IMG/VR virus record: IMGVR_UViG_3300032323_001868
Span: 25,762 to 89,761 of that record
Length of the DNA stretch: 64,000 bases
Reading direction: 5' to 3' (one strand)
DNA from: a virus
Shown: piece after piece, positions 1 through 64,000 of the stretch
Layout of the letters: every line of letters starts with the position of its first letter
Position numbering within the stretch: position 1 is the stretch's first letter
Position numbers and translations under genes: made by a program
The notes under the pieces: generated by a model
Told to the model about the DNA's origin: nothing
Database searches by the model: none
The model's input: the letters and a program-made list of their open reading frames with translations, nothing else

Positions 1-99
1 TAGTCCTATAGAAATGATGACTATTAACATAGTCAATCTTCTCAAGGTCTTGCATAAGACTTATCTCATGTATCTTCATATACTCAATGAAGGCATGCA

Positions 100-282
100 T
101 TAGATTACTTCTTCATCTAGTTCGACTTCATCTTCTTCATACTGTTCATCTACCTCAATAGAATAAACTTCAGGGAATCCGTAGTCCTCGTACTCCCAGC
201 CCATCTTTTCTGCTTCTTCTTCGTTGTCTGCTTCTACTTCGTAGTTGTATTCTACAATCACCTTCAGGTCATACATTGGCAT
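100..282 (-). CDS. small acidic hypothetical early protein
   Basis: 60-aa ORF, very Glu-rich, AGAAAGGA-type RBS upstream, co-oriented with neighbours. Confidence 0.7.
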   Translation of the reverse strand: MPMYDLKVIVEYNYEVEADNEEEAEKMGWEYEDYGFPEVYSIEVDEQYEEDEVELDEEVI

Positions 283-311
283 TGTGGGATTTCCTTTCTG
301 TGGTCTTAATA

Positions 312-524
312 TTAATTATAAGGGTTGGTGTTGATTTTTACAACTTTTGAGGATGTGATACTAATCACAGGGGCCATCTGTTCTGGCTCTACCGCTGTTC
401 TTACGACAAAGGTATCCAATGAGCAAACACAGGCGGGATCGTGATTAGGAGTCTTATTAGTGATAACTTCCATCAGGGCATCACAATCAGTACAAACATA
501 ACTATACTTGGTCCACATAGGCAA
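312..524 (-). CDS. small Cys-containing (zinc-ribbon-like) hypothetical protein
   Basis: Y-x-Y-x-C-x2-C ... C-x-C pattern; GGAGG upstream. Confidence 0.6.
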   Translation of the reverse strand: MPMWTKYSYVCTDCDALMEVITNKTPNHDPACVCSLDTFVVRTAVEPEQMAPVISITSSKVVKINTNPYN

Positions 525-617
525 CCTCCATTAAATAAGCATCAGTATCACATACATCACATAGGTGTACATAATCACTGTCGTCCCAATTAGACATACA
601 CATGTTACACCTGGTCA

Positions 618-779
618 TCATCCCTCCCAATATTGCATAATGGTATTCATTGTGATATGGAGATTGCAATCACAGTCTTCTCCACCCATGTTCTCATGGA
701 ACTCAAAGTGTGATAGGTTGTCCTCATAAATTTCCATTACGAGTTCTGATATTGTGTATGGTTTGTAGGTGGTAGTCAT
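618..779 (-). CDS. 53-aa hypothetical protein (MTTTYKPYTISELV...), not in ORF track
   Basis: Translated by hand; ATG lies just downstream of a TTGATT-N17-TACAAT promoter (leaderless). Confidence 0.55.
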   Translation of the reverse strand: MTTTYKPYTISELVMEIYEDNLSHFEFHENMGGEDCDCNLHITMNTIMQYWEG

Positions 780-901
780 ATATTAATTGTAGCCTAGAAC
801 CTGGGAAAAATCAACTCTATCGTAATTACTTTTTTAATTGTATTTATTTAGTTACTGATAAGTATGTCCTATTTGTACCATTTTGGAACGTCCCGCATTT
901 G

Positions 902-975
902 CGATCTGTACGGGACTTGAACCCGTGATCTCTACCGTGACAGGGTAGCGAATTAACCAACTATTCTAACAGACC
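902..975 (-). tRNA. tRNA-Asp (GTC), CCA not encoded
   Basis: Minus strand GGTCTGT/ACAGATC acceptor stem, D-arm AGTTGGTTAA, anticodon arm CTACC-CT-GTC-AC-GGTAG, T-arm ACGGG-TTCAAGT-CCCGT, discriminator G followed by CAA. Confidence 0.95.
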
Positions 976-976
976 A

Positions 977-1006
977 GTGAGCAGTTTTATTTCATGCTCA
1001 GGAAAT
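977..1006 (-). ncRNA. H-type pseudoknot element, copy 1
   Basis: ATTTC-CTGAGCAT-GAAAT-AAAAC-TGCTCA; directly after the stop of 1011..2027 and abutting the tRNA 5' end. Confidence 0.7.
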
Positions 1007-1010
1007 TGTA

Positions 1011-2027
1011 TCATGCTAGTTGCATGACATTCTGCACAACTTTCAGCAGACGATTCTTTTCTGCGTTGATAGCAGGGTCAAATCCACTTGCACTTGCAAG
1101 GATAGATTCGTTATTGCCACCTCGTGCTGTACGATACCAGTCAAGGCGTTCTGTAAGTGCATTGAAAGCGCCCCATGCAGAGCCAGCAATCATGCCGTTA
1201 AATTCGCCTGTGTAAATATCGTTGATAATATCTACCTTGTTCTCCCACTTCTTGACGGCACCCTTAGAATCTTTTTCAGGCTTAGGGTAAGCAGCGAGAA
1301 TAATATCGTTGAATTGCTTAGCATTGACTTCCTTCTCGAACATAGCCTTAGCCATGATGTCAAATTCGTCCATGTATGCATTAGCAAGACCAAGAGTCTC
1401 ACGAGCAATCTGCACTTTACCATTGGCAGTCTGCGTGTGGCGAATCTTGAATGATTGCTTGATACCATTCTTCTTCTTGCGTGAGCCTAGTGCAAGATTA
1501 AGAGTATTAGCGCACACCACACGAACAGGTGTAATGCTTGCTTGAATAGCGATTGAGCCATCGTGTGATGTGTTGATGAGCAAATAAGTCTTTACCTTAT
1601 CTGCAACACCGCTAGGGTCTAGTACAGTCTCACGCTCTAATGCAAGAGAGCCGAATACTACACGCCCACCCTTGATAGCGCCAGCGGTTTCCCAACGACC
1701 ACCACCATCTAGGATATTGTCACCGAATGAGAATAAGTCTTCATTCTGCAATACATGATAACGCTCACCAACTACACCAAGAACATCTGTCTGGGTATTA
1801 GTTGTAGGGTTAGTGCGTACGACATATTGGTATTCTTTGTCGCTTGTTAAGTGTGATGGAATTGGCATTTCTTCAAGACGAACATTCCAACCATTGAGGT
1901 TTGCAGCCTCTAGCATTTCTGCGGTTGTTTTTTCTTCTGTGAATACAGTACCCAATCCATGCCATGCAGGTTCACGGAAAGATGCAAAAGATGCCTTGCC
2001 GTTTTGTGATTCTAGGTCATGTGCCAT
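1011..2027 (-). CDS. DUF932 / TIGR03299-type phage-plasmid protein
   Basis: MAHDLE...AWHGLG N-terminus, ETAGAIKGGRVVF, NTSHDGS, TPVRVVCANTL and RHT motifs. Confidence 0.9.
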   Translation of the reverse strand: MAHDLESQNGKASFASFREPAWHGLGTVFTEEKTTAEMLEAANLNGWNVRLEEMPIPSHLTSDKEYQYVVRTNPTTNTQTDVLGVVGERYHVLQNEDLFSFGDNILDGGGRWETAGAIKGGRVVFGSLALERETVLDPSGVADKVKTYLLINTSHDGSIAIQASITPVRVVCANTLNLALGSRKKKNGIKQSFKIRHTQTANGKVQIARETLGLANAYMDEFDIMAKAMFEKEVNAKQFNDIILAAYPKPEKDSKGAVKKWENKVDIINDIYTGEFNGMIAGSAWGAFNALTERLDWYRTARGGNNESILASASGFDPAINAEKNRLLKVVQNVMQLA

Positions 2028-2191
2028 GAGTGTTTCTCCTTTTTGTTGTTGATAATATAACTATACACCAAGCCAGCGACATATGCAAATCAGGATAGTT
2101 AGATGTGTACAAATCGGACATTTTTAAGGGTGTCGTAATTCACATCGTAAATACTTGACAAGATCAACTTTTGCGGGACGTGCAATAAAAA

Positions 2192-2223
2192 GTGAGCCGT
2201 TTACATGGACAATGCTCAGGTCC
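2192..2223 (-). ncRNA. H-type pseudoknot element, copy 2
   Basis: GGAC-CTGAGCATT-GTCC-ATGTAAAC-GGCTCA. Confidence 0.65.
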
Positions 2224-2269
2224 CTTGCCTAGTTTAAAGACATTCGACATGTCTATTAGTAGCCCCCTA

Positions 2270-2722
2270 CTAAATATTATCCTCTGCCTGAATTGAGCGG
2301 GTATCAACATTGAAATCATCGATTGAATAATCAAATGAGTCAACACTGAATTCAAGTGTGTTGGCCACATCATCTGCGTCAACATCAAATGGTACTTCAA
2401 TCTCAATCTCAAACTCTACAACTGCATTAACAGTTACAGTCTTGGTTAGTTCAAAGTCACCAATCTGTGCAAACATCTCTGCAACCTCGTGAGTGAACTC
2501 ACGGTTACCAAGGCATTCAATAACATATTCTTTGATTGCATCCTTGGTTGCTTGGTGTGCTCGTTGTTCTGCATACAATGATTGTGAGTGTTCGGATGAA
2601 CGGTCCTGCAATGAGACAATCATCGCATCCTTCTTCTCAATTAATTCCTGCAGCGCTACAGCCTGATTCTGAAGAAATTCTCGTGTCATGTAGTATTCAT
2701 TGGTTAGTACTGGCTGGTCCAT
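2270..2722 (-). CDS. hypothetical protein, coiled-coil N-half and acidic C-half
   Basis: 150-aa ORF with its own promoter and AGAAAGAGG RBS. Confidence 0.8.
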   Translation of the reverse strand: MDQPVLTNEYYMTREFLQNQAVALQELIEKKDAMIVSLQDRSSEHSQSLYAEQRAHQATKDAIKEYVIECLGNREFTHEVAEMFAQIGDFELTKTVTVNAVVEFEIEIEVPFDVDADDVANTLEFSVDSFDYSIDDFNVDTRSIQAEDNI

Positions 2723-2815
2723 GGGGGCCTCTTTCTGTTGTTGTTATTAATATAAGTCTAGCAGCGGGTACCGACAAATGCAACTTAATGGTCTTAATAG
2801 TCTTACATATTGGGA

Positions 2816-2831
2816 TGTGATTAATCTCACA
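2816..2831. promoter_or_regulatory. CRP/GlxR-like box
   Basis: TGTGA-TTAATC-TCACA, perfect half-sites. Confidence 0.7.
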
Positions 2832-2854
2832 CTGCACGTCGCAAAAAACAGTGA

Positions 2855-2884
2855 GTGAGCAGTTTTATATCATGCTCAGGATAT
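2855..2884 (-). ncRNA. H-type pseudoknot element, copy 3
   Basis: ATATC-CTGAGCAT-GATAT-AAAAC-TGCTCA. Confidence 0.7.
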
Positions 2885-2888
2885 TTAA

Positions 2889-3059
2889 TTACTTAGATGT
2901 TTTCACCATTGCAAATCGGTGTGAGCCGTTTGCTAACTTTAGTGAAACTCTAGTAAGTTTAGAGTTGATAGGTGTGAAGTTGCTAATGCGACCAGTAACA
3001 CCTGTCTTGCTTGTGGTGAACAGATCACCGATTTGATATGTATATCCGCCTAGTGTCAT
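2889..3059 (-). CDS. 56-aa small beta-barrel (SH3/KOW-like) protein, not in ORF track
   Basis: MTLGGYTYQIGDLFTTSKTGVTGRISNFTP...TRVSLKL; AAGGA RBS; paralogue of 3776..3937. Confidence 0.75.
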   Translation of the reverse strand: MTLGGYTYQIGDLFTTSKTGVTGRISNFTPINSKLTRVSLKLANGSHRFAMVKTSK

Positions 3060-3096
3060 TTGTTTTTTCCTTTTGTTAGTGGTGGTATTAAATTGT

Positions 3097-3124
3097 GTGA
3101 GCAGTTTTGGCTCTTACTCAGGAG
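3097..3124 (-). ncRNA. H-type pseudoknot element, copy 4
   Basis: CTC-CTGAGTAA-GAG-CCAAAAC-TGCTCA. Confidence 0.6.
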
Positions 3125-3228
3125 GTCTGCTTCTTTAGGTCTGCAGTAACCTTGCTCTATAGTATTTCTATTATCGCCCTAATCAGCCTGGCGAAATGAG
3201 TGGGGCTTTTACACCCCACCCAACTTTG

Positions 3229-3651
3229 CTAGAGGTAGCGAGCCACCGCATTGTATGTTGAAGTATTAACTACTTCTTCATCTGTCATCTTGAGGATACG
3301 AATTGCGTTTGTGATTTCTTCCTTCTGCTCACGATATGTGTGCTGATGGATAACCTCGAAATCCTTAGTTGGCTCTGTTGGCATATCCTTTTCGGATACT
3401 GTCAAATCGAAGTCAATGTTAAGGCAGTTATTCCATGAACGATATGAAGTGCGGAAGTTTTCTGCCTTCTTGATGTTTGCTACTGCATAGTCAATAAGTT
3501 CCTTCTTATACTTCTCATACTGCTTTTGATACTTTGCTTCGTTGGCTTCTTGTGATGTGTAGTCTGCTTCTAGTTTAGCAAGTGCGCCTTCTAGTGCCTT
3601 GATTACCTTTGGTGTTGCGATTTTAACTGAGATTGCTTTTGCTCTTGACAT
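3229..3651 (-). CDS. hypothetical helical protein
   Basis: 140-aa ORF with AAAGGA RBS. Confidence 0.8.
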   Translation of the reverse strand: MSRAKAISVKIATPKVIKALEGALAKLEADYTSQEANEAKYQKQYEKYKKELIDYAVANIKKAENFRTSYRSWNNCLNIDFDLTVSEKDMPTEPTKDFEVIHQHTYREQKEEITNAIRILKMTDEEVVNTSTYNAVARYL

Positions 3652-3698
3652 GGTGTTCCTTTTCTTTGGTGGTTGATATTTCTATTATAGGGGGTGGA

Positions 3699-3726
3699 TA
3701 AGCCTTTTTGCAACTTGCTTAGGTTG
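3699..3726 (-). ncRNA. H-type pseudoknot element, copy 5
   Basis: CAAC-CTAAGCAA-GTTG-CAAAAAG-GCTTA; compensatory changes in both stems. Confidence 0.65.
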
Positions 3727-3775
3727 GTTCACGCCTCTTGTTTATAGTGGCTGTACGCTAACCACTATGAAAGGC

Positions 3776-3937
3776 TTACGCCTTCCAAGTTGTCCAGCGT
3801 GTTGAGCCATTTACATCTAACTTAACACGAACTGTGTCCTTTGATGTTGGTACGATTTCAACGATTGTGCCTGTGACCTTTGACTTCTGTGAAGTGTAAG
3901 TGTCGCCGACCTTGTATGTTGCTACTGCTACTGTCAT
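3776..3937 (-). CDS. 53-aa small beta-barrel (SH3/KOW-like) protein
   Basis: Start moved to MTVAVATYKVGD after an AAAGGA RBS; YKVGD...VTGTIVEI...VRVKLD pattern. Confidence 0.75.
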   Translation of the reverse strand: MTVAVATYKVGDTYTSQKSKVTGTIVEIVPTSKDTVRVKLDVNGSTRWTTWKA

Positions 3938-4043
3938 GTTTTTTCCTTTTCTGTGTTGGTTTGTTATATTTCTAGTATATCCGAGAAATCTCAGAAATAC
4001 AATTCCTAGCCTAGAGAATCTCATATTTTGAGACCCTTTCCCC

Positions 4044-4059
4044 TGTGATATAGGTCACA
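4044..4059. promoter_or_regulatory. CRP/GlxR-like box
   Basis: TGTGA-TATAGG-TCACA. Confidence 0.7.
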
Positions 4060-4126
4060 AGTTGCCTGTGATAAATAGGATAAGGAAACATATCCCTAGC
4101 CATAGTATGAATTTGTCCATAGTTCC

Positions 4127-4849
4127 CTACTTTTTGGTTGCACTAAATACTATATCAGATTTCTCATAAATACACAACTTGCAACTAGCGCATGCAGACC
4201 CTTTCTGTGAGATAAGTGGAATAGCCTTTTTATTCTCAGGGCACTTAGCCCCAGGCTTGCCTGTTAACTCCTTCATGTCTTCTTGTCCTATTAAGAAATT
4301 TTTGGCAAGGTATGCAAGGGAGATATTATGATCTGCTTTAAGTCCTATACCTATAGCCTTATTATCGCTATCTGTGGAATAGTATAGTGAAAGATTAGGA
4401 ATGTCTTTTAGAATAAGCGCTGCAGACTTAACTCTGGTATATACCCAGAATTGAATGTCTGGATACTTATCAACAACTACCTTCCATGCATATGCATAAG
4501 TATCATTAAAGAAATCTCCGTCCCAGTGGATACGGAATTGCTTAGGTGCATTGCGCTTATCGCACTCTGCATTAAAATCATTAATCATTTCATTAAGTAG
4601 ACGGACCATAGTTTCTCCGTCTGCATTGCGTAGTAGTTCCCAGTTATGCAATAGGTTTTTCTTTACTGTTGGGAATATCTTTTCTAACTTGCCTGCATAG
4701 CAAACACTTTCGCAGACACTAGTAGCGCCAGGACATGAATAGTTTTTACCTGCAGGTAATCCGAATGTGTTAGCGATACTTGCTTGTTTTCCATTAGGGG
4801 TGACGGCATTAGCAACTTTTCTATCTTTAGAGCGTAGTAGTTTAGTCAT
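4127..4849 (-). CDS. Gp88-like protein (Cys-rich, probable metal or Fe-S binding)
   Basis: FGLPAG..SCPGAT..C...CYA, FRIHWDGDFF, FWVYTR and C-terminal CPE...CxxCxxC motifs typical of actinophage gene product 88. Confidence 0.8.
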   Translation of the reverse strand: MTKLLRSKDRKVANAVTPNGKQASIANTFGLPAGKNYSCPGATSVCESVCYAGKLEKIFPTVKKNLLHNWELLRNADGETMVRLLNEMINDFNAECDKRNAPKQFRIHWDGDFFNDTYAYAWKVVVDKYPDIQFWVYTRVKSAALILKDIPNLSLYYSTDSDNKAIGIGLKADHNISLAYLAKNFLIGQEDMKELTGKPGAKCPENKKAIPLISQKGSACASCKLCIYEKSDIVFSATKK

Positions 4850-5084
4850 GGTGGGACCCTCTTTCTTTTTTTAATTTTAGCATTAGCGACTGACATTTCT
4901 TTCTGTCATATTTCTTTTTATTAGGTACCGCAGAGGCCGCATTGCTACGGCGTAATTCCATAAGCCTGCGTAATTCCTCGGGTGTTTTTTTCATATAATA
5001 ATTTTAGCAAAAATCAGGGAAAAATACAAGTTGGTCTTAATTAGGGTAAATCGGACATTTGTGGTGCGGGACGTCCCGCCTTTG

Positions 5085-5327
5085 CTACTCGTCTTTTTCT
5101 ATATAAACATAGAGGTCAACATATGTGTCGTGTGCAATTGTTATTGTATCTGGTTCACCATACACATCAACACAATCGATAAAGTAATTGTCTCCAGTTG
5201 AATCAGAATTGATATCAATTACTTCGATGAGTTCATCATCAATCTTGATTAGATCATCAGGCATCAGAGAACCTGGTGTTAATTTATCTGCCCATACTAG
5301 ATCCATGTTGTTTATTGTATCAGCCAT
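5085..5327 (-). CDS. small acidic beta-rich hypothetical protein
   Basis: 80-aa ORF in co-oriented early cluster. Confidence 0.7.
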   Translation of the reverse strand: MADTINNMDLVWADKLTPGSLMPDDLIKIDDELIEVIDINSDSTGDNYFIDCVDVYGEPDTITIAHDTYVDLYVYIEKDE

Positions 5328-5403
5328 TTATTCGTCCTCTTCGCTAGAAATACATTCATAACAATCACAATATTTTGAGTGGGGAATAAAAAAATCTTCC
5401 ATA

Positions 5404-5739
5404 TTACCCCTCATCATATTCTAGTGAGAGTGGGAAGTCATCAGACCCATCTTGCCAGTCATCGGCTGGCTCAATAAATACATCAAGGTGATGCTGGTCT
5501 ACGATAGCGTGTGCAGGTGCTTGAGTTTCTCCACGATAAAGAATCTGAAAGTCACCAACCTTCGGCATGTCAATCATGCGGTCATAGTCCTCATCATAGA
5601 AGGCGTCAATGGCTTCAATGCAAGGTTGCACCATTTCTGCGGGGACTGGAGGATAGTGATTAGCCTTAAGGTGATAGAGAATCTGAGTCTCCAAGTCAAG
5701 GACTTCTTCTTTAATTCCTAGTGCTGTAACTGAACCCAT
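5404..5739 (-). CDS. conserved phage hypothetical protein
   Basis: HLKANHYPPVP...IVDQHHLD His motifs; coupled to the upstream gene. Confidence 0.75.
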   Translation of the reverse strand: MGSVTALGIKEEVLDLETQILYHLKANHYPPVPAEMVQPCIEAIDAFYDEDYDRMIDMPKVGDFQILYRGETQAPAHAIVDQHHLDVFIEPADDWQDGSDDFPLSLEYDEG

Positions 5740-5740
5740 A

Positions 5741-5956
5741 TTACTTACCCCCTACATTTCCATTACGATAAAAGATTTTGGTGTGCATTTTGCCATTAGG
5801 CTCTGACAAGTTAATTGTGCGATATTCTTTTGCATCTCCATAGTCGTTGCATGCCATGAACGCACCAACGGCAGAAAGAGCATCACTATAGCGACCAACC
5901 CATTCAGGGCTAGTGCTATTGTCATTAGTTGAAGTAACTGAGTATAAGTATTCCAT
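5741..5956 (-). CDS. hypothetical protein
   Basis: 71-aa ORF with AAGGAG RBS. Confidence 0.7.
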   Translation of the reverse strand: MEYLYSVTSTNDNSTSPEWVGRYSDALSAVGAFMACNDYGDAKEYRTINLSEPNGKMHTKIFYRNGNVGGK

Positions 5957-6308
5957 TAGTTGTAACTCCTTTTACATTCTGAGCATAGATAGTTTAATTT
6001 GCAATAGCAACCTACTGCGTTTGGGCGGAGCATATCCGTTTCATAGTATTCGTCATAGAAATCCATACTAGTTAGCCTCTTTTGTTAGGAATAGTTGGTC
6101 AATGTAGTCATAGCCTATCATGGCTTCTACCTCTCGGTCAAGGTAGCAACGGAAGCAATAGAGTTCGGTTACATCTACTGCATTTTCATTACACTGCATG
6201 CATACATGTGCGGTCATGGGAGCCTTCTTTCTTAAGTTGATATAAATATCCTATCATATGGGGGTGACAAAGTGAAGTTCATAAGCCAAGTTCTGCGAAA
6301 ATTAATGG

Positions 6309-6324
6309 TGTGAACTTAATCACA
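6309..6324. promoter_or_regulatory. CRP/GlxR-like box
   Basis: TGTGA-ACTTAA-TCACA. Confidence 0.7.
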
Positions 6325-6333
6325 CTTAATGCC

Positions 6334-6373
6334 TGTGGATAACTACCTGGCTTGTGGATAACCCTGTGGAAAA
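6334..6373 (-). promoter_or_regulatory. cluster of three co-oriented DnaA boxes
   Basis: TGTGGATAA at 6334-6342 and 6353-6361, TGTGGAAAA at 6365-6373 (TTATCCACA twice, TTTTCCACA once). Confidence 0.7.
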
Positions 6374-6389
6374 CGGGACGTTGAAAATT

Positions 6390-6418
6390 TGAGCAGTTTT
6401 AGATCGTGCTCAGGATTT
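6390..6418 (-). ncRNA. H-type pseudoknot element, copy 6
   Basis: AAATC-CTGAGCAC-GATCT-AAAAC-TGCTCA right after the stop at 6423. Confidence 0.65.
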
Positions 6419-6422
6419 TAGT

Positions 6423-6581
6423 TTATCGCTTTTGATTAAAACGACTTAGTGTAACCAACTCATTGTGTAGTCTAGAATTTTCTTTGACTAGTTCTATGTT
6501 TTGTTTCCAGAATAAAAACATAACTGTTATTGAGCCAGCAAGTGCAATTATGATTGCAAGTAAATCCCAGTTAGTTAGCAT
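6423..6581 (-). CDS. small membrane protein
   Basis: Likely start MLTNWDLL; one hydrophobic helix then a coiled coil. Confidence 0.6.
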   Translation of the reverse strand: MLTNWDLLAIIIALAGSITVMFLFWKQNIELVKENSRLHNELVTLSRFNQKR

Positions 6582-6762
6582 TTCTTGTCTCCATTTCCTC
6601 GCATGCTTGTGTAAATCTATCACGATTAAAGTTTGGATTGTCGCTTGCAAAAAAATCTGCAAAGTCATTTACCAAATCTTCCCACCAGTAATTATCTATC
6701 ATGGCTTTTTGGTATCCTGAAAGAATATCTGCAACTGCTACATAGTCTTTGCGTGTCATCAT
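6571..6762 (-). CDS. conserved phage small protein
   Basis: MTRKDY..VA and F.SDNPNFNRDRF..AC motifs common in phage early genes. Confidence 0.8.
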   Translation of the reverse strand: MMTRKDYVAVADILSGYQKAMIDNYWWEDLVNDFADFFASDNPNFNRDRFTQACEEMETRNAN

Positions 6763-6968
6763 TAGTCTGCCACCTTTAGAATTGCGTACGAGCCGTTTTC
6801 GTTGATTTCATCTAACGCAGGCTGAATGCGTGGTGCAAGAACTTCTTTTAGCAGGCCTTCAAGCATTGTTTTACGCATTGTTGATTCTAGTGCAAGAATC
6901 TGCATTCCTACTGGATGAGTTTCGTCAATTTCTGTAACGAACTTTAGAGAGTGTTCAACTTTTACCAT
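6762..6968 (-). CDS. hypothetical protein
   Basis: TAATG-coupled on both sides. Confidence 0.75.
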   Translation of the reverse strand: MVKVEHSLKFVTEIDETHPVGMQILALESTMRKTMLEGLLKEVLAPRIQPALDEINENGSYAILKVAD

Positions 6969-7150
6969 TAGAGTGTAGCCTTTCCACGAAGTGTTCCACG
7001 AACGCCGAGTGCGTCACATGATAGTTTTACAGATACGCCAGCAGGTAGCGTGTTAGGATAAGTGCTGATAAATTGTGCAACTGCACCTCGTGAGGGTAGT
7101 TGAATGGTTTTAACTGTACCATTAAAAGTTTCTAGATTTACTTTATACAT
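6968..7150 (-). CDS. hypothetical protein, paralogue of 9093..9266
   Basis: Coupled ORF sharing KV.L....G....I.L and VK..CD.LG..G.L.G. Confidence 0.75.
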   Translation of the reverse strand: MYKVNLETFNGTVKTIQLPSRGAVAQFISTYPNTLPAGVSVKLSCDALGVRGTLRGKATL

Positions 7151-7151
7151 A

Positions 7152-7367
7152 TTAGTTTTCCTTTCTTACTGCAACTGTACGGAATGTTTTGCGACCCCAT
7201 GTGTTAGAACCGCTGTAAGGTGCGATTTCTACAAGGTAGGTGTCGCAATCTGCATACCATACCGCTTTAGGGTGTGGCTCTGCACTTATGATTTCTCCAC
7301 GCATTGTTTTGGAGATATATTCTTTTCCCACAAGTAGGGACTGGACATTGTAGACATTTGCAGACAT
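7152..7367 (-). CDS. hypothetical protein
   Basis: 71-aa first gene after the promoter at 7403-7425. Confidence 0.7.
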   Translation of the reverse strand: MSANVYNVQSLLVGKEYISKTMRGEIISAEPHPKAVWYADCDTYLVEIAPYSGSNTWGRKTFRTVAVRKEN

Positions 7368-7462
7368 AAGTTTGTCTCACTTTCTTTTTTGTTAATATAG
7401 CAAGTGTAGCATTTTTGGGTGACAATATCAAATTGAGAATCGGACATATCAGACAAATTGAA

Positions 7463-7478
7463 TGTGAGGTTGGTCACA
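7463..7478. promoter_or_regulatory. CRP/GlxR-like box
   Basis: TGTGA-GGTTGG-TCACA; a near-match TGTGA-TTTACA-CCACA lies at 7563-7578. Confidence 0.7.
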
Positions 7479-7709
7479 TCGTTTTGCTACTTTATTTAAT
7501 TTTATAGATAGAATCTTAGCATAAGTAATCTTAAAAGTCAAGACGACACGCCGTAAATGTAATGTGATTTACACCACAGGGGGACGTCGTGCACGTCGCA
7601 TTTTTATGCAATGATCTGCATAGTCATTCAGTCAAGTGTAACCAGATTGAATAAATAAATAACCCAAATAAAAAAAAGAATGCAGCGTTACCATTTAAAT
7701 AAAATTCTT

Positions 7710-7886
7710 TCATCGCTCACGCACCTCCGCTAATTCGTTGCGAAATGATTCCGCAGTCTCATGTTGTTGTTTCAATGTGAGCGAAGCCCACAAGTAACCC
7801 ATTAGGTAAGCGTTACCACTATCTACATCGCCACGAATATCTTGTGACATAGATTTTACATATTGAAGTAATTGCATATCTGCCAT
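7710..7886 (-). CDS. hypothetical protein
   Basis: Likely start MADMQLL after GGGAG; AYLMGYLW motif. Confidence 0.6.
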   Translation of the reverse strand: MADMQLLQYVKSMSQDIRGDVDSGNAYLMGYLWASLTLKQQHETAESFRNELAEVRER

Positions 7887-7888
7887 TT

Positions 7889-8074
7889 TTATATCTCCCA
7901 ACAATTTTCGCAGGTAAATTTTGTGAAGTCTCTATCTTTCAATAGAATCTCCATGAAGTTGTTATCGCATACAGAGCAAGCGATTAAGTAAGTATCAGCC
8001 AGACGATAACGCCATGGCTCTGATTTAGACAAGAGACGATTCTCTTGCACTTCTGAAGCGATTAGAATTGACAT
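7889..8074 (-). CDS. small zinc-finger protein
   Basis: Likely start MSILIAS after GAGGAG; CSVC...CENC. Confidence 0.6.
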   Translation of the reverse strand: MSILIASEVQENRLLSKSEPWRYRLADTYLIACSVCDNNFMEILLKDRDFTKFTCENCWEI

Positions 8075-8432
8075 TAGTGTTGCTCCTCGCAATCTTCTAC
8101 ATAGTTGAATTCGCAGAAGTAGCAACCCATGGTTTCGCCATGTGCCTTGCATACATACTTGAACTGTGATTCCTCACAGCAATAACGCATTTCATCTTTG
8201 ATTAGATAAAATTCATTTTGGTCAATGTAGGTATCTATCATCAGTTACCTGCCTTTCTGCAACGAATACCATCGTTGCCTACATAGCGATTTAGACCTGC
8301 AACGAAAGTAATTGTTTCGTTACAGTAGAAGCAATCGCCATTACGATTAGGGAAGTGCAGAGTAGGCTTAAGGCTATCTGCGGGGGCATATAGTGAGTTC
8401 ATGTGAACCCCTTTCTTTAACTTGATATAACT

Positions 8433-8689
8433 ATCTTAGCATGGGGGTCTGACAAATTGACTCAGACATTACGGAATAAAACGGACATTTAGTACAAAAC
8501 TTTTTATGTGATTAGCGCCACATTTCGGGGGATTCAATAACATTTCCATAACAATCTTAACACTATCGGCGTGTCGATTTGACAACGTGCTGGCACGTCC
8601 AGTGTGATGTAGAACACATGTGATGCATACCACAAAGTCCAGAATGTCCGATTTGTACCCCTCAAAATGTCGGTGGTATATGTTAGGAT
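8433..8689. promoter_or_regulatory. divergent early control region
   Basis: Minus-strand promoter 8433-8455 and plus-strand promoter 8667-8689; CRP-like boxes at 8507-8522, 8603-8618 and 8619-8634; CGGACATT motifs in both orientations. Confidence 0.7.
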
Positions 8690-8721
8690 AGTTACTATCA
8701 AGATAAAGAAAGGTGGTCTCC

Positions 8722-8898
8722 ATGACTACATTAACACATACACATACACCTAACATGGGTGCAATATCCGAATACAACGAAACTAAGTACACTTTCTGTA
8801 CAGATTGTGAGCAAAATATAGAATCGTTCTATATTGAATCAGACGGAGACCGCTTAGGTATGTGGTCTGATTGGAGATTGTCAAACATATGTTGGTAG
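8722..8898 (+). CDS. small CxxC protein
   Basis: GAAAGGTGG RBS; FCTDCEQNIE. Confidence 0.65.
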   Translation: MTTLTHTHTPNMGAISEYNETKYTFCTDCEQNIESFYIESDGDRLGMWSDWRLSNICW

Positions 8899-9092
8899 AT
8901 ATTTTTCTCTGCGATGGTTGCGATACACTTGCTAAGGTAAGTGTTATAGCATCAACTATTTACATAGAGCCATGCCTATGTCAAACGAAATAGAAAGGCG
9001 CAGGGCTCACCTTGCAAGCGGGGGAACAATAGCAAACTATGACCGCTCTCACTATCCACAATGGCACAAAGATAAATTAGAAAAGGAATCAA

Positions 9093-9266
9093 ATGAAAGT
9101 AACACTCACATCAATGTCAGGCAACACACACAACATTAACCTCATGTCTAAGCAGGAGGTATATGACTTTATTGACCTTTATAAATCTACACTTTTAAAA
9201 AATCAAAGAGTAAAAATTACATGCGATATTTTAGGAATTGACGGGTATCTACAAGGTACATCGTAG
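9093..9266 (+). CDS. 57-aa hypothetical protein, not in ORF track
   Basis: MKVTLTSMSGNTHNINL...VKITCDILGIDGYLQGTS; AAAGGA RBS; paralogue of 6968..7150. Confidence 0.75.
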   Translation: MKVTLTSMSGNTHNINLMSKQEVYDFIDLYKSTLLKNQRVKITCDILGIDGYLQGTS

Positions 9267-9407
9267 ACCGATCCCGTGTGTGCTCACTAATCTTAAGTGA
9301 TATTTTTTACTGTATTGCGTATCATACATCTGAGAAAAATATTCAGATTTTTGGGAAATGAAAAATTTTTCAGATTTTCGGGTATACAAAGGTGCTATAA
9401 TCTATAT

Positions 9408-9488
9408 ATGACAGAAGATACAACTGGTAAAAACTGCTGTGCTGAATGCACATGCGAGAACCCACATCAATCAAAACCACAAGACTAA
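9408..9488 (+). CDS. 26-aa Cys-rich micropeptide
   Basis: MTEDTTGKNCCAECTCENPHQSKPQD directly after a TGCTATAAT extended -10. Confidence 0.5.
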   Translation: MTEDTTGKNCCAECTCENPHQSKPQD

Positions 9489-9594
9489 CCCCTTATGGCA
9501 ATACTAGACAATTTTGAGAACTCTTGGGACATAGAGTACCCAAACCTCATTTCAAAAACATTTTCAGATTTGGTATGCTCAGACTGCCAACAAA

Positions 9595-9798
9595 CTACTG
9601 ATAAACCTTACATATCCGACAAGCCACAAAGCCATGCTCACATTTTGGCAGGGGACGAATAATCTTATACTGATCCAGATAGAACCTAATTAAATCTGGA
9701 TGAACACCTGCTATCTCAGATATCCACTTAACACTACGACCCATAACGATATACTGGTTTTTCAACCATTCTTCACTTTGCCAGTCTCTCATTACCAT
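9595..9798 (-). CDS. HTH-like DNA-binding protein with a C-terminal CxH..CxxC
   Basis: WL..QY....RSVKWISEIAGV....IRFYL helix-turn-helix pattern. Confidence 0.55.
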   Translation of the reverse strand: MVMRDWQSEEWLKNQYIVMGRSVKWISEIAGVHPDLIRFYLDQYKIIRPLPKCEHGFVACRICKVYQ

Positions 9799-9992
9799 TT
9801 ACCTATCGGACATTTAGCATGAAGCAACTCGGTTTTAAGTTTCATAAAGCAATGACATTTTTTGCAGCGGGATCCATTCTTCTTAAAGAACTCACATCCA
9901 GAACATATTTTTAAGCGGGAGTTAACAACCTCTTCACTGGCTCTTGGAGAAGAAGGCTTTAACCAATCTCCAAATGTAACATCTTCTGGCAC
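9792..9992 (-). CDS. Cys-rich small protein (DUF6171-like)
   Basis: RL.ICxxC...RCKKCxCFM..K......CP.GKW. Confidence 0.75.
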   Translation of the reverse strand: MPEDVTFGDWLKPSSPRASEEVVNSRLKICSGCEFFKKNGSRCKKCHCFMKLKTELLHAKCPIGKW

Positions 9993-10245
9993 ATTATCTC
10001 CAAACCATCATCATAATAACAAATAAAAAAACAATAAACTGACTATATGAAAACATTCCCAATATACCGCTATCCACATAACCTATTATAGCCCATACGA
10101 AGGTTTGAAGCCACTTGTAGACATAGTTGGGAGTATCTCCCATAGATTGTCTAGAGGATGGTTTGTATAACCTCTATTTTCGGCTTGACTCGTATCCCGC
10201 CGAAATTAAAGACTATTTATCTTAGAACTCTGGTATACTTCTTGT

Positions 10246-10527
10246 ATGACCCAACACCTACTTACCACTCTTAGCAACACTGAGGCTACACGCCTAACTC
10301 CAAACGGAACTCATACTGGTTTGGACATTACTATTCAAAATGTACATGAATCAGCATATGTTTATATTGGTGGAATTGGAGTGACTTCCAATAATTATGG
10401 ATACCGCCTTGCTCCAGGTGCTGCGTGGTCTATTGAACTTTCAGGTAAAGATTCTTTATATGCAATTACTGACACTAATACTTCCAAAGTGGCAGTTCTT
10501 TCTACAAACCTAGAATCAGGAAATTAA
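10246..10527 (+). CDS. small beta-sandwich virion accessory protein
   Basis: ITIQN....VYIGG..VT...GY.L.PG motif; leaderless TGGTATACT promoter. Confidence 0.7.
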   Translation: MTQHLLTTLSNTEATRLTPNGTHTGLDITIQNVHESAYVYIGGIGVTSNNYGYRLAPGAAWSIELSGKDSLYAITDTNTSKVAVLSTNLESGN

Positions 10528-10529
10528 TT

Positions 10530-11867
10530 ATGGCACGGTTTACCCAAGCAGGTGGATCAGGTTCGGGAGAACCAGGACCACAGGGCCCAGCAGGAGAAAA
10601 CGGCACTAATGGCTCAAATGGAGCAGATGGTGCAGATGCTCTATGGAATTATGTTGGGGAATACAACGGTGGTGCATCATATGCTGTAGGAGATGTTGCA
10701 ACTTATGATGGACAACTTTGGTACCGTGCTAATGCAAACGGTGGAAATGTTGGAGATACACCTTCAGAAGGATTTATCTGGAATTTACTTGCAGCAAAGG
10801 GTATTAACGGTGCTGATGGAGCAGATGGCAATGATGGTGCTCCTGGTGCAGATGGTGCACAGGGAGATACTGGTAGTCCAGGACTTGTTTATTTAGGCAG
10901 TTATGTTTCTGGTAATGGATACATTGCAAACATTGCTGTTGTAAAAGGAAGCGATAACAATCTTTACATAGCAACATCAAGTGGTGGATTAGGAGATCCA
11001 GTTGGAAATAGTGCAGAGTGGAGCATATTCCTTCCAAAGGGTGTTGATGGAGAAGATGCAACTCTTCCACAGGATTTAGGAACAACAGACAGCCCAACAT
11101 TTAGCAAGATTACACTTACAAGTAACGGGGCAATAGATAACATTACAATTGGTGATGATGTACTTATTGGTGATGGAAATATTGCAAACCACTTAGTAAT
11201 TGTTGGAAATCAAGATTCAACACAAGGTGGAATTGTTCTTGGTGACAATAAAACTGAACAAGTTTCATCATATGGATCAAATCTTTCTTTATATGCAAAC
11301 AATGACATTATTCTTAATCCAGCAAGCACATATGCATATATTGGTACACCAACTATCGGTGGAGAAACAAGGATTGCTACTTGGGATTATGTGACAACAT
11401 CTGTTGGAACAGGTAGCAATGGAGAAGTTACAAGATGGACTCCAAACTTTACAGCAACTGGTTTAACATTTACTGGATCAGGTGCTACACATCCAACATA
11501 CAATTCACACTATGTTAAGAATGGTCGTATGGTATCTTTTTTTATTGAAATTGATATGGCTACCGTTACAAATTTTGGTACTGGACAATATAAGACAGCG
11601 CTTCCATTTGCACCACTTTCTGGAACAATGAATCATTTTCAGTCATGGTGTCTTGTTGATGAAACTGCTAATCCAGATAATACAGGACATGCTATTTTGC
11701 AAGCAGATCATTTAGCAAATACATCAGTTCTTGATTTGCACTACATAAAGCAATCTGGTGGAGCAAATTCTCCAGTAATGGAAGCATTGTTTAAGCAGGG
11801 TAGCCCAGTAACATTAACTACTGCAACCCATGTTTATATCAACGGTACTTACATAACTGCTGAGTAG
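10530..11867 (+). CDS. collagen-like fibre protein with a carbohydrate-binding-like module
   Basis: G-X-Y runs, YAVGDVATYDGQLW module, C-terminal fibre head (YVKNGRMV..FI..LPF). Confidence 0.8.
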   Translation: MARFTQAGGSGSGEPGPQGPAGENGTNGSNGADGADALWNYVGEYNGGASYAVGDVATYDGQLWYRANANGGNVGDTPSEGFIWNLLAAKGINGADGADGNDGAPGADGAQGDTGSPGLVYLGSYVSGNGYIANIAVVKGSDNNLYIATSSGGLGDPVGNSAEWSIFLPKGVDGEDATLPQDLGTTDSPTFSKITLTSNGAIDNITIGDDVLIGDGNIANHLVIVGNQDSTQGGIVLGDNKTEQVSSYGSNLSLYANNDIILNPASTYAYIGTPTIGGETRIATWDYVTTSVGTGSNGEVTRWTPNFTATGLTFTGSGATHPTYNSHYVKNGRMVSFFIEIDMATVTNFGTGQYKTALPFAPLSGTMNHFQSWCLVDETANPDNTGHAILQADHLANTSVLDLHYIKQSGGANSPVMEALFKQGSPVTLTTATHVYINGTYITAE

Positions 11868-11903
11868 TAGTAAATAGTGATATAGTTATATTTGGGGGTA
11901 GAT

Positions 11904-12407
11904 ATGTCATATCAGGTATTTGATAACTTTTTGTTACCTAACGAATTTAACCAAGTTAAGAACACTGTATGCGATCCAAGATTTCCTTGGGGATATAGTA
12001 GTTCTATTACGACTGAAGTAAGCACTGGACCATATGACTTTCAGTTTGTTCACATGTTTTATCAAAATCATAGAGTTATGTCAGAACACTTTGAATCTAT
12101 ATACCCTTTAATAAACAAAATAAATCCAGCAGCAATCGCAAGAGTTAAGGCAAATTTAGTTACTAGGAATCCAGTAAGTAACGAGTTTGGATATCACACA
12201 GATTTTGAAGATGCACATTTATTGAAGTCAGCGGTATATTATTTAGATACAACCGATGGCGTTACCAGGTTTAAGGACGGCACAGAGGTAGAATGCATAG
12301 AGAATAGACTATTAGTATTTAACAATAATATGCCACATACTTCTACTAGTTGTACGGATCAAAAGGTTAGAAGAGTCATAAATCTCAACTATTATGAACT
12401 AATTTAA
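11904..12407 (+). CDS. 2OG-Fe(II) oxygenase
   Basis: HTD...AVYYL...G.T.F...NRLLVF...HTS...RRVINLNY. Confidence 0.85.
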   Translation: MSYQVFDNFLLPNEFNQVKNTVCDPRFPWGYSSSITTEVSTGPYDFQFVHMFYQNHRVMSEHFESIYPLINKINPAAIARVKANLVTRNPVSNEFGYHTDFEDAHLLKSAVYYLDTTDGVTRFKDGTEVECIENRLLVFNNNMPHTSTSCTDQKVRRVINLNYYELI

Positions 12408-12433
12408 TCTTAAATAATGATATAATAAACCTT

Positions 12434-12649
12434 ATGACTCCACAAGACTGGGCTGCATTCATTCTTACTGTACTCTCAATAGGCGGAGTTATATTCGGTG
12501 TTATTAATTTTCTAATCAAGCACTATCTAAGCGAACTTAAGCCAAATTCAGGATCATCACTAAAAGATTCAGTCAACAGATTAGAGGATAAGACTGACAA
12601 GATGTTCGATCTATTAATTGAACATATTACAGATCATAATAAAAAGTAA
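12434..12649 (+). CDS. small membrane protein (holin-like or lysis-associated)
   Basis: One N-terminal TM helix plus the ELKPNSGSSLKD..RLE motif seen in actinophage membrane proteins. Confidence 0.6.
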   Translation: MTPQDWAAFILTVLSIGGVIFGVINFLIKHYLSELKPNSGSSLKDSVNRLEDKTDKMFDLLIEHITDHNKK

Positions 12650-12859
12650 TCTCTATATATAATATATATAAGTATATAACTTTTACAGTATATTCTTTTC
12701 TTTATATATTTTAAGTATACACTACTCAATACCCTGGTTAATTGTACATAACATTACAAAACGGACATTTAGTATTGTAACGATTAGATAACAATTTAAT
12801 AAACTCCTGGTTTTATACGTAAATGAATAACTATACAAATAATAAGATATAATCTAAGA

Positions 12860-12911
12860 GTTAGTCCCTAGGTTTGCTACCCCACCCCACCCACTGCTCC
12901 TAGGGGCTAAC
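12860..12911 (+). ncRNA. candidate small RNA hairpin with a C-rich loop
   Basis: 13-bp stem GTTAGTCCCTAGG/CCTAGGGGCTAAC, loop containing CCCCACCCCACCCAC, TATAAT at 12848-12853, T-rich tail. Confidence 0.45.
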
Positions 12912-12938
12912 CTTATTTATTATGGTATAATCAATGAT

Positions 12939-13334
12939 ATGTGCTCTCCTACAATAGAAAAATTTGGAGCCACTCCAGCAAATATACAGTGGACGGTGGT
13001 TCGTGGAGACTCTGCCTCATTTACCGTATCCCTTCTTGAGAACGACGAAGTTACAGAGTTTGACACTGAAGGATGGACATTCTCTGCAACAGCGTATGAT
13101 CCAGTATTTAACTTTTTAGATGACCTTCCAGTTACAGTTGATGGAAGTGTCATAACAGTCACTGCCCCATCTGAGACAACAACAAATTGGGGTGCTGAAT
13201 ATAAGTCTGTAGTTGCTGAATTATCATTTGATCTACAGGCAATTGTCCCAGACGGATCTTCTACAATTACTTGGACTCCAGTCATAGGAACTATATGTGT
13301 TCTTGGAGATGTTACTCCTGGAGGCAGTTTGTGA
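12939..13334 (+). CDS. virion adaptor-like beta protein (BppU-N-like)
   Basis: WTVVRGDSASF...FDLQ...W....G.I.V..DVT; paralogue of 23001..23405. Confidence 0.65.
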   Translation: MCSPTIEKFGATPANIQWTVVRGDSASFTVSLLENDEVTEFDTEGWTFSATAYDPVFNFLDDLPVTVDGSVITVTAPSETTTNWGAEYKSVVAELSFDLQAIVPDGSSTITWTPVIGTICVLGDVTPGGSL

Positions 13335-13414
13335 TAATTAAAATTAATGACAAAAACACTAAACTCCCACCAGTTATAAAAATAAATGGGACTATATTTA
13401 AAGTAAAGAAGTAA
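13331..13414 (+). CDS. 27-aa coupled micro-ORF (MIIKINDKNTKLPPVIKINGTIFKVKK)
   Basis: GTGA overlap with the upstream stop; fills the gap to the next gene. Confidence 0.5.
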   Translation: MIIKINDKNTKLPPVIKINGTIFKVKK

Positions 13415-13418
13415 GTCT

Positions 13419-14147
13419 ATGGCTATATCAAAGAGCATGGACTCTCCAGTTAGAAAATCTAATTATGCAGAGCAGGTTGCTCAGTCACAAGGACAAGATC
13501 CTACTTTATCTTTCCTACCAGTTCCTGGACCACAAGGACCTGCAGGCCCACAAGGTGAAAAAGGTCAACAAGGACCTCAAGGGCCTATTGGTGAAAAAGG
13601 TGAAAAGGGTGATCCAGGAAAAGATGGTAAAAATGGAAAAGATGGCAAGGACGGAAAAAGCGTTTTATCACCTTCTGAGCAACAAATAGGTTGGGCATAT
13701 TATGAAAATACATCCAAGTCTCAAAAACGGGTAGGAATAGATCAAGGTGATGATGGCTGGGTTAGGCTTTTAATTGATAGGGTAGGATATAAAAAAAATG
13801 AGCAGTACCTGCCAAATGGAGGTGTTTCTCTTTGGAATTCAACCACAGGCAAGATTAATTTTAAAACCTTAAATATTGGTTCAATCATAACAATACGTTA
13901 TAATATTTTATTGACTACCTACTCAAACAATACAGAGGTGTGGTTTAGAACATATGTTGAAGACTCTGATCAAATACCAACCACATATGTAGGCAATCTA
14001 AAATACCAGTATGATTATGAATTTACTGTTTCTCAGAATATATTTTTAAATGACTTTGCCATTCAAAATTTTGGTGGTATACCACAGATAAGAACTGATA
14101 ATGCTGGGGAAGCCCTGCTAAAATCTATATATATATCTGTATCGTAA
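13419..14147 (+). CDS. collagen-like virion protein
   Basis: About 15 G-X-Y triplets (GPQGPAGPQGEK...) followed by a beta-rich C-domain. Confidence 0.85.
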   Translation: MAISKSMDSPVRKSNYAEQVAQSQGQDPTLSFLPVPGPQGPAGPQGEKGQQGPQGPIGEKGEKGDPGKDGKNGKDGKDGKSVLSPSEQQIGWAYYENTSKSQKRVGIDQGDDGWVRLLIDRVGYKKNEQYLPNGGVSLWNSTTGKINFKTLNIGSIITIRYNILLTTYSNNTEVWFRTYVEDSDQIPTTYVGNLKYQYDYEFTVSQNIFLNDFAIQNFGGIPQIRTDNAGEALLKSIYISVS

Positions 14148-14185
14148 AATAGATAAACTTTAAATAAGTATGCTATAATTCAATT

Positions 14186-14695
14186 ATGCAAAATATCGGT
14201 ATAACAGACTCCCAGGATGGCCGTAAGCCAGACGCCCCAATCATCGGTACAGCAACAGGTGGAAATGCACAAGCATCAGTTGCTTTTACTGCCCCATCAA
14301 CAACAGGTAAAGGTACTGGAAGTCTTACATATACCGCAACATCTAATCCAGGATCTATAACAGGCACAGCATCTTCGTCACCAATTACAGTAACTGGTTT
14401 GGCAAATGGAACAGCATATACTTTTACAGTTACACTAAGTAACGGAACACTTACATCAGATCCATCTTCTGCTTCTAACTCTGTTACTCCAGTTGCTCCA
14501 CCATTCTTCCCACCATTCTTCCCAGGATTTGGTCCATTCTTCCCACCGTTCTTCCCACCATTCTTCCCGTTCTTCCCACCGTTCTTCCCATACTTCCCAC
14601 CGTTCTTCCCGTTCTTCCCGTTCTTCCCACCGTTCTTCCCGTTCTTCCCACCATCATTTGGACCATGGTTCCCATTCAACGCAACTAGACGATAA
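14186..14695 (+). CDS. FN3-domain protein with a C-terminal Pro/Phe (PPFF/PFF) repeat tail
   Basis: PDAP..GTAT.GN..ASV.F.AP...YT.TS.PG...TVTGL.NGT.YTFTV...S..SNSVTP, then about 60 aa almost only P and F; own TGCTATAAT promoter. Confidence 0.85.
   Translation: MQNIGITDSQDGRKPDAPIIGTATGGNAQASVAFTAPSTTGKGTGSLTYTATSNPGSITGTASSSPITVTGLANGTAYTFTVTLSNGTLTSDPSSASNSVTPVAPPFFPPFFPGFGPFFPPFFPPFFPFFPPFFPYFPPFFPFFPFFPPFFPFFPPSFGPWFPFNATRR
14498..14677 (+). repeat. in-frame tandem repeat of 12-bp (CCACCRTTCTTC-like) and 9-bp (CCRTTCTTC) units
   Basis: Read directly from the sequence; encodes PPFF/PFF. Confidence 0.95.
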
Positions 14696-14719
14696 TAGTT
14701 TAAATGTAGGGGGTTTGTA

Positions 14720-15292
14720 TTGAATCATATCAATGTGGTTAAAAACTTTATTGAGCCTGAGCATATAAATAAGTTAACATCTTTTATAGACAACAATATA
14801 GAAAAATTTGTGGTATATCAAGATAATAAAAGATATGTATGGAGATTTGGTCATGATAATTTTTGGGAAGACTGCAAAAAAGACTTAACACCACTTTCTG
14901 AAATTATAGAAATACTTGAAACTAAAATTTTTAACAATATGTTAAAAAAAATAAAAGAGTTCTATAATGAAGATCTAGTTATTTCTAGTTTTTGGATATC
15001 AAAGCATGAGCCAGGATCCAGAGTCGCTATGCATGAAGATACAGATGAGGGTGAAAATACTCATTTTTCTCATAGTGCCGTTCTATACTTAACATCCCTT
15101 CAAGATGACGGAGTTATAGAATTTCCTTTTGTTAATTTTACTTATACCCCAGTTGCTGGTGAGTTATTGCTTTTCCCATCAAAAGCCATAGACTTTGATT
15201 ATCAATTTATGCATGAGGTAAAAGAAATAAATAGCCCAAGGTACAGTATTGCTCTTTGGGCAGCACCAAAAGAATATTCTTTATATGAGTGA
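14720..15292 (+). CDS. prolyl-4-hydroxylase-like 2OG-Fe(II) oxygenase 1
   Basis: HED...SAVLYL...G.IEFP...P.AG.LL.FPS...HEV...RYS. Confidence 0.9.
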   Translation: MNHINVVKNFIEPEHINKLTSFIDNNIEKFVVYQDNKRYVWRFGHDNFWEDCKKDLTPLSEIIEILETKIFNNMLKKIKEFYNEDLVISSFWISKHEPGSRVAMHEDTDEGENTHFSHSAVLYLTSLQDDGVIEFPFVNFTYTPVAGELLLFPSKAIDFDYQFMHEVKEINSPRYSIALWAAPKEYSLYE

Positions 15293-15336
15293 TAAAGATT
15301 TAATGTGCTGTGATATAATTAAAAAAGGGGTGTTTT

Positions 15337-15906
15337 TTGAAACATATTAATGTAATTGAAAACTTTATTGATGATGATACCAATAAACTAATGGTTGACT
15401 TCATTAATAATAATCAAGAACTATTTTCGTCAGATCAAGAGGACAGAAGATTTGCCTTAAGGTTTGGCAAAGATTTTTATTGGCAAGACTCAAATGAAGA
15501 TATGTCATTGTTAAAGGATTTGTCTAATATCTTTAAAGACAAGATTTTTCCTAAAGTTAATAATGTAATCTTTGAACTATACAATGAAAAAAATCTAAAA
15601 GTATCTAACGTGTGGCTTTCTAAGCATCTTCCTGGTTCAATAGTGCCAATGCACCTAGACCATGATGGATGGAGAAATTCACAGTTTAGATATAGTGCAA
15701 TACTTTATTTAAGCACATTAGACAATGATGGAATATTGCAGTTTCCATTTTTAGAGCATAGTTACACACCAGTATCTAATAGTTTAATTATTTTTCCTTC
15801 ACACGGAATTGATTTTGATGATCAGTTTGCACATCGTGTAGATAGCATTAATTCTGTAAGATATAGCGTTCCTATGTGGATTTCCGACATAGAATATAGT
15901 TTATGA
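15337..15906 (+). CDS. prolyl-4-hydroxylase-like 2OG-Fe(II) oxygenase 2 (tandem paralogue of 1)
   Basis: HLD...SAILYL...HRV...RYS; N-terminus and FPS..IDFD.QF.H segment closely match gene 1. Confidence 0.9.
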   Translation: MKHINVIENFIDDDTNKLMVDFINNNQELFSSDQEDRRFALRFGKDFYWQDSNEDMSLLKDLSNIFKDKIFPKVNNVIFELYNEKNLKVSNVWLSKHLPGSIVPMHLDHDGWRNSQFRYSAILYLSTLDNDGILQFPFLEHSYTPVSNSLIIFPSHGIDFDDQFAHRVDSINSVRYSVPMWISDIEYSL

Positions 15907-15929
15907 TATAATTTAAGAAAGGGGTAATT

Positions 15930-16613
15930 ATGAATACGTTAGAGCACAAAGGTATAACAGTAAAAGATCTTGGGAGTGGCATTCTTGTTTATAGTAATGT
16001 TTTGCCAAGAGATTTAAACATTCCAGAAAGACTAGAAAATGTCCTGGGTGGAAATGAAAATATTGTTGACGGCAATCCAGTCAGATATGCCTGGCAACCA
16101 GCATATGTAGGGTACCAAGAGTTGATGCCAGACTACAGAGATTGCGTAGATTTTAAGTATAAGAAGAGTGATCTTTATGATGATGGAACAGAAGAGTATA
16201 AGCAACTTGCCAATATCTGGGATGATTGCTATACAACGCAAAAAGAAGTAGTAGATCATTATTGTGCTAAATTTAATATTCACAACCTAAGATATTGGGA
16301 AGCATTTAATTTTATTAAATATGAAAAGGGAGATCACTTCCAATACCATCACGACCATGGGTTTTCATATAACTGTACAGTTTCTTTAGTTGCATACCTT
16401 AATGACAACTATGAGGGTGGAGGTCTTCACTTCCAGCATCAAGATATTTTGTATAGACCAGTTGCTGGAGATGTTGTAATCTTTCCTTCAACATATATGT
16501 ATTCACATAGAGCAATGCCAGTTGAAAATGGAACAAAGTATTCTTTGGTTACTATGCTTGATTATAGTGATAAATATCATAAGCCAGAATTTTATCAAGA
16601 AACTGGATCATGA
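15930..16613 (+). CDS. prolyl-4-hydroxylase-like 2OG-Fe(II) oxygenase 3
   Basis: HHD...YLNDNYEGGGL.F...FPS..YSH..PV..GTKYS. Confidence 0.9.
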   Translation: MNTLEHKGITVKDLGSGILVYSNVLPRDLNIPERLENVLGGNENIVDGNPVRYAWQPAYVGYQELMPDYRDCVDFKYKKSDLYDDGTEEYKQLANIWDDCYTTQKEVVDHYCAKFNIHNLRYWEAFNFIKYEKGDHFQYHHDHGFSYNCTVSLVAYLNDNYEGGGLHFQHQDILYRPVAGDVVIFPSTYMYSHRAMPVENGTKYSLVTMLDYSDKYHKPEFYQETGS

Positions 16614-17341
16614 GCAACACAATAACCTTTACATCAAACAAACCTTGGATAACTTTAGACGATTCGTCTTTGCCAACTCCAATTATAAAAACTATTCCAG
16701 ATTGGTATAGAAAGGCAGACAGATTTGCTAAAAAGCAAGATGGAGAATATTGGGAAGATCCAAATGTTGGTGGCAAAATCCCAACATGGAAAGCATGTCC
16801 TGCAATATTTGATGTTATGGGTACAGGGTACACTCTTAGAACTCCTTGCGACATAGAGTTTGTTCAAAGAAGCCCTAACACTATGTCAGTTACAATTGCT
16901 GATGCTAAATATAAAGATTTTTGTGTTCCAAGACCAAAAATGCCACAGTTTGAACATCCAAGAGGATATTATGAAAATCATTTTGCTTGGTTTTCAGAGT
17001 GGGAAATAAAAACACCTACAGGATACAGCATACTGTACTCACAACCATTTAATAGGTATGAGTTACCATTTTTAACTACATCTGGAATTATTGATAACGA
17101 TAAGGTTCACTTGCCTGGATCAATGCCTTTCTTTTTAGCAAAAGGGTTTGAAGGTATTATTCCCGAAGGCACACCTTATGCACAATTAATACCATTTAAA
17201 AGAGAAGACTGGAAGTCAGAAGTTAATCTAGAAGATCCTTCCAAAATTTCTGAAAAAAATTATAAAAATTCTGCCAAGTACAGAGTTCCAGATGGCGGTA
17301 TATATAAGAATAAAGTGTGGGAACCAAGGAGATACGAATAA
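16610..17341 (+). CDS. DUF6065-related / dUTPase-fold-like hypothetical protein
   Basis: IPDWY, K.CP...D....GY, W.IKTP.GYS, P.N, SGIID.D, IPEGTPYAQLIPFKR; no HxD triad. Confidence 0.6.
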   Translation: MSNTITFTSNKPWITLDDSSLPTPIIKTIPDWYRKADRFAKKQDGEYWEDPNVGGKIPTWKACPAIFDVMGTGYTLRTPCDIEFVQRSPNTMSVTIADAKYKDFCVPRPKMPQFEHPRGYYENHFAWFSEWEIKTPTGYSILYSQPFNRYELPFLTTSGIIDNDKVHLPGSMPFFLAKGFEGIIPEGTPYAQLIPFKREDWKSEVNLEDPSKISEKNYKNSAKYRVPDGGIYKNKVWEPRRYE

Positions 17342-18057
17342 TGAATACCTATGATGAAAATAATAATGTTTGGTTTACAAAAGATAGATCAGAGACAGTA
17401 TCTAACAGAGTTGTTAGGTCACTTAATGGTGCTATTAATGTTGAAAATCCAGGTATAGGTTTAAATATATACACAAATGCTTTTTCTAAAGAAGATGCTG
17501 ATAGATATATTAATATTCTTGAGTCTAATCTAGGTCAAAATAAAAAATACAAGTGGTCAGATGCTACAGTCACAAACTCTCCTAATCCAATTAAAAGGGC
17601 AAGAGATTGCGTAGACTTTAAGTATAAGCAAGAAAATTTAGGGCCAAGAGACAACACAAACGCAGAACTAATAGATTTGCATCAAGAGATATATGAAAAA
17701 CTAAAGTTGTGTATAGATGACTATGCCAGATACTGGGGTATAGAGGTTGTTTATTATGAAGCCTTTAACTTTGTAAAATATGAAGGAGAGGGTACACACT
17801 TCAATATCCATGCAGATCATGGTCCAGCATACAACTGCACAGTATCTGCAGTTATCTATATTAATGATGACTATGAGGGAGGGGAACTAAAGTTTCCAAG
17901 ATTAGACAACTATGTTCATAAGCCAAGAGTTGGAGATATAGCAGTTTTCCCTTCAAACTATATTTATGAGCATGCATCTCTTCCTATGAAGTCTGGAACT
18001 AAATACTGTGTAGTGATTATGACTGATATAAACAAGTTAGGACATAAAGATTTCTAA
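17341..18057 (+). CDS. prolyl-4-hydroxylase-like 2OG-Fe(II) oxygenase 4 (paralogue of 3)
   Basis: Shares RDCVDFKYK and EAFNF.KYE with gene 3; HAD...YINDDYEGGEL.F...YEH...GTKY. Confidence 0.9.
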   Translation: MNTYDENNNVWFTKDRSETVSNRVVRSLNGAINVENPGIGLNIYTNAFSKEDADRYINILESNLGQNKKYKWSDATVTNSPNPIKRARDCVDFKYKQENLGPRDNTNAELIDLHQEIYEKLKLCIDDYARYWGIEVVYYEAFNFVKYEGEGTHFNIHADHGPAYNCTVSAVIYINDDYEGGELKFPRLDNYVHKPRVGDIAVFPSNYIYEHASLPMKSGTKYCVVIMTDINKLGHKDF

Positions 18058-18800
18058 TGATTAACTTATCCGCTGAAAAAATGATAGGATGTCCGCTAGT
18101 AGTTTCTCCCATGTCTATTAAAAGAGATTGGATGGATGAAACTCCACAGGGACATGCGTATAGGTGTTTTCCAGTCGGACAGGCCAACATGGTTGGTTGG
18201 AGCCTTTCTTGTGTAGACGACATTACCTTTGTTTGGAACGGTATAACAGATACTACTTCAGATACAGTGTCTATAGTAGATCAAAAGCCATATCTTTATA
18301 CTGGTCGTGGTCAATCAACATTAAGTTTTAATACAGGGTTAGTTTTTAAATCTGACGAAAATATTAGTTTATTAACAATCAACCCAGTAAATTCTTTTAG
18401 TTTGGATTTTGAAACTATGTCTTCTTTGATAAGTACATCATTTTATGACAACCCGCTACCATTAGCCATTAAAGCCAGGGCTGCTAACAAAGAGGTAACA
18501 ATAAAAGCAGGAACACCTATAGCAACAATAATTCCTATATCATTAACAATGATAAATAACACTACAATCAATATTGTTGATTATTTAGATATAGATAATA
18601 AGAGAGCCTTATCAAATCAAGCATACGGTGAGGCAGCACAAGTTATCAACCAGTCAGGAAAGTGGACAGACTGGTATAGAGATGCTGTTAATGAAAAGGG
18701 TGAGTCAGTCGGACACCATGAGGCAAAAACAATAAAACTGTCTGTGGTCGATAATACAACTAGTAAAACCAATAATCCTCTAGAGAAAAAAGAGATATAA
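18057..18800 (+). CDS. DUF6065-family protein
   Basis: RDWMD.T...HAYRCFP...AN..GW, GTPIA.IIP and C-terminal WY motifs. Confidence 0.75.
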   Translation: MINLSAEKMIGCPLVVSPMSIKRDWMDETPQGHAYRCFPVGQANMVGWSLSCVDDITFVWNGITDTTSDTVSIVDQKPYLYTGRGQSTLSFNTGLVFKSDENISLLTINPVNSFSLDFETMSSLISTSFYDNPLPLAIKARAANKEVTIKAGTPIATIIPISLTMINNTTINIVDYLDIDNKRALSNQAYGEAAQVINQSGKWTDWYRDAVNEKGESVGHHEAKTIKLSVVDNTTSKTNNPLEKKEI

Positions 18801-18807
18801 TGTAATT

Positions 18808-19536
18808 ATGAACACTAACGAAAACATGCAGGTTGTAAAGAGGACTGCTTCCCTTACACCTTCTGGATTTTTTGGCAATGGGCCAGAAATGATAGTTGAG
18901 TTAGAAAACTTTATGACTCAAGAAGAGATGGATTTTTTAGAAAAGGCTGCAAAGTCTATAACTATTTGGGATGTTACCCAGAGCCATGTAAATGAGAATG
19001 GAACCGTAATATATGATTCAGATTATTGGAAAGATAGGGTTGCAACTAGCCCAACATTAGATAAAAATGATCCAGCAATTGCTCCAATTATTGCAGGGCT
19101 ATTTCAAAGACTAAAGCCAATCGTAGAAGAGTTTTATAAGGTAAAGGTTAACCCAACAGGAACAACCATTGTTAGATGGTTACCTGGACAGTTTCAAAAA
19201 CCACATGCAGACAAAGAACTACACGAAGGTGTAGACGCTGGACTTCCAAACGATTTTCCATACTACGATCTGTCAAGTTTGTTTTATTTAAATGAAGACT
19301 ATGAGGGGGGAGAGTTATACTTTCCGCTACAAGGGGTTCAGTTTAAACCAAAAAGAGGCGCTGCATATTTTTTCCCAGGGGATATGAACTATATTCATGG
19401 CGTTACTGAAATAAAAAGTGGAATAAGATATACCTGTCCATTTTTTTGGGAAATTCTAGAACATACTGGAGACAAGCAGCCAGACCCAAATGCTAAGTAT
19501 CATAGAACACTAATAGATGGAGACATAGAAAAATGA
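18808..19536 (+). CDS. prolyl-4-hydroxylase-like 2OG-Fe(II) oxygenase 5
   Basis: HAD...YLNEDYEGGELYFP...HGV...G.RY. Confidence 0.9.
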   Translation: MNTNENMQVVKRTASLTPSGFFGNGPEMIVELENFMTQEEMDFLEKAAKSITIWDVTQSHVNENGTVIYDSDYWKDRVATSPTLDKNDPAIAPIIAGLFQRLKPIVEEFYKVKVNPTGTTIVRWLPGQFQKPHADKELHEGVDAGLPNDFPYYDLSSLFYLNEDYEGGELYFPLQGVQFKPKRGAAYFFPGDMNYIHGVTEIKSGIRYTCPFFWEILEHTGDKQPDPNAKYHRTLIDGDIEK

Positions 19537-20285
19537 ACTTAAATAATAAAATTAGATTAACAGAAGATATTCTTTTGTTTGAAAACTTTTTAACAGAAGA
19601 TGAATCTAAAAAGGCAATTGAGGTTTTAGACCTACAGGCTACAAACAACACCCTAACCTGGATGCCAATCTCTTTTTATGAGTCATACTCTTCTGTTATC
19701 CCGCAAGACAATGATCCCGAATTAGCAGAAATTGGCTTGCCATTTGACTTTTTTTCAAATGTAAAAAAGGGCATTATCAAAGCAGTTTCATATGTCCATG
19801 ATATTGATGAGTCTAAACTGGTACAAATCGGATATCATACTCAAAAGTGGGAGCCAGGAGCATATGCAACACTACACTCAGACAACACAGACACAGAGGG
19901 AAATTCTGGACCATTTGCAAGAAGCAAGTATGCTGCCTTCTTATACTTAAATGATGATATTGAGGGTGGAGTTTTACAGTTTCCAAGTCACAACATAGTT
20001 ATTCCACCAAAAACAGGTTTGTTGGCAGCGTTTGCAGGTGGATTTGATAATATGCATGAAGTAACAATGATAACTAAGGGTGTTAGATATACACTAGGCT
20101 CATTTTGGGATGACAAGCAAGAAGAAGAGTACCCAGAAGAAGTAAGAGCGCAGTGGAAAGAAGAAATGCAAAAGATTAGAGATGCCCAAAAAATAGAAAA
20201 AGAAGAGTGGCAAAAGATACTACAAGATGGGTATAAGATAGATCAAAATGGAAATAAATATCCTGTCAAGGATTTAGAAAAATGA
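19533..20285 (+). CDS. prolyl-4-hydroxylase-like 2OG-Fe(II) oxygenase 6
   Basis: HSD...YLNDDIEGG.L.FP...HEV...G.RY. Confidence 0.9.
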   Translation: MNLNNKIRLTEDILLFENFLTEDESKKAIEVLDLQATNNTLTWMPISFYESYSSVIPQDNDPELAEIGLPFDFFSNVKKGIIKAVSYVHDIDESKLVQIGYHTQKWEPGAYATLHSDNTDTEGNSGPFARSKYAAFLYLNDDIEGGVLQFPSHNIVIPPKTGLLAAFAGGFDNMHEVTMITKGVRYTLGSFWDDKQEEEYPEEVRAQWKEEMQKIRDAQKIEKEEWQKILQDGYKIDQNGNKYPVKDLEK

Positions 20286-20941
20286 TTCAATCTTTAAAAC
20301 AAAAAATACAGGATGATGGTTTTGTTGTTAAAGAACCAATCAGCGATGTGTTGGTTGTAGAAGATTTTCTTTCTATAGATGAATTGCAACAGTTTAAAAA
20401 TATTATTAACAATTTAACTGAGGCTGACTGGAACATTGAATATACCAAAAACCTAACAAGATTTTGTTTAGAAAAGTTTGGAAGAGACGATGTTGAAAAT
20501 TTGGTTGCAGAGGGTAAATTTGAAATTACCAGGGGCTGGGAAGATAAAAACTATAGCATTGCAAATGACCCAATTGTAGAAAACGTTATTACTAAACTAA
20601 GTCGTTTAGTTAATTCTGTAGATCCATCGTTAGAGCCTAGCGGATTAAAAACACTGCAAAGAATGCAAGAAGGTGTTGAACTAAAGGCTCATACAGATCA
20701 GCATACAGATCCTTCAATTAGGTATGCTACGATAATTTATTTAAATGACAACTATAATGGTGGGGAGTTGTTTTTTAGTGATAAAGATTTGGAGTTAAAG
20801 CCAAAGCCAGGTTCTTTAGTCGTGTTTCCAGGAACAGACGATTTCAACCATGGTGTAAGGCATGTAGAGGAAGGCCCAATCAGATATGTGCTGGTGGGAT
20901 TTATAAAAGTTAAAGATTTTTATGAAAATAACAAATACTAG
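20282..20941 (+). CDS. prolyl-4-hydroxylase-like 2OG-Fe(II) oxygenase 7
   Basis: HTD...YLNDNYNGGELFF...HGV...RY. Confidence 0.9.
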   Translation: MIQSLKQKIQDDGFVVKEPISDVLVVEDFLSIDELQQFKNIINNLTEADWNIEYTKNLTRFCLEKFGRDDVENLVAEGKFEITRGWEDKNYSIANDPIVENVITKLSRLVNSVDPSLEPSGLKTLQRMQEGVELKAHTDQHTDPSIRYATIIYLNDNYNGGELFFSDKDLELKPKPGSLVVFPGTDDFNHGVRHVEEGPIRYVLVGFIKVKDFYENNKY

Positions 20942-20944
20942 GAA

Positions 20945-21586
20945 ATGGAGATAGAAATGGACAAGCAGATACTAGAAGAAAAGGTTTATTACTATACAAA
21001 AGTAATTGATGATCCAAAAAAACTTGTTGATGCCATTGAGAGTGACAATGCAAGCGAATGGGGAGAGTGGGCTGCTTGCAGCGGACAACACTACGTCTAC
21101 GGTACAGATAAGAGCATTTCTTTGTCTGATGAAAAAGATGAATCAAATAACTATATCTACTCTACATTACAAAAGGCTTTTGACGATGTAGCAAGAGACT
21201 ATGCAAAATCTCAAGGAATTACAGATGAACCAAAACTGTTTCCTATGTATCCGATTAAAAAGTATCAGGCTGGAACCTTTATGGGTGCACATTTTGACCA
21301 ACAAGAGGGAGACGAAAGACTAAAGGTTTCTTTTGTTATGTATCTAAATGATGATTATGAAGGTGGAGAAATTTCATTTACTATTGCCTCACCAGAAGGC
21401 GTACTAAAGACACAGACTCCTCATGCAGATTTTGAAATTGCCAAAGATGAAGGAAATTATACGTTTTATGTGAAGCCAGAAGCAGGAAGCATTATCGTGT
21501 TTCCTCCATCTCCACCATACCACCATACCGCTCATCTGGTAAAAAGTGGATATAAGTACATGGTTCCACAACACTGGATTCATTAA
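20945..21586 (+). CDS. prolyl-4-hydroxylase-like 2OG-Fe(II) oxygenase 8
   Basis: HFD...YLNDDYEGGEI.F...HTAH.V.SG.KY. Confidence 0.9.
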   Translation: MEIEMDKQILEEKVYYYTKVIDDPKKLVDAIESDNASEWGEWAACSGQHYVYGTDKSISLSDEKDESNNYIYSTLQKAFDDVARDYAKSQGITDEPKLFPMYPIKKYQAGTFMGAHFDQQEGDERLKVSFVMYLNDDYEGGEISFTIASPEGVLKTQTPHADFEIAKDEGNYTFYVKPEAGSIIVFPPSPPYHHTAHLVKSGYKYMVPQHWIH

Positions 21587-21588
21587 TT

Positions 21589-22257
21589 TTGAAAACTGCA
21601 ATAGTCACAGGGGCAAGTAAGGGTGTTGGCTATGAAACAGTCAAACTTTTGTCTAAAAATGGATATAAAGTAATTGCTGTTTCAAGAAACCTTTCTAAAG
21701 TTTCTGAGTTAGAGTCTGAAAATGTTGAAACATACAAACTAGATATAACAAATTCGGACGAAATAAAAAATTTTTATGAAAAGTATAAAAATATAACATT
21801 AGACCTTCTAGTAAACAATGCAGGTGGTGGATCTAGCCCAACAGACATTATGCACGAAACAATGGCAAACTTTAGAATCGCCTATGACATAAATGTTTCT
21901 GGCCCTATGTATCTTTCACAACTGTTTGTGCCATGTATGAAAAAGTCAAACTCCCCAACTATTATTTTTGTAACATCAATAGGTGGTAATGTTCCATATC
22001 CTGGGGGTGGTAACTATACAAATGCTAAACGAGGCGAGATAGGTCTTATTGAGACAATGAGGTTAGAGTTTCCATCACACAACATTAAGGTAACAGAGAT
22101 ATGCCCAGGGACTATAGATACTCAACAAGAAAAGAAAGATCAAGCGCTTACTGCTGAAGACCTTGCCGAATCTATTTTGTGGGTTTCTTCATTGCCAAGC
22201 CATTTTAATGTCAATAGTCTGAATATTAGTCATATCAATAATGCAGTTTTTAGATAA
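21589..22257 (+). CDS. short-chain dehydrogenase/reductase
   Basis: TGASKGVG, NNAG, catalytic S...YTNAK, PG.IDT. Confidence 0.92.
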   Translation: MKTAIVTGASKGVGYETVKLLSKNGYKVIAVSRNLSKVSELESENVETYKLDITNSDEIKNFYEKYKNITLDLLVNNAGGGSSPTDIMHETMANFRIAYDINVSGPMYLSQLFVPCMKKSNSPTIIFVTSIGGNVPYPGGGNYTNAKRGEIGLIETMRLEFPSHNIKVTEICPGTIDTQQEKKDQALTAEDLAESILWVSSLPSHFNVNSLNISHINNAVFR

Positions 22258-22302
22258 AAAAATACCCTCCTAGCATTGTGCTAAGAGGGTTATTTTTATT
22301 TT
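22258..22302. terminator. bidirectional intrinsic terminator
   Basis: ACCCTC-CTAGCA/TGCTA-AGAGGGT stem flanked by A and T runs between convergent genes. Confidence 0.8.
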
Positions 22303-22304
22303 AG

Positions 22305-22856
22305 TTAGTGAGGAAATTTTGACATCCAAGACTTAGTTCTTGGAGTCAACCCCTTCCAAGCGGACCAATCTTCTCCACCATTTGTCATATAATACGCAAT
22401 CTCTGCATTTTTAACAGGGTTAAAAAGTTCTGCGTTTGATTCAAGATCAAACTTAGTTCTGCGATCAGGACCAAGTTGGTCTATCATATTTATTTGAAAT
22501 ACCCCATAAGAAGAATCGCCTGTTCTATGGTTGCCGTTGTATGCCAAAGGTCGTCCATTAGACTCCTTCTTTGCAACAGCCCAAGCAACCACTAAGTCCC
22601 TACCCTCAAATCCAACCAAAGATAGCAAAGTCTTTAGTTCTGTATCTGTTAGATTTGTCTTATTTTCAAAACGCTCTAATATTTTTACCTTAGAAACCAA
22701 AAAAGCCGACTTGTGGTCGGCAGGCTTAACTTCTGAAGATTTACTTATTAAATTGTTGTCAGTTGAAAAGTCATCAGCCTTAGCAACATTGCTTACGGGT
22801 GCTAACAGTCCAACCAACGATAGGATTCCAATCCAAGCCATCTTGTCTCTTCTCAT
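22305..22856 (-). CDS. exported lytic transglycosylase / lysozyme-like muralytic enzyme
   Basis: N-terminal signal peptide (..VAKA), catalytic AKKESNG, YGVFQIN, LFNP..NA..A, WSAW. Confidence 0.85.
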   Translation of the reverse strand: MRRDKMAWIGILSLVGLLAPVSNVAKADDFSTDNNLISKSSEVKPADHKSAFLVSKVKILERFENKTNLTDTELKTLLSLVGFEGRDLVVAWAVAKKESNGRPLAYNGNHRTGDSSYGVFQINMIDQLGPDRRTKFDLESNAELFNPVKNAEIAYYMTNGGEDWSAWKGLTPRTKSWMSKFPH

Positions 22857-23000
22857 AAAATATACCTCCTAGAGAACAATTGCTACCGTTTGGTAGCATA
22901 ATCCAAGTATAACATGTTTTTGCCCTACAAGTCAACTTTTGTATAACATTTTTATAACTTATTTATTTTATTATATTCAAGTGGTATAATTGTAAATACT

Positions 23001-23405
23001 ATGGCTACTTATAGAGGACAAGAATCAAAAAGCGCTTACGATGTTGGTTTAAGACCACCGATGGTAAGTTGGACGATAGTTAAAGGCGATACGGCAGCAT
23101 TCAGAGTTTATACAACAGACGACAATAAAGATCCGTTGATTATTGAGGACTGGAACATCCGTTGTGAGTTCCGCCGTCCAGACATTAGAAACAACATAGA
23201 CCAAGATTCGGCTGGTACTATTTTTACTATTACCCCAGGTCCAACTCCAAATGACCAAATTGGAGAATTCACAGTTTCCCTAACTTCTGCCCAGACAATT
23301 CAACTTCGTACTGGCGATGTATTTGATGTTGAGTTAAGTGATGCCGATAGAGTCTGGACAGTTTGCCAGGGTAAAATGATAGTCATTGAGGATGTAACTG
23401 ACTAA
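23001..23405 (+). CDS. virion adaptor-like beta protein
   Basis: WTIVKGDTAAF...FDVEL...WTVCQG...V..DVT; paralogue of 12939..13334. Confidence 0.65.
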   Translation: MATYRGQESKSAYDVGLRPPMVSWTIVKGDTAAFRVYTTDDNKDPLIIEDWNIRCEFRRPDIRNNIDQDSAGTIFTITPGPTPNDQIGEFTVSLTSAQTIQLRTGDVFDVELSDADRVWTVCQGKMIVIEDVTD

Positions 23406-23629
23406 TGGCAACTGCTGTAATTATTGACGATTACAGTAAGAGGGTAGCAATTCCTAGTGCCGTTAATTATCCAATAACACAAATAGAGTACTCTGCACCA
23501 CTAACTACAGTTGAGTCTATACTTCCATTTAGAGTTCGATTTAGTACAATAATTATTGAAGGGTACTCTTCTTCAAACCCACCAGGAATTGGTATTCAGA
23601 TTATTGGTTTTTCTAACTGGATTATTTAA
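23405..23629 (+). CDS. small virion protein
   Basis: TAATG coupling; C-terminal PPGIGIQIIG motif. Confidence 0.65.
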   Translation: MATAVIIDDYSKRVAIPSAVNYPITQIEYSAPLTTVESILPFRVRFSTIIIEGYSSSNPPGIGIQIIGFSNWII

Positions 23630-23675
23630 TAATCTGATATAATCTATTCATAACCCCAGCGAAGGAGAAAACATT

Positions 23676-25208
23676 ATGGGCGTAAGTATATCTGGTAAAG
23701 GGGTCCTTTCTGGACTTGCATCTCTTGTAGCAGGGGTAGTTAATAATTTTAATCTTTTAATAACACGAATCATTGGTTACACAAACACTGGTGGTGGTGG
23801 AAGTTCCTATTACACAACTATGGTTGGATCAACAGGTCCTGGATATGTTGCTGGAGGATATGGTAGTGTTCTTGCACACTCATTAGACGGTATAGACTGG
23901 TCTCCATCTACTTTGTTAGGAGCAGAGGGTTCTTGGCTTTTTCCAAATAGTTTTAACTATGCTAATGGAAAATTTGTATCGGCACTTGGGGATGGATCTG
24001 CATACTCAACAGATGGAGTAACTTGGCAATATGATCCAAACGGACCAGGACTGCGTATAGTTTATGGAAGATCTTCTAGTAACCAATATCATTTTGTTGG
24101 TATTGAACAGGAAGCAATAAAAACATCAGTAGACGGAATTACATGGTCTAATGCATCTGTATCAGGAAATCCAACTATAGAATTGCTTAATTTTCTTACC
24201 CTATTGCCTAGAGAGTGGACAACAACTGATTTATACTTTATTTCAGATTCGTATAGAAATGATCTCTATAGGTCAACAGATGGTCTATCATGGACTAAAA
24301 GTGTAAATGCTAATGGTTTGCGTGATTTTGCTATCTGCAGTCAAGGGTCTTTTCAGGGAAGAATAGTTGCATCAAATGGAGGCTATAAAACTTTTTACTC
24401 AGTAGATAATGGCGACACCTGGACTGAATCACAAACTGAACTTATTGGTGTAGGTGGTGGAATACAAGAAGTTATTTATTCACCATACAATGGAATGTTT
24501 TTTGCAACAACTCAGTCTCATGTATACTACTCTGCAGATGGTTCATCTTGGACTTCGTTTTACTCAACTCCTGAAAACTCATATCTTAGATATATTGCTG
24601 ATGGAGGAGAAAAGGGAATCGTATTTAGTCGTCAGTTCAATTCAGATGTATTCTTTATCCACACCAAAAACTTTACTAATGACTTTCAAGAATATGAAAG
24701 AGTTTTAAGTGCTTATTTTAGTGGTCAAAAAGTAATGTTCCTAAATAATAATTTTATTCATGTTACAACAGATATTTCTGCCATTTCTTCAGATGGAATA
24801 AATTGGACAGAATCCTCATCCATTTCTGGATCATATGTCCTTGCTGGAGAAGGAATTTTAAATACCCTTGTAGAAACTCAAGTTTCAATTGGTAACCAAG
24901 GCGAAGAAGGTGCAGAAATTCTTGCTCCAGTAGATGTATATACTGTACCAGCAAATAAAACTGCTAATATAGACGAAGTTAGAGTTAAAAATACTTCAGC
25001 AAATACAATTACATATGACCTTGGTGTTTTAAATACTGGAGTTGAACTAACCGATATAAATGCATTAATTAACGACCAGTCAATTTCTGCGGGAGCAACA
25101 GCAACAATAACAAACATATCTAGTCCACTCACCGCTGGACAAAGAATTGTTGTATTACCTTCAGCAGTTGATGTTGTTGAAGTTAAAGTTTACGGCACAG
25201 AGTCATAA
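23676..25208 (+). CDS. Asp-box (BNR) beta-propeller protein, probable receptor or glycan binding
   Basis: Seven S-x-D-G-x-x-W-type boxes; C-terminal VYTVPA...VRVKN beta-sandwich. Confidence 0.8.
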   Translation: MGVSISGKGVLSGLASLVAGVVNNFNLLITRIIGYTNTGGGGSSYYTTMVGSTGPGYVAGGYGSVLAHSLDGIDWSPSTLLGAEGSWLFPNSFNYANGKFVSALGDGSAYSTDGVTWQYDPNGPGLRIVYGRSSSNQYHFVGIEQEAIKTSVDGITWSNASVSGNPTIELLNFLTLLPREWTTTDLYFISDSYRNDLYRSTDGLSWTKSVNANGLRDFAICSQGSFQGRIVASNGGYKTFYSVDNGDTWTESQTELIGVGGGIQEVIYSPYNGMFFATTQSHVYYSADGSSWTSFYSTPENSYLRYIADGGEKGIVFSRQFNSDVFFIHTKNFTNDFQEYERVLSAYFSGQKVMFLNNNFIHVTTDISAISSDGINWTESSSISGSYVLAGEGILNTLVETQVSIGNQGEEGAEILAPVDVYTVPANKTANIDEVRVKNTSANTITYDLGVLNTGVELTDINALINDQSISAGATATITNISSPLTAGQRIVVLPSAVDVVEVKVYGTES

Positions 25209-25233
25209 CAACTATATTGAGTGGGTGGTATAA

Positions 25234-26289
25234 ATGTTTAGAATGTCTTTATATGCACATCCACATGTAAGAAGATCAGAGTCTTACTTTGGTTATGCAT
25301 ATGCATATAATGAAATTAACAAACACCTAAGAAGATATCAGCATAACGGAGAAACCATTAATGTTGACATTAATTCTCCAAAGTCAAAAACACAATTATA
25401 TTTTGGGTCTCCTGATGGATTTTTTTATGACCACCAATATAAAATACAAATGACTCAATGGGAATCAACACTTGTTCCCCCACATTGGGTTGATCATGCA
25501 AAAAGATATGATGAATGGTGGACGGCCAATCAATTTGGAGCAGATGCTTTTATAAATGCTGGGGCACCTGCAGAAAAAATACATGTATTTGAACATGGAG
25601 TTGATTCATCTATTTGGACTCCAAAAAAACGAGGAACAAAAGATACAATAAGGTTTTTGCACATAGACTCAGGATCTCCAAGAAAGCGTGGAAGTTTGGC
25701 GGTAGAGGCTTTTAAAAAGGCATTTGGAGATAATCCTGATTATGAGATAACTCTTAAGTACAGTCATCATGGCGCTTCAGAACAAGATTGGTTCAACGAA
25801 AAAGTCTTGGCAAATTATGGAGAGTGGCAAGATATAAATGTTCGTCACATTAAAGAAAATTTAACTCTTGAGCATTTGATTAGTTTATTTCATTTTCACG
25901 ATGTATTAATTTATCCATCAGAAGGCGAAGGGTTTGGACTAATTCCACTACAGGCTCTTGCCACTGGAATGCCAGTAATATCAACATCTGATTGGTGCTC
26001 TTATGACAAATATTTTCAGGGGAATATAATTGAGTCCCACAGAGGAATATCAGATGTAGTAGAAACATATACAAGACACGGAGAGGTCATACTTCCACAC
26101 CTAGACTCTATGGTTGACCTAATGAAAAAAGCGGCAGAGAATATTGAAACACAATCAAATTTGTTTTATGGCCAAATATCAGAGGTAGTTAAAGACTATG
26201 ACTGGCAGTATAGAACAAATATGGCTATAGATTCTTTGATTGATAGAATCGGAATAGACATGTTTAAGAATTCTGGGTATTTTCAATGA
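25234..26289 (+). CDS. GT-B (GT4-like) glycosyltransferase
   Basis: HGVD, RK, YPSEGEGFGLIPLQALATGMPVI. Confidence 0.9.
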   Translation: MFRMSLYAHPHVRRSESYFGYAYAYNEINKHLRRYQHNGETINVDINSPKSKTQLYFGSPDGFFYDHQYKIQMTQWESTLVPPHWVDHAKRYDEWWTANQFGADAFINAGAPAEKIHVFEHGVDSSIWTPKKRGTKDTIRFLHIDSGSPRKRGSLAVEAFKKAFGDNPDYEITLKYSHHGASEQDWFNEKVLANYGEWQDINVRHIKENLTLEHLISLFHFHDVLIYPSEGEGFGLIPLQALATGMPVISTSDWCSYDKYFQGNIIESHRGISDVVETYTRHGEVILPHLDSMVDLMKKAAENIETQSNLFYGQISEVVKDYDWQYRTNMAIDSLIDRIGIDMFKNSGYFQ

Positions 26290-26975
26290 AGTACACCATT
26301 ATGAAAGTAAATGATCGTGCTATAGAAAACATAAAGCACAATCACAATGTATTAAAAAGTTTTGATTACATAGATGATATCAACTTTTTTAATGGAAATA
26401 CTGAAAATGGCTTTAATGTGTTAAATAATATGGGTATTAGGCTAGATACATGGCACCCATATGATGGAAGATTAACTGACCCACTTCCAGGAGAATACGG
26501 AGTTTGGGTAAGCACTATTAACTTATGGAAATATATTGTTGATAATAGTATAGAAACTCTATTAGTATTGGAAGACGATATAATTTTGCAAGAAAATTTT
26601 TTAGAAAATTTAAATTTATGCTTAAATGATTTGCCAAAAAACTTTGATTTTTTATCTTTATATTATTTTCAAGGTCAAAACGAAGAATCAGAAATGGTTA
26701 ACATTGGATCTGAGTTTATTCAAAAATCTAATAACCAGTATTCAGCAGCCCAAGCGATGATATATTCTTATGTTGGAGCAAAAAAACTTCTTAAGTTAAT
26801 AAATAGAAAAGGCATGGAGTATACAAATGATTGTTTTATTTATAGACAGTCTTTAGAAGGACTAGTAAATGGGTATTCCATTAAAGGACAAAATGATTTA
26901 TTTTTAACACATTCTCACAAACAAATAGAGTCAATTATAGATCCAACAAACTTTAGAAACACAGAGGATGTCTAA
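26286..26975 (+). CDS. GT25-like glycosyltransferase
   Basis: GEYGVW.S...LW, LVLEDD, AMIYS..GA.KLL...D. Confidence 0.8.
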   Translation: MKYTIMKVNDRAIENIKHNHNVLKSFDYIDDINFFNGNTENGFNVLNNMGIRLDTWHPYDGRLTDPLPGEYGVWVSTINLWKYIVDNSIETLLVLEDDIILQENFLENLNLCLNDLPKNFDFLSLYYFQGQNEESEMVNIGSEFIQKSNNQYSAAQAMIYSYVGAKKLLKLINRKGMEYTNDCFIYRQSLEGLVNGYSIKGQNDLFLTHSHKQIESIIDPTNFRNTEDV

Positions 26976-27808
26976 TGAATATAACTTTTATAAGTTTTGC
27001 AAGCAATTCTTGGAAAAATTCTTTTACCAGAATTAAATCGCAAATAGATGGATTGGAAATTTTTTCAAATATTGTTTTATTTGATGAGCATATGTTAAAA
27101 AATAAAACCAATTTTTATGAAGAAAATAAAACCATATTCAATGTTTTTCCAAAAGCGTATGGTGGCGGAATATGGAAGCCATACATAATAGAAAAGTGTT
27201 TTGAAATTTATCCTGAAACAGATCTATTCTTTTATTCAGATAGTGGAAATGAATTTTTTTTTAATGCAGAAAATAAAAATAGATTTAATCAATACACAGA
27301 AAAAGCAATAAGAGATTCATTTTTAGCATTTCGTGGCCCAGTTTTAGAAAATAAGTACAGCCACTGTTCTGTAATTAATGAAATTTATCCTAATGCAAAA
27401 GACACAAAGCAGTTCAATTCTGGAACATTGTTTATAAAAAACAATAAAGTTGGAAAAAAAATAATTGAAGATTGGAAATATTTTTGTATAAAAGATAACT
27501 ATAGGTTAATTTTGTGTGAAGAAAAATGCTGTGATGATTTTTATACAAACATATATGATCAATCTATTCTTTCTTGTATATTAAAAAAATATAACATAGA
27601 AGGAATTCAAGACGAATGTGATTGGTTTTTAAGTCCCCCAATGTCTAAAGAAAAAAATATAAAAAAAATACAGGGGTATCCAATTTTTAATGCTAGGAAC
27701 CCATACAAATACTCTATAATTGATAAATGTTTAAAATACCACGACGGAGTTAAGTGTGTTCATTTTGACAACGATAAGTATTGCGAAGACACAGTTATTT
27801 TGAGATAA
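26975..27808 (+). CDS. putative GT-A glycosyltransferase
   Basis: G..IWKPYII, YSDSG, W...C and DQSILS motifs. Confidence 0.65.
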   Translation: MNITFISFASNSWKNSFTRIKSQIDGLEIFSNIVLFDEHMLKNKTNFYEENKTIFNVFPKAYGGGIWKPYIIEKCFEIYPETDLFFYSDSGNEFFFNAENKNRFNQYTEKAIRDSFLAFRGPVLENKYSHCSVINEIYPNAKDTKQFNSGTLFIKNNKVGKKIIEDWKYFCIKDNYRLILCEEKCCDDFYTNIYDQSILSCILKKYNIEGIQDECDWFLSPPMSKEKNIKKIQGYPIFNARNPYKYSIIDKCLKYHDGVKCVHFDNDKYCEDTVILR

Positions 27809-27817
27809 GGATAAATA

Positions 27818-28498
27818 GTGATAGAAAAAATTGTTTATGATTTTGGTGCACACAATGGAAGCAATATTCCATACTATCTTGCTATATTTGATAAAGTTAT
27901 TGCAGTAGAGGCAAACCCAACACTATCTAATGAAATTGTTAACAAGTTTAAGAACGAAATAGACAGCAATAGGCTGGTTGTTTTAAACAATGTCATATCA
28001 TTAAAATCAGAAATGGTTGATTTCTATATACATGAGCACAACTCTGTTCTTAGTCAATTTCCAGTTCCAAGTGACATTGAAAATTTTAAAAAAATTTATA
28101 TTGAATCAAAAACCCCATCAGAAATTATAAATACGTATGGTGATCCAGAATATGTTAAAATAGATGTAGAGCATACAGATGCAGAGATTCTTAAAGATTT
28201 ATTTATAAATAAAATATTTCCAAGGTATATTTCTGCAGAAGTTCACGATGTTACTGTTTTTAGCCTACTAACCTCATCTAACGTGTATAACAGTTATAAA
28301 ATTTTAGATGGAAAAAGTATTAGCAGCATTTATGAAAACATAAACATAAATGAAAAAAAATATAGTTTTCCATTTCATTCAGCAGGACCAATGTTTGAAG
28401 ACATAAAGTCTCCAGAACTAAATAAAGAACAATTGTTTTATTTACTTGCAGAAGAAAGGTTGGGGTGGAAAGACATTCATGCCAAGAGGTCATACTAA
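27818..28498 (+). CDS. FkbM-family SAM methyltransferase
   Basis: YDFGAHNG, AVEANP, YVKIDVE. Confidence 0.88.
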   Translation: MIEKIVYDFGAHNGSNIPYYLAIFDKVIAVEANPTLSNEIVNKFKNEIDSNRLVVLNNVISLKSEMVDFYIHEHNSVLSQFPVPSDIENFKKIYIESKTPSEIINTYGDPEYVKIDVEHTDAEILKDLFINKIFPRYISAEVHDVTVFSLLTSSNVYNSYKILDGKSISSIYENININEKKYSFPFHSAGPMFEDIKSPELNKEQLFYLLAEERLGWKDIHAKRSY

Positions 28499-28499
28499 A

Positions 28500-29405
28500 A
28501 TGACACTATCGCTTGTTACTGGTGGTGCAGGGTTTATTGGGTCTAACTTAGTAGATAAGTTGATTGAATTAGGACATAGGGTTATTGCTATAGACAATGA
28601 ATCTTCAGAATGCCATGATCAATTTTATTGGAACGAAAAGGCACAAAATTACAAGTATGATATCTGTGACTACGACTTGATTGCTCCACTATTTGATAAA
28701 GTTGATTATGTTTTTCATCTGGCTTCAGATGCAAGAATTCAGCCAGCAATTGTTAATCCTAAAAAATCTATTGAGTCAAACATTTTAGGTACAACAAATG
28801 TAATAGAACTTTCTAGAAAAAATAACATAAAAAGATTTATTTATTCAAGTACATCTTCAGCATATGGCAAAAATAATACGGTACCAAATGTTGAGGATCA
28901 ACATCCAGATCCTTTGACCCCGTATTCTTCTGCAAAAGTATTTGGAGAACATCTTTGTAAAATATATAGTAGTTTATACAACCTAAACACAATATCCTTA
29001 AGGTATTTTAATGTTTATGGGAATAGACAACCACTTAAAGGCCAATACGCTCCAGTTGTTGGATTATTTTTAAGGCAAAGAATAGAGGGGGTTCCACTAA
29101 CAATTGTTGGGGATGGAGAGCAAAAAAGAGATTTTACTCATATATCAGATGTTGTAAATGCAAACATTATTGCAGCAATACAGTACTTGCCCGATTCTTG
29201 CTACGGTCAAGTTTACAACATAGGAACTGGCAAAAACTATTCAATTAATCAGATTGCTGGTTCTATCTCTAGCCTAGTAAAGTTTGTGCCAGAAAGGCCA
29301 GGAGAATCCCGTATTACTCTTGCAAATAATGATAAGGCAAAGGAAATTTTTGGGTGGTACCCAACAGTAGACCTGTTAGACTGGATATACAAACAAAATC
29401 ATTAA
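28500..29405 (+). CDS. NAD-dependent nucleotide-sugar epimerase/dehydratase
   Basis: VTGGAGFIGS, STSSAYG, PYSSAK, LRYFNVYG, RDFTHI.D. Confidence 0.93.
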   Translation: MTLSLVTGGAGFIGSNLVDKLIELGHRVIAIDNESSECHDQFYWNEKAQNYKYDICDYDLIAPLFDKVDYVFHLASDARIQPAIVNPKKSIESNILGTTNVIELSRKNNIKRFIYSSTSSAYGKNNTVPNVEDQHPDPLTPYSSAKVFGEHLCKIYSSLYNLNTISLRYFNVYGNRQPLKGQYAPVVGLFLRQRIEGVPLTIVGDGEQKRDFTHISDVVNANIIAAIQYLPDSCYGQVYNIGTGKNYSINQIAGSISSLVKFVPERPGESRITLANNDKAKEIFGWYPTVDLLDWIYKQNH

Positions 29406-29433
29406 CAGTATAAATCCATGATATAATTCATAC

Positions 29434-29880
29434 ATGGCACAAGTATCAATTCCAACGGTAAAGACCAAGTTCGAGACTGGGGACCGCCCAAGTCAGCAAG
29501 ATTACATCGATTTAATCGATACCACTGCGGGACAAGCAACCAACCTTGGCTCTTTCGGTAATAACGAAAACACAATCAGCGATATTACAAACGTAACTGT
29601 TTTTGATAACTTTGATGCAACACAGTGGAGAATGGTGAAGTACATCATCTCCATAGCAAAGACTTCTGCTGGCGATAATAAGTTCTACGCCACAGAGATG
29701 ACCATCCTTGTTGACGGAGAAGATGTTTCTGTCAGCGAGTATGGAACTATAGACACCGATGGGAATATTGGCACCATTAGCGTCTCCAGGGTTAGTAACA
29801 CGGTTGCCCTCACTGTTACACCAGCCCAAGGAATAACCCCTATCACCCTACGTTATGCACGTATTGGGTTGAAGGCTTAA
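29434..29880 (+). CDS. virion structural protein
   Basis: KFETGDRPSQQDYIDLID N-motif; C-domain resembles the C-terminus of 29897..32263. Confidence 0.7.
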   Translation: MAQVSIPTVKTKFETGDRPSQQDYIDLIDTTAGQATNLGSFGNNENTISDITNVTVFDNFDATQWRMVKYIISIAKTSAGDNKFYATEMTILVDGEDVSVSEYGTIDTDGNIGTISVSRVSNTVALTVTPAQGITPITLRYARIGLKA

Positions 29881-29896
29881 CTAAAGGAGATAAAAA

Positions 29897-32263
29897 ATGG
29901 CAACAGTCAACAAAGACTTTAAAATCAAGCATGGTCTTGTAGTTGAAGGTACAAAAGGTACAATCAACGGTGAAGACATTCTTACAAAAGCAGTAGCAGA
30001 TCAAAATTACATTATTGGTCTTATTGGTGGTTCAGCAACACCAGACGCTGATCCAGACACAGTAGTACTTCGTGATGAAAATGCAGATTTCTCTGCAAAC
30101 ATGATTACTTCAGATCTTACTGGTGATGTTACTGGTCAAGTTTCAGATATTTCAAACCACGATACAGATGATCTTTCAGAAGGTACAACAAACAAGTATT
30201 ACACAGATTCTCGTGTTAAGGATGTTCTTACAGGAGCAACAAAGACAAATATCCAGATTACAAATGTTGCTGGAGAACTTATTATTACCGCTGAAAATGG
30301 CGTAGCAGATTCAGATACAGATGATCTCACAGAAGGTACCACAAACAAGTACTTTACAGATACTCGTGCTAAGGATGCAGTCGCTGCAGCCCTTGGTGAT
30401 GGTATTGAGTATACAAATGGATCTTTTGATGTACAGTTTAGCAATGGTATTACAATTGGTGGCGGTACAGGAAACGAACTTATTGTTGATCGCAATGAAG
30501 TAGACAACTGGTACGAAGCATCAGGTGCAGTATCAACACACAATGACCTTACAACTGGAGTACATGGTGTAACTGGCAATGTTGTTGGTACAACTGATAC
30601 ACAGGATCTCTCAAACAAGCGTTTCATTGATACAGTTTACTTCACAGATGGAGTAACAATTAACAATGAAGCAGAAATCGCTGTTCGTGCAGAAAGCCAT
30701 GACTTTGATGTTCAGGCTAACTACGGAGATCTTCACCTTAAGACAGTAGCAGCAGATTCTGATGTTCAGATTACATCAACATATGGAGATATTCTTCTTA
30801 ATCCAAATGCTGCTGGAGGAAAGAAAGCATACTACGGCTCTGCTTCAGCAGAACATGAGATTGCAACTCACTCATATGTAGACAATGCAATTTCTGGTCT
30901 TGACTGGAAGAATGCAGCACATGTAAAGATTGATTCAAATGTTAACAATCTTTCGGCTGCTGCTGGTACATACGATGGACATACCCTTACAACAGCAGAT
31001 GCTGGACTTAGAGTACTTCTTGTAGGTCAAACAACAGATTCACAAAATGGTATTTATACTATTTCTAATGTTGCAGGAGACGTAGTATTAACTCGTTCAA
31101 CAGATGCCGATGCATTTGGAGAACTTCTTGGTGCAGCAATATACATTGCAGAAGGTACACAGTACGGTGGAACCTCTTGGGTACAAAGCAATGCTTACTT
31201 AACTGATTTCTCAGGACAAAACTGGACACAGTTCTCAGGTCAAGGTTCTGTAACAGCAGGCGACGGAATCACAGTAGATGGTCTTCAAGTTTCAATTGAC
31301 CGTACAACTGTTGATGACTGGTATGAGGCAGCAGGTGCAGTTTCAACTCACTCAGCACTCACAACTGGTGTTCATGGTGTATCTGGTGATGTTGTAGGAA
31401 CTTCTGATTCTCAAACTCTTACAAATAAGTCAATTGATGCTTCAAGCAATACCCTTTCAAATATTGGTAACTCATCACTTACAAACTCATCAATTGATAT
31501 CAATGGATACACAACATCACTTGGTGGTACTGTAGACCTTGATACTGATGATGTTTCTGAGACTGCATCAAACCAGTACTTTACAAACCAAAGAGCGCTT
31601 GATGCAACATCAGCAGCATACGACGCAACTGGTACAGCGCAAAATCTTATTTCTGCACTTAGTACAGATGATATTGAAGAGGGTGCAATTAACGAGTACT
31701 TTACAGATGCTCGTGCAGCCGCTGCAGCAGCAGCACTTTTGACCTCTGCAAATCAGACAAACATCTCAATCACAGGAACAGGTGCAGGACTTACTATCAC
31801 CGCAGAAAACGGTGTAGCAGATTCTGATACTGATGATCTAACAGAAGGTACAAACAACCTATACTTCTCAGATCAGAGAGCAATTGATGCACTTCAGAAT
31901 ACAACACCAGTATTCTCAGCAGTTGATATTGACTCAGTTGCTAAGCAGATTGCAGCAACAGTTTCTGCCCCAACAGGTGGATCACAGATTACTGCTTATG
32001 AGTTTGCAAAGGCAGACTATCGTTCAGCAAAGTTCCTTATAAAGACCGCATACGGGACACATACAGAACTTACAGAAGTTCTTCTTACACTTGATTCATC
32101 TGACAATATTGCAATCACAGAGTATGCAACTATTGGAACAAATGGTTCATCAATGACTGTAACAGCAGACATTTATGGTCCAACAAACAACAATGTAAGA
32201 CTTCGTGTAACACCCGTCAACAATGATTCAACAATCACTGTTTTCGGAACACTACTAGCATAA
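29897..32263 (+). CDS. long fibre protein with internal repeats
   Basis: Five (D)TDDxxE...NxY(F/Y)T repeats, a duplicated WYEA.GAVSTH...GVHGV block and an RVLL.GQT...QNGIY domain. Confidence 0.8.
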   Translation: MATVNKDFKIKHGLVVEGTKGTINGEDILTKAVADQNYIIGLIGGSATPDADPDTVVLRDENADFSANMITSDLTGDVTGQVSDISNHDTDDLSEGTTNKYYTDSRVKDVLTGATKTNIQITNVAGELIITAENGVADSDTDDLTEGTTNKYFTDTRAKDAVAAALGDGIEYTNGSFDVQFSNGITIGGGTGNELIVDRNEVDNWYEASGAVSTHNDLTTGVHGVTGNVVGTTDTQDLSNKRFIDTVYFTDGVTINNEAEIAVRAESHDFDVQANYGDLHLKTVAADSDVQITSTYGDILLNPNAAGGKKAYYGSASAEHEIATHSYVDNAISGLDWKNAAHVKIDSNVNNLSAAAGTYDGHTLTTADAGLRVLLVGQTTDSQNGIYTISNVAGDVVLTRSTDADAFGELLGAAIYIAEGTQYGGTSWVQSNAYLTDFSGQNWTQFSGQGSVTAGDGITVDGLQVSIDRTTVDDWYEAAGAVSTHSALTTGVHGVSGDVVGTSDSQTLTNKSIDASSNTLSNIGNSSLTNSSIDINGYTTSLGGTVDLDTDDVSETASNQYFTNQRALDATSAAYDATGTAQNLISALSTDDIEEGAINEYFTDARAAAAAAALLTSANQTNISITGTGAGLTITAENGVADSDTDDLTEGTNNLYFSDQRAIDALQNTTPVFSAVDIDSVAKQIAATVSAPTGGSQITAYEFAKADYRSAKFLIKTAYGTHTELTEVLLTLDSSDNIAITEYATIGTNGSSMTVTADIYGPTNNNVRLRVTPVNNDSTITVFGTLLA

Positions 32264-32280
32264 TTAACGAGGAGTAAGAG

Positions 32281-32733
32281 ATGGCAACAGTAGACAAAGA
32301 CTTTAAAGTAAAGAATGGATTGGTCGTATCACTCGGCGGTTCATTTGGAGGAACAGTCACTGTTGCCACTCCTACCCTTGGAGATCATGCAGCCACTAAA
32401 GACTATGTAGATGCTCGTCCAGTATCAATACCTGTAGACGATCTACCACCAGTCTCACCATCTAATGGAGACCTATGGTTTGATAGTGTTACCGAAAGAG
32501 TTCATGTTTATTACGCAAGCGAGTGGGTAGCCATTGCTACACTTGCTGACTCAGAAGTTTTGAGGGATCACATTCATGATACTTCAATTGACGGCACAGG
32601 ACTAATAGTAAGTACATTCGTTTCTGGTGGTTCATATGACGAACCAGGAGTGCTTGTAAGTGCTGGAAGTTACAATACTACAACGTGGGAAGCAGTGTGG
32701 GACGGCGGATCGTCAATAGATAATTTTAATTAA
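32281..32733 (+). CDS. short fibre or virion protein
   Basis: N-terminus MATVDKDFKVKNGLVV matches 29897; HAATKDYVD, GDLWFDS. Confidence 0.75.
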   Translation: MATVDKDFKVKNGLVVSLGGSFGGTVTVATPTLGDHAATKDYVDARPVSIPVDDLPPVSPSNGDLWFDSVTERVHVYYASEWVAIATLADSEVLRDHIHDTSIDGTGLIVSTFVSGGSYDEPGVLVSAGSYNTTTWEAVWDGGSSIDNFN

Positions 32734-32777
32734 TTATCTGTTATAATATAGTTACTAATATACGGAGGAGTATATAA

Positions 32778-34928
32778 ATGGCAACAAGAATGCAACAGCG
32801 CAGAGGTACCGAAGCGCAATGGATTTCCACCAATAATGGAAACGGACCAGTACTTAATGCTGGTGAAATTGGTTTTGAAACAGACACCAATAGGTTTAAG
32901 ATTGGTGATGGAGTAAACCACTGGGTAGACCTTAACTACTTTGCTGACTCAGTTGAACTTGGTGGCAGCATCGATGACTATATTCCTCTAACACAAAAGG
33001 GTGCCAACAACGGTGTTGCAGAACTTGACAATACTGGCAAAATTCCTTCATCACAAATCCCAGCACTTGTAGGTTTAGATTCAGAAATTACAACTGCTGT
33101 TAACAATGCAGTTTCTGCATTGGTAGATGGAGCACCAGGCGCACTTAATACACTTAATGAACTTGCAGCAGCACTAAATGATGACGCAAATTTTGCTGCA
33201 ACAGTTGCTACTGCTTTTGGAGACATTGACGCAGCGATTACCCTTATTAATAATAACAAGGCTGAGACTTCTGCTGTTGCAGGATTAGCAGTTGATGCGG
33301 TAGCAGGAGCATTAACCGAAGGTTCAGGAATTGATATTACTCATGATGCTCAAGGGGATATAATTACAATTGATGTTAAATCAACAATTGCAACAAAAAC
33401 CTACTCAGATGATGCGGTATCAACCCATAATCAAGACACCACAAATGTACACGGTATTGATGACACAGCAGTTCTTGTAACATTTAACGGAACACAGACA
33501 ATTGCCAACAAGACTCTTAATGATCCAACAATTGTTGTAGATCCTTCAGGAGCAAATATTTCAATTTCATCAACTGAGTTGGGATATCTTAACGGAGTAA
33601 CATCAAACATTCAAGATCAGTTAGATGATAAAGTATTGTCTGCAGATATTGCAGCAGCAGCACAGGATGCAGTTGGTGGATCTATTGGAACTGGCCTTGC
33701 ATACGATACAAATACGAACATACTTTCTGTAGACCAAACAGCAATTCAAATTCGTGTAGCAAATGTTTCAGATACCGAAATTGGATATCTTAACGGAGTT
33801 ACTTCGGGAATCCAAACACAGTTGGATGCTAAGGCATCAGCAACTAGCCCAACAATTTCATCTTCTTTAACTTTAGATGGCACTGGAGACTTTACAATCT
33901 CAGCAGACGCAAACATTGTTTTTGATGCAGATACAGAGGTATATATTGGTTCTGCAGCATCTGGAAATGAAGTTGCAACAAAGTCATACGTAGACTCAGG
34001 GCTTTCAGATAAACTTGACTCAGCAACTGCAGCAACAACATATGCAGAACTCGATGGAGCAAACTTTACAGGTAACGTAGAAGTTGATGGAAATCTTGTA
34101 GTAGACGGAGACTTTACTGTAAATGGTACAAACTTCTCAGCATCTGCAACAACAATTACAATTGAAGATAACCTTGTACAACTTGCTCACCAAAATTCAG
34201 CAAACACAGTAGACCTTGGTCTTGTAGTTGCTTATAATGATGGTGCAGCAAAGCATGCAGGTATCGTAAGAGACGTATCAGAGGCTAAATGGAAGTTGTT
34301 CAAGGGAGTTTCAACAGAACCTTCAACAGTCGTAGCATTTGGCGAAGGATCGCTTGACGACCTGCAAGTTGCGGGATTTGAAGCATCATCAGCAACTATT
34401 GGAGATGTATCAAATACAGAACTTCAGTACCTCAATGGTGTAACTTCAGCAATTCAGACACAGTTAAATGCTAAGGCACCAACTGCTGACCCAACATTTA
34501 CTGGTACAGTATCTGGTGTAACAAAGGCTCATGTTGGTCTTGGTAACGTAGATAACACATCAGATGCTAACAAGCCAGTATCAACTGCAACACAGACAGC
34601 ACTTGATGCTAAGGCAAACGCACTTGTTACAATCGATCCAGAGACTGCATCATATACTCTAATTCTTTCAAATCGTGAACAAATGGTTGAAATGAATGTC
34701 GGTTCTGCAAATACACTTACAGTTCCTACAAACTCAAGCGTAGCATTCCCAATCGGAACAAGAATCCACGTCGTTCAAACAGGCTCAGGACAAACCACAA
34801 TTACCCCAGCATCTGGAGTAACTGTTAACGGTACACCTGGATTGAAGACAAGAGCACAGTGGTCTGCAGTAACTCTCGTAAAGCGAGGAACAGATACATG
34901 GGTTGCTTTCGGAGACTTGACAGCATAG
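32778..34928 (+). CDS. tail fibre with an Mtd-N/hyaluronidase-type N-terminal anchor
   Basis: QQRRGT..QW...GEIGFETDT.RFKIGDG; APGALNTLNELAAAL; three TE..YLNGVTS.IQ.QL repeats; C-terminal W...GDL. Confidence 0.85.
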   Translation: MATRMQQRRGTEAQWISTNNGNGPVLNAGEIGFETDTNRFKIGDGVNHWVDLNYFADSVELGGSIDDYIPLTQKGANNGVAELDNTGKIPSSQIPALVGLDSEITTAVNNAVSALVDGAPGALNTLNELAAALNDDANFAATVATAFGDIDAAITLINNNKAETSAVAGLAVDAVAGALTEGSGIDITHDAQGDIITIDVKSTIATKTYSDDAVSTHNQDTTNVHGIDDTAVLVTFNGTQTIANKTLNDPTIVVDPSGANISISSTELGYLNGVTSNIQDQLDDKVLSADIAAAAQDAVGGSIGTGLAYDTNTNILSVDQTAIQIRVANVSDTEIGYLNGVTSGIQTQLDAKASATSPTISSSLTLDGTGDFTISADANIVFDADTEVYIGSAASGNEVATKSYVDSGLSDKLDSATAATTYAELDGANFTGNVEVDGNLVVDGDFTVNGTNFSASATTITIEDNLVQLAHQNSANTVDLGLVVAYNDGAAKHAGIVRDVSEAKWKLFKGVSTEPSTVVAFGEGSLDDLQVAGFEASSATIGDVSNTELQYLNGVTSAIQTQLNAKAPTADPTFTGTVSGVTKAHVGLGNVDNTSDANKPVSTATQTALDAKANALVTIDPETASYTLILSNREQMVEMNVGSANTLTVPTNSSVAFPIGTRIHVVQTGSGQTTITPASGVTVNGTPGLKTRAQWSAVTLVKRGTDTWVAFGDLTA

Positions 34929-34979
34929 TACTTAATAAAAACAAAAGCACTTAACCTAAAGTTAAGGTTAAGAAGTTAA

Positions 34980-35010
34980 AACCCCGCATAACAGTGGGGT
35001 TTTTTCTTTT
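34980..35010 (+). terminator. intrinsic terminator
   Basis: AACCCCGC...GTGGGGTT stem followed by a T tract. Confidence 0.85.
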
Positions 35011-35089
35011 GAAATCTGTGATATACTTAACACTACTTTGGAAATTGCAAAGTACTCAACTAATTTTTGCTATGAAAGGTAAATAATAA

Positions 35090-37123
35090 ATGTCAGAAAC
35101 CGTATTCTCTTTTCGTCTTTCAGATGAATTTGTAAATAAATATAATAATACTCCAGCCCCATTTGGATTCTCAGATGCGGGGTCTAACTCATTAGGAGAG
35201 ATTACATTTATTCGTACATATTCTCGTGTTAAAGAAGACGGAACTAAGGAACGCTGGCATGAGGTTTGCCGTCGTGTAATCGAGGGTATGTATTCAGTGC
35301 AGAAGAATCATGCTAAGGATAACCGACTACCATGGAATGATAATAAGGCACAGAAATCTGCTCAAGAAGCCTTCCAAAGAATGTTTGAATTAAAGTGGAC
35401 CCCACCAGGTCGTGGTCTCTGGGCATTTGGTACTCCTATGACTATGGAGAAGCGTAACTCTGCTTCCCTTCAAAACTGTGCAATGGTCTCTACTCGTGAC
35501 ATTGATCGTAATGATCCAGGAGCCCTATTTGCATGGGTTATGGATGCTCTTATGCTGGGTATCGGAGTAGGGTTTGACACCCTTGGACAAGACAAGCAGA
35601 TGTCTATTTATGCTCCTACAGAACCAGCCTCAATTTATGAAATCCCAGACACCCGTGAAGGCTGGGTAGAATCTGTTCGTATTTTGATTAACTCATTTTT
35701 ACGTCAGAATCAGCCAATTCAAGAGTTTAACTATGACCTTATCCGTCCTCTAGGAGCCCCTATTAAGGGCTTTGGAGGCGTTGCAAGCGGTCCACAGCCA
35801 CTTATTGATCTCCATACACGCATTCGTAATGTAATCGGTTCTAGAGCAGGAGAAGCCTTAGACAGTCGTGCTATTGTAGATATTGTTAATCTTATTGGTA
35901 CCTGTGTTGTTTCTGGAAATGTTCGTCGTTCTGCTACTCTTGCTTTGGGTACACCAGAAGATGAGGGTTTTATTAATCTTAAGAATCCAGAAGTATTCCC
36001 AGAAAGAAATTCATACGATCCAGAAAAGCCAGGTTGGGCATGGATGAGTAATAACTCAATTGCTGCCGAAGTTGGAACTAAGTATGAAGATTATGTAGAT
36101 TTAATTGCAGACAACGGAGAACCAGGATTTATCTGGCTTGATGTTGCTCGTAATTATGGCCGTCTTGCGGATGCTCCTGATTATAAGGACACTCGAATTA
36201 TGGGCTTCAATCCTTGTGCGGAGCAGCCATTGGAAAGTTACGAATTGTGTACACTTGTAGAAGTGCATCTTAATCGTCATGAATCCAAGGAGGATTTCCT
36301 CAAGACATTGAAGTTTGCTTATCTTTATGGAAAGACTGTAACACTTATGCCAACACATTGGCAGCAGACAAACGGTATTATGCAACGTAATCGTCGTATT
36401 GGTACATCACTTACAGGTATTGCTGCATTTGCTGATGAGCATGGACTTCCAGTTATTCGTGAATGGATGGACGAAGGATATAATACAATTCGTAAATATG
36501 ATCATTCATATTCTGAGTGGCTGTGTGTTCGTGAATCAGTTCGTGTAACAACAGTTAAGCCATCAGGATCTGTGTCACTTCTTTCTGGCGCTACTCCTGG
36601 AGTTCACTGGGGACCTGGCGGAGAGTTTTATCTTCGTGCTATTCGTTTTGGTGACCAAGATCCAATGCTTCATTTGTTTAAAGCAGCAGGGTATAAGATT
36701 GAAGCAGACTTGGTATCAGCCAACACATCTGTAGTATATTTTCCAGTGGCATCAGGACATAAGCGTTCTGAAAAACAAGTTAGCCTATTTGAAAAAATTG
36801 GTTTGGCAGCAACCGCTCAAAAGTACTGGTCAGACAATGGTGTTTCTGTAACACTTTCATTTGACAAGGAAGAAGAAAAGAAGTTTGTTGCTCCAGCACT
36901 GAATATGTACGAGGGACAACTAAAGGCAGTTTCATTCCTTCCAATGGGTAATAAAACATATCCTCAACAGCCATATACAGAAATCACACGAGAAGAATAT
37001 AACTCATATGTAGGAACTATCGGTAAAATTGACTGGTCTGCTATCTATGATGGCAGGGATAACCTTGATGCAGAATCTGAGAAATATTGCTCTACAGATG
37101 CCTGCGAAATCAAGTTATACTAG
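35090..37123 (+). CDS. nrdJ: class II (adenosylcobalamin-dependent, monomeric RTPR-type) ribonucleotide reductase
   Basis: RTYSR, PPGRGLW, NCA, VVSGNVRRSA, NPCAEQ.L..ELC.L, TTVKPSGS, C-terminal CSTDAC; no beta subunit nearby. Confidence 0.93.
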   Translation: MSETVFSFRLSDEFVNKYNNTPAPFGFSDAGSNSLGEITFIRTYSRVKEDGTKERWHEVCRRVIEGMYSVQKNHAKDNRLPWNDNKAQKSAQEAFQRMFELKWTPPGRGLWAFGTPMTMEKRNSASLQNCAMVSTRDIDRNDPGALFAWVMDALMLGIGVGFDTLGQDKQMSIYAPTEPASIYEIPDTREGWVESVRILINSFLRQNQPIQEFNYDLIRPLGAPIKGFGGVASGPQPLIDLHTRIRNVIGSRAGEALDSRAIVDIVNLIGTCVVSGNVRRSATLALGTPEDEGFINLKNPEVFPERNSYDPEKPGWAWMSNNSIAAEVGTKYEDYVDLIADNGEPGFIWLDVARNYGRLADAPDYKDTRIMGFNPCAEQPLESYELCTLVEVHLNRHESKEDFLKTLKFAYLYGKTVTLMPTHWQQTNGIMQRNRRIGTSLTGIAAFADEHGLPVIREWMDEGYNTIRKYDHSYSEWLCVRESVRVTTVKPSGSVSLLSGATPGVHWGPGGEFYLRAIRFGDQDPMLHLFKAAGYKIEADLVSANTSVVYFPVASGHKRSEKQVSLFEKIGLAATAQKYWSDNGVSVTLSFDKEEEKKFVAPALNMYEGQLKAVSFLPMGNKTYPQQPYTEITREEYNSYVGTIGKIDWSAIYDGRDNLDAESEKYCSTDACEIKLY

Positions 37124-37144
37124 AGTTATGGTATACTGATGGTT

Positions 37145-37531
37145 ATGGATGCTTTAATTAACCCAAAAACTGGTAAACCCCTTGTACAAAATGTGCGTCG
37201 TCAGGTTATTGAAAAGAAATACAACTGGGGTCTATATGTGTACAAGAAATCAAATGGTAAGTGGTTTACCGATGGCGAAGGAAATGTTTTAAATATTGAA
37301 TCCATGAGAGGTGATATTTCAAAAATATCACAACTAAAAGACGCTGCAAAGTATTACGGAGATGCTGGTGACGGTGAGGCTGTATTTGTTCCTGGGCTTA
37401 CAAGAGTTTCAGATGAAGAATATTCTGAGCAGTTAGACAGAATGAATCAAGGACTTATTCCATCTATGAATGACTTAGGCGCATGGCATGCAGCACAACA
37501 AACTCATGATAGGTATGGTAGTGATGAGTAA
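37145..37531 (+). CDS. conserved hypothetical protein upstream of portal
   Basis: Leaderless TGGTATACT promoter; overlaps the portal start. Confidence 0.75.
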   Translation: MDALINPKTGKPLVQNVRRQVIEKKYNWGLYVYKKSNGKWFTDGEGNVLNIESMRGDISKISQLKDAAKYYGDAGDGEAVFVPGLTRVSDEEYSEQLDRMNQGLIPSMNDLGAWHAAQQTHDRYGSDE

Positions 37532-39116
37532 CGAATATCCAATTTTTGCAAAATTAAACACACAGGAAAAAGATCCAAATCCTTTTGCTGCTCAAGACCC
37601 ATTTAATAAAAATTGGGAAGATTTAAAAGATCTTGGAGGTATTAATCAAAACTTTAAACGCAGAACAAGTCGTGTTGTTAACAAGGCTGTTGGTGATCCA
37701 GCATACCTAGATGCAGCAAACGCCATGCCATCAGGAGAAGATTCTGCATCAAAGCAGATTAATCCTGGAACCGTATATCGTAATGGATATGGACTGTTTG
37801 ATGTAATTACACCACCATACAATATGTATGAGTTGGCTAACTTTTATGATACATCATTTGCAAACCATGCTGCTATTGATGCCAAGGTAGAAAATATTGT
37901 TGGCCTTGGATATAGATTTGATCTAACAGATACCACTGCTCTTCGTTTTGAAAGTAGTGACGATCAAGAAAAGGTTGCTCGTGCTCGCAAGCGTGTAGAG
38001 CGTATGAAGATTGAACTTCGTGATTGGCTAGAAAGTCTTAACGATGATGATTCTTTTACAAAGATTATGGAAAAAGTTTTTACAGATCTCCAAGCAACAG
38101 GTAATGGATTTATTGAAGTAGGTCGTAATGTTGAGGGGCAGATTGGCTATATTGGACACATTCCAGCAACAACAATTCGTGTTCGTAGACTTCATGATGG
38201 TTTCTTACAGATTATTGGAAACAAGATTGTATACTTTAGAAACTTTGGGGCAACAAATCAAAACCCAGTTACTTCAGATCCAAGACCAAATGAAATTATT
38301 CATATTAAGGAATATTCTCCACTAAACACATTCTATGGAGTTCCAGATATTGTTTCTGCGCTTCCTTCATTAGTCGGAGACCATTTGGCTTCTCAATATA
38401 ATATTGACTACTTTGAAAATAAAGCAGTTCCAAGATACATCATTACTCTTAAGGGTGCACAGTTAAGTGCAGACTCAGAAGATAAGATGTTTAGATTTTT
38501 GCAAACAGGACTAAAGTCTCAGTCACATAGAACACTCTATATCCCACTTCCTGGTGATACAGATCAAAATAAAGTTGAGTTCAAAATGGAGCCAATTGAA
38601 AACGGAATTCAGGATGGTTCTTTTAAAGAGTATCGTAAGCAAAATCGTGATGATATTCTGATTGCACACCAAGTACCTATTTCTAAAATTGGTGGATCTG
38701 AATCTGGTTTGGCTGCTGCTTTATCGCAAGATAGAACATTTAAAGAGCAGGTGGCTCGACCAGCACAGCATCACCTAGAGAAAATTATCAACAAGATTAT
38801 TAAAGAACAGACTGATATTCTTGAGTTGAAGTTTAATGAACTTACACTTACAGATGAAATTGCTCAGGCACAGATTCTTGAGAAGTATGTCAAGACTCAA
38901 ATTATGCTTCCAAACGAGGCTCGTGAGATTCTTGATTTGCCTCAGATAGAGGGTGGGGACAAACCTCTTGAGTTGACGGCAAGAGCAGCAGCAGATGCTA
39001 GAGCAAATACTGCCAATCGCCGTACAAGAGATACAGAAAGAACAAACAATCAATCTGATAGCCCGTCAACCATATCTGGTCGTAATCCCCAGGGTGAGGG
39101 TAGAGCATCTCAATAA
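37524..39116 (+). CDS. portal protein
   Basis: D..ATGNGFIEV.R, EIIH, YGVP, YFEN.AVP, I..AHQVP, PNEAR; precedes protease and capsid. Confidence 0.92.
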   Translation: MSNEYPIFAKLNTQEKDPNPFAAQDPFNKNWEDLKDLGGINQNFKRRTSRVVNKAVGDPAYLDAANAMPSGEDSASKQINPGTVYRNGYGLFDVITPPYNMYELANFYDTSFANHAAIDAKVENIVGLGYRFDLTDTTALRFESSDDQEKVARARKRVERMKIELRDWLESLNDDDSFTKIMEKVFTDLQATGNGFIEVGRNVEGQIGYIGHIPATTIRVRRLHDGFLQIIGNKIVYFRNFGATNQNPVTSDPRPNEIIHIKEYSPLNTFYGVPDIVSALPSLVGDHLASQYNIDYFENKAVPRYIITLKGAQLSADSEDKMFRFLQTGLKSQSHRTLYIPLPGDTDQNKVEFKMEPIENGIQDGSFKEYRKQNRDDILIAHQVPISKIGGSESGLAAALSQDRTFKEQVARPAQHHLEKIINKIIKEQTDILELKFNELTLTDEIAQAQILEKYVKTQIMLPNEAREILDLPQIEGGDKPLELTARAAADARANTANRRTRDTERTNNQSDSPSTISGRNPQGEGRASQ

Positions 39117-39156
39117 TTGAGAAAAGCCTATAAACGTTTGGTATAATAGATTCGAT

Positions 39157-40467
39157 ATGAAAATAAATAAGGCTTCCTGGGTTACGGAAGGCGACAATGT
39201 TCGTCTTTCAATGCCCTTTGGAAAAGTAGATACAGAGAAGAGAATTGTCTCTGGTTTTGCTTCACTTGACAATCTAGACAAGCAATATGACATTGTAACA
39301 ACTGAAGCATCTATGTCTGCTTTTGCAAAGTTCCGTGGTAATATTCGTGAAATGCATCAGCCATCAGCAGTAGGCAAGATGATTTCATTTAAAGAAGAAA
39401 AGTATTTTGATCCAGAATCAAAGAAGTTTTACAAGGGTGTTTATGTTTCTACATACATTTCTAAGGGTGCACAAGATGCGTGGGAAAAGGTTCTAGACGG
39501 AACATATACTGGTTTTTCAATCGGGGGTAGAATGAATAAGTGGGATGATGCTTATGATGAAAAGATGGATAAGCAGATTAGAATTATTAAGGATTACGAC
39601 CTAATTGAACTTTCACTAGTTGACAGCCCAGCAAATCAGTTTGCAAGCATTATGTCAGTAGAAAAGGTAGATGGTGTTGACATTATTAAGGTTGATGATA
39701 CTGTGCTTGAAAATGTTTTTTATGATAAGAGTTCTGGACTTGTTATTACATCGGAAGAAGAAACACATGTAAGCCCAGTCACTGGCGAAGAGATGACAAA
39801 CATTGGTTTTGTAGAAAAAGATGATTCAGAAAAAGCAAACATGATAAAGTTCTTAGTTGATAGTGCTAAAGGCATTAGTACAATTAAGATTACAAAGGAG
39901 GTAAATCCTATGACAGAAACAACAGAAGCAGCAGTTGATGCTGTAGTTGAAAGTGCAGAGGTTGCTCCAGAGGCACAGCCAGCAGAAGTTGAAAAGACTG
40001 ATGCAGTCGCTGAAGAAGCAGCAGTTGTTGAAGAGACAGAAGTTGCAAAGTCAGTTGATGGTGGTGCAGATTCCGCTGTAGCAGAAGCAGCAGTGGAAGA
40101 AGAGACTGTAAAGGAAGCATCAGACGTTGTTAACGAAGTTGCATCAGCAGTTAATGAGGAAGTTGCAAAGGCAGTTTCTGAAATTAAAGAGTCTCTTACT
40201 AATGCCTTTGGCGATCTTGCTGCAACAATTAAGTCTCTTAATGAGCAAGTAGCAGCAGTAACAAAGTCCGTTGATAGCGTAACAGGTGAGGTTAACAATA
40301 TCAAGGGTAACTTTAATGAGTTTGGCAAGCGAGTAGATGCCGTAGTTGCAGACACCGCTTTCCGCAAGTCTGGCGATCTAGGCGAGATCGTGCAGTTTGA
40401 GCCTGTAAAGGTTCAGAAATCCCTATGGGGCGGACGTTTCCTCACAAATTCCGACCTATTAAGTTAA
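39157..40467 (+). CDS. HK97-type prohead protease fused to scaffold
   Basis: VSGFAS...D.Q.D, EMHQ, TGFSIGG, ELSLVDSPAN; acidic Ala/Glu-rich coiled-coil C-half. Confidence 0.9.
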   Translation: MKINKASWVTEGDNVRLSMPFGKVDTEKRIVSGFASLDNLDKQYDIVTTEASMSAFAKFRGNIREMHQPSAVGKMISFKEEKYFDPESKKFYKGVYVSTYISKGAQDAWEKVLDGTYTGFSIGGRMNKWDDAYDEKMDKQIRIIKDYDLIELSLVDSPANQFASIMSVEKVDGVDIIKVDDTVLENVFYDKSSGLVITSEEETHVSPVTGEEMTNIGFVEKDDSEKANMIKFLVDSAKGISTIKITKEVNPMTETTEAAVDAVVESAEVAPEAQPAEVEKTDAVAEEAAVVEETEVAKSVDGGADSAVAEAAVEEETVKEASDVVNEVASAVNEEVAKAVSEIKESLTNAFGDLAATIKSLNEQVAAVTKSVDSVTGEVNNIKGNFNEFGKRVDAVVADTAFRKSGDLGEIVQFEPVKVQKSLWGGRFLTNSDLLS

Positions 40468-40495
40468 GATATAAAATCACTAGGAGGTGAACAAT

Positions 40496-41638
40496 ATGTC
40501 AGAACAAAATACAGATATCGTAAAGAACTATCCAGGTTCTCCAACTGAAAATCACGCTCACAATGGCGATGGTGCATTTGCATCAGGTGCTATTGGAGGT
40601 GCAACAGTTACAGGTCCAGATGGCAACCTTACACCCGCTGCTTCTCTCGGTAACATTGCTACAGCAGCATTTGGTACCTACGGAGCAAATTCTGTAAACC
40701 CAACTGGTACACCAGGTGGTATTTTAGCACCAGAGCAGGCTCGTCGCTTCATCGACTATGTGTGGGATGCAACAGTTCTCGCCAAGGATGGCCGTAGAGT
40801 TACTATGCGAGCAAACACAATGGAACTTGAGAAAGTTAACGTTGGTGAGCGTGTAATCCGTGCTGCTGCACAAGCACAGCCAGATTTCACAAACGCAGGT
40901 GCTACATTTACTAAGGTTGAACTTACTACAAAGAAGATTCGTCTTGATTGGGAAGTATCAACTGAAGCGCTTGAAGACAATATTGAAGGTGGAGCACTTG
41001 AAGATCATCTAGTTCGCTTGATGACCAATGCTTTTGCTAACGATATCGAAGATCTTGCAATCAATGGTGATGGTTCAACAGGACCATTCCTTTCGATCAT
41101 GGAAGGTTTCGTAAACAAGGTTACAGACGGTTCAGATGCTCACGAAGCAGCAGTAACTGTTTCTAACAACGAATGGACTCCAAACGTTATGCAGGACATC
41201 ATCTTGGCAATGCCACGTAAGTACCGTGCACTTAAGTCAAACCTTAAGTTCTACGCAGGTACAGACGCATTCCAGGGTATTGTTAAGAATAACGGTACAC
41301 TTGCTGATGCAATTGCAGAAGCAGTTCAGGGTCAGATTCCAGGAAGCACACAGGCTAACCGCCAGGCTTACCTCGATGGCGCAGGACAGACATTCGGCGA
41401 TGCTCGCACAACTCGTGTACTCGGCATCACAGTCCAGGAAGTTCCTTACTACCCAGCAGGTTATGTCGACTTGACATTCCCAGCAAACCGTGTATGGGGA
41501 TTCCAGCGTGATATCACAGTAAATCGTGAATATATCAACAAGAAGGACACCATTGAATACACCGTATTCGTTCGCTTTGGTCTTCAGTGGGAAGAGTTGG
41601 ATGCAGTTGCTTACGCAGATGCAGCCTCAGATTCCTAA
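40496..41638 (+). CDS. major capsid protein (HK97 fold)
   Basis: GGAGG RBS, GGIL.PEQ..RF, E.LEDNIEG, EDLAINGD; position after the protease. Confidence 0.92.
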   Translation: MSEQNTDIVKNYPGSPTENHAHNGDGAFASGAIGGATVTGPDGNLTPAASLGNIATAAFGTYGANSVNPTGTPGGILAPEQARRFIDYVWDATVLAKDGRRVTMRANTMELEKVNVGERVIRAAAQAQPDFTNAGATFTKVELTTKKIRLDWEVSTEALEDNIEGGALEDHLVRLMTNAFANDIEDLAINGDGSTGPFLSIMEGFVNKVTDGSDAHEAAVTVSNNEWTPNVMQDIILAMPRKYRALKSNLKFYAGTDAFQGIVKNNGTLADAIAEAVQGQIPGSTQANRQAYLDGAGQTFGDARTTRVLGITVQEVPYYPAGYVDLTFPANRVWGFQRDITVNREYINKKDTIEYTVFVRFGLQWEELDAVAYADAASDS

Positions 41639-41658
41639 TTAATACCAAGCAATGATCT

Positions 41659-41688
41659 AGGGGGGCAGCGTAAAAACTGCCCCTCTTA
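41659..41688 (+). terminator. hairpin or terminator after the capsid gene
   Basis: AGGGGGGCAG/CTGCCCCTCT stem, weak T tail. Confidence 0.65.
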
Positions 41689-41706
41689 GTCATATAAGGA
41701 GAAAAT

Positions 41707-41922
41707 ATGTCTTATCCAGGAAGTACACCAGAAGAACATAACCACCGCAGCAGTGGATGCATTGTTGCAGGTGGAGTAACTGGAACAGTTATATCTGGAC
41801 CTAACGGAATCATATCTGAAAAAAATGCTTTAGGGTGTATACCTACAGCAAACTTTGGTGAGAACATAATTATGTCTGGAACACCTTCAGGCATTAGAAG
41901 ACCTCAGACCTTAAGAAGATAA
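41707..41922 (+). CDS. 71-aa stand-alone paralogue of the major capsid N-terminal arm
   Basis: AAGGAG RBS; colinear with MCP N-terminal residues from YPGS to RR. Confidence 0.75.
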   Translation: MSYPGSTPEEHNHRSSGCIVAGGVTGTVISGPNGIISEKNALGCIPTANFGENIIMSGTPSGIRRPQTLRR

Positions 41923-41958
41923 CTCTGGTATAATTACAGTTAGGCATAGGGAGATCAA

Positions 41959-42303
41959 ATGACAATAATGGAAGATTTAGCAACAAAGACTGTTATGGAA
42001 TTAAAGTCATACGCTAAAAAGAATAACATTGATCTATTTGGGGTAAAAACAAAGTTAGAAATACTAGAAGTAATTGCTAGTTTTCATCCAAATGACAAAG
42101 CACCGTCAGATTTAAAAGAAGAAGTTAAGCAGCCAGAAGAAAAGGTTGCTCTTTACTCTACTAGAAATATCCACTGGAATGGTTTGGGGTCTCTTGCAGT
42201 AGGATACAACATCGTCTCAAAGGAGGCATCGGAAAAGATGGTTACTCATAAGGCAGTACGCATAGCGTCTCCAGAAGAGGTAGCATCATACTACGGTAAA
42301 TAA
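41959..42303 (+). CDS. Rho-N/HeH-like domain head-associated protein
   Basis: L..KTV.ELK.YAK..NI.L....K.EIL..I. Confidence 0.7.
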   Translation: MTIMEDLATKTVMELKSYAKKNNIDLFGVKTKLEILEVIASFHPNDKAPSDLKEEVKQPEEKVALYSTRNIHWNGLGSLAVGYNIVSKEASEKMVTHKAVRIASPEEVASYYGK

Positions 42304-42305
42304 TT

Positions 42306-43304
42306 ATGCAGATTCTAAGACTCCCACCATACCCACTTTCTGTTACATATACAGTGCCAGATGCCAATAGAGAATATGTTTTAGTAATTGAAGACACTTT
42401 AGAACAATCAGAAGTTGTGGCATATATAACATCAAACTCTAGTTCAAAGATAACATACACGCTAGATGGAGATTTTATTAAATACGACAAGTCATATTCA
42501 TTAACTATCTATGAAGATTTAGAAGAAGAGGGTAATGTCTATGAAGATCGTGGAGACATCGTTGTTCAGGATAACCTAGAGATTGCTAGACCATATGTAA
42601 ATGCAAGAGAGTTAGCAGCAAGCCACGGACTAACCACTGCAACAGAGATTTCAAAGTATGAAGAGTATGAAAACTTAGCCAGAATACTTATTGACAGTAT
42701 TACTGGTGGATTTTATTACAAGAGAAAGTATGTTGAACCAGTTGGACAAGAAACTGACTATATGCCAGTTTGGGATAAGGTTGAAAAACTAGTAAAGGTT
42801 TATGAAAACTCTATTTTAGTTTATGATGTTAACTCTGCAGATGGCCCAGCACTAGGCGAATGGAACTATTTACTTACAAAAGATAAAAGTGCAATTGTCA
42901 AAGATCCAGTAACAGGAACAGACGGATACAATAGATCAGAGCGTAGACCAGCAAGAGTTCCACTAGCAGCATCTGACTCCCTATCTTTGTTTGATACAGA
43001 TGATAGCGGAAACGTAGCAACCATTACCCCTGGAGTTACATTTCCAGCAGGAACTGATTATATTTTCTTGGCAGAAGTTGGTTATAAGGTAGTTCCTTAC
43101 GATATTCAGGATGCAACTAAGATGCTTATTGAAGATATTAAATGTGGCAAACTTGACTACTACAAGAGATATGTAAAGAATTACAGCACAGACCAGTTTA
43201 AGATCGAATACGATAAGCAGATATCTGATGGTACTGGCAATCTTATTGTTGATAAAATTCTAGCGGGATACACTAATAAGATTACACGTATTGGAATTTT
43301 ATAA
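42306..43304 (+). CDS. head-tail adaptor
   Basis: A..LIDSITG, VP.DI.DAT..L, TGNLIVD.IL..Y; position in neck cluster. Confidence 0.75.
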   Translation: MQILRLPPYPLSVTYTVPDANREYVLVIEDTLEQSEVVAYITSNSSSKITYTLDGDFIKYDKSYSLTIYEDLEEEGNVYEDRGDIVVQDNLEIARPYVNARELAASHGLTTATEISKYEEYENLARILIDSITGGFYYKRKYVEPVGQETDYMPVWDKVEKLVKVYENSILVYDVNSADGPALGEWNYLLTKDKSAIVKDPVTGTDGYNRSERRPARVPLAASDSLSLFDTDDSGNVATITPGVTFPAGTDYIFLAEVGYKVVPYDIQDATKMLIEDIKCGKLDYYKRYVKNYSTDQFKIEYDKQISDGTGNLIVDKILAGYTNKITRIGIL

Positions 43305-43753
43305 TGAATACATGTGAAGTTACTGACTTCATGTATCCTATGAAGGCCGACATATATTACGCAACCATTAAACAAAACGAGTACGGTCAGCCAAAGAAAA
43401 CCTGGATATACGATAGAAGTATTGTTTGTAATGCAACTCCAGCAGGTGGTGCTAACAAAGAAGAAATTAAGCCTGAACTATTTTTACAGAATAATGGACA
43501 ACTAATTGGACGCACAAAGTCTGATCCACGTATATCTTCACAAGAATCAAACAGTGCAATGACAAACATTTTAGTTACAAATATACGAAATGCAAGTGAT
43601 GACATTATATACAGAGAAACTACTGGGCCAAGATCTGGTAGAGCAACAATATATGAGTTTGCTACGGTAGAACCATTTGTTGGACCATTTGGAGATATTC
43701 AATACTATAAAGTTCTTTGGCGTAGAGCAGAGAACCAGTCTGTAGGTGACTAA
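43304..43753 (+). CDS. head closure (stopper) protein
   Basis: Size, synteny and NEYGQ...W motif. Confidence 0.65.
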   Translation: MNTCEVTDFMYPMKADIYYATIKQNEYGQPKKTWIYDRSIVCNATPAGGANKEEIKPELFLQNNGQLIGRTKSDPRISSQESNSAMTNILVTNIRNASDDIIYRETTGPRSGRATIYEFATVEPFVGPFGDIQYYKVLWRRAENQSVGD

Positions 43754-44427
43754 TGAGAGTAGTAACTAACACTAAAAGTTTTCAAAAAGAGATGAACAAC
43801 ATAGTCCAGTACTCGATGGGATTTCTTGATGGAATAGAAAAAGGTAAAACAGAATTTTTAAGATTGCTAGGTCAGGCAGCAATAACATCTTTAGGTCAAT
43901 ATGTAGATGCACAAGCAAGATCTAATCCTGCAGCATTACATCACATATATGAGTGGAATAAAACAGGTAGTCCAGGTGCAAGGCTTTTTGATTTAGACTA
44001 CACAGTTAGCAATTTAGGTTTATCACTTAGAGGAACATTTACACAGTCCAAAACTATTAAAGAAGGATCTAGCGTTCCATTTTATGACAAGGCAAAGATT
44101 ATGGAAAATGGCATACCTGTTACTATTAGGCCAAAGAAAAGAGTTCTTGCCTTTACTATTGACAATGAAGAAATATTTACATCAAATGATGTAACTGTTG
44201 ATAACCCTGGAGGAATTGAGGTTCAGGGATCTTTTGAAAAAACAATAGATGAGTTTATGTTGTATTACTTTAAGCAGTCGTTTTTGAGGGCATCTGGAAT
44301 ATATGATTATATTCAAAAGCCCACAGTATTTAAAAGAGATATTAAGCAGGGAGCAAAACTTGGAAGAAACAAGGGTATTCAAACTGGCTTTAGGTGGATA
44401 GCAAATGTAAAGATTGGTGTAGAATAA
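43753..44427 (+). CDS. neck / tail completion protein
   Basis: Synteny; KA.IME.G..V.I.P. Confidence 0.6.
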   Translation: MRVVTNTKSFQKEMNNIVQYSMGFLDGIEKGKTEFLRLLGQAAITSLGQYVDAQARSNPAALHHIYEWNKTGSPGARLFDLDYTVSNLGLSLRGTFTQSKTIKEGSSVPFYDKAKIMENGIPVTIRPKKRVLAFTIDNEEIFTSNDVTVDNPGGIEVQGSFEKTIDEFMLYYFKQSFLRASGIYDYIQKPTVFKRDIKQGAKLGRNKGIQTGFRWIANVKIGVE

Positions 44428-44431
44428 GCAT

Positions 44432-45004
44432 ATGGATAGAGAACTTTTAGGACAAGAAACATATTACCCAGCATTTGCGCTTAATGGATATCTTGAAGAA
44501 CAACTTAGGCTTTTCGAAATTGTAGCAACTTATCAACAGGGAACCCCCTTTATTCCAGTTTCTTCAACCAGCATAGATGATCTATATGGAGAACTCGTAT
44601 TACAAGATCCAGACGGGTCTTTGCCAGTTTTGATACTATACGATACATTATCAAGATTTAGGCCAGGACCTTTTTATAGGCACAAAAGAGAGCAGATACT
44701 CTATACAGTTCACGGACCACTGGAAAAGGTTTTGGCAACTATCCGCATAATTAATGCTGCCCTTGATAGAGAGGACTCATCGGCACAGGATATAAATATT
44801 TGGTCTTCTGCTAACCAAGAATCTGTGTCTGAAATATCTCAGGGCATATTTTTTCATAACACAAAGACCTTTCAGATAGACGAGTCTAGAGACCTTTTAG
44901 AACTCCAGTCAGCGCAAGGCTCCATGAGAATGATCTACAGAAATAAGATTATTGTCCAATATGACTACCATTCCAATGACCCAGTAGACGCATTATACAC
45001 TTAA
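44432..45004 (+). CDS. tail terminator-like protein
   Basis: Position immediately before the major tail gene. Confidence 0.6.
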   Translation: MDRELLGQETYYPAFALNGYLEEQLRLFEIVATYQQGTPFIPVSSTSIDDLYGELVLQDPDGSLPVLILYDTLSRFRPGPFYRHKREQILYTVHGPLEKVLATIRIINAALDREDSSAQDINIWSSANQESVSEISQGIFFHNTKTFQIDESRDLLELQSAQGSMRMIYRNKIIVQYDYHSNDPVDALYT

Positions 45005-45081
45005 AATGCTGTTATACTTAGGATGAGGAAACACAACGCCAAACAACTTAATAACCCTATTTAGGAAAAAGAGGTGAAAAT

Positions 45082-45720
45082 ATGGCTAACTATAGCCGTG
45101 GTACATCAACCAACATCATCGTTGGTGCAGCAGCACTTTTTGTTGCAGATACAACTCTTGATGCAGCAAGCCTTACAGCGTTTGAAACAACTAAGTCTTT
45201 TAAGGATACCCTTACAAACGATGCAGATTACACAAACGTAGGCTACACAATGAACGGCCTTGAATTGCAGTTCCAACCAGATTTCGGTGAAGTCCAGGTA
45301 GACCAAATTCTTGACGTTGCAAAACTTTACAAGCAGGGTATGCAGGTTAATCTTGCAACTGCTTTCGCCGAGGCAACACTAGAAAACCTTCTTCTTGCAC
45401 TTGCATACAGCGATTCAAAACTTACAGGCAACAAGGCTACTTCAGGTGGTCGTGTACTTGATCTCTCAGCAGGAGACATCGGAGAATGTCCAGTTGAAAG
45501 AGGAATCGTTGCAATTGGTCCAGGAACAGGTGACTGCGTTGATTCAGCAACAGTAGAGCGTGTATACACAGCATACCGTGCACTTTCAATTGAAAATGTT
45601 ACAGTATCTGCAAAGCGTGATGAGGCTTCAATGTTTGAAGTTTCATTCCGTCTTCTTCCAGAGGACGTTTCAGGTTCATACGGTAAGATCGTAGATCGTA
45701 CCTTCACACCTGCTTCATAA
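45082..45720 (+). CDS. major tail tube protein
   Basis: NII.GA..LF, VGYT..G, V.VDQ, .AEATLENL; strong RBS and downstream terminator. Confidence 0.88.
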   Translation: MANYSRGTSTNIIVGAAALFVADTTLDAASLTAFETTKSFKDTLTNDADYTNVGYTMNGLELQFQPDFGEVQVDQILDVAKLYKQGMQVNLATAFAEATLENLLLALAYSDSKLTGNKATSGGRVLDLSAGDIGECPVERGIVAIGPGTGDCVDSATVERVYTAYRALSIENVTVSAKRDEASMFEVSFRLLPEDVSGSYGKIVDRTFTPAS

Positions 45721-45737
45721 TTTAATAAATTATACGA

Positions 45738-45773
45738 CAGGCCCATCTCTTCGGAGGTGGGCTTTGTTGTTTT
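45738..45773 (+). terminator. intrinsic terminator
   Basis: GCCCATCTC-TTCG-GAGGTGGGC followed by a T-rich tail. Confidence 0.9.
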
Positions 45774-45792
45774 ATGATAGAATAGATTATCT

Positions 45793-46482
45793 ATGGCAAC
45801 TACTGTATATGATAGCGAATTTGTTAAATTATTTAATAACAAATCTATTGAGATTACTCCACTTAAGATTAAATATCTTCGTGAGTTTATGGTAGCCTTT
45901 GAAGATATTAAAAATGCAAAAAATGATGATGAGTCAATTGGAGTACTTGTTGAATGTACAAGGGTATGTATGAAACAGTATTGTCCAGAAATATCTTCCA
46001 CTGTTGAAGATGTAGAAGATAATCTAGATCTACCCACAATTTATAAAGTGCTAGAGGTTGCAGCAGGCATAAAAATAAATAAATCTTCTGAAGAACCAGT
46101 AAAGAAACAGGCAGAAAAAGGCAATACTTGGAATGACTTAGACCTGGCTAAACTTGAGTCAGAAGTATTTTTGCTGGGTATTTGGAAAGATTATCAAGAA
46201 CTAGAACTATCTCTATCTATGCCAGAACTTATGGCAACTTTAGAAATAAGTAGAGAATTAGATTATTCTGAAAAGAAGTTTCTTGCTGCTATTCAAGGAG
46301 TAGATTTAGATAAAGAAACTGGAAAATCCAGGGGACAGCAAGAGTGGGAAGACATGAAGGCTAGAGTATTTAGTGGTGGTCAGACTAGCGATTCTAACGA
46401 TGTTTTATCCCTACAAGGACCAAAGGCTAAGCAACTAGGGTTTGGTATTGGGATGGGCTTGGATTACGAAAACCTCACATAA
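45793..46482 (+). CDS. tail assembly chaperone, long (GT-like) form
   Basis: N-half homologous to 46531..46863; C-half W.....LE..LS..EL; lies between MTP and TMP. Confidence 0.75.
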   Translation: MATTVYDSEFVKLFNNKSIEITPLKIKYLREFMVAFEDIKNAKNDDESIGVLVECTRVCMKQYCPEISSTVEDVEDNLDLPTIYKVLEVAAGIKINKSSEEPVKKQAEKGNTWNDLDLAKLESEVFLLGIWKDYQELELSLSMPELMATLEISRELDYSEKKFLAAIQGVDLDKETGKSRGQQEWEDMKARVFSGGQTSDSNDVLSLQGPKAKQLGFGIGMGLDYENLT

Positions 46483-46530
46483 AAATAGGCTTATTGTGCT
46501 ATAATTAACTAAGTCTATATAGGAGGACTA

Positions 46531-46863
46531 ATGGCAACAACAGTACATGAGGGTAGAGAACTCACTCTTATGGATGGATCAAAGATTAGCGTTAGACCGC
46601 TAAAGATTTCTTTGCTTCGCCCATTTATGAGCGAGTTTGAAAAAATAGCAGAGGTGGCAGATAATAACGAGAAGTCTATGGCTCTTCTTATGAAATGCGT
46701 ACAAATTGCTATGAAGCAGTATAATCCAGAGTTAGCATCAGATAAGGATAAACTCGAAGACATTCTTGATCTTCCAACAGTTTATGAAATTATTGAAGCA
46801 GCATCAGGAGTTAAACTACAAGACGCAAATGCTTTGTTAAATACAGTACTTGCAAACAACTAA
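46531..46863 (+). CDS. tail assembly chaperone, short (G-like) form
   Basis: MATTV...PLKI..LR.FM..FE.I...MKQY.PE...LDLPT.Y...E.A.G.K shared with 45793. Confidence 0.75.
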   Translation: MATTVHEGRELTLMDGSKISVRPLKISLLRPFMSEFEKIAEVADNNEKSMALLMKCVQIAMKQYNPELASDKDKLEDILDLPTVYEIIEAASGVKLQDANALLNTVLANN

Positions 46864-46885
46864 ACAGTAGAAGAGGTGCTAGTCG

Positions 46886-49800
46886 ATGGCTGACGTAAAT
46901 GCTAATATTGGCGTACATATTGATACGTCTGCAGCACTTGCGGAACTTAAAAGTTTACAGCGTCAACTAGCCAACTTCCATGCATCCATTGCTAAGGGCA
47001 GTGCTGCTAGTGCTTTAGCACAAAAGAATTTACAGACAAATCTTTTAAATGCTATAAATAGTACTGGTCAGTTCACTGCCCAGATGGGTCTTGTTAGAAC
47101 ATCTACTGAATCATTTACGCATGCCCTTGAAAAGAACAAACTCGGTATGCGAGACTACTTCCGCTATGCGGGAGGTGCTACAAAAACATTTGGTAGACTA
47201 TTTAGACAAGAGTTTGACACCATTCAGAAAGTTGCTGAAGAGCGTGTAAAGAAAATGCAGACCCAGTACATCAAGATGGGTCGTGATGCAAACGGTGCAA
47301 TGAAGGCTATGGCGATCACGCCAACCACATTGGACATGAAGAACTTAGGCACACAAACTGCAATCGCAGCACAGAAGCAAGCACTCTTTAATCAGTTGGT
47401 TAGACAGGGCTCTACAAACCTTCTAAACTTTGGTAAGAATACACAGTGGGCGGGTCGTCAGTTGATGGTTGGTTTTACTGTTCCTCTTGCTTACCTTGGA
47501 ACAGTTGCTTCCAAAACCTTTATGGATATGGAAAAGCAAGCAATTAGATTTAGACGTGTTTATGGAGACATGTTTACAACAACTGAAGATACAACACGAG
47601 CACTTAAAGAGATAGAATTATTAGCACAAAGTTTTACTAAGTATGGCGTAGCAGTAGTAGACACAATGGAAATGGCTGCAGATGCAGCAGCAATGGGTAA
47701 GACTGGTGCAGACTTAACAGCACAGGTTGCACAAGCAACAAGGTTGGCTGTTCTTGGTAGCGTAGAGCAACAGCAAGCACTTGAAACAACCATATCATTA
47801 ACCAATGCTTTTGGTATTGCAGCCGAAGATTTAACATCAAAAATTGACTTTTTAAACTCAGTAGAAAACCAAACAGTTGTATCTATTGAAGACTTAACAA
47901 TTGCAATTCCAAAGGCTGGCCCAGTTGTTCAACAACTTGGTGGAGATGTAGAAGATCTTGCATTCTTCCTTACAGCAATGAAGGAAGGTGGAATCAATGC
48001 CTCAGAAGGTGCTAACGCACTCAAGTCTGGTCTTGCCTCTTTAATTAATCCAAGCAAAAAAGCAGCAGCAATGCTTAATGATTTGGGTATTAATATTAAT
48101 GCAATTGTTGAAGGAAACATGGGAAATGTAAGAGAAACTGTTATTGATTTTTCCCATGCACTTGACACACTAGATCCACTTAATCGTGCTCGTGCAATTG
48201 AACAATTGTTTGGTAAATTCCAGTTCTCACGTTTGTCAACCCTGTTTCAAAACGTAACAAAAGATGGAACCCAGGCTGCTAGAGTGCTTGATCTTGCTGG
48301 AGCATCTGTTGAAGAACTTGCAATATTGTCAGAACGAGAATTAAAAGCGGTAGAGGATTCAGTTGGAACTAACTTTAAAGCAGCAGTAGAAGAACTTAAA
48401 CTAACACTTGCTCCAATTGGTAAAGAATTTTTAAAGGCAGTTACACCAATTGTTAAGGTTGTTGGGGATGTTCTTGAAAAGTTCAATGGCCTTAGCGATG
48501 GAACTAAGAAGTTTATAGTTATTGCAACAACAGTTGCAGGGCTTATAGGACCAACCTTATTGATGACATTTGGTTTGCTTGCTAACGGTGCAGCAAACAT
48601 TATTAAACTATTCCTTGCAATGCGTCAAGGATTTATGCGTTTGGGTGGAAACTCCAAACTTCTTGCAGACCAAACAAACTATATGACTATGGAACAGTTG
48701 GAAGCAACAACTGTAGCCTCATCACTTAATCAAGCACACGCCCGACTAACACAATCATTTACGGTGGAAGCATCTGCAGTAAGGGCCTTGCGCCAGGCAT
48801 ATATAGATGCAACAGTTGCAGCAACAGCATTTGCCAGAGCAAATCCTGGAATGATGGCTGCATCACCAAGAGGGCCAAGAGCAACAAAAAATAACCTAAG
48901 TCAAAATCCAAAGAAGTTTGCCGATGGAGCAACATATGTTCCAGGAACTGGTAACAAGGATACGGTTCCAGCAGTCCTTACTCCTGGTGAAGCAGTAATT
49001 CCAAAGAGGGTAGCGCAAGATCCAAGATTCCAACCAATCATTGATGCAATGGTTAATGGAAAATTGCAAGGGTTTATTGATGGAACAGATGATGTTCAAC
49101 CAGTAAAAAGTCCATTTGCTAACTCTAAACCGTATGAGAAAAAAGTTTATGTAGGTGGACCATCTCAAGATCAACTTAGATCAAGTATGGGCCAGGTAAC
49201 TGATCTTGTTAATAAAAAACCAAGAAAAGAAACTGATGCAGAGTTTGCAGCAAGAAGTGCAGCGCTACTTGCAAGAATGCAAGAAAAGAAAAAGTCAAAG
49301 AGAGGCTCTGGACCAACTCAAAAAACACACGTTGGTCAAGGAAAAGAAGTTTCAATTGCTGAAATATTAAAATCAGATAATCTTAGCCCAGACAATAGAT
49401 TGAAGTTGCAGGTATTTGATGAAATATTAAGAGTTAATGGTGAGTCAAGAACTACTCTTCAATACCATGATCTTATGTATGACTTTAACAAAGACTTTAA
49501 TCGTTCAATGCAAAGAGAGCCTGGAGTTGATGCAATTCAATTTTTGGATGAATGGAAAAAACTTGGCCCATCGAAATGGGCTGCATCTGGTATATCACAA
49601 TATGATGCAAGAACAATTGATGACATTATGTATGAAATCATCAAGAAAGAAACTACGGTTGATCCAGATAATCCAACAAAAAAGCCTGTAAGAACTACAG
49701 TATCTGATTCATATGTTGCAGAGATTTTTGAAAAAAGAATACCACAAGAATATCCACAAGTTGCAGAGTCTACAACATATAAAAAGATGAATGCTCTATA

Positions 49801-52800
49801 CAATAATTTAGGAGCATTTAGATTAGGTAAGGGACTTAAAGGAACAGTAGCAGAAACTGAATCAGTATTAAAGAAAGCACTTGATGCAGGTGTAATTAAA
49901 AACTTTAGAGTTAGCCCAACAAAGAAGAATGAAGTTGATAGACAAGGAAGGCTAATCACTGGATCAATTTATGTTACAGATAACGATGGAAATATTATTT
50001 CTCTTAACAGAGGTGGTGCTGGAACCCGTGTAACAACACCTATTGAACCTATTAATGCAAAATTACAAGAAATTGAAAAAGAAGCAAATAGAAGGGGTGC
50101 AAAGAGTTTTGTTGATCGTGAAAATGCACTAGAAGAAGTTGCTGCAAAAACAAAAAAGAGTCCTGTTGGAAATCAAGAACCAGAAAAATATGTTAGACAA
50201 TTAGGAAAGAGTAGCGGGTATAGTTTTACACCAGAACCAGGTATCGCTGGATTCTACGAAAAATCAGACGGAAGTAAAGTATTTGTTAAACCTGTAATGG
50301 ATTATGATGCTGCAATTGCAGAACAAAGAGGAACAATAATTGCAAGAGATGTACACGGGCTAGACTCTCCTCTTCAAACAATTAAAACAATGATCGATCC
50401 ATCAGATGCAAAGGGTCAAAGAAAACTAATCGTTCTTGAATCTCCGTATGAACCTAGGTTTGATCCTGCAAATATGCTAAATGAATTTACTGAGGATGAC
50501 TACTTCAAGCAACTTGTTGCTGCAACTTTACGTGCTGATAGTGATGTAAAGAAAGGCAACTTATCTGGAAATATATTAGCGGATGTTGGTGCTGCTGGAG
50601 TCTTTGAGACCGCTTCAGGAGATAGGGGTTATTCTGCAAATATTAGATCAATGCAAGAACAGGCTCAAATTTTACTTGGTGATAAGGGAACAAAGTTCTT
50701 CCGTGAAGCAACTGCAGATATTCCAAAGAATATGACACCAGAAGAATATCAAAGACGAGTTGTTGCAGAAATTGACAGAGTGCTGCCTAGATTACAGTCA
50801 ACTGTTGATGGTTTTGATTTAAATCCTCAAGAAAGAAAAGTCTATGAGGCAATGATTGCAAGACTCAAGGCTGGAAGAAATATTGACTGGAAGCAATTCC
50901 ATGCATTGCATTCTAAAGTACTTGTTGCTAAAGATGAATCGTTCCAAGATAAAAAGACTGGAGCAATTACAGATATTGAGGGTAAGCCAAAACCTACAGG
51001 AGTTGTTCCATCAAGTGGTAAGTTAAAAGACAACAAACTTACAAGCATCCCTAAAGGTAAGAGAGTGGTCAAAACTCCAAAGCCAAGAAGAGCAGGAAAG
51101 GTTGTTCTTCCTGGTTTAGCAGATGCACCAGAAGCATCAACAGCGCCAGGAATTAGAATTGGTGATGCAGCAAAACAATTTAGAGCAGAGCAAAATTCTT
51201 TAAGAAGACAAATAGAAAAACTAGAAAAGATAAAAGTCGTTGAACAAAAAAGAGAAATAAAACAAATGCGTAAACAGTCTGAAATAAGAGATAATATTTC
51301 AAAGACTGATCAAGCAAATATTAAACAAAAGATCAAAGACCAACAAGACCTTAATAATAAAAAAACCTTAGATGATAAGATGCAAAAACAGCAAAGCCGA
51401 ATGATGAAAATGCAAGGCGTTGGCATGGCTGCTGGTATGGCAGCATCTGGTGCATATATGACTGGTAATACCAATATAGGAAATGCACTTATGGGTCTTT
51501 CAGTTCTTGCAACAATTGGACCAATGTTGGCAAATCCAGTAATGGCTGCTGTTGTAGGCCTAACAGCAGTTGCTGGCTCTATAATACTTCTTAGAAGATC
51601 TTTTGATAAAGCACAAGACAGTACTATGAAGATGACAGAATCTTTGGGTGCTGGAAGTAAGTCTATTCAAGATCTTGCGGTATTTGCTGGTAAGGTTAGT
51701 GCCACAGAAATAATGGATAAAAGAAGGCAGGGTCAATTAAACCCATTTGCAATTCAAACTGGAAAAACTACATTTGGAGAAAGTTTTGTAAAGTCTGAAA
51801 CTGGTAAGGCTATGCTTGCTAATGTTGGCCAATCAATTAAGCAGGGTGGAAATGTTAATACACAGCAACAAGTTTTAAATCAAATGGTAACTGCAGTTAC
51901 TTCAGGTGCTCTGGGTGCAGATCAAGCAAGAAGTATAATTGCAAGTATTGGATCTGAAATTGGAGATTATGGTTTTGCACTAAGAGTTAATGCTCAACTA
52001 TCTAGTATTGTTGGTCCTAATGGAGAAAATTTAGAAAAAGATCCATTAAAGGTAAGAATGGACTTAATGGATGCTAGTAGAAAAGATTTACAAAAGCAGT
52101 CTAAAATTTTGGGAAATGTTGCTCCAGGAGCACTTACAAAGACACAGGGCAACTTTGCAATTGCAGGATCAGCAGGTGCTGGCGCACTTACGGGTGCAAC
52201 AATAGGTGCAATTGCAGGGCCAGTAGGTGCTGCTATAGGTGCTGGTATTGGTGGAATTATTGGAGCAGGTGCAGGATTTTTGGGTCAAAAGGGACAACAA
52301 GAAAAACTTGGTAAGGCGTCTGGCGCAACAGTTGCTATGCAAAAGATGGCTATAGAGCAAAGTCAGCAGATGCAAGATTCTTTAAGACTAGAATATGAAC
52401 AAAGAATTGCTAATGCAAAAGCAGCAGGTGATACTGCAAAAGCCATTAGACTTCAAGGTGAGTTTGAACGTGCTAATGCAAGATTAATTCATAGAAATGG
52501 TTTGCTATTAGATAATATTGCAAACACATATAAAGGCTCTTCAGGTGCTGTCAGAGGTGCTCTTGAAACTGGAGTCGAGAAGCAAATTACGGATAAGTAT
52601 AAAGGTACTGCAATGGCAGACATTGCACCACTAGCATCTCAACTTCTCGGAGATAGCAAACTATCAAAAGAACAGCAGTTTACAATAAAAATGCAACTCG
52701 CTTCTGGACAGATGGATCCAATGCAAATTGTAAATATTATGGAAAGTTTTGGAAATGATAAACAAGTTTTAACTAAGGTTATGAATATTGTAACTCAGTT

Positions 52801-54484
52801 TGGTGGAACAATGGCTAACCAGGCTATAGCAATAGCAGGTACTTTTGTTGATTCACAAGGAAAACCAGTAAAATCTGTACAAACAAAGTTTATTATGCAA
52901 TTAGAAAAGGCAAAAACTCCAGAAGAAGCACAAAAGATTTTAGATTTTTATGGCAAGGTTTCAGCAACTGGAAATGTTTTAAATACTTCTGTTATTGTAA
53001 ACCTATTGTTAAATAATCCAGGATTAGCAGCCACCTTAATGGCAACAATTGACAAGATTACTGCACTTAAGGGACCAATCACAGTGGGAGTACTTACCGA
53101 AGTATTAAATAAAAAAGAGTTAGATGTTTTAACTGAAGATTTAGAATATTTTAATGGATTAAGTGATGAAGAAAAGAAAGTATACTTACAAACTTTAGTA
53201 ACAACAATATCTACAGTATCGAAGGATGATCCAGCATTTAAGACATGGCTTACTGCAGAGGGCGAGAAGTGGGCAGATGCACCTCCAGGAACACAACTAC
53301 GAGAATATGCACAGTGGAATGCAAATAGAGTTACAGAAGCCTCAGTTCCTAACATAATGCCACCATCAAAGTCTGGCGGTGGATCAGGAGCAGGAGGTAA
53401 GCGGGATACCACATATGATGATATTCTAAACACATTAAAGCGTACACGAGATGCAACAATCAAAGCAACTGGTGGAGCAAAAGAATTATTACGTATACTT
53501 GGTGGTAAAAAAGATATAACCATATTTAATGGTATAGATCAGCAGTTGTCTAAACTTGGTGCCAACAAAGACTTTATTGATTGGGTTGGCGGTATAGATG
53601 ATGCAATTAGAAATAAACTTATTAAGATAACCAAGCAAGGCGTAGTGTCACTTACAGAACTTGGTGAAGCATCAAAGAAGGCATTTGATGAAAAGCAACT
53701 TGGGCTTTATGCTGCAGGACTTGATGATTCAATCAATACCTCAAAAGATCAAAGAAAGGCCTTTGTCAAGTTAAGCAATGCTGGACTAGATGTTAATAGT
53801 ATTCTTGACATAGTTCAAGAAGGAAGTTTGGCAAATGCTATTGCTACCTCTAAAAACTCTAAAGAACTTGTAAAATTTGTAGAACTTAAAAAACAAGAAA
53901 AGAAGCAGTTAGAACTAACATCTGCAATGACAGAGCCAAAGAAGTTCTTGGAAGAAATTAATAATGAACTTGATAGACAGTTTAATTATCAAAAGAGATT
54001 GATGGATCTTCAGAAGAGACAAACCGAAGCCAAGATTTCTGGAGATTATATTGGTGCAGCAATATTGGGACAAGAGCAATCCTTTGAAACATCACAGTTT
54101 GCAAGAGAAGGAGCAGGCACAGATTTCTCAGGTAAAGTTAATACAATGCAACAGGCATTAAAAATTCTTAGTGGATCTAAGATTAAGGATAAATCACAGC
54201 AAGCATTAATGCAATCAAGTCTAAACCAAGGAATGCTAGGATTAAGTCAGTTAGGTTCATTTAATCCAACATATGGATATACACCGCAGTTTGCAGGTAT
54301 TAGTCCAGCAAGTGCTTTTGGTGGAAGGCCAACAAGTACAACAGACTCCTCTGGTTCAGTGTATAATATTCAGATGACTGTAAACGGAAACAATGCAACA
54401 GCAGATGATATTGCAAGCCAGGTAATGAAGAAGATCAGCCTTGTTTCACAAAGAAATAACAAGAGTAATTCGGTAGGTAGATAA
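46886..54484 (+). CDS. tape measure protein with internal cargo domain(s)
   Basis: 2532 aa; helical TP901-like core (GI.ASE.ANALK), hydrophobic Gly/Ala stretches, VPGTGNKDTVPA.LTPGE.V motif. Confidence 0.93.
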   Translation: MADVNANIGVHIDTSAALAELKSLQRQLANFHASIAKGSAASALAQKNLQTNLLNAINSTGQFTAQMGLVRTSTESFTHALEKNKLGMRDYFRYAGGATKTFGRLFRQEFDTIQKVAEERVKKMQTQYIKMGRDANGAMKAMAITPTTLDMKNLGTQTAIAAQKQALFNQLVRQGSTNLLNFGKNTQWAGRQLMVGFTVPLAYLGTVASKTFMDMEKQAIRFRRVYGDMFTTTEDTTRALKEIELLAQSFTKYGVAVVDTMEMAADAAAMGKTGADLTAQVAQATRLAVLGSVEQQQALETTISLTNAFGIAAEDLTSKIDFLNSVENQTVVSIEDLTIAIPKAGPVVQQLGGDVEDLAFFLTAMKEGGINASEGANALKSGLASLINPSKKAAAMLNDLGININAIVEGNMGNVRETVIDFSHALDTLDPLNRARAIEQLFGKFQFSRLSTLFQNVTKDGTQAARVLDLAGASVEELAILSERELKAVEDSVGTNFKAAVEELKLTLAPIGKEFLKAVTPIVKVVGDVLEKFNGLSDGTKKFIVIATTVAGLIGPTLLMTFGLLANGAANIIKLFLAMRQGFMRLGGNSKLLADQTNYMTMEQLEATTVASSLNQAHARLTQSFTVEASAVRALRQAYIDATVAATAFARANPGMMAASPRGPRATKNNLSQNPKKFADGATYVPGTGNKDTVPAVLTPGEAVIPKRVAQDPRFQPIIDAMVNGKLQGFIDGTDDVQPVKSPFANSKPYEKKVYVGGPSQDQLRSSMGQVTDLVNKKPRKETDAEFAARSAALLARMQEKKKSKRGSGPTQKTHVGQGKEVSIAEILKSDNLSPDNRLKLQVFDEILRVNGESRTTLQYHDLMYDFNKDFNRSMQREPGVDAIQFLDEWKKLGPSKWAASGISQYDARTIDDIMYEIIKKETTVDPDNPTKKPVRTTVSDSYVAEIFEKRIPQEYPQVAESTTYKKMNALYNNLGAFRLGKGLKGTVAETESVLKKALDAGVIKNFRVSPTKKNEVDRQGRLITGSIYVTDNDGNIISLNRGGAGTRVTTPIEPINAKLQEIEKEANRRGAKSFVDRENALEEVAAKTKKSPVGNQEPEKYVRQLGKSSGYSFTPEPGIAGFYEKSDGSKVFVKPVMDYDAAIAEQRGTIIARDVHGLDSPLQTIKTMIDPSDAKGQRKLIVLESPYEPRFDPANMLNEFTEDDYFKQLVAATLRADSDVKKGNLSGNILADVGAAGVFETASGDRGYSANIRSMQEQAQILLGDKGTKFFREATADIPKNMTPEEYQRRVVAEIDRVLPRLQSTVDGFDLNPQERKVYEAMIARLKAGRNIDWKQFHALHSKVLVAKDESFQDKKTGAITDIEGKPKPTGVVPSSGKLKDNKLTSIPKGKRVVKTPKPRRAGKVVLPGLADAPEASTAPGIRIGDAAKQFRAEQNSLRRQIEKLEKIKVVEQKREIKQMRKQSEIRDNISKTDQANIKQKIKDQQDLNNKKTLDDKMQKQQSRMMKMQGVGMAAGMAASGAYMTGNTNIGNALMGLSVLATIGPMLANPVMAAVVGLTAVAGSIILLRRSFDKAQDSTMKMTESLGAGSKSIQDLAVFAGKVSATEIMDKRRQGQLNPFAIQTGKTTFGESFVKSETGKAMLANVGQSIKQGGNVNTQQQVLNQMVTAVTSGALGADQARSIIASIGSEIGDYGFALRVNAQLSSIVGPNGENLEKDPLKVRMDLMDASRKDLQKQSKILGNVAPGALTKTQGNFAIAGSAGAGALTGATIGAIAGPVGAAIGAGIGGIIGAGAGFLGQKGQQEKLGKASGATVAMQKMAIEQSQQMQDSLRLEYEQRIANAKAAGDTAKAIRLQGEFERANARLIHRNGLLLDNIANTYKGSSGAVRGALETGVEKQITDKYKGTAMADIAPLASQLLGDSKLSKEQQFTIKMQLASGQMDPMQIVNIMESFGNDKQVLTKVMNIVTQFGGTMANQAIAIAGTFVDSQGKPVKSVQTKFIMQLEKAKTPEEAQKILDFYGKVSATGNVLNTSVIVNLLLNNPGLAATLMATIDKITALKGPITVGVLTEVLNKKELDVLTEDLEYFNGLSDEEKKVYLQTLVTTISTVSKDDPAFKTWLTAEGEKWADAPPGTQLREYAQWNANRVTEASVPNIMPPSKSGGGSGAGGKRDTTYDDILNTLKRTRDATIKATGGAKELLRILGGKKDITIFNGIDQQLSKLGANKDFIDWVGGIDDAIRNKLIKITKQGVVSLTELGEASKKAFDEKQLGLYAAGLDDSINTSKDQRKAFVKLSNAGLDVNSILDIVQEGSLANAIATSKNSKELVKFVELKKQEKKQLELTSAMTEPKKFLEEINNELDRQFNYQKRLMDLQKRQTEAKISGDYIGAAILGQEQSFETSQFAREGAGTDFSGKVNTMQQALKILSGSKIKDKSQQALMQSSLNQGMLGLSQLGSFNPTYGYTPQFAGISPASAFGGRPTSTTDSSGSVYNIQMTVNGNNATADDIASQVMKKISLVSQRNNKSNSVGR

Positions 54485-54960
54485 TGGCATATGCTTTAAA
54501 GTCTGGTATTTCGGTATCCCTTAATGGCTCTACTTGGTATGATTTAACAGATCACAATAGAGCCCCGATTGAGTCTACCCCAGAATTAATAGAGACCCAA
54601 AACCGCATGTCTAATGGAAGTTTAAGAAAATATGTTGTTGCTCAAAAAAATAAGATTTCAACCTCTTGGGAATTCTTGCCAACCAACCCATCTGAAATGG
54701 TTGATAATAACTACGGTGCTTCTTGGATAGAAGCATTTTATAAAGCAAATGTGGGCATTCCAATTCACATTAAAATAATTGAATCAGAGATTGATGCATC
54801 AACCACTGCTGGAACAATTCCATCTAATAATAGTTTTAAAACATCTTCTACAGGCTCTAACACATATCAGGTATTTATAACAAATTTTTCTAAAACACTA
54901 AGGAAAAGAACAAGAATATCTGATTACGTAGATATTGATATTGAGTTTACGGAGATATAA
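54484..54960 (+). CDS. distal tail (Dit-like) protein
   Basis: Directly after TMP; RM.NG.LR....K......W..LP. Confidence 0.7.
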   Translation: MAYALKSGISVSLNGSTWYDLTDHNRAPIESTPELIETQNRMSNGSLRKYVVAQKNKISTSWEFLPTNPSEMVDNNYGASWIEAFYKANVGIPIHIKIIESEIDASTTAGTIPSNNSFKTSSTGSNTYQVFITNFSKTLRKRTRISDYVDIDIEFTEI

Positions 54961-57900
54961 TGTTAAACACAGTGGGTTCATCAGTCTTTACCTCTTCAGA
55001 TTCTGTTACTTTAAAACCAGTAGTTTCTGCTGAATGGAATCAAAATCTTTTTAATCCACCGTACATTACTGTTGCAGATTTAGGAACGCCAAGACCTGTG
55101 TCCCTAACATCTGGCACTGTGTTATCTGCAGGTATTTCGGCAAAGCCAAACTTTACAACCAATCAGTTTAGCATGTCAAATGAAAAAGGATCTGTAACAT
55201 ATACCGTATCTGCAGATAATGGCAGAGCATATAAAATTATTACATATGTTAAGACAGATACATCACTTCCTATTGCTATTACCGCATTTGCAACTGATGG
55301 ATCAACTGCATACGGGTCTTCACAGGAAGAGGTAAGTTCTTTAGGTTGGACCAAAATAATTACCTATATTGGAGTTCCACAAAATGAAATAAGTGGTATT
55401 TCTTCTTTTACCTATACAATTAATGCAAATGCTTTGGCTGATATGCAAGTTAATCCAATAGTATTTTTTACAGTACCACAAGTTTATAAAACATCATATA
55501 GTGATTATAAGTATGGACAACTTTGGCCAACGGATAGTGTTTTTACTCATTTTAGACCAGGGGAGTCGTATGTAGGATCTGGAAATACCAACTGCTCTTT
55601 TCCAACAAACTATAGAAAAATTACTGCACCTACAATTAAGAACTACACAATTCCAACATATTCATCAATAAATTCTATCGTACAGATGCCATCATTCTTT
55701 TTTGTTTCTCCTACAGTGCCAACACTGAAGGCTTCTCTTCCTACAGACATATCTTCATACAAATACTTTGTTTCAGAAACTTCAGGAAGGGTTGTAACTG
55801 GCATATATGAAAAGCCTATCTTAACCAATAAACTTGTTCTTAAGTTTAATACATTGGTAACAGTACCAACCATAACCATAAATATTAATGATAATTTAAT
55901 TACTGTTGATGGTAGCCATGTAATTAACCTTCCCTTAAATACGGAGGGTATTGCCACAGGACTATTAACACTATACTGGACAGGATCTGCATGGACAGCC
56001 ACCAAGTGGTCAGAAATGCCACAGTTTAATACAGACGGAACTATTAGTAAAACAACAACAATAACAAAGATCAGTGTTACACAGATTAATAAAACATTGA
56101 GATCTCCATTTAATGGTTTTACTAGTACAGAGGCAGTGTCCGATTTTGACAGAATGCAACTTATCGAGGTTTCACCAAGGCTTGAGGTTGACTTATCCAA
56201 CTTTGTAGAATCTGTAAATATTCAAAAATCTGTTGATGGACAGAATAGCCTTCTTCCAATCTCTTCTATTAACTCTAACACATGTAATGTCACTTTGTCT
56301 GGAATACCGCTTTTTTATAACAATCAGTTGGTAAATATTTTTTCAAGTCAAAGTGATGAAACATCTACCTTGTTATCAAGCATATTAAGAAAAAATATTA
56401 AATTTTATGTTCATTTTAATTTACTATCTTATAGCGATATATCTTCAAATGTAATACAAACCTCTAACGCACACATCCCTGGTGGAGTATTCTATTCAGA
56501 CTCTTGGGATGAGTCAGATATAAATAGCATTTCAATTCAGTGCTTTGATGTGACAAGATATTTGCAGGCAACCCCATCACCAGATTATGTAGCAAATTTG
56601 AAGACAGTGTTTGAGATTATAACTAATATTCTAGATTGTGCTGGATTTACAGATTATGATTATGATGCACTATATAAGGTATGTAACAGCAAGGCGATGC
56701 CTATGGATGTTTCATATTTTTATTGTAACTCTAAAGACTCAACAATTGTAGATACCCTTAATCAGTTATTTACTGCCTATCAAATTGGTGCATATATTGA
56801 TGAATACGGTGTAATGCAGTTTTTAGACTTATATCAAATTCTTGCATCCAGTCCTTCTTTAATGAATGTATCAGATTTTAATGTTAAGCAAGGTGGATTT
56901 TCTATATCTAATAATGCAAAGCCAGGAAAGATATCTTTGCGATATCAGTCTCCAAAGGTTAAGCAGTCTCCATCTTTACAAAATGTAACAGATCCATCTA
57001 TAAAAAATTCTCCTTCTTTTATTTATAGTACATCAAACGATGTTGTTTGGCAGCAGCAAACAATTGACTCTGTAGGATTTAATTATCTTGAAGGGGATAT
57101 GTTAAAAAATGATAACTACATGCAGTTAAATGTAAATGACTTGCTAGACATCTTCCATACATTCAATAGGGATGCTAATGGGTATGCATTTATTGATAAC
57201 GAAATTGTTTCGTTTCTATATAAAGAGTATGATATTTCTAAAATAGATGGCACACCAACTACAGTTTCAATTAAAAATAATTTAGAGTTACAGTCTGAAA
57301 TCAATAGATTTACTAAAGAAAATAATGTTGAACTATTGACAACAGACGGAACAGAAAAGAAAGACTATGATGTTGTAATCAGTCCTACTGGAAATATTAC
57401 CAATGTCCAGCGTGGTTTGTTTGGAACAGTTCCAACAGATCATAAGAGAATAACTACCCTTGCCAGCAAGTCTTTATCTGAAAAAATTCTTAATGACGCT
57501 ACTGGAGAAATTTCATCTTCCCCTGGACTTACATCTATTGTTGATGATCATGACATTGAGCCAAGCCTTCCCAGCATTGACAAGATTCAGGTTATGTCTC
57601 CTGTAATTGGAAGAAAGACTTTAATATATCCAACCAGTGAAGTGTCTAGGGGATATCAAACATATTCAGTTAAATTTGAGTTTGAGGACCAACAAACCTG
57701 TTCTGCGGGATTATTTTTTAATATGACTTCTGCTTCTAATTCAGAAAATGCTTATTATGTTGAATTAGTTAGGTTCAATCAAAAAAATCCAAGAACGTCA
57801 GTTTTATATGACCCACCTCAATATAAGTATGTTTTGTATGTTTATAATACAACAAGTTCAGAAGGATATTGGTCTGAGGTTACTGGAGAGTGCAATAGTA

Positions 57901-59111
57901 TTATTGACAATACTCCAAAGATTATCAAAAAGACAGAAGTTGATGGTGTCTATCAATATTCATATGTTCAAAATACCGCTTTTAATTTAAAAGTAGTTCA
58001 CTATGTATCAGATGGATCAGACGGCGAGGCTGGAACAACACTTGATCCAAAAAGAATCATATCTATATTTTTAAATAATGTTGAAATCACTGGTTGGAAT
58101 GAAGGCAAAGAAGATGACTATGATGAAGATACAAACCCTACTGGATCAGGATGGAAGCCAACCTCTTTAAATATTTATACTGGTATGAGACAAAAGCCAT
58201 ACTTTACTGACTATGTTGAATCTGGAACTAAGTTTGGATTTCATACAACACTTTCCCCAATATCTTTTGGAGGTATTTACCCACCGCATACTCCATATCC
58301 TGAACCTAACCTAAGTGTGTCAGCATCTTATTTAAGAGAAATTCATGCAACACAAAAACCTCTTAGGGAAAGAAGCGTTAGTTATTTTTATCAAGATAGA
58401 GAATTTTTAAATGGTCTTGTACAAGGTCAGCCATTATATACAAATTCAACAACATACCTTATGCAAACAACTCCAGAAGTTTCTGGTATTAATTATTATG
58501 ATGTTCAGTATACAACCCCTGCAGCAGTCTCTGTTGATATTCTTCCAGTAGAATATATGTGGACGTACTTCCCTGGAACTAATCCACAAGATCAAAGAAA
58601 TTATCAAAAGAAGTTAATTGATGAGTATTCTATTTCATATTCAACCCCACTGAATACTGGGTTTAGAGCAAAGATGGCAATCGCTAATAATTCCCCACAC
58701 ATGGTATTTTTACATAAAGAAGCAGATGCACTTGATAATTTTACTATTAACTTAAATTTGTGGACTCATGAAATTGTGGCACCATCAGACCCAGAAATTT
58801 TGGAGGTAGTTATTGATCCCTCTAATATATCCGAAGTAGCACAGTTAGACTCAGAATGGATTCAATCAAAGCAGGCAGCACAAAGAATGCTTAAGATTAT
58901 ATCTATGGGAATCGAAGGATTTTCAAAGACCGTAACCCTTGATATTTTTGGTAATCCACTAATTCAGGTGGGAGACATTATCACACTAACCTACTACCTC
59001 AAGGGTATTCGTGATCAGAAGTACTTCGTTAACTCTGTAGAGCACTCTTTTTCTACAGGCTTAGAAACCAAGATAACAATGAACAGGCTCCAATCGGGTG
59101 CTGTGGTATAA
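54960..59111 (+). CDS. tail tip / hub protein
   Basis: 1383 aa; YIDEYG..QF and C-terminal GNPLIQVGDII...Y.V..VEH. Confidence 0.8.
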   Translation: MLNTVGSSVFTSSDSVTLKPVVSAEWNQNLFNPPYITVADLGTPRPVSLTSGTVLSAGISAKPNFTTNQFSMSNEKGSVTYTVSADNGRAYKIITYVKTDTSLPIAITAFATDGSTAYGSSQEEVSSLGWTKIITYIGVPQNEISGISSFTYTINANALADMQVNPIVFFTVPQVYKTSYSDYKYGQLWPTDSVFTHFRPGESYVGSGNTNCSFPTNYRKITAPTIKNYTIPTYSSINSIVQMPSFFFVSPTVPTLKASLPTDISSYKYFVSETSGRVVTGIYEKPILTNKLVLKFNTLVTVPTITININDNLITVDGSHVINLPLNTEGIATGLLTLYWTGSAWTATKWSEMPQFNTDGTISKTTTITKISVTQINKTLRSPFNGFTSTEAVSDFDRMQLIEVSPRLEVDLSNFVESVNIQKSVDGQNSLLPISSINSNTCNVTLSGIPLFYNNQLVNIFSSQSDETSTLLSSILRKNIKFYVHFNLLSYSDISSNVIQTSNAHIPGGVFYSDSWDESDINSISIQCFDVTRYLQATPSPDYVANLKTVFEIITNILDCAGFTDYDYDALYKVCNSKAMPMDVSYFYCNSKDSTIVDTLNQLFTAYQIGAYIDEYGVMQFLDLYQILASSPSLMNVSDFNVKQGGFSISNNAKPGKISLRYQSPKVKQSPSLQNVTDPSIKNSPSFIYSTSNDVVWQQQTIDSVGFNYLEGDMLKNDNYMQLNVNDLLDIFHTFNRDANGYAFIDNEIVSFLYKEYDISKIDGTPTTVSIKNNLELQSEINRFTKENNVELLTTDGTEKKDYDVVISPTGNITNVQRGLFGTVPTDHKRITTLASKSLSEKILNDATGEISSSPGLTSIVDDHDIEPSLPSIDKIQVMSPVIGRKTLIYPTSEVSRGYQTYSVKFEFEDQQTCSAGLFFNMTSASNSENAYYVELVRFNQKNPRTSVLYDPPQYKYVLYVYNTTSSEGYWSEVTGECNSIIDNTPKIIKKTEVDGVYQYSYVQNTAFNLKVVHYVSDGSDGEAGTTLDPKRIISIFLNNVEITGWNEGKEDDYDEDTNPTGSGWKPTSLNIYTGMRQKPYFTDYVESGTKFGFHTTLSPISFGGIYPPHTPYPEPNLSVSASYLREIHATQKPLRERSVSYFYQDREFLNGLVQGQPLYTNSTTYLMQTTPEVSGINYYDVQYTTPAAVSVDILPVEYMWTYFPGTNPQDQRNYQKKLIDEYSISYSTPLNTGFRAKMAIANNSPHMVFLHKEADALDNFTINLNLWTHEIVAPSDPEILEVVIDPSNISEVAQLDSEWIQSKQAAQRMLKIISMGIEGFSKTVTLDIFGNPLIQVGDIITLTYYLKGIRDQKYFVNSVEHSFSTGLETKITMNRLQSGAVV

Positions 59112-59132
59112 TTAATAAAATAGGAGAATAAC

Positions 59133-59654
59133 ATGCCATTCGTTAAAATATCAGATCCAAACATCGTTGACCTTGCTGCATGGCAACAGTTAATCAATGT
59201 GGTTAATCAACATACAGACAGTATAAATGCCATTACAAACAACTTCGGAGTTTCAGCATCAGCATCAGGACCAGTTGATTGGAACGGCGACAATGATGTT
59301 GTTCACGAGTTTAATTCTGGCACAGAAAAAATACTATATGGTAGATTTAAAGTTACAATTGCTACCGATCCTACAGATTTTGATGATCAGTTAGTTCACG
59401 GTACAATCCCATTTGTAGACGATGGAACAACAGTTTTTAGCGGAAGACCAATCGTAAATGCAACAGTACAGTTTGGTCACAATAGTTATAATAATTTAGA
59501 AGATACAAACTATAATGCTATTGTGCATATTTTTGCTGTAACGGCAGAAAAATTTGAGTATAGAATTTCAAGGGCAAACATTAGAACAACAGCGCCAATA
59601 GATGAACTAACTGGATCTTTTTATATAAGTTGGCAAGCAATAGGTCCAAAGTAA
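59133..59654 (+). CDS. minor tail protein (H-type-lectin-like C-terminus)
   Basis: FS..P.V.AT...F......ISWQAIG. Confidence 0.6.
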   Translation: MPFVKISDPNIVDLAAWQQLINVVNQHTDSINAITNNFGVSASASGPVDWNGDNDVVHEFNSGTEKILYGRFKVTIATDPTDFDDQLVHGTIPFVDDGTTVFSGRPIVNATVQFGHNSYNNLEDTNYNAIVHIFAVTAEKFEYRISRANIRTTAPIDELTGSFYISWQAIGPK

Positions 59655-59666
59655 TTAGGGCTAGTA

Positions 59667-62588
59667 ATGAAATCACAATATAGGAGTAGCAAGTCTGTTG
59701 CAAAAAATCCAACAGTTCCTATTAGTGCTGATGACCCAAGAGTAGCATGGGATAAAATATCAAATACTAAGTCACGTCAAGGTGCTGAAGTTGATATTGT
59801 TGGTCTTGACGGAAAGTCTTTAATTGCTGGAGGAACTACTCCAGGCAGACAGTCTGGAGTGTCCTCTACAAGCCCTACAGATAGGTCTGCAGTCCCGAGA
59901 TCAGTCTTTGTACCATCTAGTGACGGTGGACCACCAACAAGGTGGCGTGAAGGATATATTACTCCAACAGCAGTAACCAATGCTCAAGCCACTTGGGATG
60001 GAGAAGATCTAGTAGTAACATTTGACTGGGATTATACAAATGCATTTAGTAAACTTGTTTCACATTTTATTCTTGAGTTAACAGTAGATGGGGTAACAGA
60101 AAGAACACCACTAACATCTTTTGTACCAAATAGAACTGGAACAGCGCAGAGTGTTAGAGTCACAAAAACTATTAACATTAATACATTCGGTGTTTTTAGA
60201 ACAAATATTTCCTCGATATGTGTGATTACAATTGATCCATATTATAACGAAAGTAGCAAGGTATGTGTTACAAATATACCTACCTATGTATTAAACTTAC
60301 CAGTACCAGTCATTACTGTAACCTCTATTAGTAATGGATATAGCGTTGCATATACAGTGCCAACACAAGATGTTTATGATGCAATTGAATTAGTTGAATA
60401 TGAGTCAAATAGCACAACAGAGCCAACAGGCGTAACATATACGAGATCATATTTTGGAAATTTGAATCCAGCAATCGTAATTACACCAAACTACAATCCA
60501 AGATGGGTTAAGGCACGATTTACATCAGATGCTGGAAATACAACAGATTTTTCTGCAGCACAAAAAGTTACACCAACAAGTCCAATAACCGTTGATAATA
60601 CTCCACCAAGCGAAGTAACAGCAGTATCTGCCGTTTGGTCAGGAGACAATGTTGTAGTTAGTTACACCCTACCATCTTCAGATGCTGCACAAAGAGTTCA
60701 GATACAACTTACAGCGCCTAACAATTTGGTCGGATATTTTTATAGATTCCCAACAGGAACTGGTACAAGCCAAAGCACAATCATAACTAAAAGAGATTTA
60801 TTTGATCAGTTTGGCGAACACTATGGATCCTTTACTGGACTTTTAAAAAGTATTGATGCTGTAGATAATAGAAGCGCTGGAGTATCATTTACAGTACCAG
60901 CAAGAACAAATCCATTAGCAGGAATTACGCCCACATTTACTACTGTGCCATTAACTAATGCTTACTCTGTAAACTTTACTCTACCTACGGGTGCTGTATT
61001 TGCAGAGGTGTATGCTAAAGATACCCCGTGGTCTGGAGATCCAACAGATGATACCTATGTTGTATATGCTGGATTAAGCCCTGCTGTTATTGTAGATACA
61101 AACTATGCTACTGTTTATATTAAAATTAGATACTATGATGATTTTAATAATACATCAAACTATTCTGCAGAAGGAACTGTTATACCAGTTAACCCAGGAG
61201 AAATAACAGAGTTTGAAAATCCAATTACTTTTGGTGAAAATGCAGTTATCTATGCTGGCAATAGTCCAACAACTGGAACAAGAACACTATTTAAATCTGG
61301 AGGTATATTTGCATTTGATGCTACAAATACTTCCCCATCAACACAAATAGTTTCAAACGCTTCTGCTGGTACACCAACCTTTATTACCACACAGGCACAA
61401 ATTGCTGATTGGAATATAACAGAAACTAAAATTGAAAATACACTTGCTGGAGCCCCTACAAAATATACTGGTTTATCGGCAACAGGACCTTACGCATTTT
61501 GGGCGGGTAGTGATGTAACTGGTGGAAATACATCAGCAAACTTTACAGTAACTTCAGCAGGGGCAGTTACTGCTAGAAATATTACTATCATAGGCAACGG
61601 TAATGCATCAAGCAATCTTATTAGTGCAGGTGGATTGTTTACTGTTAAAAATGATGGAACATTTACTGCAACGGGTGCAGATATTCAAGGAAAAATAACA
61701 GCAGACTCAGGAGAATTTACGGGCAATGTGCAACTAAGTGGAGGATCACTTTATGCATTAGGTTCTGGAGGGACTGTAAGTTCTGGCATCAGAACCATCT
61801 TTAACTCATCTGGTGTAGCAGCATATAATGCAAGTGGTGGATATGCACAAATGTTGACAACACCATTAGCAGACGGCTCTGTTTTTGCAACTACTGCAGG
61901 AAATATTGGTGGATGGAAGGTATCAGATTTAACAATTGAAAAGCGTGATGGTGATGCAAACATAATTTTAGATTCAAGTGCTGGACATATTTATGTTTCT
62001 AATAGTAATGTTGCTAACAATAGGGCAGGAATTAATAGTCCTAGCACACTTGACGATGTTGTATTTTGGGCAGGCTCTGGATCAACTCCTGCAGATACTA
62101 TAAATAATTTTAGAGTAACTTTGGGCGGAAAAGTATTTGCAACTAATGCTGAAATTTCAGGAACAATAAAAGCAGAAAGTGGATACATTGGTCAATACAA
62201 TATTAATAATGTTTTTAATGGATGGACGATTAATGGAGAGGCCATTACAGCAGCGGGAAGTGGTAGAATAAATATTGGTAACTACACAGTAACTAGCGTT
62301 TTTGGTACTGACTTTACTATTGCAGACAAAACAAATAATCAAACAATTTTAACAACGGACACAGTTGTAGGGTTTGCTAGAATATATCTAGGGCAGCCAG
62401 GTCGTCAAGTTGAAGTAGCAAAAAATGCAGAAATCTCAGGAGATTATAGTAATAGTGAGCAAGACTACAGGTCGGGTGGACTAAGAAATATGTATACTAT
62501 TACACAAGGACAATACAACTCTGGAGTATTTCCATCTGCACCTAAAGGTGCTGTATTGCTTGTATATGATCCACTCAGCGATAGTTAA
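59667..62588 (+). CDS. central tail fibre / spike with FN3-like domains
   Basis: P..VT.V.A.W beta-sandwich repeats followed by A..G.IGGW / F.V...G..A repeats. Confidence 0.75.
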   Translation: MKSQYRSSKSVAKNPTVPISADDPRVAWDKISNTKSRQGAEVDIVGLDGKSLIAGGTTPGRQSGVSSTSPTDRSAVPRSVFVPSSDGGPPTRWREGYITPTAVTNAQATWDGEDLVVTFDWDYTNAFSKLVSHFILELTVDGVTERTPLTSFVPNRTGTAQSVRVTKTININTFGVFRTNISSICVITIDPYYNESSKVCVTNIPTYVLNLPVPVITVTSISNGYSVAYTVPTQDVYDAIELVEYESNSTTEPTGVTYTRSYFGNLNPAIVITPNYNPRWVKARFTSDAGNTTDFSAAQKVTPTSPITVDNTPPSEVTAVSAVWSGDNVVVSYTLPSSDAAQRVQIQLTAPNNLVGYFYRFPTGTGTSQSTIITKRDLFDQFGEHYGSFTGLLKSIDAVDNRSAGVSFTVPARTNPLAGITPTFTTVPLTNAYSVNFTLPTGAVFAEVYAKDTPWSGDPTDDTYVVYAGLSPAVIVDTNYATVYIKIRYYDDFNNTSNYSAEGTVIPVNPGEITEFENPITFGENAVIYAGNSPTTGTRTLFKSGGIFAFDATNTSPSTQIVSNASAGTPTFITTQAQIADWNITETKIENTLAGAPTKYTGLSATGPYAFWAGSDVTGGNTSANFTVTSAGAVTARNITIIGNGNASSNLISAGGLFTVKNDGTFTATGADIQGKITADSGEFTGNVQLSGGSLYALGSGGTVSSGIRTIFNSSGVAAYNASGGYAQMLTTPLADGSVFATTAGNIGGWKVSDLTIEKRDGDANIILDSSAGHIYVSNSNVANNRAGINSPSTLDDVVFWAGSGSTPADTINNFRVTLGGKVFATNAEISGTIKAESGYIGQYNINNVFNGWTINGEAITAAGSGRINIGNYTVTSVFGTDFTIADKTNNQTILTTDTVVGFARIYLGQPGRQVEVAKNAEISGDYSNSEQDYRSGGLRNMYTITQGQYNSGVFPSAPKGAVLLVYDPLSDS

Positions 62589-62597
62589 GGTTTTACT

Positions 62598-64000
62598 ATG
62601 GCAATCAAGTTGAAACTTGGGGATCCAAACACTTTTACACCTTGGAGAAGTATCACTGCCTTAAAATTAAAATTAGGCGATGCAAACACCTTTACCCCTT
62701 GGAGAAATGTAACTAAAGCATTTGTAAAAAATGACAATGGTTGGAGACTTATATTTGGTGTATCAACTCCTGGACCAGTTATTAATCAGAAGGTAGTTGT
62801 TAGTGCTGGACAGTGGGAAAACGTATCTGGATATACAAGGTTTCAATTAAGCGGATTAAACAGAACTTGGTCATACAGTGGTGGTGGAACTATTAGTCAA
62901 ACCTACAAGTTTGAATATTCTCCAAATAATAGTGATTGGACTACCCTAGAAACTGGATCTATAGTAAATAATCAAGCAGTAAGTATGTATGTATTAAGTA
63001 CACAGTTTACCTCTTCATCAATGTATTTTAGATTTTCTGTAACAGCAATAGCAAATGTAGACAATTCTAGCAGTACTAGTAATAGCGATAGCGTTTTGGT
63101 TACTCTTCCAGATGGTATTCCGCAAAATGGTACGGTAACATTGACGGGCACTCGTGCTGTAGGATCAACCATTACCGCAACAACTACTGGTTGGACTAAC
63201 TCGCCAACATCTTATAATGTAGCAATCTGGGCAGGTAGCACACCTGGTTCCTATAATATTTTAAAAGCAACTAATAGCCCACCAAGTAATAATACTGTTA
63301 GTTATTTAATAACAGAAACCGATCTTTCAGAGCCCCCATATAATTTTATTGCATATGCAACTGCAACTAATTCTAGTGGAACTTCCGTACAGGTAGAATC
63401 AAATGTTCTTGGAACACCTCCTGCAATATACTATCGTGCAGAGGCTACAGTAGATTTTCAAGATGATCTGTGCTTAAGTGCCCCAGCATTTGTTGGTTCG
63501 TCAACATCAACCCCAACAGACCCAGTTGGACAAGCATTTACTGTTAGTCTAGGATTTAGAACTTTAGTTACTGGATATATTAGTACTGTTTCTGCAGAAG
63601 ATGCAGTAGCCCAACTTCTTGCAGCAGTTCCAGAGTGTAGTGGTGTACCAACACCAACTCCTACGCCAACTCCTACACCAACACCAACTGGAGTAACGCC
63701 TACACCTACTCCAGCACCAACTACCACATATTATCTTGCAACAACAACCACTGATTTTCAAGATGATACTTGTGTAAGTGCACCCGCATACGATAGTTCA
63801 ACTACAGTCACCCCCGCAGTTGTTGGTTCAATTTTTACAATTAGTACTAGCACAAGAACTGTTACAAGTGGATATTATAGTATAATTTCTGCTTCAGACG
63901 CAGTAGCACAACTTCTTGCAGGAACTCCAAGATGTCAAACATCTACTCCTACCCCAACTCCAACACCTACGCCAACACCTACTTCCACCCCAACACCTAC
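62598..64000 (+). CDS. fibre-like protein with Ig-like domains, a repeated two-Cys module and (PT)n linkers; truncated by the window end, not in ORF track
   Basis: Translated by hand, open to the end: MAIKLKLGDPNTFTPWR (twice), DFQDD.C.SAPA...DAVAQLLA..P.C (twice), PTPTPT tracts. Confidence 0.85.
   Translation, partial: MAIKLKLGDPNTFTPWRSITALKLKLGDANTFTPWRNVTKAFVKNDNGWRLIFGVSTPGPVINQKVVVSAGQWENVSGYTRFQLSGLNRTWSYSGGGTISQTYKFEYSPNNSDWTTLETGSIVNNQAVSMYVLSTQFTSSSMYFRFSVTAIANVDNSSSTSNSDSVLVTLPDGIPQNGTVTLTGTRAVGSTITATTTGWTNSPTSYNVAIWAGSTPGSYNILKATNSPPSNNTVSYLITETDLSEPPYNFIAYATATNSSGTSVQVESNVLGTPPAIYYRAEATVDFQDDLCLSAPAFVGSSTSTPTDPVGQAFTVSLGFRTLVTGYISTVSAEDAVAQLLAAVPECSGVPTPTPTPTPTPTPTGVTPTPTPAPTTTYYLATTTTDFQDDTCVSAPAYDSSTTVTPAVVGSIFTISTSTRTVTSGYYSIISASDAVAQLLAGTPRCQTSTPTPTPTPTPTPTSTPTP

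Follow-up and report, generated by a model that had tools for sequence, protein, structure and literature searches.

Copies of the element and their surroundings

The window analysed here, 64,000 nt of a lake phage (IMG/VR record IMGVR_UViG_3300032323_001868), carries six copies of a short pseudoknot on the minus strand, which is the sense strand of the local genes, and a seventh copy outside the window lies on the plus strand, again sense to its neighbouring genes (Table 1). The copies are dispersed, 240-2700 nt apart, and each stands behind a different gene. A sequence-only reading had proposed at least six copies, all sense-oriented and 4-105 nt past a stop codon, one of them beside the 5' end of tRNA-Asp; all six are present at the proposed sites, sense orientation holds in 7 of 7 copies, the distances measure 4-104 nt, and copy 1 does adjoin the tRNA. 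The P1 and P2 pairings had been quoted correctly, and the AAGC/GCTT change of copy 5 is a real compensatory one. The pattern CCTGAGYA-N10-16-GCTYA gave 5 matches where 0.06 were expected from shuffles, and covariance model R1, run over the 64 kb with filters off, returned the six copies at 50.4-16.6 bits and nothing else above 8.5.

Table 1. Pseudoknot copies and neighbouring features. Copy coordinates run from the first P1 base through the A after P2; bit scores of copies are from the covariance model.
Feature	Position	Strand	Sequence or structure	Score or stability	Stop codon to P1 (nt)	Setting
tRNA-Asp(GUC)	901-975	minus		64.9 bits		
Copy 1	978-1006	minus	ATTTC-CT-GAGCA-T-GAAAT-AAAAC-TGCTC-A; P1 1002-1006/991-995; L1 CU; P2 GAGCA 995-999 with UGCUC 979-983; L3 AAAAC	46.6 bits	4	Past TGA of DUF932 gene; P2 ends 3 nt before tRNA-Asp
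Copy 2	2193-2223	minus	GGAC-CT-GAGCA-TT-GTCC-ATGTAAAC-GGCTC-A; long-L3 variant (L3 = ATGTAAAC); L2 UU; P2 GAGC/GCUC	16.6 bits	46	Past stop of 150-aa gene; CUUUUUAUU directly downstream
Two short hairpins	2238-2272	minus		jointly -11.6 kcal/mol, z -2.3		In 46-nt gap from 150-aa gene stop to copy 2
Copy 3	2856-2884	minus	ATATC-CT-GAGCA-T-GATAT-AAAAC-TGCTC-A	50.4 bits	4	Past TAA of 56-aa gene
Copy 4	3098-3124	minus	CTC-CT-GAGTA-A-GAG-CCAAAAC-TGCTC-A; P2 GAGUA/UGCUC with U.G wobble	39.6 bits	104	37 nt upstream of 56-aa gene; downstream of conserved element
Strong ordinary hairpin	3198-3221	minus		-20.2 kcal/mol, z -4.2		After 140-aa gene
Copy 5	3699-3726	minus	CAAC-CT-AAGCA-A-GTTG-CAAAAA-GGCTT-A; P2 AAGC/GCUU, compensatory	33.8 bits	49	
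Hairpin	3733-3775	minus		-15.8 kcal/mol, z -3.2		Fills 49-nt gap from 53-aa gene stop to copy 5
Copy 6	6390-6416	minus	ATC-CT-GAGCA-C-GAT-CTAAAAC-TGCTC-A	45.9 bits	6	Past TAA of 81-aa membrane-like ORF
Copy 7	G000:C1:5767-5791 (outside window)	plus		44.2 bits (model match 5760-5795)		

Three window copies have a stable hairpin between the stop codon and the knot. Directly upstream of the conserved element, an orthologous slot holds a pseudoknot in three relatives (L024, L046 and L107), and in this phage the same slot holds the hairpin at 3198-3221 in its place; at an orthologous slot, the pseudoknot is interchangeable with an ordinary hairpin.

Fold and covariation

The element is an H-type pseudoknot of about 28 bases, with the consensus order P1 - C(U) - GAGCA - N - P1' - A-rich AAAAC - UGCUC(A). 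The family sample, about 270 unique instances drawn from IMG/VR and bacterial genomes, shows covariation and G.U pairs in both helices. P1 is variable in sequence, 3-5 bp and most often 4-5 bp long, and its closing C-G pair is invariant (140/140 in one set, 141/141 in alignment A3). Among 106 unique exact-pattern matches from IMG/VR, 104 form a P1 of at least 3 bp and 84% one of at least 4 bp, against 12.6% when arms were re-paired between copies. The model-derived alignment A3 has 96.6% of its paired cells filled by pairs versus 83.3% in shuffles, and its covariation of 0.347 (0.093 shuffled; 0.02-0.05 with partners slid) was reached by none of 500 shuffles. P2 cells are paired in 97.7% of cases, with compensatory changes at four of the five core pairs (AAGCA/TGCTT, GGGCA/TGCCC, GAACA/TGTTC, GAGTA/TACTC); at the fifth, A-U, no covariation occurs, and the GGCTC variants have an A.G mismatch there. 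The G.U evidence consists of 25 GAGTA/TGCTC cases in P2 and of GU/UG pairs in P1. The loop reads C-U-G-A-G-C/U-A-N with an invariant U at position 2, L1 is C or CU, and the spacer is (N)AAAAC followed by UGCUC(A). L1, P2 and L3 are near-invariant in sequence across phyla, and L2 accommodates a 31-nt insertion.

Because both helices covary and carry G.U pairs, which on the opposite strand would be A.C mismatches, the element is an RNA structure and not a DNA palindrome. An RNA-level element had been inferred from the window alone, with covariation in a larger alignment as the check; that covariation is present in both helices, and sense orientation on both genome strands agrees with it. The TGAGCA and TGCTCA arms are exact reverse complements, and in 2 of 7 copies P1'/L3 is a TTG(C/T)AA hexamer 17-18 bp before TATAAT, so that a 6-bp inverted repeat TGAGCA...TGCTCA acting in DNA as an operator or promoter part could be imagined. 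This is barely conceivable, however: the orientation is always that of the local genes on either strand, G.U pairs are common in both helices, a covarying inner stem and an asymmetric A-rich linker would have no role in a palindromic operator, and the promoter overlap occurs only where P1 is CAAC/GTTG. A symmetric, strand-indifferent operator is ruled against by the seven sense copies and by the G.U pairs in both helices.

Placement relative to genes

P1 never begins closer than 4 nt to the stop codon, and in the viral and the genomic set alike the commonest gap is 5-6 nt. Gaps of 4-9 nt account for 82 of 182 viral and 29 of 75 genomic cases. In about half of the copies the gap exceeds 11 nt, and for three of this phage's seven it is 46-104 nt. 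From the knot to the next start codon the distance ranges widely, from 19 to 450 nt, about a quarter of the copies being inside operons and at most 37 nt from that start. A tight stop gap together with a broad next-start distance assigns the pseudoknot to the upstream ORF. In the ribosome, about 11 nt separate the mRNA entry and helicase site from the first P-site base, which places that site about 5 nt past a stop codon in the A site.

Downstream, 33 of 290 copies lie 2-13 nt before a same-strand tRNA and none lies just after one, 29 of the 33 cases being one and the same DUF932/tRNA-Asp junction in related phages. From this arrangement it is inferred that an RNase P cut at the 5' end of tRNA-Asp would leave a message ending 3 nt past copy 1. 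A U-rich tract starting 1-4 nt past P2 follows 44 of 188 copies, copies 2 and 3 among them, and is absent in the rest; this frequency is well above what base composition suggests. The first 8 nt downstream of the copies are G-poor. In copy 5, P1'/L3 is the -35-like hexamer TTGCAA with TATAAT 18 nt downstream, so that the knot overlaps a promoter-like -35/-10 pair, as it also does in the out-of-window copy; shuffled sequence contains at least as many promoter-like and terminator-like sites as the region does.

Distribution and novelty

Besides the source lake phage, hundreds of unrelated phages and bacteria carry the pseudoknot. Orthologous positions shared by related phages inflate the number of copies counted. 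The genes that host it span many phage and bacterial groups. The upstream genes are mutually unrelated and include two major capsid families, Hsp20 and DUF932, and the gene clusters beside copies (87 upstream, 142 downstream) share no functional theme. The earlier description of the copies as lying at the ends of early genes was too narrow, as they also stand behind capsid, Hsp20, HisRS and many other genes. Cultured carriers belong to the unrelated groups Patiencevirus, Kyanoviridae and Autographiviridae and include Mycobacterium phage Labelle (M. smegmatis), Cyanophage S-RIM4 and Paracoccus phage ParMal1. The unrelated upstream genes and the unrelated cultured carriers argue against a phage-encoded partner, and the existence of cultured carriers makes the function directly testable.

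No Rfam 15 match was obtained over any copy (window 1-12000, E<=10), nor at E<=1 in six further carrier loci, which are candidates by ORF length for the locus with a Mu-like gpT capsid gene upstream; the families without a match in these searches include preQ1-I, SAM-II/V, pistol and Mu-gpT-DE. A literature search found no paper describing the pseudoknot, and the statement that it is not a named family stands on these results. An Rfam entry is merited, as annotation pipelines currently overlook hundreds of copies.

Proposed role and alternative explanations

The evidence favours one part of the range of functions suggested earlier, namely an end-protecting roadblock or gene-end signal, and weakens another, the aptamer, by the lack of a gene theme and of an expression platform. 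Our working interpretation, its function being untested and our confidence in it somewhat short of even, is that the knot is a protein-independent roadblock which sets the 3' end of the upstream message and shields that end. It builds on the fold, strand, placement and interchange with an ordinary hairpin, all of which were observed. Each copy would form the last part of the message transcribed from the upstream gene and would fold into a compact H-type pseudoknot, P1 (4-5 bp) stacking on P2 (5-6 bp), with the AAAAC linker along P1 in an inferred triple-helix packing and the C(U) linker crossing P2, thus forming a mechanical roadblock that needs no dedicated protein. The transcript would first be cut downstream, by RNase P at a tRNA or by an endonuclease, or would end by termination at a U-tract or in a C-rich, G-poor stretch. 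Exonucleases working 3' to 5' would then trim back and halt at the knot, the block and its stabilising effect both being inferred, and a stable message ending a few bases past the stop codon would result. The knot would sit as near the stop codon as a terminating ribosome permits without unfolding it.

Some observations speak against a roadblock. The hairpin that precedes the knot in three window copies, if itself end-setting or protective, makes the knot redundant, and a pure end cap is less obvious for operon copies near the next start. The sequence conservation of P2 and of the linkers goes far beyond the needs of a simple structural block, which could mean a specific partner.

The stop-codon spacing could also reflect a translation-coupled signal, in which the knot at the mRNA entrance, with the stop codon in the A site, slows or insulates termination and uncouples cistrons; such a knot would block post-termination scanning or re-initiation. 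The 4-nt floor and the 5-6 nt mode in both sets agree with it and correspond to the spacer lengths of frameshift and readthrough pseudoknots. Coremin, a related knot, stalls ribosomes during scanning and promotes -1 frameshifting in vitro (PMC10520033, PMC10321173). We nevertheless consider it unlikely, as the many copies before a tRNA, a promoter-like stretch or a long spacer have nothing to insulate, the more distant half of the copies does not fit, no notable in-frame extension follows the stop (the next stop at copy 1 is 8 codons on), and simple packing against the ribosome footprint would give the same spacing. Low probability is likewise given to an atypical transcription terminator or pause, where P2 closes on the preformed P1 hairpin behind RNA polymerase in the manner of a terminator hairpin. 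The U-rich tracts, the position of several copies at apparent transcription-unit boundaries with sigma-70-like hexamers downstream and the exchange with a GC-rich hairpin would suit it; yet three quarters of the copies lack a U-tract, those 2-13 nt before a tRNA or about 15 nt before a Shine-Dalgarno sequence must be read through, one metatranscriptome contig crosses copy 4 unbroken (evidence from contigs alone), and promoter- and terminator-like sites are not enriched in the region over shuffles.

A block acting 5' to 3' in the xrRNA manner, halting RNase J or 5'-end-dependent decay and shielding the RNA downstream, is suggested by the likeness to coremin and xrRNA-WCC, both of which halt Xrn1 as it arrives from the 5' side, and RNase J is present in Actinobacteria, Firmicutes, Cyanobacteria and Alphaproteobacteria, the presumed hosts of many carriers. 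It appears rather improbable, since the spacing is tight to the upstream stop and loose to downstream features, the promoter-like pair overlapping copy 5 and the out-of-window copy implies downstream transcripts that start past the knot, and the hairpin hp2 on which Xrn1 resistance of coremin depends is not a general feature. More doubtful still is the view of the knot as a small ribozyme or processing site, or as a site that a conserved host protein or a small ligand binds specifically, in the manner of an aptamer or riboswitch. The near-invariance of L1, P2 and L3 across phyla speaks for it, and the size and topology of the knot recall the preQ1-I aptamer. Against it, the 87 upstream gene clusters have no theme, the 3' strand of P2 belongs to neither a Shine-Dalgarno sequence nor an alternative terminator, leaving no expression platform, the next gene lies at a variable distance, none of the riboswitch and ribozyme families in Rfam matched, an ordinary hairpin can substitute, and L2 takes the 31-nt insertion. 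A generic riboswitch was rejected for want of a one-pathway association among the upstream and downstream clusters and of an expression platform, the downstream distance being variable. A type III antitoxin RNA, with ToxI-like tandem repeats by a toxN-type gene, was also rejected, the copies being dispersed behind different genes; no toxN-type Pfam match occurred among the scanned genes beside copies, without a dedicated toxN search.

Comparison with known systems

Luteoviral (BWYV-type) and other triple-helix H-type knots have an S1 of 4-5 bp, an L1 of 1-2 nt and an A-rich L3 of 5-7 nt, and lie about 5-8 nt from the ribosomal A-site codon. The phage knot shares these stem and loop lengths and this spacing, but its codon is a stop codon, without slippery site or extended frame, and hundreds of unrelated genes share one conserved P2 sequence. 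The preQ1-I aptamer (RF00522) is likewise an H-type fold of about 30 nt with an A-rich tail along P1, whereas the knot has no Rfam match, no queuosine-gene link and no expression platform and lies at gene ends, not in leaders. Bacterial 3' stem-loop stabilisers or "positive retroregulators" include REP elements, the cry gene 3' stem-loop and the trimmed ends of Rho-dependent transcripts. With them the knot has in common its sense position at gene ends, the hairpin exchange at an orthologous slot and the presumed protection from 3' exonucleases; it differs in being a sequence-conserved pseudoknot, not a GC-rich hairpin, spread over phyla and phage families.

Should the knot indeed stop exonucleases or ribosomes on its own, bacteria and DNA phages would have their first widespread resistant RNA defined by sequence. 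The knot would then account for the way in which compact phage genomes fix message ends and relative stabilities, and synthetic operons would gain a portable stabiliser or insulator of 28 nt. It is possible, though we hold it to be doubtful, that bacteria and DNA phages own a protein-free resistant RNA of this kind, a 28-nt triple-helix pseudoknot on the coremin plan that stops processive exonucleases and perhaps ribosomes and serves many phyla as a portable end cap spaced by the ribosome footprint.

The closest systems are coremin (xrRNA-C), known from eukaryotic RNA viruses such as beny- and cucumoviruses, and xrRNA-WCC, its Watson-Crick variant, which are documented to stall exonuclease and ribosomes without protein (PMC6546385, PMC10520033, PMC10321173). 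Common to coremin and the knot are a short first hairpin closed by C-G (the knot meets the hp1 criterion of about 4 bp), a loop with C as its first base and GA(G) within it, a following A-rich ...AAAC-U... spacer, a loop-to-spacer interaction of H-type topology (GAG with CUC-A in the WCC type), a total below 30 nt and a site in 3' UTRs or between genes. The coremin loop follows YGAD or YGNNAD with G fixed at position 2, and shifting this G abolishes Xrn1 stalling (PMC10520033); the phage loop CUGAGCAN breaks the rule with U at position 2. Its P2 has 5-6 canonical pairs against 0-3 in coremin and 3 bp in WCC, and only AAAC-U is shared with the coremin spacer GUUAAACUAC, whose essential CUAC it lacks. 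Coremin needs hp2 directly after the spacer for Xrn1 resistance, whereas the knot generally has none: the 40 nt 3' of knots fold at -4.2 versus -3.9 kcal/mol when shuffled, and a stem starts within 3 nt downstream in only 8% of copies with A after P2, although the minority with C, T or G there do have a tetraloop hairpin directly downstream. The canonical antiparallel loop-spacer pairing of xrRNA-WCC is met by the knot, with its 97.7% paired P2, compensatory changes and G.U pairs, but L1 of xrRNA-WCC is a single irreplaceable G (PMC10321173) and that of the knot is C or CU. Unlike coremin, which belongs to eukaryotic RNA viruses, the knot occurs in DNA phages and bacteria, where Xrn1 is absent, and its placement is locked to the upstream stop codon; the likeness to coremin may be convergent.

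The pseudoknot in the phage genome

One architecture occurs six times on the minus strand at window positions 900-6600, in the order P1 (3-5 nt), CT, GAGCA, 1-2 nt, P1', an A-rich linker with AAAC or AAAA at its end, (T/G)GCT(C/T) and A. The sequence-only reading had described these six copies as sense-oriented elements downstream of stop codons, with a first helix (P1) that varies yet stays paired, a covarying second helix (P2) and one copy abutting tRNA-Asp, and each of these statements was borne out. All six were located at gene ends, P1 differs in sequence in every copy with pairing kept in all of them, and P2 carries an A-U swap in copy 5. When the 64 kb were searched with filters off, R1, a covariance model derived from instances other than the copies in the window, recovered exactly these six (50.4-16.6 bits; next best match, 8.5 bits), and the pattern CCTGAGYA-N10-16-GCTYA gave five matches against 0.06 expected. 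The window covers bases 25762-89761 of an 89.8-kb IMG/VR virus record, and the remainder of the record contains a single further copy; this seventh copy, on the opposite strand, is also sense to its neighbours, so that 7/7 follow the local gene direction.

The phage has a GC content of 37%, a portal protein 48% identical to portals of large Streptomyces siphoviruses, and both sigma-70-like promoters (TTGCAT) and AGGAG ribosome sites. DNA of the phage and its relatives is found in lake and freshwater metagenomes, and a host among low-GC freshwater Actinobacteria is inferred as likely. No match among cultured phages was obtained by megablast with the region. Metagenome contigs of relatives align split, from knot copy to knot copy (976 to 2857, for example), at window positions 976-1005, 2857-2886, 3773-3776 and 6391; either the aligner was misled by the repeat or the knots are sites of gene-cassette exchange.

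Positions of the pseudoknot copies and neighbouring features (window coordinates unless a record is named)
Feature	Position	Strand	Details
Copy 1	978-1006	minus	P1 starts 4 nt past stop codon; P2 ends 3 nt before tRNA-Asp
Copy 2	2193-2223	minus	46 nt from stop codon; stable hairpin within gap
Copy 3	2856-2884	minus	Starts 4 nt past stop codon
Copy 4	3098-3124	minus	104 nt from stop codon; stable hairpin within gap; P2 GAGUA/UGCUC with U.G wobble
Copy 5	3699-3726	minus	49 nt from stop codon; stable hairpin within gap; first P2 pair G-C to A-U (AAGCA/GGCTT)
Copy 6	6390-6416	minus	Starts 6 nt past stop codon
Seventh copy	G000:C1:5760-5795 (model match, whole phage record)	plus	44.2 bits; behind Hsp20 gene
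Conserved element	3149-3195	minus	TTCGCCAGGCTGATTAGGGCGAT(A/C)A(T/C)AGAAATACTATAGAGC, ~40-45 nt
Hairpin upstream of conserved element	3198-3221		-20.2 kcal/mol
140-aa early ORF	3229-3651	minus	
Repeat pair	~6334-6363	minus	GTTATCCACA(A/G)G twice in direct orientation, ~20 nt apart; intergenic, downstream of copy 6
GC-rich motif, (G)ACGTCCCG/CCCGG-type	~6370-6378, 2176-2184, 5068-5081	minus	At 5068-5081 a perfect palindrome, GCGGGACGTCCCGC, closing a four-gene block without a knot
tmRNA match (RF00023)	L030:11486-11558 (unrelated viral contig)	plus	47.3 bits, cut-off 47; ~90 nt downstream of a knot

Fold and covariation

In A1, which aligns 140 unique instances without gaps, 90.4% of cells are paired compared with 76.3% in shuffles, and covariation reaches 0.370 compared with 0.107 in shuffles (0/500 reach 0.370) and 0.04-0.08 with the partners slid. 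P2 was left out of the model behind a second alignment, A3, and is thus not fitted to structure there; 96.6% of cells are paired and covariation is 0.347 against 0.093. The claim of an RNA-level element is therefore upheld by covariation far above shuffles in both larger alignments, together with G.U pairs and strand bias. The two inner variable pairs of P1 each show all four Watson-Crick types in A3 with zero unpaired cells, and the closing C-G pair is invariant. The first pair of P2 is GC in 133 instances, AU in 4 and GU in 1, and the fourth is CG in 128, UG in 12 and UA in 1. Lower-scoring model matches add GGGCA/TGCCC, GAACA/TGTTC, GGACA/TGTCC and GAGTA/TACTC, so that compensatory change is seen somewhere in all but one of the five core P2 pairs; the exception (A-U) has none, and an A.G mismatch stands there in GGCTC variants.

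The stem and loop lengths sterically fit a classical compact H-type pseudoknot. Base triples are suggested, by inference, from the C and U of linker L1 facing G-C and A-U pairs and from the A-rich L3 along P1; those predicted are C+.G-C and U.A-U in the major groove, together with A-minor triples. An A follows P2 in most instances (226/271) without being required; paired with the U of L1, it can extend P2 to 6 bp and reduce L1 to one base. Insertions of up to 31 nt, a hairpin among them, are tolerated in L2. Copies with a base other than A behind P2 often have a UUCG or GCAA tetraloop hairpin immediately after P2, as in TGCTC-TCCC-TTCG-GGGA; this sub-type, reminiscent of the second hairpin (hp2) of the viral coremin RNA, was seen at loci L011, L022, L027, L086, L098, L074, L014, L063, L046 and L058.

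Family size and carriers

An exact-pattern scan that leaves P1' unconstrained found at least 119 stretches in IMG/VR and at least 120 in species-representative genomes. Among the unique viral matches listed, P1 has at least 3 pairs in 104/106 and at least 4 pairs in 84%, the latter falling to 12.6% once the 5' and 3' arms were re-dealt between copies. P1 is present in 73/106 of the genome-set matches listed. P1 is missing from the archaeal matches (L130, L141) and from some 45 of the 120 genome matches listed, which were taken as chance or palindromes.

Among the carriers with a well-formed fold are many Saccharibacteria and other Patescibacteria, along with Aminicenantes, Clostridia and Erysipelotrichia; Actinobacteria, among them a Nocardia isolate and a Nanopelagicales MAG; and Cyanobacteria, Bacteroidota and Proteobacteria. 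Three cultured phages of unrelated groups, Mycobacterium phage Labelle (Patiencevirus), Cyanophage S-RIM4 (Kyanoviridae) and Paracoccus phage ParMal1 (Autographiviridae), carry one copy each, 9-13 nt past an annotated same-strand CDS.

Placement and neighbouring elements

A sense ORF ends just upstream of the knot in most of 279 unique instances. The spacing between the stop codon and the first base of P1 shows a hard floor at 4 nt, with 5-6 nt as the mode, and measures 4-9 nt in 82/182 viral and 29/75 genomic cases. A structure about 5 nt beyond a stop codon in the A site stands just outside the entrance of the ribosomal mRNA channel. Judged by this geometry and the observed gap, the knot is packed as tightly as is possible without being unfolded by the terminating ribosome. 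On the downstream side, the next start codon lies at widely varying distances, the median being near 100 nt. Same-strand tRNAs follow 2-13 nt downstream in 33/290 copies, 29 of them tRNA-Asp at a single orthologous junction and the others Gln, Ser, Leu and Asn; no knot among the 290 copies sits just after a tRNA. The upstream genes form 87 clusters without a theme, among them DUF932, two major capsid families, GP88, Hsp20, HisRS and HTH regulators.

The conserved TTCGCCAGGCTGATTAGGGCGAT element is present in at least 10 related phage contigs, in every case flanked by a gene-end structure, either knot or hairpin, on one side and by the next knot on the other; it may serve as a promoter or mark where a small RNA ending in copy 4 begins. 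The slot upstream of it holds a pseudoknot in relatives L024, L046 and L107 and the stable hairpin in the window phage, which indicates that knot and ordinary stem-loop can replace each other at this one orthologous slot. The 140-aa ORF is conserved beside knots in related phages. It gave a near-full-length, sub-threshold Pfam match to the T4 endoribonuclease RegB (E 9e-4; 19.7 bits, cut-off 27), for which PHROGs gave no support. The GTTATCCACA(A/G)G repeat pair looks like an operator. The GC-rich motif recurs at many related loci, 10-25 nt after knots or gene ends and often behind AAAATTTTC.

Possible function

Taken together, the knot belongs to the upstream cistron. Our preferred reading, tentative and held short of even confidence, is a roadblock that needs no protein and that sets and shields the 3' end of the message upstream of it. 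This reading rests on that link, on the tolerance of the knot beside processing sites and U-tracts, on the lack of need for a shared phage gene and on the hairpin substitution. Downstream termination or cleavage would come first, and the knot would then fix and protect the end; at copy 1, an RNase P cut would leave the knot with a tail of just 3 nt. Such a tail is too short for 3' exonucleases to engage.

The position just past stop codons also brings in a ribosome-directed insulator, which is regarded as unlikely, and an atypical terminator stands equally low. As to termination, a U-rich tract lies directly 3' of the knot in 44/188 copies and the first 8 nt there are G-poor; copy 4 is spanned by one metatranscriptome contig, and a second contig, from a relative, ends 5 nt 3' of copy 5, but assembled contigs cannot show RNA ends and nothing is concluded from either. 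A 5'-to-3' block shielding downstream RNA is rated slightly lower. A ribozyme, or a site for a specific ligand or protein, is more doubtful again, and the knot/hairpin interchange is easier to reconcile with a structural role than with recognition by a ligand or a sequence-specific protein. A DNA element is barely credible: a double-stranded DNA palindrome is ruled out by the G.U pairs, the strand bias and the asymmetric linker.

Several further candidates were rejected. CCA follows the A in only 18/188 copies, against a tRNA-like minihelix tailed with ACCA. A T4 MotA box or sigma-70 promoter was discarded as a general reading, with promoter-like sites occurring no more often than in shuffled sequence; a -10 hexamer lies 8-9 nt past TGCTCA in 3/7 copies, one of the three inside the tRNA. 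boxA (UGCUCUUUAACAA) has only UGCUC in common with the knot. A partner encoded by the phage, for example the 140-aa ORF, was set aside, since its RegB match lacks support and the carriers include unrelated phages and bacteria.

Comparison with known RNA structures

In line with the sequence-only reading, which recognised no named family, no Rfam 15 family matched the knot in window 1-12000 (E<=10) or in six further loci (E<=1), and no paper on it was found by motif strings and topic. It is a real, widespread and uncatalogued RNA with precise gene-end placement, whose function is untested but testable. The closest likeness is to coremin, the xrRNA-C pseudoknot of plant and other eukaryotic RNA viruses, and its Watson-Crick variant xrRNA-WCC (PMC6546385; PMC10520033; PMC10321173). 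The knot resembles coremin in its short hairpin closed by C-G, a loop that starts with C and contains GA(G), and an AAAC-U spacer, and xrRNA-WCC in the GAG/CUC-A interaction. However, it lacks the fixed G at loop position 2 and the CUAC spacer of coremin and the single-G L1 of xrRNA-WCC, and the obligatory hp2 of coremin is not general, because the 40 nt downstream of knots fold no better than shuffles. The knot is therefore not classed as a coremin member; by analogy, it may be built like coremin and is proposed to work like it.

Follow-up and report, generated by a model that had tools for sequence, protein, structure and literature searches.

In the window, as the whole 64,000-nucleotide stretch of DNA analysed here is called, a gene for a fibre-region protein with a proline/phenylalanine (Pro/Phe) tract heads a module of eight diverged P4H-type 2OG-Fe(II) oxygenases, two DUF6065 proteins of predicted dUTPase fold and an SDR, and tract and enzymes are kept together in more than 100 related phage fragments. 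The most likely role of this module would be post-translational hydroxylation of Pro, possibly also of Phe, within Pro/Phe tracts, and it would target the head protein as well as Pro/Phe linkers of tail-fibre-position proteins in related complete genomes. Once hydroxylated, a segment that is polyproline-like and very hydrophobic could become a stiff, soluble spacer on the virion, to which the SDR and nearby glycosyltransferases could contribute oxidation and sugars. We infer this role, including the residues modified and all later steps, from the genes and their catalytic residues, from a P4H-like fold in one enzyme, and from how the tract is built and linked to the array; we put the chance that the tract is the substrate of the array oxygenases at a little under even. 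Phage oxygenase arrays have been known since 2010, and the tract offers them a candidate substrate that can be tested.

The Pro/Phe gene and the enzymes behind it

The source of the window is an uncultured phage from a lake. The head ORF (14186-14695, plus strand) was found where the sequence-only reading had placed it and encodes 169 amino acids, namely an FN3-like domain and then a tract of about 62 residues of the form (P1-2 F F)n, VAPPFFPPFFPGFGPFF...PWFPF. The Pfam fn3 match (E 2.7e-4, 21.5 bits) is under the 25-bit cut-off in the window's copy, and the cut-off is reached by relatives. At the DNA level the tract repeats in tandem, with 12-, 21- and 33-nt periods. The tract is not a product of chance, since one grammar is common to 134 distinct tract-bearing proteins of relatives, in which Phe makes up 50.5% and Pro 42.3% of the tract, Phe/Tyr runs are doublets in 2595 of 2863 cases, and Pro is single or double and encoded by CCA (0.62), CCG (0.26) and CCT (0.11). 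Strict FF doublets, varied Pro codons and folded domains that flank the tract on both sides in an unchanged frame in relatives together point to constraint at the protein level. In related complete genomes, proteins at the tail-fibre position also contain Pro/Phe tracts as linkers. The carriers of tracts are virion-type proteins, one of them a 1561-aa FN3-rich protein directly following the tape-measure and minor-tail genes; (PT)n linkers alternate with the tracts, some of which stand before a split Peptidase_S74 chaperone, Hint-like domains or Cys-rich ends. The window's contig stops short of the tail-fibre-position gene.

The head gene is followed by 11 genes, all on the plus strand and overlapping or spaced by at most 44 nt, which comprise eight PF13640 oxygenases, one clear DUF6065 protein (dufB), one remote DUF6065 relative (dufA) and one SDR (Table 1). 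All eight oxygenases score above the PF13640 cut-off with HxD...H intact, and the 2OG position is Arg in five (genes at 14720, 15337, 18808, 19533 and 20282) and Lys in three (15930, 17317 and 20945), exactly as had been read from the letters. The paralogues are mutually about 20-27% identical, and their own orthologues across the group have median identities of roughly 55-85%. Oxygenase 1 is restricted to the window's close lineage (8 orthologues seen), oxygenase 4 directly follows the Pro/Phe gene in most relatives, and oxygenase 5 is the most conserved array enzyme (61-88% identity to 45 aligned orthologues). Fold comparison was made for oxygenase 5, one of the eight, and its model matched PBCV-1 vCPH best (E 2.8e-11), followed by B. 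anthracis P4H, PHD2 and CrP4H; identity to solved P4Hs is distant at 15-22%. The proposed P4H-type identity is borne out by Pfam and catalytic residues, and by fold for this one enzyme.

The SDR has generic matches to NCBIfam models, every one under cut-off. The terminator expected at the array end was located as a 12-bp hairpin at 22264-22290, scored on the minus strand, with a stem usable in either direction. Head gene and array are probably co-transcribed, and the TATAAT box before the head gene, from a scan in which the count of promoter-like sites was not above the shuffled expectation, is a lead to a possible leaderless start of the unit.

Table 1. Features of the module and its surroundings (window coordinates)
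Feature	Position	Strand	Evidence and remarks
Ninth P4H-type oxygenase, weaker	11892..12407	+	PF13640 1.1e-4, under cut-off; HxD...H kept; upstream of module
Collagen-repeat fibre protein	13419..14147	+	Pfam Collagen 3.7e-9; tail-fibre PHROGs; directly upstream of head gene
TATAAT box	14174..14179	+	Consensus scan; 6 nt 5' of head-gene ATG
Head gene	14186..14695	+	FN3-like residues ~30-96; (P1-2 F F)n residues ~103-165; C-terminus ...NATRR
2OG-Fe(II) oxygenase 1 (P4H-type, Arg)	14720..15292	+	PF13640 1.1e-8; triad
2OG-Fe(II) oxygenase 2 (Arg)	15337..15906	+	PF13640 4.4e-6; paralogue of oxygenase 1, 46% identity
2OG-Fe(II) oxygenase 3 (Lys)	15930..16613	+	PF13640 8.3e-14; 4-nt overlap of stop with dufA start
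dufA, remote DUF6065 relative with conserved Cys	16610..17341	+	phrog_7084 2.7e-34
2OG-Fe(II) oxygenase 4 (Lys)	17317..18057	+	PF13640 3.4e-11
dufB, DUF6065 protein	18057..18800	+	PF19541 3.5e-26
2OG-Fe(II) oxygenase 5 (Arg)	18808..19536	+	PF13640; model pLDDT 84
2OG-Fe(II) oxygenase 6 (Arg)	19533..20285	+	PF13640 4.3e-7; C-terminal extension, charged
2OG-Fe(II) oxygenase 7 (Arg)	20282..20941	+	PF13640 2.1e-14
2OG-Fe(II) oxygenase 8 (Lys)	20945..21586	+	PF13640 9.4e-11; barrel insert of ~25 residues
Classical SDR (TGxxxGxG, YxxxK)	21589..22257	+	adh_short 6.4e-43
Hairpin, 12-bp stem	22264..22290	.	Between SDR gene and convergent lysozyme-like gene; closes unit
Candidate glycosylation block	25234..29405	+	GT4, GT25, GT34-like, FkbM methyltransferase, NDP-sugar epimerase/dehydratase

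Linkage of tract and array in related phages

A Pro/Phe ORF lies upstream in 57 of the 59 DUF6065-anchored loci that have more than 700 bp of upstream sequence. When loci were collected solely by the tract DNA pattern, the array was downstream in 73 and missing in 7, with 31 too short to tell. All seven tract-bearing records tested at 33-100% completeness contain DUF6065, and the three tract-bearing records without it are all 26-50% fragments. The upstream neighbour of the tract gene varies (a collagen-like gene, an Mtd_N-type fibre gene or other), the array sits after either one in genomes with two Pro/Phe genes, and gene order within the array varies among relatives. The arrangement recurs in G011, a complete but distant phage with a 37% identical capsid, where a six-gene array is immediately preceded by an FN3-(APPxFF)n gene. 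The tract pattern is present in at least 120 viral contigs versus 6 matches in 596 Gb of prokaryote genomes, the genuine ones of which are phage contigs; by these searches, the tract is confined to this phage group.

Shared ancestry and conserved synteny account for part of this co-occurrence, because every linked locus belongs to one broad phage group, and recombination in the repetitive tract DNA alone could keep cassettes beside tracts. The co-occurrence test that the sequence-only reading had proposed came out in its favour: nearly all related loci have the Pro/Phe gene at the head of the array, several different flanks are represented, and a distant lineage shows the pairing with a variant repeat. 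It had named arrays commonly lacking a Pro-rich gene as contrary evidence, and this is partly seen in the wider family, where arrays of this kind occur with no Pro/Phe gene in Syn9 and as extra clusters of related genomes. Two such oxygenase clusters are carried by the distant phage and two by the window's genome, located among early genes and far away from tracts; the latter two hold four more oxygenase ORFs and one DUF6065-like ORF.

Known systems and alternative targets

A virus-encoded P4H-type enzyme paired with virus-encoded Pro-rich repeats is also found in PBCV-1, whose P4H was reportedly shown by Eriksson and colleagues (J Biol Chem, 1999) to be active in vitro, and whose own Pro-rich repeat ORFs are said to be the presumed substrates. 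The best structural match of oxygenase 5, vCPH (PDB 5c5t), comes from this virus. However, PBCV-1 infects eukaryotes and has a single enzyme and repeats that are hydrophilic, such as PAPK, whereas the window belongs to a phage with eight predicted enzymes, a Pro/Phe tract and helper proteins. Collagen modification by C-P4H, lysyl hydroxylase and GT25 galactosyltransferase, with mimivirus L230 as a viral case, follows the same logic of a repeat hydroxylated and then glycosylated; the window has collagen-like genes and a GT25 gene, and both Lys and Arg are found at the 2OG position in the P4H family. In contrast to collagen, no Gly-X-Y period is present in the tract; linkage of collagen genes to the array is inconsistent, and the module's genes encode neither a PDI-type subunit nor a peptide-binding TPR domain. 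In actinobacteriophages, according to what Freeman and colleagues reportedly described in 2023, capsid and tail proteins bear C-terminal extensions that are substrates of phage glycosyltransferases. A phage tailoring enzyme and a C-terminal extension of a structural protein are shared features, but that system consists only of the glycosylation of Ser/Thr-rich tails, with no oxygenases and no Pro/Phe tract; virion glycosylation by phage enzymes in this group is echoed in PMC11256854.

The array type itself is already known from Synechococcus phage Syn9, where gp41-gp54 were described in silico as a tandem dioxygenase array including a dUTPase-fold protein, and metabolite synthesis, not virion modification, was proposed (Iyer, Abhiman, de Souza, Aravind, Nucleic Acids Res 2010, PMC2938197). 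The Syn9 array likewise stands just behind tail-fibre and fibre-assembly genes, its function is also putative, and its gp43 is a homologue of dufA (hhalign 95%, E 2.6e-8). The Syn9 array differs in having a JmjC/MINA member as well as two tryptophan halogenases, neither of which Pfam found in the window, and the window's unit has an SDR in addition; no Pro/Phe or other Pro-rich gene was found at the head of gp41-54. Cyanomyoviruses carry 1-5 oxygenase genes each, for which 2OG modulation or DNA repair was suggested (Sullivan et al., 2010, PMC3037559). These T4-like cyanophage genes are the nearest cultured-phage homologues of the window's oxygenases (24-27% identity) and are also multiple per genome, but they lie dispersed or form smaller groups, with no reported linked repeat protein.

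It is unlikely, though a possibility to be taken seriously, that the oxygenases modify collagen-like or other virion fibre proteins, or host proteins such as EF-Tu and ribosomal proteins, with the Pro/Phe gene adjacent merely since both occupy a variable fibre region. In favour of it, the sequence directly upstream carries collagen-repeat fibre genes (10530-11867 and 13419-14147) with Lys at the Y positions of their repeats, a GT25 gene follows downstream, Syn9 has its array after tail-fibre genes with no such tract, the extra clusters are distant from tracts, and an EF-Tu-modifying bacterial P4H (5v7y) is among the fold matches of oxygenase 5. However, collagen repeats occur in 42 of 220 related loci, against a tract beside the array in most, and the tract gene travels with the array despite flank changes and is kept even in the distant phage. 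Many phages, moreover, have collagen-like fibres but no hydroxylase. The collagen-repeat protein next to the head gene may possibly be a second substrate. Synthesis of a small molecule or processed peptide, either independent of the Pro/Phe protein or with the tract as an excised, RiPP-like precursor, is improbable. It is in line with Iyer et al. (2010), who took tandem arrays of phage dioxygenases accompanied by a dUTPase-fold protein for secondary-metabolite clusters, with a generic SDR as is typical of tailoring pathways, and with the self-cleaving-type modules (Hint-like, Peptidase_S74 start) at the end of relatives' tracts, which could free the tract; but no NRPS, ATP-grasp, halogenase, RiPP recognition element or transporter was found in or beside the array, oxygenase 5 comes closest in fold to protein hydroxylases and not to enzymes of the free-amino-acid or clavaminate type, and linkers inside large multi-domain fibre-type proteins are a misfit for a peptide precursor. 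The RiPP-like layout suggested earlier is weakened further, as neither leader/core organisation nor a dedicated protease was seen, and the likeness of PPFF to antamanide and cyclolinopeptide found no support; what stands of that interpretation is the P4H-type enzymes, the co-occurrence and the nearby glycosyltransferases.

The DUF6065 proteins bear on a third alternative, a nucleotide or DNA cluster in which they would bind or process a nucleotide, the oxygenases would oxidise its base or sugar and downstream transferases would decorate it. The two DUF6065-like proteins noted before proved to be one clear member and one remote relative, dufA, which has no Pfam match but aligns with a dufB-type protein (hhalign 85%, E 6e-6; both in PHROG 7084). 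The model of dufB residues 1-165 (pLDDT 70) is a dUTPase-like beta-barrel (Foldseek E 5e-4; best VIA Z 10.8, the top 23 matches all being dUTPase or dCTP deaminase before a fall to Z 4), and dufA shows by eye GI(I/V)DND, PYAQLIP and R.PDGG, ordered like dUTPase motifs III-V. Homologues of dufA adjoin thymidylate synthase and DNA polymerase in HSTV-2, stand beside thymidylate synthase in haloarchaeal viruses that, like HSTV-2, have no PF13640 gene, and lie downstream of ribonucleotide reductase in cyanophage S-RIM4; a ribonucleotide reductase gene abuts the array in many relatives, and oxygenase 5 has a weak Tet_JBP match (E 0.0012, under cut-off). A sequence link to dUTPases, however, was not found with PF00692 (no match in the genome), in profile searches of PDB sequences (no significant match) or by hhalign against E. 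coli Dut (1.4%), and the acidic motif is missing from dufB. All eight oxygenases belong to PF13640, the modelled one resembles protein hydroxylases and not TET, JBP or AlkB, and eight paralogues are an odd number for base modification. DUF6065 is fused elsewhere to PF13640, JmjC/Cupin_8, TPR and sulfotransferase domains, of which TPR and the JmjC protein-hydroxylase domain also speak against nucleotides, and we consider this alternative very unlikely. Because of these fusions and of the overlap with preceding oxygenase genes, the DUF6065 proteins are probably partners of individual oxygenases; none of the 50,697 GenBank phage records contains the dufB type. There is, finally, very little to be expected of a scheme in which the main effect of the oxygenases is to use up or sense 2-oxoglutarate or oxygen and so to reshape host metabolism, with no dedicated phage substrate, as was proposed for the homologous cyanomyovirus genes (Sullivan et al., 2010). 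The eight paralogues diverged anciently, and since each keeps its own orthologues across the group, distinct specific tasks are indicated and not bulk 2OG turnover; the cyanobacterial NtcA argument is inapplicable to a host that, given the presence of a WhiB gene, is probably an actinobacterium.

Neighbouring genes

The ninth oxygenase (11892-12407), the two distant clusters and the glycosyltransferase block (25234-29405) were absent from the sequence-only reading. In line with the glycosylation step that it suggested, candidate glycosyltransferase genes are present 3 kb downstream, and the block may possibly provide follow-on glycosylation; it is not adjacent to the array in most relatives. 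GC drops to 0.285 at this block.

The Pro/Phe protein and the array that follows it

The window covers the 3'-terminal 64 kb of a phage contig from IMG/VR (89.8 kb, estimated completeness 82%). Its genes include those for a portal, a protease, a major capsid protein, a tape-measure protein of 2532 aa, minor tail proteins and several proteins that resemble fibres. A WhiB gene in another part of the genome suggests that the host is an actinobacterium. The sequence-only reading had described a Pro/Phe protein at the head of eleven enzyme genes, and every part of this arrangement was recovered in place (see the table). The eleven genes lie on one strand, separated by gaps of at most 44 nt or joined by overlapping stop and start codons, and the array ends with a short-chain dehydrogenase/reductase (SDR) gene followed by a hairpin, where a terminator had been described.

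The head protein comprises 169 residues, in which an FN3-like domain is followed by VAPPFFPPFFPGFGPFFPPFF...PWFPFNATRR. It scored 21.5 bits (E 2.7e-4) against PF00041 (fn3), for which the Pfam cut-off is 25; two orthologous head proteins reached 33.1 and 26.8 bits, above the cut-off. The DNA of the tract repeats in tandem, at periods of 12, 21, and 33 nt. Among 134 distinct proteins, tracts are 25-162 residues long (median 72), with Phe making up 50.5% and Pro 42.3% of the residues; Phe or Tyr occurs as doublets in 2595 of the 2863 runs, spaced by one or two Pro, and the Pro codons vary. Folded domains in the same frame flank the tract on both sides. This strict grammar, together with the varied Pro codons and the in-frame flanks, marks the tract as a constrained feature of the protein, not an artefact of the DNA. 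An open reading frame with (GKNG)n repeats on the opposite strand was rejected as a gene, being the mirror image of the tract. A TATAAT box lies so close to the head gene that a leaderless mRNA could result; leaderless mRNAs are common in actinobacteria.

Positions of features in and around the module
Feature	Position	Strand	Remarks
Collagen-repeat fibre-type protein	10530-11867		Gly-X-Y repeats; upstream of head gene
Ninth, weaker oxygenase	11892-12407		Upstream of head gene
Small protein, PHROG 1084	12939-13334		Flanks module; paralogue of 23001-23405
Second collagen-repeat fibre-type protein	13419-14147		Gly-X-Y repeats; upstream of head gene
Rejected ORF	14173-14679	-	168 aa, (GKNG)n
TATAAT box	14174-14186		6 nt 5' of head-gene ATG
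Head gene	14186-14695	+	FN3-like domain and Pro/Phe tract
dufA	16610-17341		Remote DUF6065 relative
dufB	18057-18800		DUF6065
Oxygenase 5	18808-19536		
Classical SDR	21589-22257	+	Last array gene
12-bp hairpin	22264-22290		Between SDR gene and lysozyme-like gene
Lysozyme-like gene			Convergent; downstream of SDR gene
Small protein, PHROG 1084	23001-23405		Flanks module; paralogue of 12939-13334
510-aa protein	23676-25208		About seven S-x-D-G-x-x-W motifs, Asp-box/BNR-like, seen by eye in translation
Low-GC block (down to 0.285)	25234-29405		GT4, GT25, GT34-like, FkbM methyltransferase, NDP-sugar epimerase/dehydratase
Last ORF of window	62598-63998		Cut by contig end

In related viruses, 1-5 FN3 domains precede the tract and the end behind it is variable: it may be the short ...ATRR of the window, a Cys-rich knot (with a 142-aa gene and a DUF6171 gene alongside), a Hint-like domain, or the first strand of a Peptidase_S74 chaperone, the remaining part of which is encoded by a separate ORF. 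Which accessory genes are present goes with the kind of C-terminal end. Where the tract ends in the Cys-rich knot (..YCWQACPSCCGSCGC; loci L016:2409-3792, L048:5930-7765 and ~40 others), a 142-147-aa gene that belongs to no known family invariably stands between it and the array, often joined by an 80-aa DUF6171 gene. At L031:6429-7727, L049:1954-3249, L126 and L130:3566-6481 the tract is capped by a domain of ~165 aa with a Cys at its start and HN(K) at its end; such Hint-like domains gave only sub-threshold Pfam matches (Hint_2, Intein_splicing) and no match in a PDB sequence search, and the cap, if autoprocessing, would leave the tract with a reactive C-terminus. The Pro/Phe proteins of L057:2995-4119, L065, L067 and L075 end in S-S-K-R-F-K-H-S-I, the start of the Peptidase_S74 intramolecular chaperone; this self-cleaving chaperone is split, its remaining part being encoded in the same frame by a separate ORF beyond intervening stop codons. 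S74 chaperones are known in trimeric fibres.

Tracts were also found as linkers inside large proteins (600-1561 aa), once alternating with (PT)n linkers, and in complete genomes the 1561-aa tract protein is encoded right behind the tape-measure and minor-tail genes, which is the position of tail fibres. The most suitable reading of the tract is therefore an extended spacer in the fibre proteins of the virion, a role for which it would be remarkably hydrophobic if left unmodified. The last ORF of the window gave an E value of only 0.066 against the tract-bearing tail-fibre protein, too weak a match to establish it as that protein's counterpart.

Linkage of the tract to the array

Co-occurrence of tract and array, proposed earlier as a check, was examined from both sides and held in each direction. 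The search anchored on dufB yielded 362 viral contigs, of which 80 were examined, and a Pro/Phe ORF was present upstream of the array in 57 of the 59 loci with more than 700 bp of upstream sequence; the other two are uninformative, since their flanks are too small and accessory genes of 0.5-1.7 kb can intervene. The search anchored on the tract, by a degenerate DNA pattern, returned at least 120 viral contigs; among the matches listed, the array follows downstream in 73, 31 are too short and 7 lack the array. Ten tract-bearing records were searched whole, and DUF6065 was found in all seven with a completeness of 33-100%, including three complete ones, together with PF13640 genes where these were tested; the three records lacking DUF6065 are fragments, 26-50% complete. 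GenBank phages (50,697 records, searched by megablast with the region and by tblastn with the head protein and dufB) contained no relatives and gave one weak FN3 match.

In 596 Gb of prokaryote genomes the tract pattern had only six matches. Four of them (L200, L203, L204 and L205) belong to metagenome-bin contigs that carry real Pro/Phe ORFs or share a bin with such contigs, and both of those with flanking sequence, L200 and L204, also carry an array oxygenase; these contigs are therefore read as phage and give no host. The other two were rejected, being random hits to high-GC DNA in other reading frames.

The pairing of tract and array survives changes of context. The upstream neighbour of the pair may be a collagen-like gene, an Mtd_N-type fibre gene or another gene, the array can stand after either gene where a genome has two Pro/Phe genes, and the gene order within the array is variable among relatives. 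Most tellingly, in the complete but distant phage G011, whose capsid protein is 37% identical, an FN3 protein ending in (A-P-P-x-F-F)n directly heads a six-gene array (G011:C1:53200-58500, L238). Part of the linkage reflects shared ancestry. Collagen Gly-X-Y repeats, which adjoin the module in the window, occur in only 42 of 220 related loci and appear to be far less faithful companions of the array than the tract.

Common occurrence of the array without any Pro-rich gene had been named as an argument against the tract as substrate. For the wider family this is in part the case, though not for the main array of this phage group. G011, with about 18 oxygenase-like ORFs in total, contains oxygenase/DUF6065 clusters at two more places (10.5-19.3 kb and 98.6-103.8 kb), with no adjacent tract. 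The genome under study likewise has, outside the window, two small clusters of P4H-type oxygenases (G000:C1:2948-5253 and 17473-18723), one consisting of a dufA-like gene and two oxygenases and the other of two oxygenases alone, neither of which is adjoined by a Pro/Phe gene. The array of Synechococcus phage Syn9 is a further case, as no Pro/Phe tract was found in the genes within and just before it.

Oxygenases, DUF6065 proteins and the Syn9-type array

Eight ORFs of the array matched PF13640 with 28-54.7 bits (Pfam gathering cut-off 27), and the ninth oxygenase, upstream of the head gene, scored 23.5 bits, below the cut-off. The HxD...H triad is invariant in all nine. At the position that binds the C5-carboxylate of 2OG, five of the eight array enzymes have Arg and three have Lys, exactly as the sequence-only reading had it, and H133, D135, H197, and R207 are invariant across 46 orthologues of oxygenase 5. 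Measured against the first oxygenase in the alignment, the array oxygenases share 18-27% identity, with one pair at 46% as the exception, and each paralogue keeps its own orthologues across the relatives (median identities of roughly 55-85%); such old paralogues with separately conserved orthologues argue for distinct tasks. Oxygenase 5, the one of the eight that was modelled (pLDDT 84), had PBCV-1 vCPH as its top fold match (5c5t; E 2.8e-11, TM 0.53/0.70), followed by 5v7y, 3itq, PHD2, and 2jig, which include the P4Hs of B. anthracis and Chlamydomonas. Its predicted double-stranded beta-helix fold is thus nearest to protein prolyl hydroxylases, and sequence matches to the same hydroxylases are weak. 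NCBIfam provided no equivalog for any enzyme; the PiuC-type, YhhC and FlmC models matched far below their cut-offs.

Two DUF6065-like proteins had been proposed. This was confirmed by Pfam for dufB (PF19541: 92.6 bits, cut-off 26.6, E 3.5e-26); dufA had no Pfam match and is a remote DUF6065 relative, recognized by hhalign (85%, E 6e-6) and by the shared PHROG 7084. Cys residues are invariant in both families: C37 in alignment A1, C63 and C80 in alignment A5. In the dufB model (pLDDT 70) the N-terminal part is a beta-barrel of the dUTPase/dCTP-deaminase type (Foldseek E 5e-4; VIA Z 10.8), and the first 23 VIA matches all belong to this superfamily, after which the score drops to Z 4. PF00692 (dUTPase) had no match anywhere in the genome, DUF6065 profile searches of PDB sequences for dUTPase kinship gave nothing significant, and hhalign against E. 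coli Dut gave 1.4%, so that the predicted likeness to dUTPase is at the level of the fold only.

DUF6065 is a family of 2992 clusters at 50% identity, whose members are elsewhere fused to PF13640 in either order, to JmjC/Cupin_8, to TPR repeats or to a sulfotransferase; two fused DUF6065-oxygenase proteins used as queries found no related loci. These fusions, together with the overlapping oxygenase-DUF gene pairs, suggest that DUF6065 proteins are partners of the oxygenases.

A tandem dioxygenase array was described in silico in Syn9, gp41-gp54 (Iyer et al., 2010; PMC2938197), and multiple unexplained oxygenases of cyanomyoviruses were noted by Sullivan et al. (2010; PMC3037559). In the window as in Syn9, a number of divergent 2OG-Fe(II) dioxygenases are encoded one after another (eight in the window), together with a dUTPase-fold protein that has a conserved Cys; in the window this fold is predicted for dufB, and Syn9 gp43 matched the dufA profile with 95% (E 2.6e-8). 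The Syn9 array stands after tail-fibre genes. It contains, however, tryptophan halogenases and a member of the JmjC/MINA clade, whereas no halogenase or Cupin_8/JmjC match was found among the eleven genes of the window and their neighbours, and the window has an SDR in addition. The array of the window is therefore a variant and not the same cluster. Literature searches for the PPFF tract or DUF6065 found nothing relevant, and two papers on freshwater phages make no mention of these genes. Dioxygenase arrays of the Syn9 type and viral P4Hs paired with viral Pro-rich repeats are already known; the new element is a specific and testable candidate substrate.

Possible targets of the array and its genomic setting

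Genes for 2OG-Fe(II) oxygenases are numerous in phage genomes, above all in those of abundant aquatic phages. To our knowledge, their targets have been guessed since 2007-2010 (DNA repair, 2OG sensing, metabolite synthesis) and never found. Based on the enzyme family, the fold and the unusually robust gene linkage, we tentatively favor the reading, to which we give a little less than an even chance, that the array hydroxylates the Pro/Phe tracts of virion fibre proteins. Its action on other protein targets is the strongest of the alternatives and still unlikely: it would agree with the clusters that have no adjacent tract; against it, the collagen repeats beside the module appear to follow the array much less faithfully than the tract does. 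Production of a metabolite or a processed peptide is somewhat less likely again. A layout like that of RiPP clusters had been suggested, with the putative substrate gene ahead of the tailoring genes; the head protein, however, is a folded FN3 protein, tracts also lie within proteins of 600-1561 aa, and no RiPP-type protease, recognition-element or transporter families were found among the neighbours of the array.

Nucleotide or DNA chemistry is kept alive by the relatives of dufA. Its homologues (24-32% identical) were found in 49 records of haloarchaeal tailed viruses and in one cyanophage; that of HSTV-2 (gene 40, L227) adjoins thymidylate synthase and DNA polymerase genes in a halovirus genome, the one examined, which has no PF13640 gene, and that of cyanophage S-RIM4 (L228) stands just after ribonucleotide reductase. 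With the likeness of DUF6065 to dUTPase limited to the predicted fold, we regard this chemistry as improbable. Housekeeping of 2OG is the least credible explanation for an array of paralogues that appear to have distinct tasks. Were hydroxylation of the tract, the reading favored here, to be true, bacteriophages would be seen to hydroxylate virion proteins at several sites, the Pro/Phe tracts would represent a new fibre material and DUF6065 would have a role; were it false, the low-complexity tract of these tail-fibre proteins would still be strongly constrained, for reasons as yet unexplained. In more than 100 related phage fragments and one distant lineage, gene order links an unusually large array to one peculiar and easily synthesized sequence, (PPFF)n, which turns the open question of oxygenase targets into a simple experiment.

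A more far-reaching and doubtful proposal is that the tracts are a new structural biopolymer segment. The tract would form a polyproline-like rod with paired aromatic side chains, hydroxylated at distinct positions (C3/C4 of Pro and C-beta of Phe) by a battery of site-specific enzymes, each aided by a dUTPase-fold partner, and subsequently oxidised or glycosylated. Such a rod would be a phage counterpart of the hydroxyproline-rich glycoproteins of plants, in the tail fibres of abundant freshwater actinobacterial phages, and would provide the tandem dioxygenase arrays of phages, so far orphans, with a first substrate.

The genes flanking the module on both sides place it within a variable fibre region. 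Several Y positions of the second collagen-repeat protein upstream are Lys, and Lys in the Y position of collagen is the context used by lysyl hydroxylases. In relatives, the Pro/Phe gene has alternative upstream contexts, marked by one or other of the PHROG 1084 paralogues. The 510-aa protein downstream had no significant family match and is probably a beta-propeller. Beyond the glycosyltransferase block lie Mtd_N-type fibre genes, ribonucleotide reductase and then the phage-head genes. The block itself is a candidate virion-glycan pathway, and GT25 is the family that contains the collagen galactosyltransferases.

Follow-up and report, generated by a model that had tools for sequence, protein, structure and literature searches.

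The DNA analysed here comes from the IMG/VR record IMGVR_UViG_3300032323_001868 (89.7 kb), and the window, i.e., the whole stretch under study, spans 64,000 nt and corresponds to record positions 25,762-89,761. It contains a late head operon composed of the genes for the portal (37488-39116), a prohead protease (39157-40467), and the major capsid protein (MCP, 40496-41638, plus strand), followed by a small ORF, a gene encoding a 114-aa protein, and connector-like genes. The S78 motifs of the protease fall within its first ~170 residues, and its C-terminal half is long, acidic, rich in Ala, Glu, and Val, and coiled-coil-like; it presumably is the scaffold. A gene for a separate scaffold is not present between the portal and the capsid genes. 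The MCP is of the HK97 type (Pfam PF05065, 2.6e-6; phrog_1623, 6.4e-74). The listed start of its gene, a GTG at 40487, falls within the AGGAGG ribosome binding site (RBS; window 40482-40498), and the ATG at 40496 (MSEQ...) is the likely start, in agreement with the MS(D/E)(E/Q) beginning of the MCPs of Streptomyces phages.

The small ORF is located on the plus strand at positions 41707-41922 and, according to the ORF listing, runs from an ATG start to a TAA stop and encodes 71 aa. The AAGGAG RBS that an earlier note had assigned to it is indeed present at 41696-41701 (plus strand), 5 nt ahead of the ATG. A TAA codon in frame with the small ORF lies at 41695-41697, 9 nt ahead of its ATG, and the ORF and the MCP gene, which ends at 41638, are in different reading frames; thus, the small ORF is a separate cistron. 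A frameshift or read-through variant of the capsid protein, as in T7 10B, is ruled out by the frame, by the upstream TAA, and by the ORF having its own RBS.

Residues 2-71 of the small protein align to residues 14-87 of the MCP with 28/74 identical positions (38%; BLASTP, E 8e-16), and the profile of the small protein aligns to that of the MCP N-terminus over all 70 columns (hhalign, probability 99.6%, E 1.2e-23). The colinearity over the whole ORF, proposed in the earlier note, is therefore borne out by both methods. The homologous MCP segment, identified by BLASTP and hhalign, is encoded at 40526-40747 (plus strand) and comprises a Gly-rich insert (YPG...GTP) and the following GGILAPEQARR. 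No third copy of the module was found in the whole 89.7-kb record, which contains only those of the MCP and of the small ORF. On these alignments, the small ORF is a free-standing paralogue of the N-terminal insert of the MCP. We discarded a paralogue with a complete HK97 fold, like T4 gp24, as the small ORF lacks the core of P and A domains and has no capsid-family match.

The nature of the copied segment emerges from the comparison with the closest cultured relatives by MCP, the 130-kb Coruscant-type Streptomyces siphoviruses (42% identity over residues 77-369). The Coruscant MCP has a short leader and a Gly run, and then continues directly with PEQANRFIDY. The MCPs of the lake clade have a similar leader (MSEQ..IVKN), followed by ~58 extra residues (YPG ... 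GTP) and then by GGILAPEQARRFIDY. As the Coruscant protein goes straight from the leader to PEQA(R/N)RF, the lake-clade segment is a clade-specific insert in the N-arm. The small ORF corresponds to this ~58-aa insert plus the next ~10 residues. The claim that it copies the N-terminal arm thus holds for the insert and for about ten arm residues and not for the whole arm, because the leader MSEQ..IVKN was not copied. The match to the MCP begins at residue 79 for the Pfam Phage_capsid family and at residue 73 for phrog_1623, so the end of the copied part coincides with the start of the region of the MCP that is widely conserved, as the earlier note had placed it.

The insert is variable and the MCP core is highly conserved: most invariant columns lie after residue 75, and dN is 0.25 in the insert vs 0.10 in the core. 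Among the window and its relatives, the insert (40526-40700 in the window; loci L001-L080) can be sorted into six or more sequence types, which differ in the presence of YPG, HxH, and GPxG and some of which are shortened, and the remainder of the MCP is nearly invariant across these types.

The small protein is rich in Gly (17%) and Pro (9%), and also in Ile, Thr, and Asn. Its invariant or near-invariant positions are M1, S2, Y3, P4, G5, G17, G23, P32, G34, G43, G51, G58, T59, P60, and G62, with P4, P32, and P60 each followed by G or xG. The MCP insert shares the conservation at most of these positions. The last 12 residues carry a net charge of +3 to +5 in 27/27 complete sequences (26 loci and the window). 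The mean pI of the small protein is 8.9 vs ~5.0 for the acidic N-terminal region of the MCP.

To assess the conservation of the small gene, we examined 80 viral contigs whose MCPs are 76-97% identical to that of the window. An orthologue was found in 27/80 contigs, 25 by tblastn and two, more divergent, by inspection. All 27 are intact and free of frame disruptions (one is cut by the contig end), with lengths of 70-85 aa and identities of 41-94% to the small protein of the window. They all start with MSYPG, except one with MSYSG, and all the orthologues inspected have an AGGAG-type RBS 4-7 nt ahead of the start codon, with a one-base variant in two of them (L055 and L057). For close pairs, dN/dS of the small gene ranges from 0.05 to 0.25 (Nei-Gojobori). 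Considering the pairs with core dS < 0.5, the small gene has a median dN/dS of 0.19, matching the 0.18 of the MCP insert, and the MCP core has a median of 0.09. The gene being intact wherever it occurs, with a conserved RBS and start and a dN/dS of ~0.1-0.2, decay is excluded, and these sequence patterns indicate that the small ORF is a real gene under purifying selection. This settles the question raised in the earlier note, which had taken the diverged yet intact state of the ORF as a sign of selection and had indicated a decaying partial duplication as the reading to be checked by conservation and dN/dS in relatives.

In public metagenomes, the family includes 48 clusters (90% identity) of proteins of 69-89 aa, labelled as hypothetical or spuriously auto-named. 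A profile search against 1.8 billion representative proteins retrieved six clusters at 50% identity (73-89 aa) and no other convincing relatives.

The small gene is placed in the genome as a cassette with sharp borders. After the MCP stop, a GC-rich hairpin with a 10-bp stem and an 8-nt loop is present at 41659-41686 (plus strand). Eight of its ten pairs are kept through changes on both sides (RNAalifold, 23 loci), and it occurs in loci with and without the small ORF. The hairpin, which was not called by a simple terminator scan because of its weak T-run, is likely a terminator or a 3'-end stabiliser. At the downstream border, an extended -10-like box, TGGTATAAT (41926-41934, plus strand), precedes the next gene, as it does in nearly all the relatives. 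Together, the hairpin and the TGGTATAAT box look like a terminator or attenuator and an internal late promoter separating the head-shell genes from the connector genes. The next late gene (41959-42303, plus strand) is found throughout the 80 relatives, contig ends aside, and it was used as the anchor to score the presence or absence of the small gene. Residues 5-40 of its 114-aa product contain a Rho_N/SAP-like motif (PHROG profiles to E 1e-5; Pfam Rho_N below threshold).

In the non-carriers, the hairpin and ...TAGTCATAT run straight into TCTGGTATAAT and then into the RBS of the next gene, and in the carriers, the RBS, the ORF, and the TAA are placed exactly between ...TAGTCATAT and TCTGGTATAAT. 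Coherently, 80-96 nt separate the MCP gene from the next gene in most non-carriers, vs ~320-350 nt in carriers. The small gene begins 66-72 nt past the MCP stop in the window and in all carriers except one (L072), in which a tandem duplication shifts it to 1,150 nt downstream of the MCP. Neither a promoter-like site between the hairpin and the small ORF nor a second hairpin after it was found. Having no promoter and terminator flanks of its own, the small gene does not qualify as a moron. Since it also lacks a promoter-like site, its mRNA would most likely derive from read-through of the hairpin.

The small gene is missing in 53/80 loci, some of which have a near-identical MCP N-region, as in the carrier/non-carrier pair L002 and L003. 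Whole-record searches in five long non-carrier contigs found no relocated copy, only the insert of the MCP itself, and one of the five is a 100%-complete genome of 114 kb. The absence from two thirds of the relatives and from a complete genome implies that the gene is dispensable. Mapped on the MCP-core tree, its distribution requires from 4 changes, when only well-supported branches are considered, to 12.

Then, we compared the phylogeny of the small protein with that of the MCP N-region. When both were placed in one tree, the sequences split into two clades (SH-aLRT 97), one with the 26 distinct small proteins and one with the 63 distinct MCP N-regions, and the order of branching among the small proteins follows that among the MCP N-regions; the alignment has 75 columns only, and the deeper nodes are weak. 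A single clade with mirrored branching indicates one old partial duplication, followed by vertical descent together with the capsid gene.

The N-terminal motif varies between clades and is similar in the two paralogues of one clade: both copies have PTVxHQHxGDG, or HTH, or P-x-LNGEG-like motifs in place of HxH. Of all 720 clade permutations, none matches better in the first 22 aligned columns than the own-clade pairing, although the number of independent clades is small; over the remaining columns, this pairing ranks 76 of 720. Recent gene conversion does not account for the shared motifs, because the synonymous sites have diverged: about half of the residues that are identical in the two copies are encoded by different codons. 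From the sequences, the co-variation could reflect old partial conversions or a shared clade-specific constraint, e.g., a common partner. An association between the presence of the small gene and the loss of GPxG in the MCP insert (raw counts 25:3 vs 30:22) is not significant, because only four supported independent pairs are available.

We also evaluated the expected abundance of the small protein on the basis of codon usage. In the window, ATA and AGA codons are nearly absent from the MCP gene (40496-41638), from the putative major tail gene (45082-45720), from the gene at 35090-37123, and from the early genes at 1011-2027 and 2270-2722 (minus strand). In most other genes of the window, they represent 25-80% of the Ile and Arg codons. 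This split is a usable proxy of expression class in this phage. Pooling all carriers, ATA represents 45% of the Ile codons in the small gene vs 0% in the MCP gene, AGA represents 78% vs 8% of the Arg codons, and GC3 is 0.16 vs 0.33. Within the window, the codon use of the small gene resembles that of the connector, tape-measure, tail-assembly, and other low-copy genes, and is unlike that of the MCP gene or of the putative major tail gene. The low-expression codons, together with the position behind the hairpin, point indirectly to a low-copy product. In the contigs of four freshwater/river metatranscriptome runs, the MCP gene was covered and the small ORF was not; the strains present there may lack the gene, and these contigs therefore do not bear on its expression. 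A low predicted copy number argues against a decorator that matches the capsid subunits one to one, as well as against an abundant decoy.

This bears on the function suggested in the earlier note, a minor capsid protein. The word "minor" fits the low-expression codons and the position behind the hairpin; an obligatory structural part does not fit a gene absent from two thirds of the relatives. None of the specific roles named there, extra N-arms at the portal or vertices, a size modulator, or a decoy, finds support in the present data. A role at the portal or vertex, which was also put forward there, would be compatible with a low copy number and is weakened by the dispensability of the gene.

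Comparisons with known families and structures gave few indications. No family of Pfam or PHROGs matches the small protein of the window, and a Pfam scan of 19 members of the family gave no meaningful match. The best match of a PDB profile search with the small protein has E 0.6, with matches at chance level such as the T4 gp5 beta-helix (E 2), and a PDB sequence search with the MCP profile gave no match. INPHARED contains no close relative: tblastn with the small protein finds nothing there, and the MCP N-region matches only along the conserved PEQARRF stretch. No usable look-alike of the small protein was found in the ESM Atlas. AlphaFold2 gave pLDDT values of 34 for the MCP (46-row alignment) and 47 for the small protein (19 rows), too low for a fold search, and the prediction of a complex between the two scored 0.00 (81-row alignment, including Coruscant-type relatives), which gives no verdict.

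A narrow direct search of the literature did not retrieve any free-standing, selected paralogue of only a capsid N-arm insert. The closest known kinds appear to be the capsid paralogues, as T4 gp24, and the small optional head proteins. T4 gp24 is a few-copy vertex protein paralogous to the major capsid protein gp23, and, like the small ORF, it is a capsid-gene paralogue located just downstream of the major capsid gene and derived by duplication. Unlike the small ORF, which covers only a 70-aa N-terminal segment and is dispensable in nature, gp24 has the full HK97 fold and forms pentons.

Among the small head proteins, lambda gpD, T4 Soc and Hoc, and SPP1 gp12 are accessory proteins whose genes often lie near the capsid gene and are frequently optional, and SPP1 gp12 is Gly-rich and of ~64 aa, like the product of the small ORF. 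The decoration proteins described are not known to be paralogues of a capsid segment, and most are made in capsid-like amounts. Decorators that bind only to pentons need few copies. The decoration protein gp7 of mycobacteriophage Bridgette is bound around pentons only (10.1101/2022.09.09.507160). The small protein, a putative capsid binder, differs from decoration and cement proteins in having no sequence relation to them and in its low-expression codons.

Two other groups of systems share some traits with the small ORF. In the T4 capsid-targeting sequence of internal proteins and in the similar N-termini of 80alpha scaffold and capsid, a head protein shares its N-terminal region with the capsid protein, and the small ORF resembles the capsid-targeting systems for the shared capsid N-region and for the prohead protease gene nearby. 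However, the T4 and 80alpha signals span 10-20 aa at the very beginning of the protein, precede a cargo, and are cleaved off by a protease, whereas in the small ORF the leader is not copied and the shared part is the whole protein. The HK97 delta domain and the scaffolds illustrate that the N-terminal region of a capsid protein can exist as a separate polypeptide, as here. Scaffolds and delta domains are helical, essential, abundant, and encoded upstream, whereas the small module is rich in Gly, Pro, and Thr, has short strands in a low-confidence model, is optional, and is predicted to be low-copy. Furthermore, the phage of the window has a scaffold-like domain already fused to the protease. 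We rejected a scaffold or delta domain for the small protein, with its 17% Gly, 9% Pro, and only short predicted strands, and with its absence from a complete relative.

Our best explanation, which we hold tentatively and at somewhat less than an even chance, is that the small ORF encodes a low-copy accessory protein of the head or of its assembly, using the same contacts as the MCP insert. The 5' end of the capsid gene was partially duplicated once, giving a stand-alone Gly-rich module of ~58 aa. The resulting promoter-less cassette behind the hairpin would depend on late transcripts that read through it, and its product would reach a minor fraction of the amount of the MCP. The positions shared with the MCP insert (YPG, usually HxH, GxG, GPxG, FG, and GTPxGI..P.Q) most likely reflect a common binding partner, which would be either the lattice of the capsid or a protein of head assembly. 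With a few copies per head, the protein would serve as a non-essential helper or stabilising factor, and its Arg-rich tail might touch DNA or an acidic surface. Since the MCP leader is absent, the small protein may not be targeted like the MCP. If the S78-type protease removes the MCP insert, the idea that the same contacts are used in the mature shell fails. In addition, low-expression codons would equally fit a non-structural regulator.

An unlikely alternative is that the free module is a decoy, as already envisaged in the earlier note for capsid-sensing defence, or a competitor. As a decoy, it would titrate a host factor that binds to the variable insert of the capsid, such as a protease, a chaperone, or a defence protein that senses capsids; as a competitor, it would vie with the MCP for a phage partner and so time the assembly. 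The insert is the hypervariable part of an otherwise highly conserved protein, the N-terminal motif of the small protein follows that of the MCP of its own clade, and the gene is accessory and often gained or lost, as anti-defence genes are. Against this, a loosely constrained Gly-rich segment is expected to be variable, and the dN/dS of 0.18 of the insert is still purifying; defence-related families give no match; and the small protein would be made late, together with an MCP that, given the hairpin and the low-expression codons, should be far more abundant and which it would have to out-compete. We consider slightly less probable a packaged internal peptide, in which the module enters the procapsid, may be trimmed by the protease, and binds DNA through its Arg-rich tail, perhaps being ejected. 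Precedents for packaged DNA-binding peptides are the internal peptides of T4 and adenovirus mu and VII. Moreover, the basic C-terminal tail is invariant, the prohead protease with its fused scaffold-like domain is encoded directly upstream, and the N-arms of HK97-type proteins face inward in procapsids. However, the small protein has neither the MCP leader nor a cargo domain, and at a low copy number it would neutralise little charge.

The conserved prolines could be read in another way, as Pro-Gly and Pro-x-Gly sites (YPG, GPxG, and TPxG) that in both copies are hydroxylated or glycosylated by phage enzymes, the free copy being a regulator, i.e., a second substrate or a primer of prolyl-hydroxylase-like or glycosylation enzymes. 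P4, P32, and P60, with G or xG next, are nearly invariant, but the argument is purely circumstantial and we regard this reading as very improbable. The same low probability is assigned to a spare-part function, which stems from a structural resemblance. Residues 13-36 of the small protein (window 41743-41814) are predicted as strand-turn-strand, are more hydrophobic than in the MCP, and weakly resemble blades of Asp-box-type beta-propellers, i.e., the YGNGTFVAVGDxGTILTSPDG repeats of DUF6242/PSII_BNR-like proteins. The multi-repeat matches have E values from 1e-8 to 1e-3, with a repeat set picked with the same profile, and are thus circular. With the same circular set, hhalign gives a probability of 92% over 24 columns, and of 3% for the MCP insert; no BNR family of Pfam matches the small protein. 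In such a scheme, the insert would be a self-associating strand-turn-strand unit, like a single propeller blade, and the free copy would complement it in trans. The capsid subunits would pool their units around symmetry axes, and the free, co-varying copy, anchored by its Arg tail, would fill in for the unit lacking at breaks of symmetry, at the five-fold vertices or at the 12-fold portal set in a ring of capsid subunits. Finally, the repeated loss of the small gene and one contig with recombination between the copies could suggest a non-functional remnant of a partial duplication, an idea that we find barely credible for a gene that is intact in 27/27 carriers at up to 59% protein divergence, with a conserved RBS and start, a dN/dS of ~0.1-0.2, and no frame disruptions.

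The known routes to accessory proteins of phage heads are the recruitment of unrelated decorators and the duplication of the whole capsid gene. Here, a copy of the N-arm insert alone has been maintained by selection as a small, probably low-copy gene and has been lost several times, a course of events for which a narrow search of the literature gave no precedent. If the small protein sits in heads, as in the accessory-protein explanation that we favour, this would be a new route to capsid accessory proteins, and also a handle on what the embellishments of the N-arm do. If it acts outside the head, the phage would be mimicking a segment of its own capsid. The family is abundant in lake viromes.

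As to the tandem duplication mentioned above for one carrier locus (L072, positions 3497-6010), either the paralogues recombined recently or the assembly is chimeric. The duplication is 1,150 bp long, with copies 100% identical, and extends over the larger part of the MCP gene and the hairpin into the beginning of the small ORF. At its junction, the 5' part of the small ORF and the MCP insert share a 7-nt microhomology (GGTGCAA), and the result is a frame-broken hybrid.

Follow-up and report, generated by a model that had tools for sequence, protein, structure and literature searches.

Tape measure proteins (TMPs) exit the phage tail ahead of the DNA and then insert into the membrane. Peptidoglycan-hydrolase motifs occur in TMPs, for example in those of mycobacteriophage TM4 and phage T5 (pb2). 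To our knowledge, the enzymes carried by TMPs are cell-wall hydrolases, save for the RNA polymerase of Thermus phage P23-45. In that phage, the TMP gp96 is a fusion with the virion RNA polymerase responsible for pre-early transcription, which implies that an NTP-using enzyme borne by a TMP can function in the host cytoplasm (PMC10770324). Kinase domains occur in the virion-delivered polyvalent proteins of phages and plasmids (Iyer et al. 2017, PMC5512222), and Sle1-type TMP-related modular effectors exist in actinobacterial contractile injection systems (PMC13277306). Full-text searches of the literature returned no description of a kinase domain inside a TMP.

Here we analyse such a domain in the TMP of an uncultured lake phage. 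The gene lies in a 64-kb window (64,000 nucleotides, the whole stretch analysed) of an 89.8-kb IMG/VR virus record, in which a first-pass annotation had marked a kinase-like segment. From the predicted structure and the conservation of its residues, we consider it somewhat probable (roughly 0.55) that aa ~1100-1344 of this TMP are a catalytically competent atypical kinase of a new family, located in a swappable cargo cassette between presumably membrane-inserting segments.

The tape measure gene and its kinase-like domain

The TMP gene (46886..54484; this and all features below are on the + strand) is a single unbroken ORF encoding a protein of 2,532 aa, P0001. On its 5' side are ORFs for a portal, a capsid protein, an adaptor-like protein, an Ig-domain tail protein, and two tail-chaperone-like proteins, and on its 3' side are those for minor tail proteins; the TMP ORF thus sits within a normal siphophage structural block. 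P0001 has the family core, the gene position, and the great length with hydrophobic segments that mark a TMP. Its N-terminal ~660 aa match TMP families, namely PF10145 (E 8e-26), TIGR01760 (E 4e-32), phrog_10030 (E 7e-103), and a dozen further TMP PHROGs, and the first three support a conserved N-terminal core at aa 33-660 (46982..48865). Median identity of this core to 208-229 full-length relatives is 69%. The TMPs of cultured Streptomyces and Gordonia phages have only the N-terminal core in common with P0001; the nearest cultured ones belong to Streptomyces phages such as LilMartin (2,105 aa), with the alignment restricted to aa 31-575 of P0001. This affinity of the core suggests, without proving it, an actinobacterial host.

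The protein-kinase-like domain occupies aa ~1100-1344 (50183..50917), bounds that we derived and that agree with the span of 50190-50920 given by the first-pass annotation. The motifs that it had listed, GIAGFYE (aa 1119, nt 50240), VFVK (aa 1132, nt 50279), AEQ (aa 1145, nt 50318), DSDVKKGNL (aa 1218, nt 50537), and LADVG (aa 1231, nt 50576), were all found at their positions, in kinase order, inside the one TMP ORF. In addition, the Lys, Glu, Asp-x4-Asn, and Asp-x-Gly that it had picked as catalytic are the residues that show little or no variation across 240 near-full-length homologous domains. The kinase proposal had been staked beforehand on the conservation of these residues, and it withstood that comparison.

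Specifically, K1135 (50288..50290), at the position of the ATP-binding Lys in the beta3 strand (model strand 37-43), and E1146 (50321..50323), which occupies the helix-C Glu position on the first long helix (model helix 46-62), are conserved in 240/240 domains. The catalytic-loop-like D1218-x-D1220-x4-N1225 (50537..50560) comes directly after model helix 109-122, with D1218 retained in 234/240 domains, D1220 in 239/240, and N1225 in 240/240. It is followed by D1233-V-G1235 (50582..50590), a DFG-like metal-binding motif in which D1233 (240/240) and G1235 (237/240) are likewise preserved. Outside these motifs, G1111, G1122, P1162, and Q1209 are each present in 240/240 domains and R1216 in 234/240. 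The kinase region as a whole is the second most conserved part of the TMP, with a median identity of 51% compared to ~30% in the ruler and the C-terminus (208-229 full-length carriers), and by this measure it is evidently under strong purifying constraint.

The catalytic loop of the family reads R-x-D-x-D-L-x-x-x-N and has no His, and N1225 is separated from D1233 by a spacing of 8 residues, shorter than the 13 between the corresponding Asn and Asp of canonical kinases. Such an unusual loop and short spacing could belong to a pseudokinase or nucleotide-binding scaffold, acting in host docking or as an ATP-sensing switch, or to an enzyme with another reaction, for example AMPylation as in SelO-type folds; non-canonical chemistry is frequent in the kinase fold. 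Pseudokinases, however, typically have lost at least one canonical catalytic residue, whereas here all five canonical catalytic positions are kept in at least 239 of 240 sequences, which elsewhere diverge by as much as ~70%. We therefore hold this alternative to be highly unlikely.

Predicted fold and family status

The region of aa 1095-1360 was modelled with AlphaFold2 from an alignment of 30 sequences without templates, which gave a mean pLDDT of 90.2 and a pTM of 0.88. The model begins with three strands and a long helix; two more strands, a linker, and another helix come next, then a loop region containing short strands, and finally a helical lobe. This is the element order of a kinase, and the predicted structure is bilobal, with an N-lobe made of a beta sheet and helix C and a helical C-lobe as in the PKL superfamily. 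The beta3 Lys, helix-C Glu, Asp-x4-Asn, and Asp-x-Gly appear in this order on the expected elements: the third strand bears K1135 and the first long helix bears E1146, the helix ending at R1216 leads directly into D1220-x4-N1225, and two short strands precede D1233-V-G.

In a structural comparison of the model with 48,161 PDB representatives by VIA-align, the top 50 matches were exclusively kinase-fold proteins. The best was CotH (11.8; 220 aa aligned at 4.3 A), followed by PI4KIIalpha (10.5), MavQ (10.2), CtkA (10.1), Fam20/Golgi casein kinase and HipA (both 9.2), ATM (8.8), actin-fragmin kinase and HipT (both 8.6), and RIO, Bud32, YihE, WaaP, and APH/MPH (6-7.5). The Foldseek search of the PDB gave significant matches to kinases only. 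When its top 1,000 were re-aligned, CtkA (11.0), PI4KIIalpha (10.0), HipA (9.7), LepB (9.5), and Vps34 (9.2) scored well, while canonical eukaryote-type kinases reached <=6.7. The best matches are thus the atypical group of CotH, CtkA, PI4KII, MavQ, HipA, LepB, and PI3K, with canonical kinases scoring lower. Among viral structures, BFVD neighbours of the kinase model were found in large proteins of Mycobacterium phage Onyinye and Gordonia phages GodonK and Sixama, and further ones in the haloarchaeal viruses HHTV-1 and HSTV-2. The named neighbours in the ESM Atlas (language-model), which serve as a lead only, were HipA_2, LepB_N, and PI3_PI4_kinase at 0.91-0.92. Taken together, aa ~1100-1344 are predicted to adopt an atypical-kinase fold nearest to the CotH/CtkA/PI4KII/HipA group.

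The kinase-like fold that had been expected from the motifs is therefore predicted with confidence, and this bears on a trivial explanation of them. VFVK, AEQ, and DVG are individually common and could have arisen by chance in a non-enzymatic, hydrophilic spacer of the TMP. That candidate was rejected: the motif residues hardly vary, if at all, among 240 domains, they fall on the expected elements of a confident kinase-fold model, and the region is conserved above the level of the ruler. We regard its probability as negligible, and the resemblance to kinases as real.

The earlier description of the domain as HipA / PI3-4-kinase-type is borne out at the level of the fold by the structural matches, but does not extend to membership of either sequence family. 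No match to PF07804 (HipA_C) or PF20613 (HipA_2) was obtained and the His-containing D-x-H-x-x-N loop of HipA is absent; PF00454 did not match either, and the GDRHxxN motif of PI3/PI4-kinases is missing. The same holds for CotH, as there was no match to PF08757. More broadly, searches of the kinase region gave no Pfam, NCBIfam, or PHROG match (Pfam with 15 aligned members as well, at E up to 10), and no match in the PDB by sequence or by clean profile. Profile comparison with hhalign gave no match to E. coli HipA and a probability of <1% against 11 actinobacterial CotH domains, with both a shallow and a 240-sequence profile; HipA_2 matched in 3/121 genomes searched, too few for a profile. Since sequence and profile searches yield no link to characterised kinase families, the assignment as a kinase is a structural one, made on the predicted structure. 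On account of these negative searches together with the His-less loop and the short Asn-Asp spacing, the domain is filed as a new sequence family within the known kinase fold, as the model presents it. The family is large and invisible to Pfam, NCBIfam, and PHROGs, and is consequently missed by current annotation.

Distribution, cassette behaviour and flanking segments

A search of a 5.8-billion-protein collection with aa 810-1360 retrieved 283 giant proteins, nearly all of them with PF10145. Among the 120 matches listed of these 283, the kinase-like part (aa 1095-1360) was present in 120/120, at 47-70% identity, and the region preceding it in only 50/120. Similarly, phmmer against 1.84 billion representatives found the kinase in 164 clusters (50% identity), 156 of them at E <=1e-10, whose members were all proteins of 2,000-4,400 aa or fragments thereof; no stand-alone homologue of the kinase and no annotated kinase was among these matches. 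A separate search for shorter homologues returned mostly fragments at contig ends. By tblastn, the domain is absent from 50,697 deposited phage genomes. A single kinase locus was detected in 185,579 species genomes, a 3,160-aa ORF on an 85-kb contig in an uncultured Bifidobacterium MAG, which fits lytic, uncultured phages. Sequence searches of this breadth place the kinase domain only within giant TMPs of uncultured phages.

The N-terminal core (aa 30-660) recovered at least 600 IMG/VR contigs, of which the best 80 share 76-91% identity with it. These 80 included 59 complete TMP ORFs (>=76% core identity), which served as a presence/absence sample, with absence called by tblastn and by an HMM of the 240 kinase domains. 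The first-pass annotation had proposed a check for variation of the insert among related TMPs, and such variation is pronounced: the kinase was present in 18/59 complete TMPs (median 2,859 aa) and absent from 41/59 (median 2,451 aa), and the relatives without it have the same N core and neighbouring architecture as the carriers. The TMP of one relative, L062, is collinear with P0001 over aa 1-734, aa 814-1049, and aa 1336-2383 (48% identity) and has ~20 aa in place of aa ~1050-1344, a clean deletion. As exactly this stretch is replaced, it defines the bounds of an optional cassette (aa ~1050-1344; 50033..50917) composed of a helical hairpin and the kinase domain. The domain is accordingly inserted in a stronger sense than had been claimed, being an optional cassette with a clean indel in one relative. 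In other relatives, for example L044, a different module of ~245 aa takes the place of both the kinase and the globular domain preceding it; when such alternative modules from the middle of four relatives' TMPs were scanned with Pfam, no hit passed the cut-offs.

In a maximum-likelihood phylogeny built from the N core, from which 21 loci with a TMP ORF cut by a contig end were left out, kinase presence must have changed at least 4 times, compared to a mean of 16 when shuffled. Well-supported branches force at least 3 of these changes. The cassette has thus been repeatedly gained, lost, or swapped among close relatives. Because most close relatives are without it, the basic task of a TMP can be performed without the cassette, and its presence and absence among close relatives provide natural controls for its function.

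These counts also bear on the possible substrate. The domain could be a phosphotransferase acting on an envelope lipid or small molecule (a phospholipid, a lipid-linked precursor, or a sugar), locally aiding the DNA channel rather than reprogramming the host. The top structural matches include both protein kinases and kinases of lipids or small molecules, and fold similarity does not separate the two kinds of substrate; still, the scores of protein kinases (CotH 11.8, CtkA 11.0, HipA 9.7) are at least as high. A role at the channel is further disfavoured by the 41/59 close relatives that eject their DNA without the cassette, which is hence not needed for it, and there is no ATP outside the cytoplasm. 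An envelope substrate therefore seems to us unlikely.

The cassette is set among several other segments of P0001. Kyte-Doolittle scans revealed a hydrophobic segment at aa 542-577 (48509..48616), a second at aa 1531-1573 (51476..51604), and a third, rich in Gly/Ala, at aa 1757-1800 (52154..52285). Of the full-length homologues, 205/208 have a hydrophobic segment upstream of the kinase and 200/208 have one downstream of it, with the kinase between the two in at least 200 of the 208 carriers; the gap from the upstream segment to the kinase ranges from 173 to 1,579 aa. The charges that flank the hydrophobic segments, counted by eye, point to no one membrane topology. A motif HMM located one copy of a ~55-aa 'punctuation' motif at aa 676-730 (48911..49075), containing VPGTGNKDTVPA (aa 685, nt 48938). 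The motif is present in 1-5 copies per TMP in 267/289 relatives, sometimes bracketing the kinase. Downstream of the kinase, a Lys/Pro-rich, low-complexity linker and a charged, coiled-coil-like stretch can be read from the sequence at aa 1345-1508 (50918..51409); the start of this linker (VLVAKDESFQD...) is also found in kinase-less TMPs.

A second globular region had been noted upstream of the kinase, at about 49300-50050, and aa 815-1049 (49328..50032; domain A) indeed fold on their own with confidence, with pLDDT mostly >90. No fold match was found for this accessory domain, including a BFVD search that gave nothing. Domain A (32% identity) is carried by only ~1/4 of the kinase-bearing TMPs and is found also in TMPs without the kinase, which indicates an independent module. 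Its invariant polar residues are H815, N872, K897, D912, D941, and R1042.

This arrangement can be set against a role during virion assembly, in which a CotH-like kinase would phosphorylate the TMP, the tail chaperones, or other virion proteins and would have no function after ejection. The top structural match, CotH, is a kinase of structural coat proteins, as this explanation would have it. A free-standing gene would suffice for such a task, however, and the constant embedding of the kinase in an ejected protein, between hydrophobic segments, would be left unexplained. No stand-alone homologue appeared among the 1.84 billion representatives, and kinase-less relatives keep the same N core and neighbouring architecture. 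We consider an assembly-phase kinase quite unlikely.

Proposed role and comparison with described systems

The first-pass annotation had raised the possibility of an injected effector, and this role is a proposal here too. The preferred reading, a catalytically competent kinase delivered as cargo, would work as follows. The TMP would leave the tail tube before the DNA and its hydrophobic segments would enter the host membrane, leaving the cassette exposed on the cytoplasmic side. This orientation is to be expected, as a kinase needs ATP and ATP is available only there. The few kinase copies could then phosphorylate a host target near the site of entry as soon as infection begins. This target would most likely be a protein, and the likely purpose take-over of the host or counter-defence. 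Being catalytic, an enzyme would be a sensible cargo at few copies per virion. A folded domain of 30 kDa is hard to fit inside the tail tube, which is a point against the proposed delivery.

In a broader and tentative extension, which we regard as possible rather than probable, the TMP stretch between two hydrophobic segments might be a general, swappable 'cargo bay', by which abundant uncultured lake phages deliver ready-made enzymes that act in the cytoplasm, just as the DNA enters. Its most frequent load would be the kinase, which might phosphorylate a component of host defence, translation, or the membrane within seconds, before phage gene expression, while domain A and the other modules might be further effectors with new folds.

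A conserved, apparently active TMP kinase, as predicted here, would add a new enzyme class to the tail ruler protein. The virion may introduce such a kinase, already made, together with its DNA; if true, this would let the phage alter proteins or lipids of the host ahead of any phage transcription.

Among described kinases, the P0001 domain resembles CotH (PDB 5jda; PF08757), an atypical Ser/Thr kinase of the Bacillus spore coat, in fold but without similarity in sequence or profile. In bacteria, CotH exists as a protein of its own and has coat proteins as its substrates, whereas the P0001 kinase is embedded in an ejected phage protein. A likeness in fold extends to CtkA of Helicobacter pylori (3akj/3akk/3akl), HipA/HipT (4pu3, 3tpb, 7ab3), and PI4KIIalpha/MavQ/LepB/Vps34. 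The N-terminal subdomain of HipA and the DxHxxN and GDRHxxN His loops are absent from the P0001 kinase, which has D-x-D-L-x-x-x-N instead.

Among phage proteins, P23-45 gp96 is comparable to P0001 in being a giant TMP with an NTP-using enzyme brought in by the virion, although in P0001 both delivery and activity are inferred. The two differ in that the P23-45 RNA polymerase is N-terminal and essential for pre-early transcription, while the P0001 kinase is an internal, optional cassette. The known muralytic enzymes of TMPs attack the cell wall, a site outside the cytoplasm, and use no ATP, which the P0001 kinase would need. Like P0001, polyvalent proteins and the MuF/portal/ART fusions of actinophages are large multidomain proteins that contain kinase-fold domains and presumably enter the host with the DNA. 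Their kinase domains reside in capsid- or MuF-associated proteins rather than in the TMP, and tblastn of 50,697 deposited phage genomes found no sequence similarity between polyvalent/MuF-type phage proteins and the P0001 kinase. In the polyvalent kinase family described in 2017 the C-terminal subdomain has been lost, whereas the P0001 domain is predicted to keep a helical C-lobe. Sle1 effectors, like the P0001 cassette, are modular, exchangeable effector modules in a TMP-like scaffold; a kinase module is unmentioned in PMC13277306. Polyvalent proteins and Sle1 effectors thus follow the same modular-cargo logic as the TMP kinase cassette. Relative to all of these systems, the kinase fold and the carriage of enzymes on ejected virion proteins were already known, and what is new here is the kinase class of the cargo and its new sequence family.

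Downstream junction of the kinase cassette and a possible module boundary

The segment VLVAKDESFQDKKTG, located immediately after the kinase-like domain of the tape measure protein (TMP; window 50918-50965, TMP aa 1345-1360), is kept in kinase-less TMPs as well and marks the cassette's invariant junction on the downstream side. Sequence conservation also revealed a unit of ~55 aa containing VPGTGNKDTVPA (window 48911-49075, TMP aa 676-730), which occurs in 1-5 copies per TMP in 267 of the 289 relatives. A copy lies no more than 150 aa from the C-terminus in 240/289 relatives, and copies at a distance of at most 100 aa bracket the kinase on both sides in 35 of the 248 carriers, that is, TMPs with the kinase domain. 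The window TMP has one copy, and the C-terminal copy is absent there. The ~55-aa unit could mark the border between modules and act as a site of recombination or of processing.

Other modules and short N-core proteins

Three close relatives without the kinase (L044, L118, and L120) have other, unassigned modules of at least ~245 aa at the same position; the alternative module of L044 spans aa ~798-1043 of its TMP. Pfam analysis of these alternative modules gave no match above the cut-off. Kinase-bearing TMPs have other cargo as well, according to the precomputed Pfam columns: P0006 contains PF01467, a cytidylyltransferase-like domain, and LysM (PF01476) is listed for P0010, P0019, and P0039. 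P0266, P0289, P0293, and P0346, which share the N-terminal core of the TMP, are just 700-1,100 aa long and are encoded on contigs of 70-130 kb; these short proteins may reflect split or interrupted TMP genes.

Occurrence in species genomes and outside TMPs

Across 185,579 species genomes, the sole match was L028/L029 (G001:C1:65433-69197), located on an 85 kb contig that is binned as an uncultured Bifidobacterium MAG and has a TMP-like ORF of 3,160 aa. This contig is probably a phage contig of roughly genome size rather than a prophage.

Comparison of the predicted structure of the kinase region (model m1fae33b59e10) with the BFVD database revealed structurally similar kinase-like domains in large virion-type fusion proteins. 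The matches include actinophage proteins, namely the 1,340-aa 'ADP-ribosyltransferase' of Mycobacterium phage Onyinye and proteins of Gordonia phages GodonK and Sixama, as well as proteins of the haloarchaeal viruses HHTV-1 and HSTV-2, the latter annotated 'PI3K/PI4K catalytic domain'. Kinases may be widespread as cargo in proteins other than TMPs, too.
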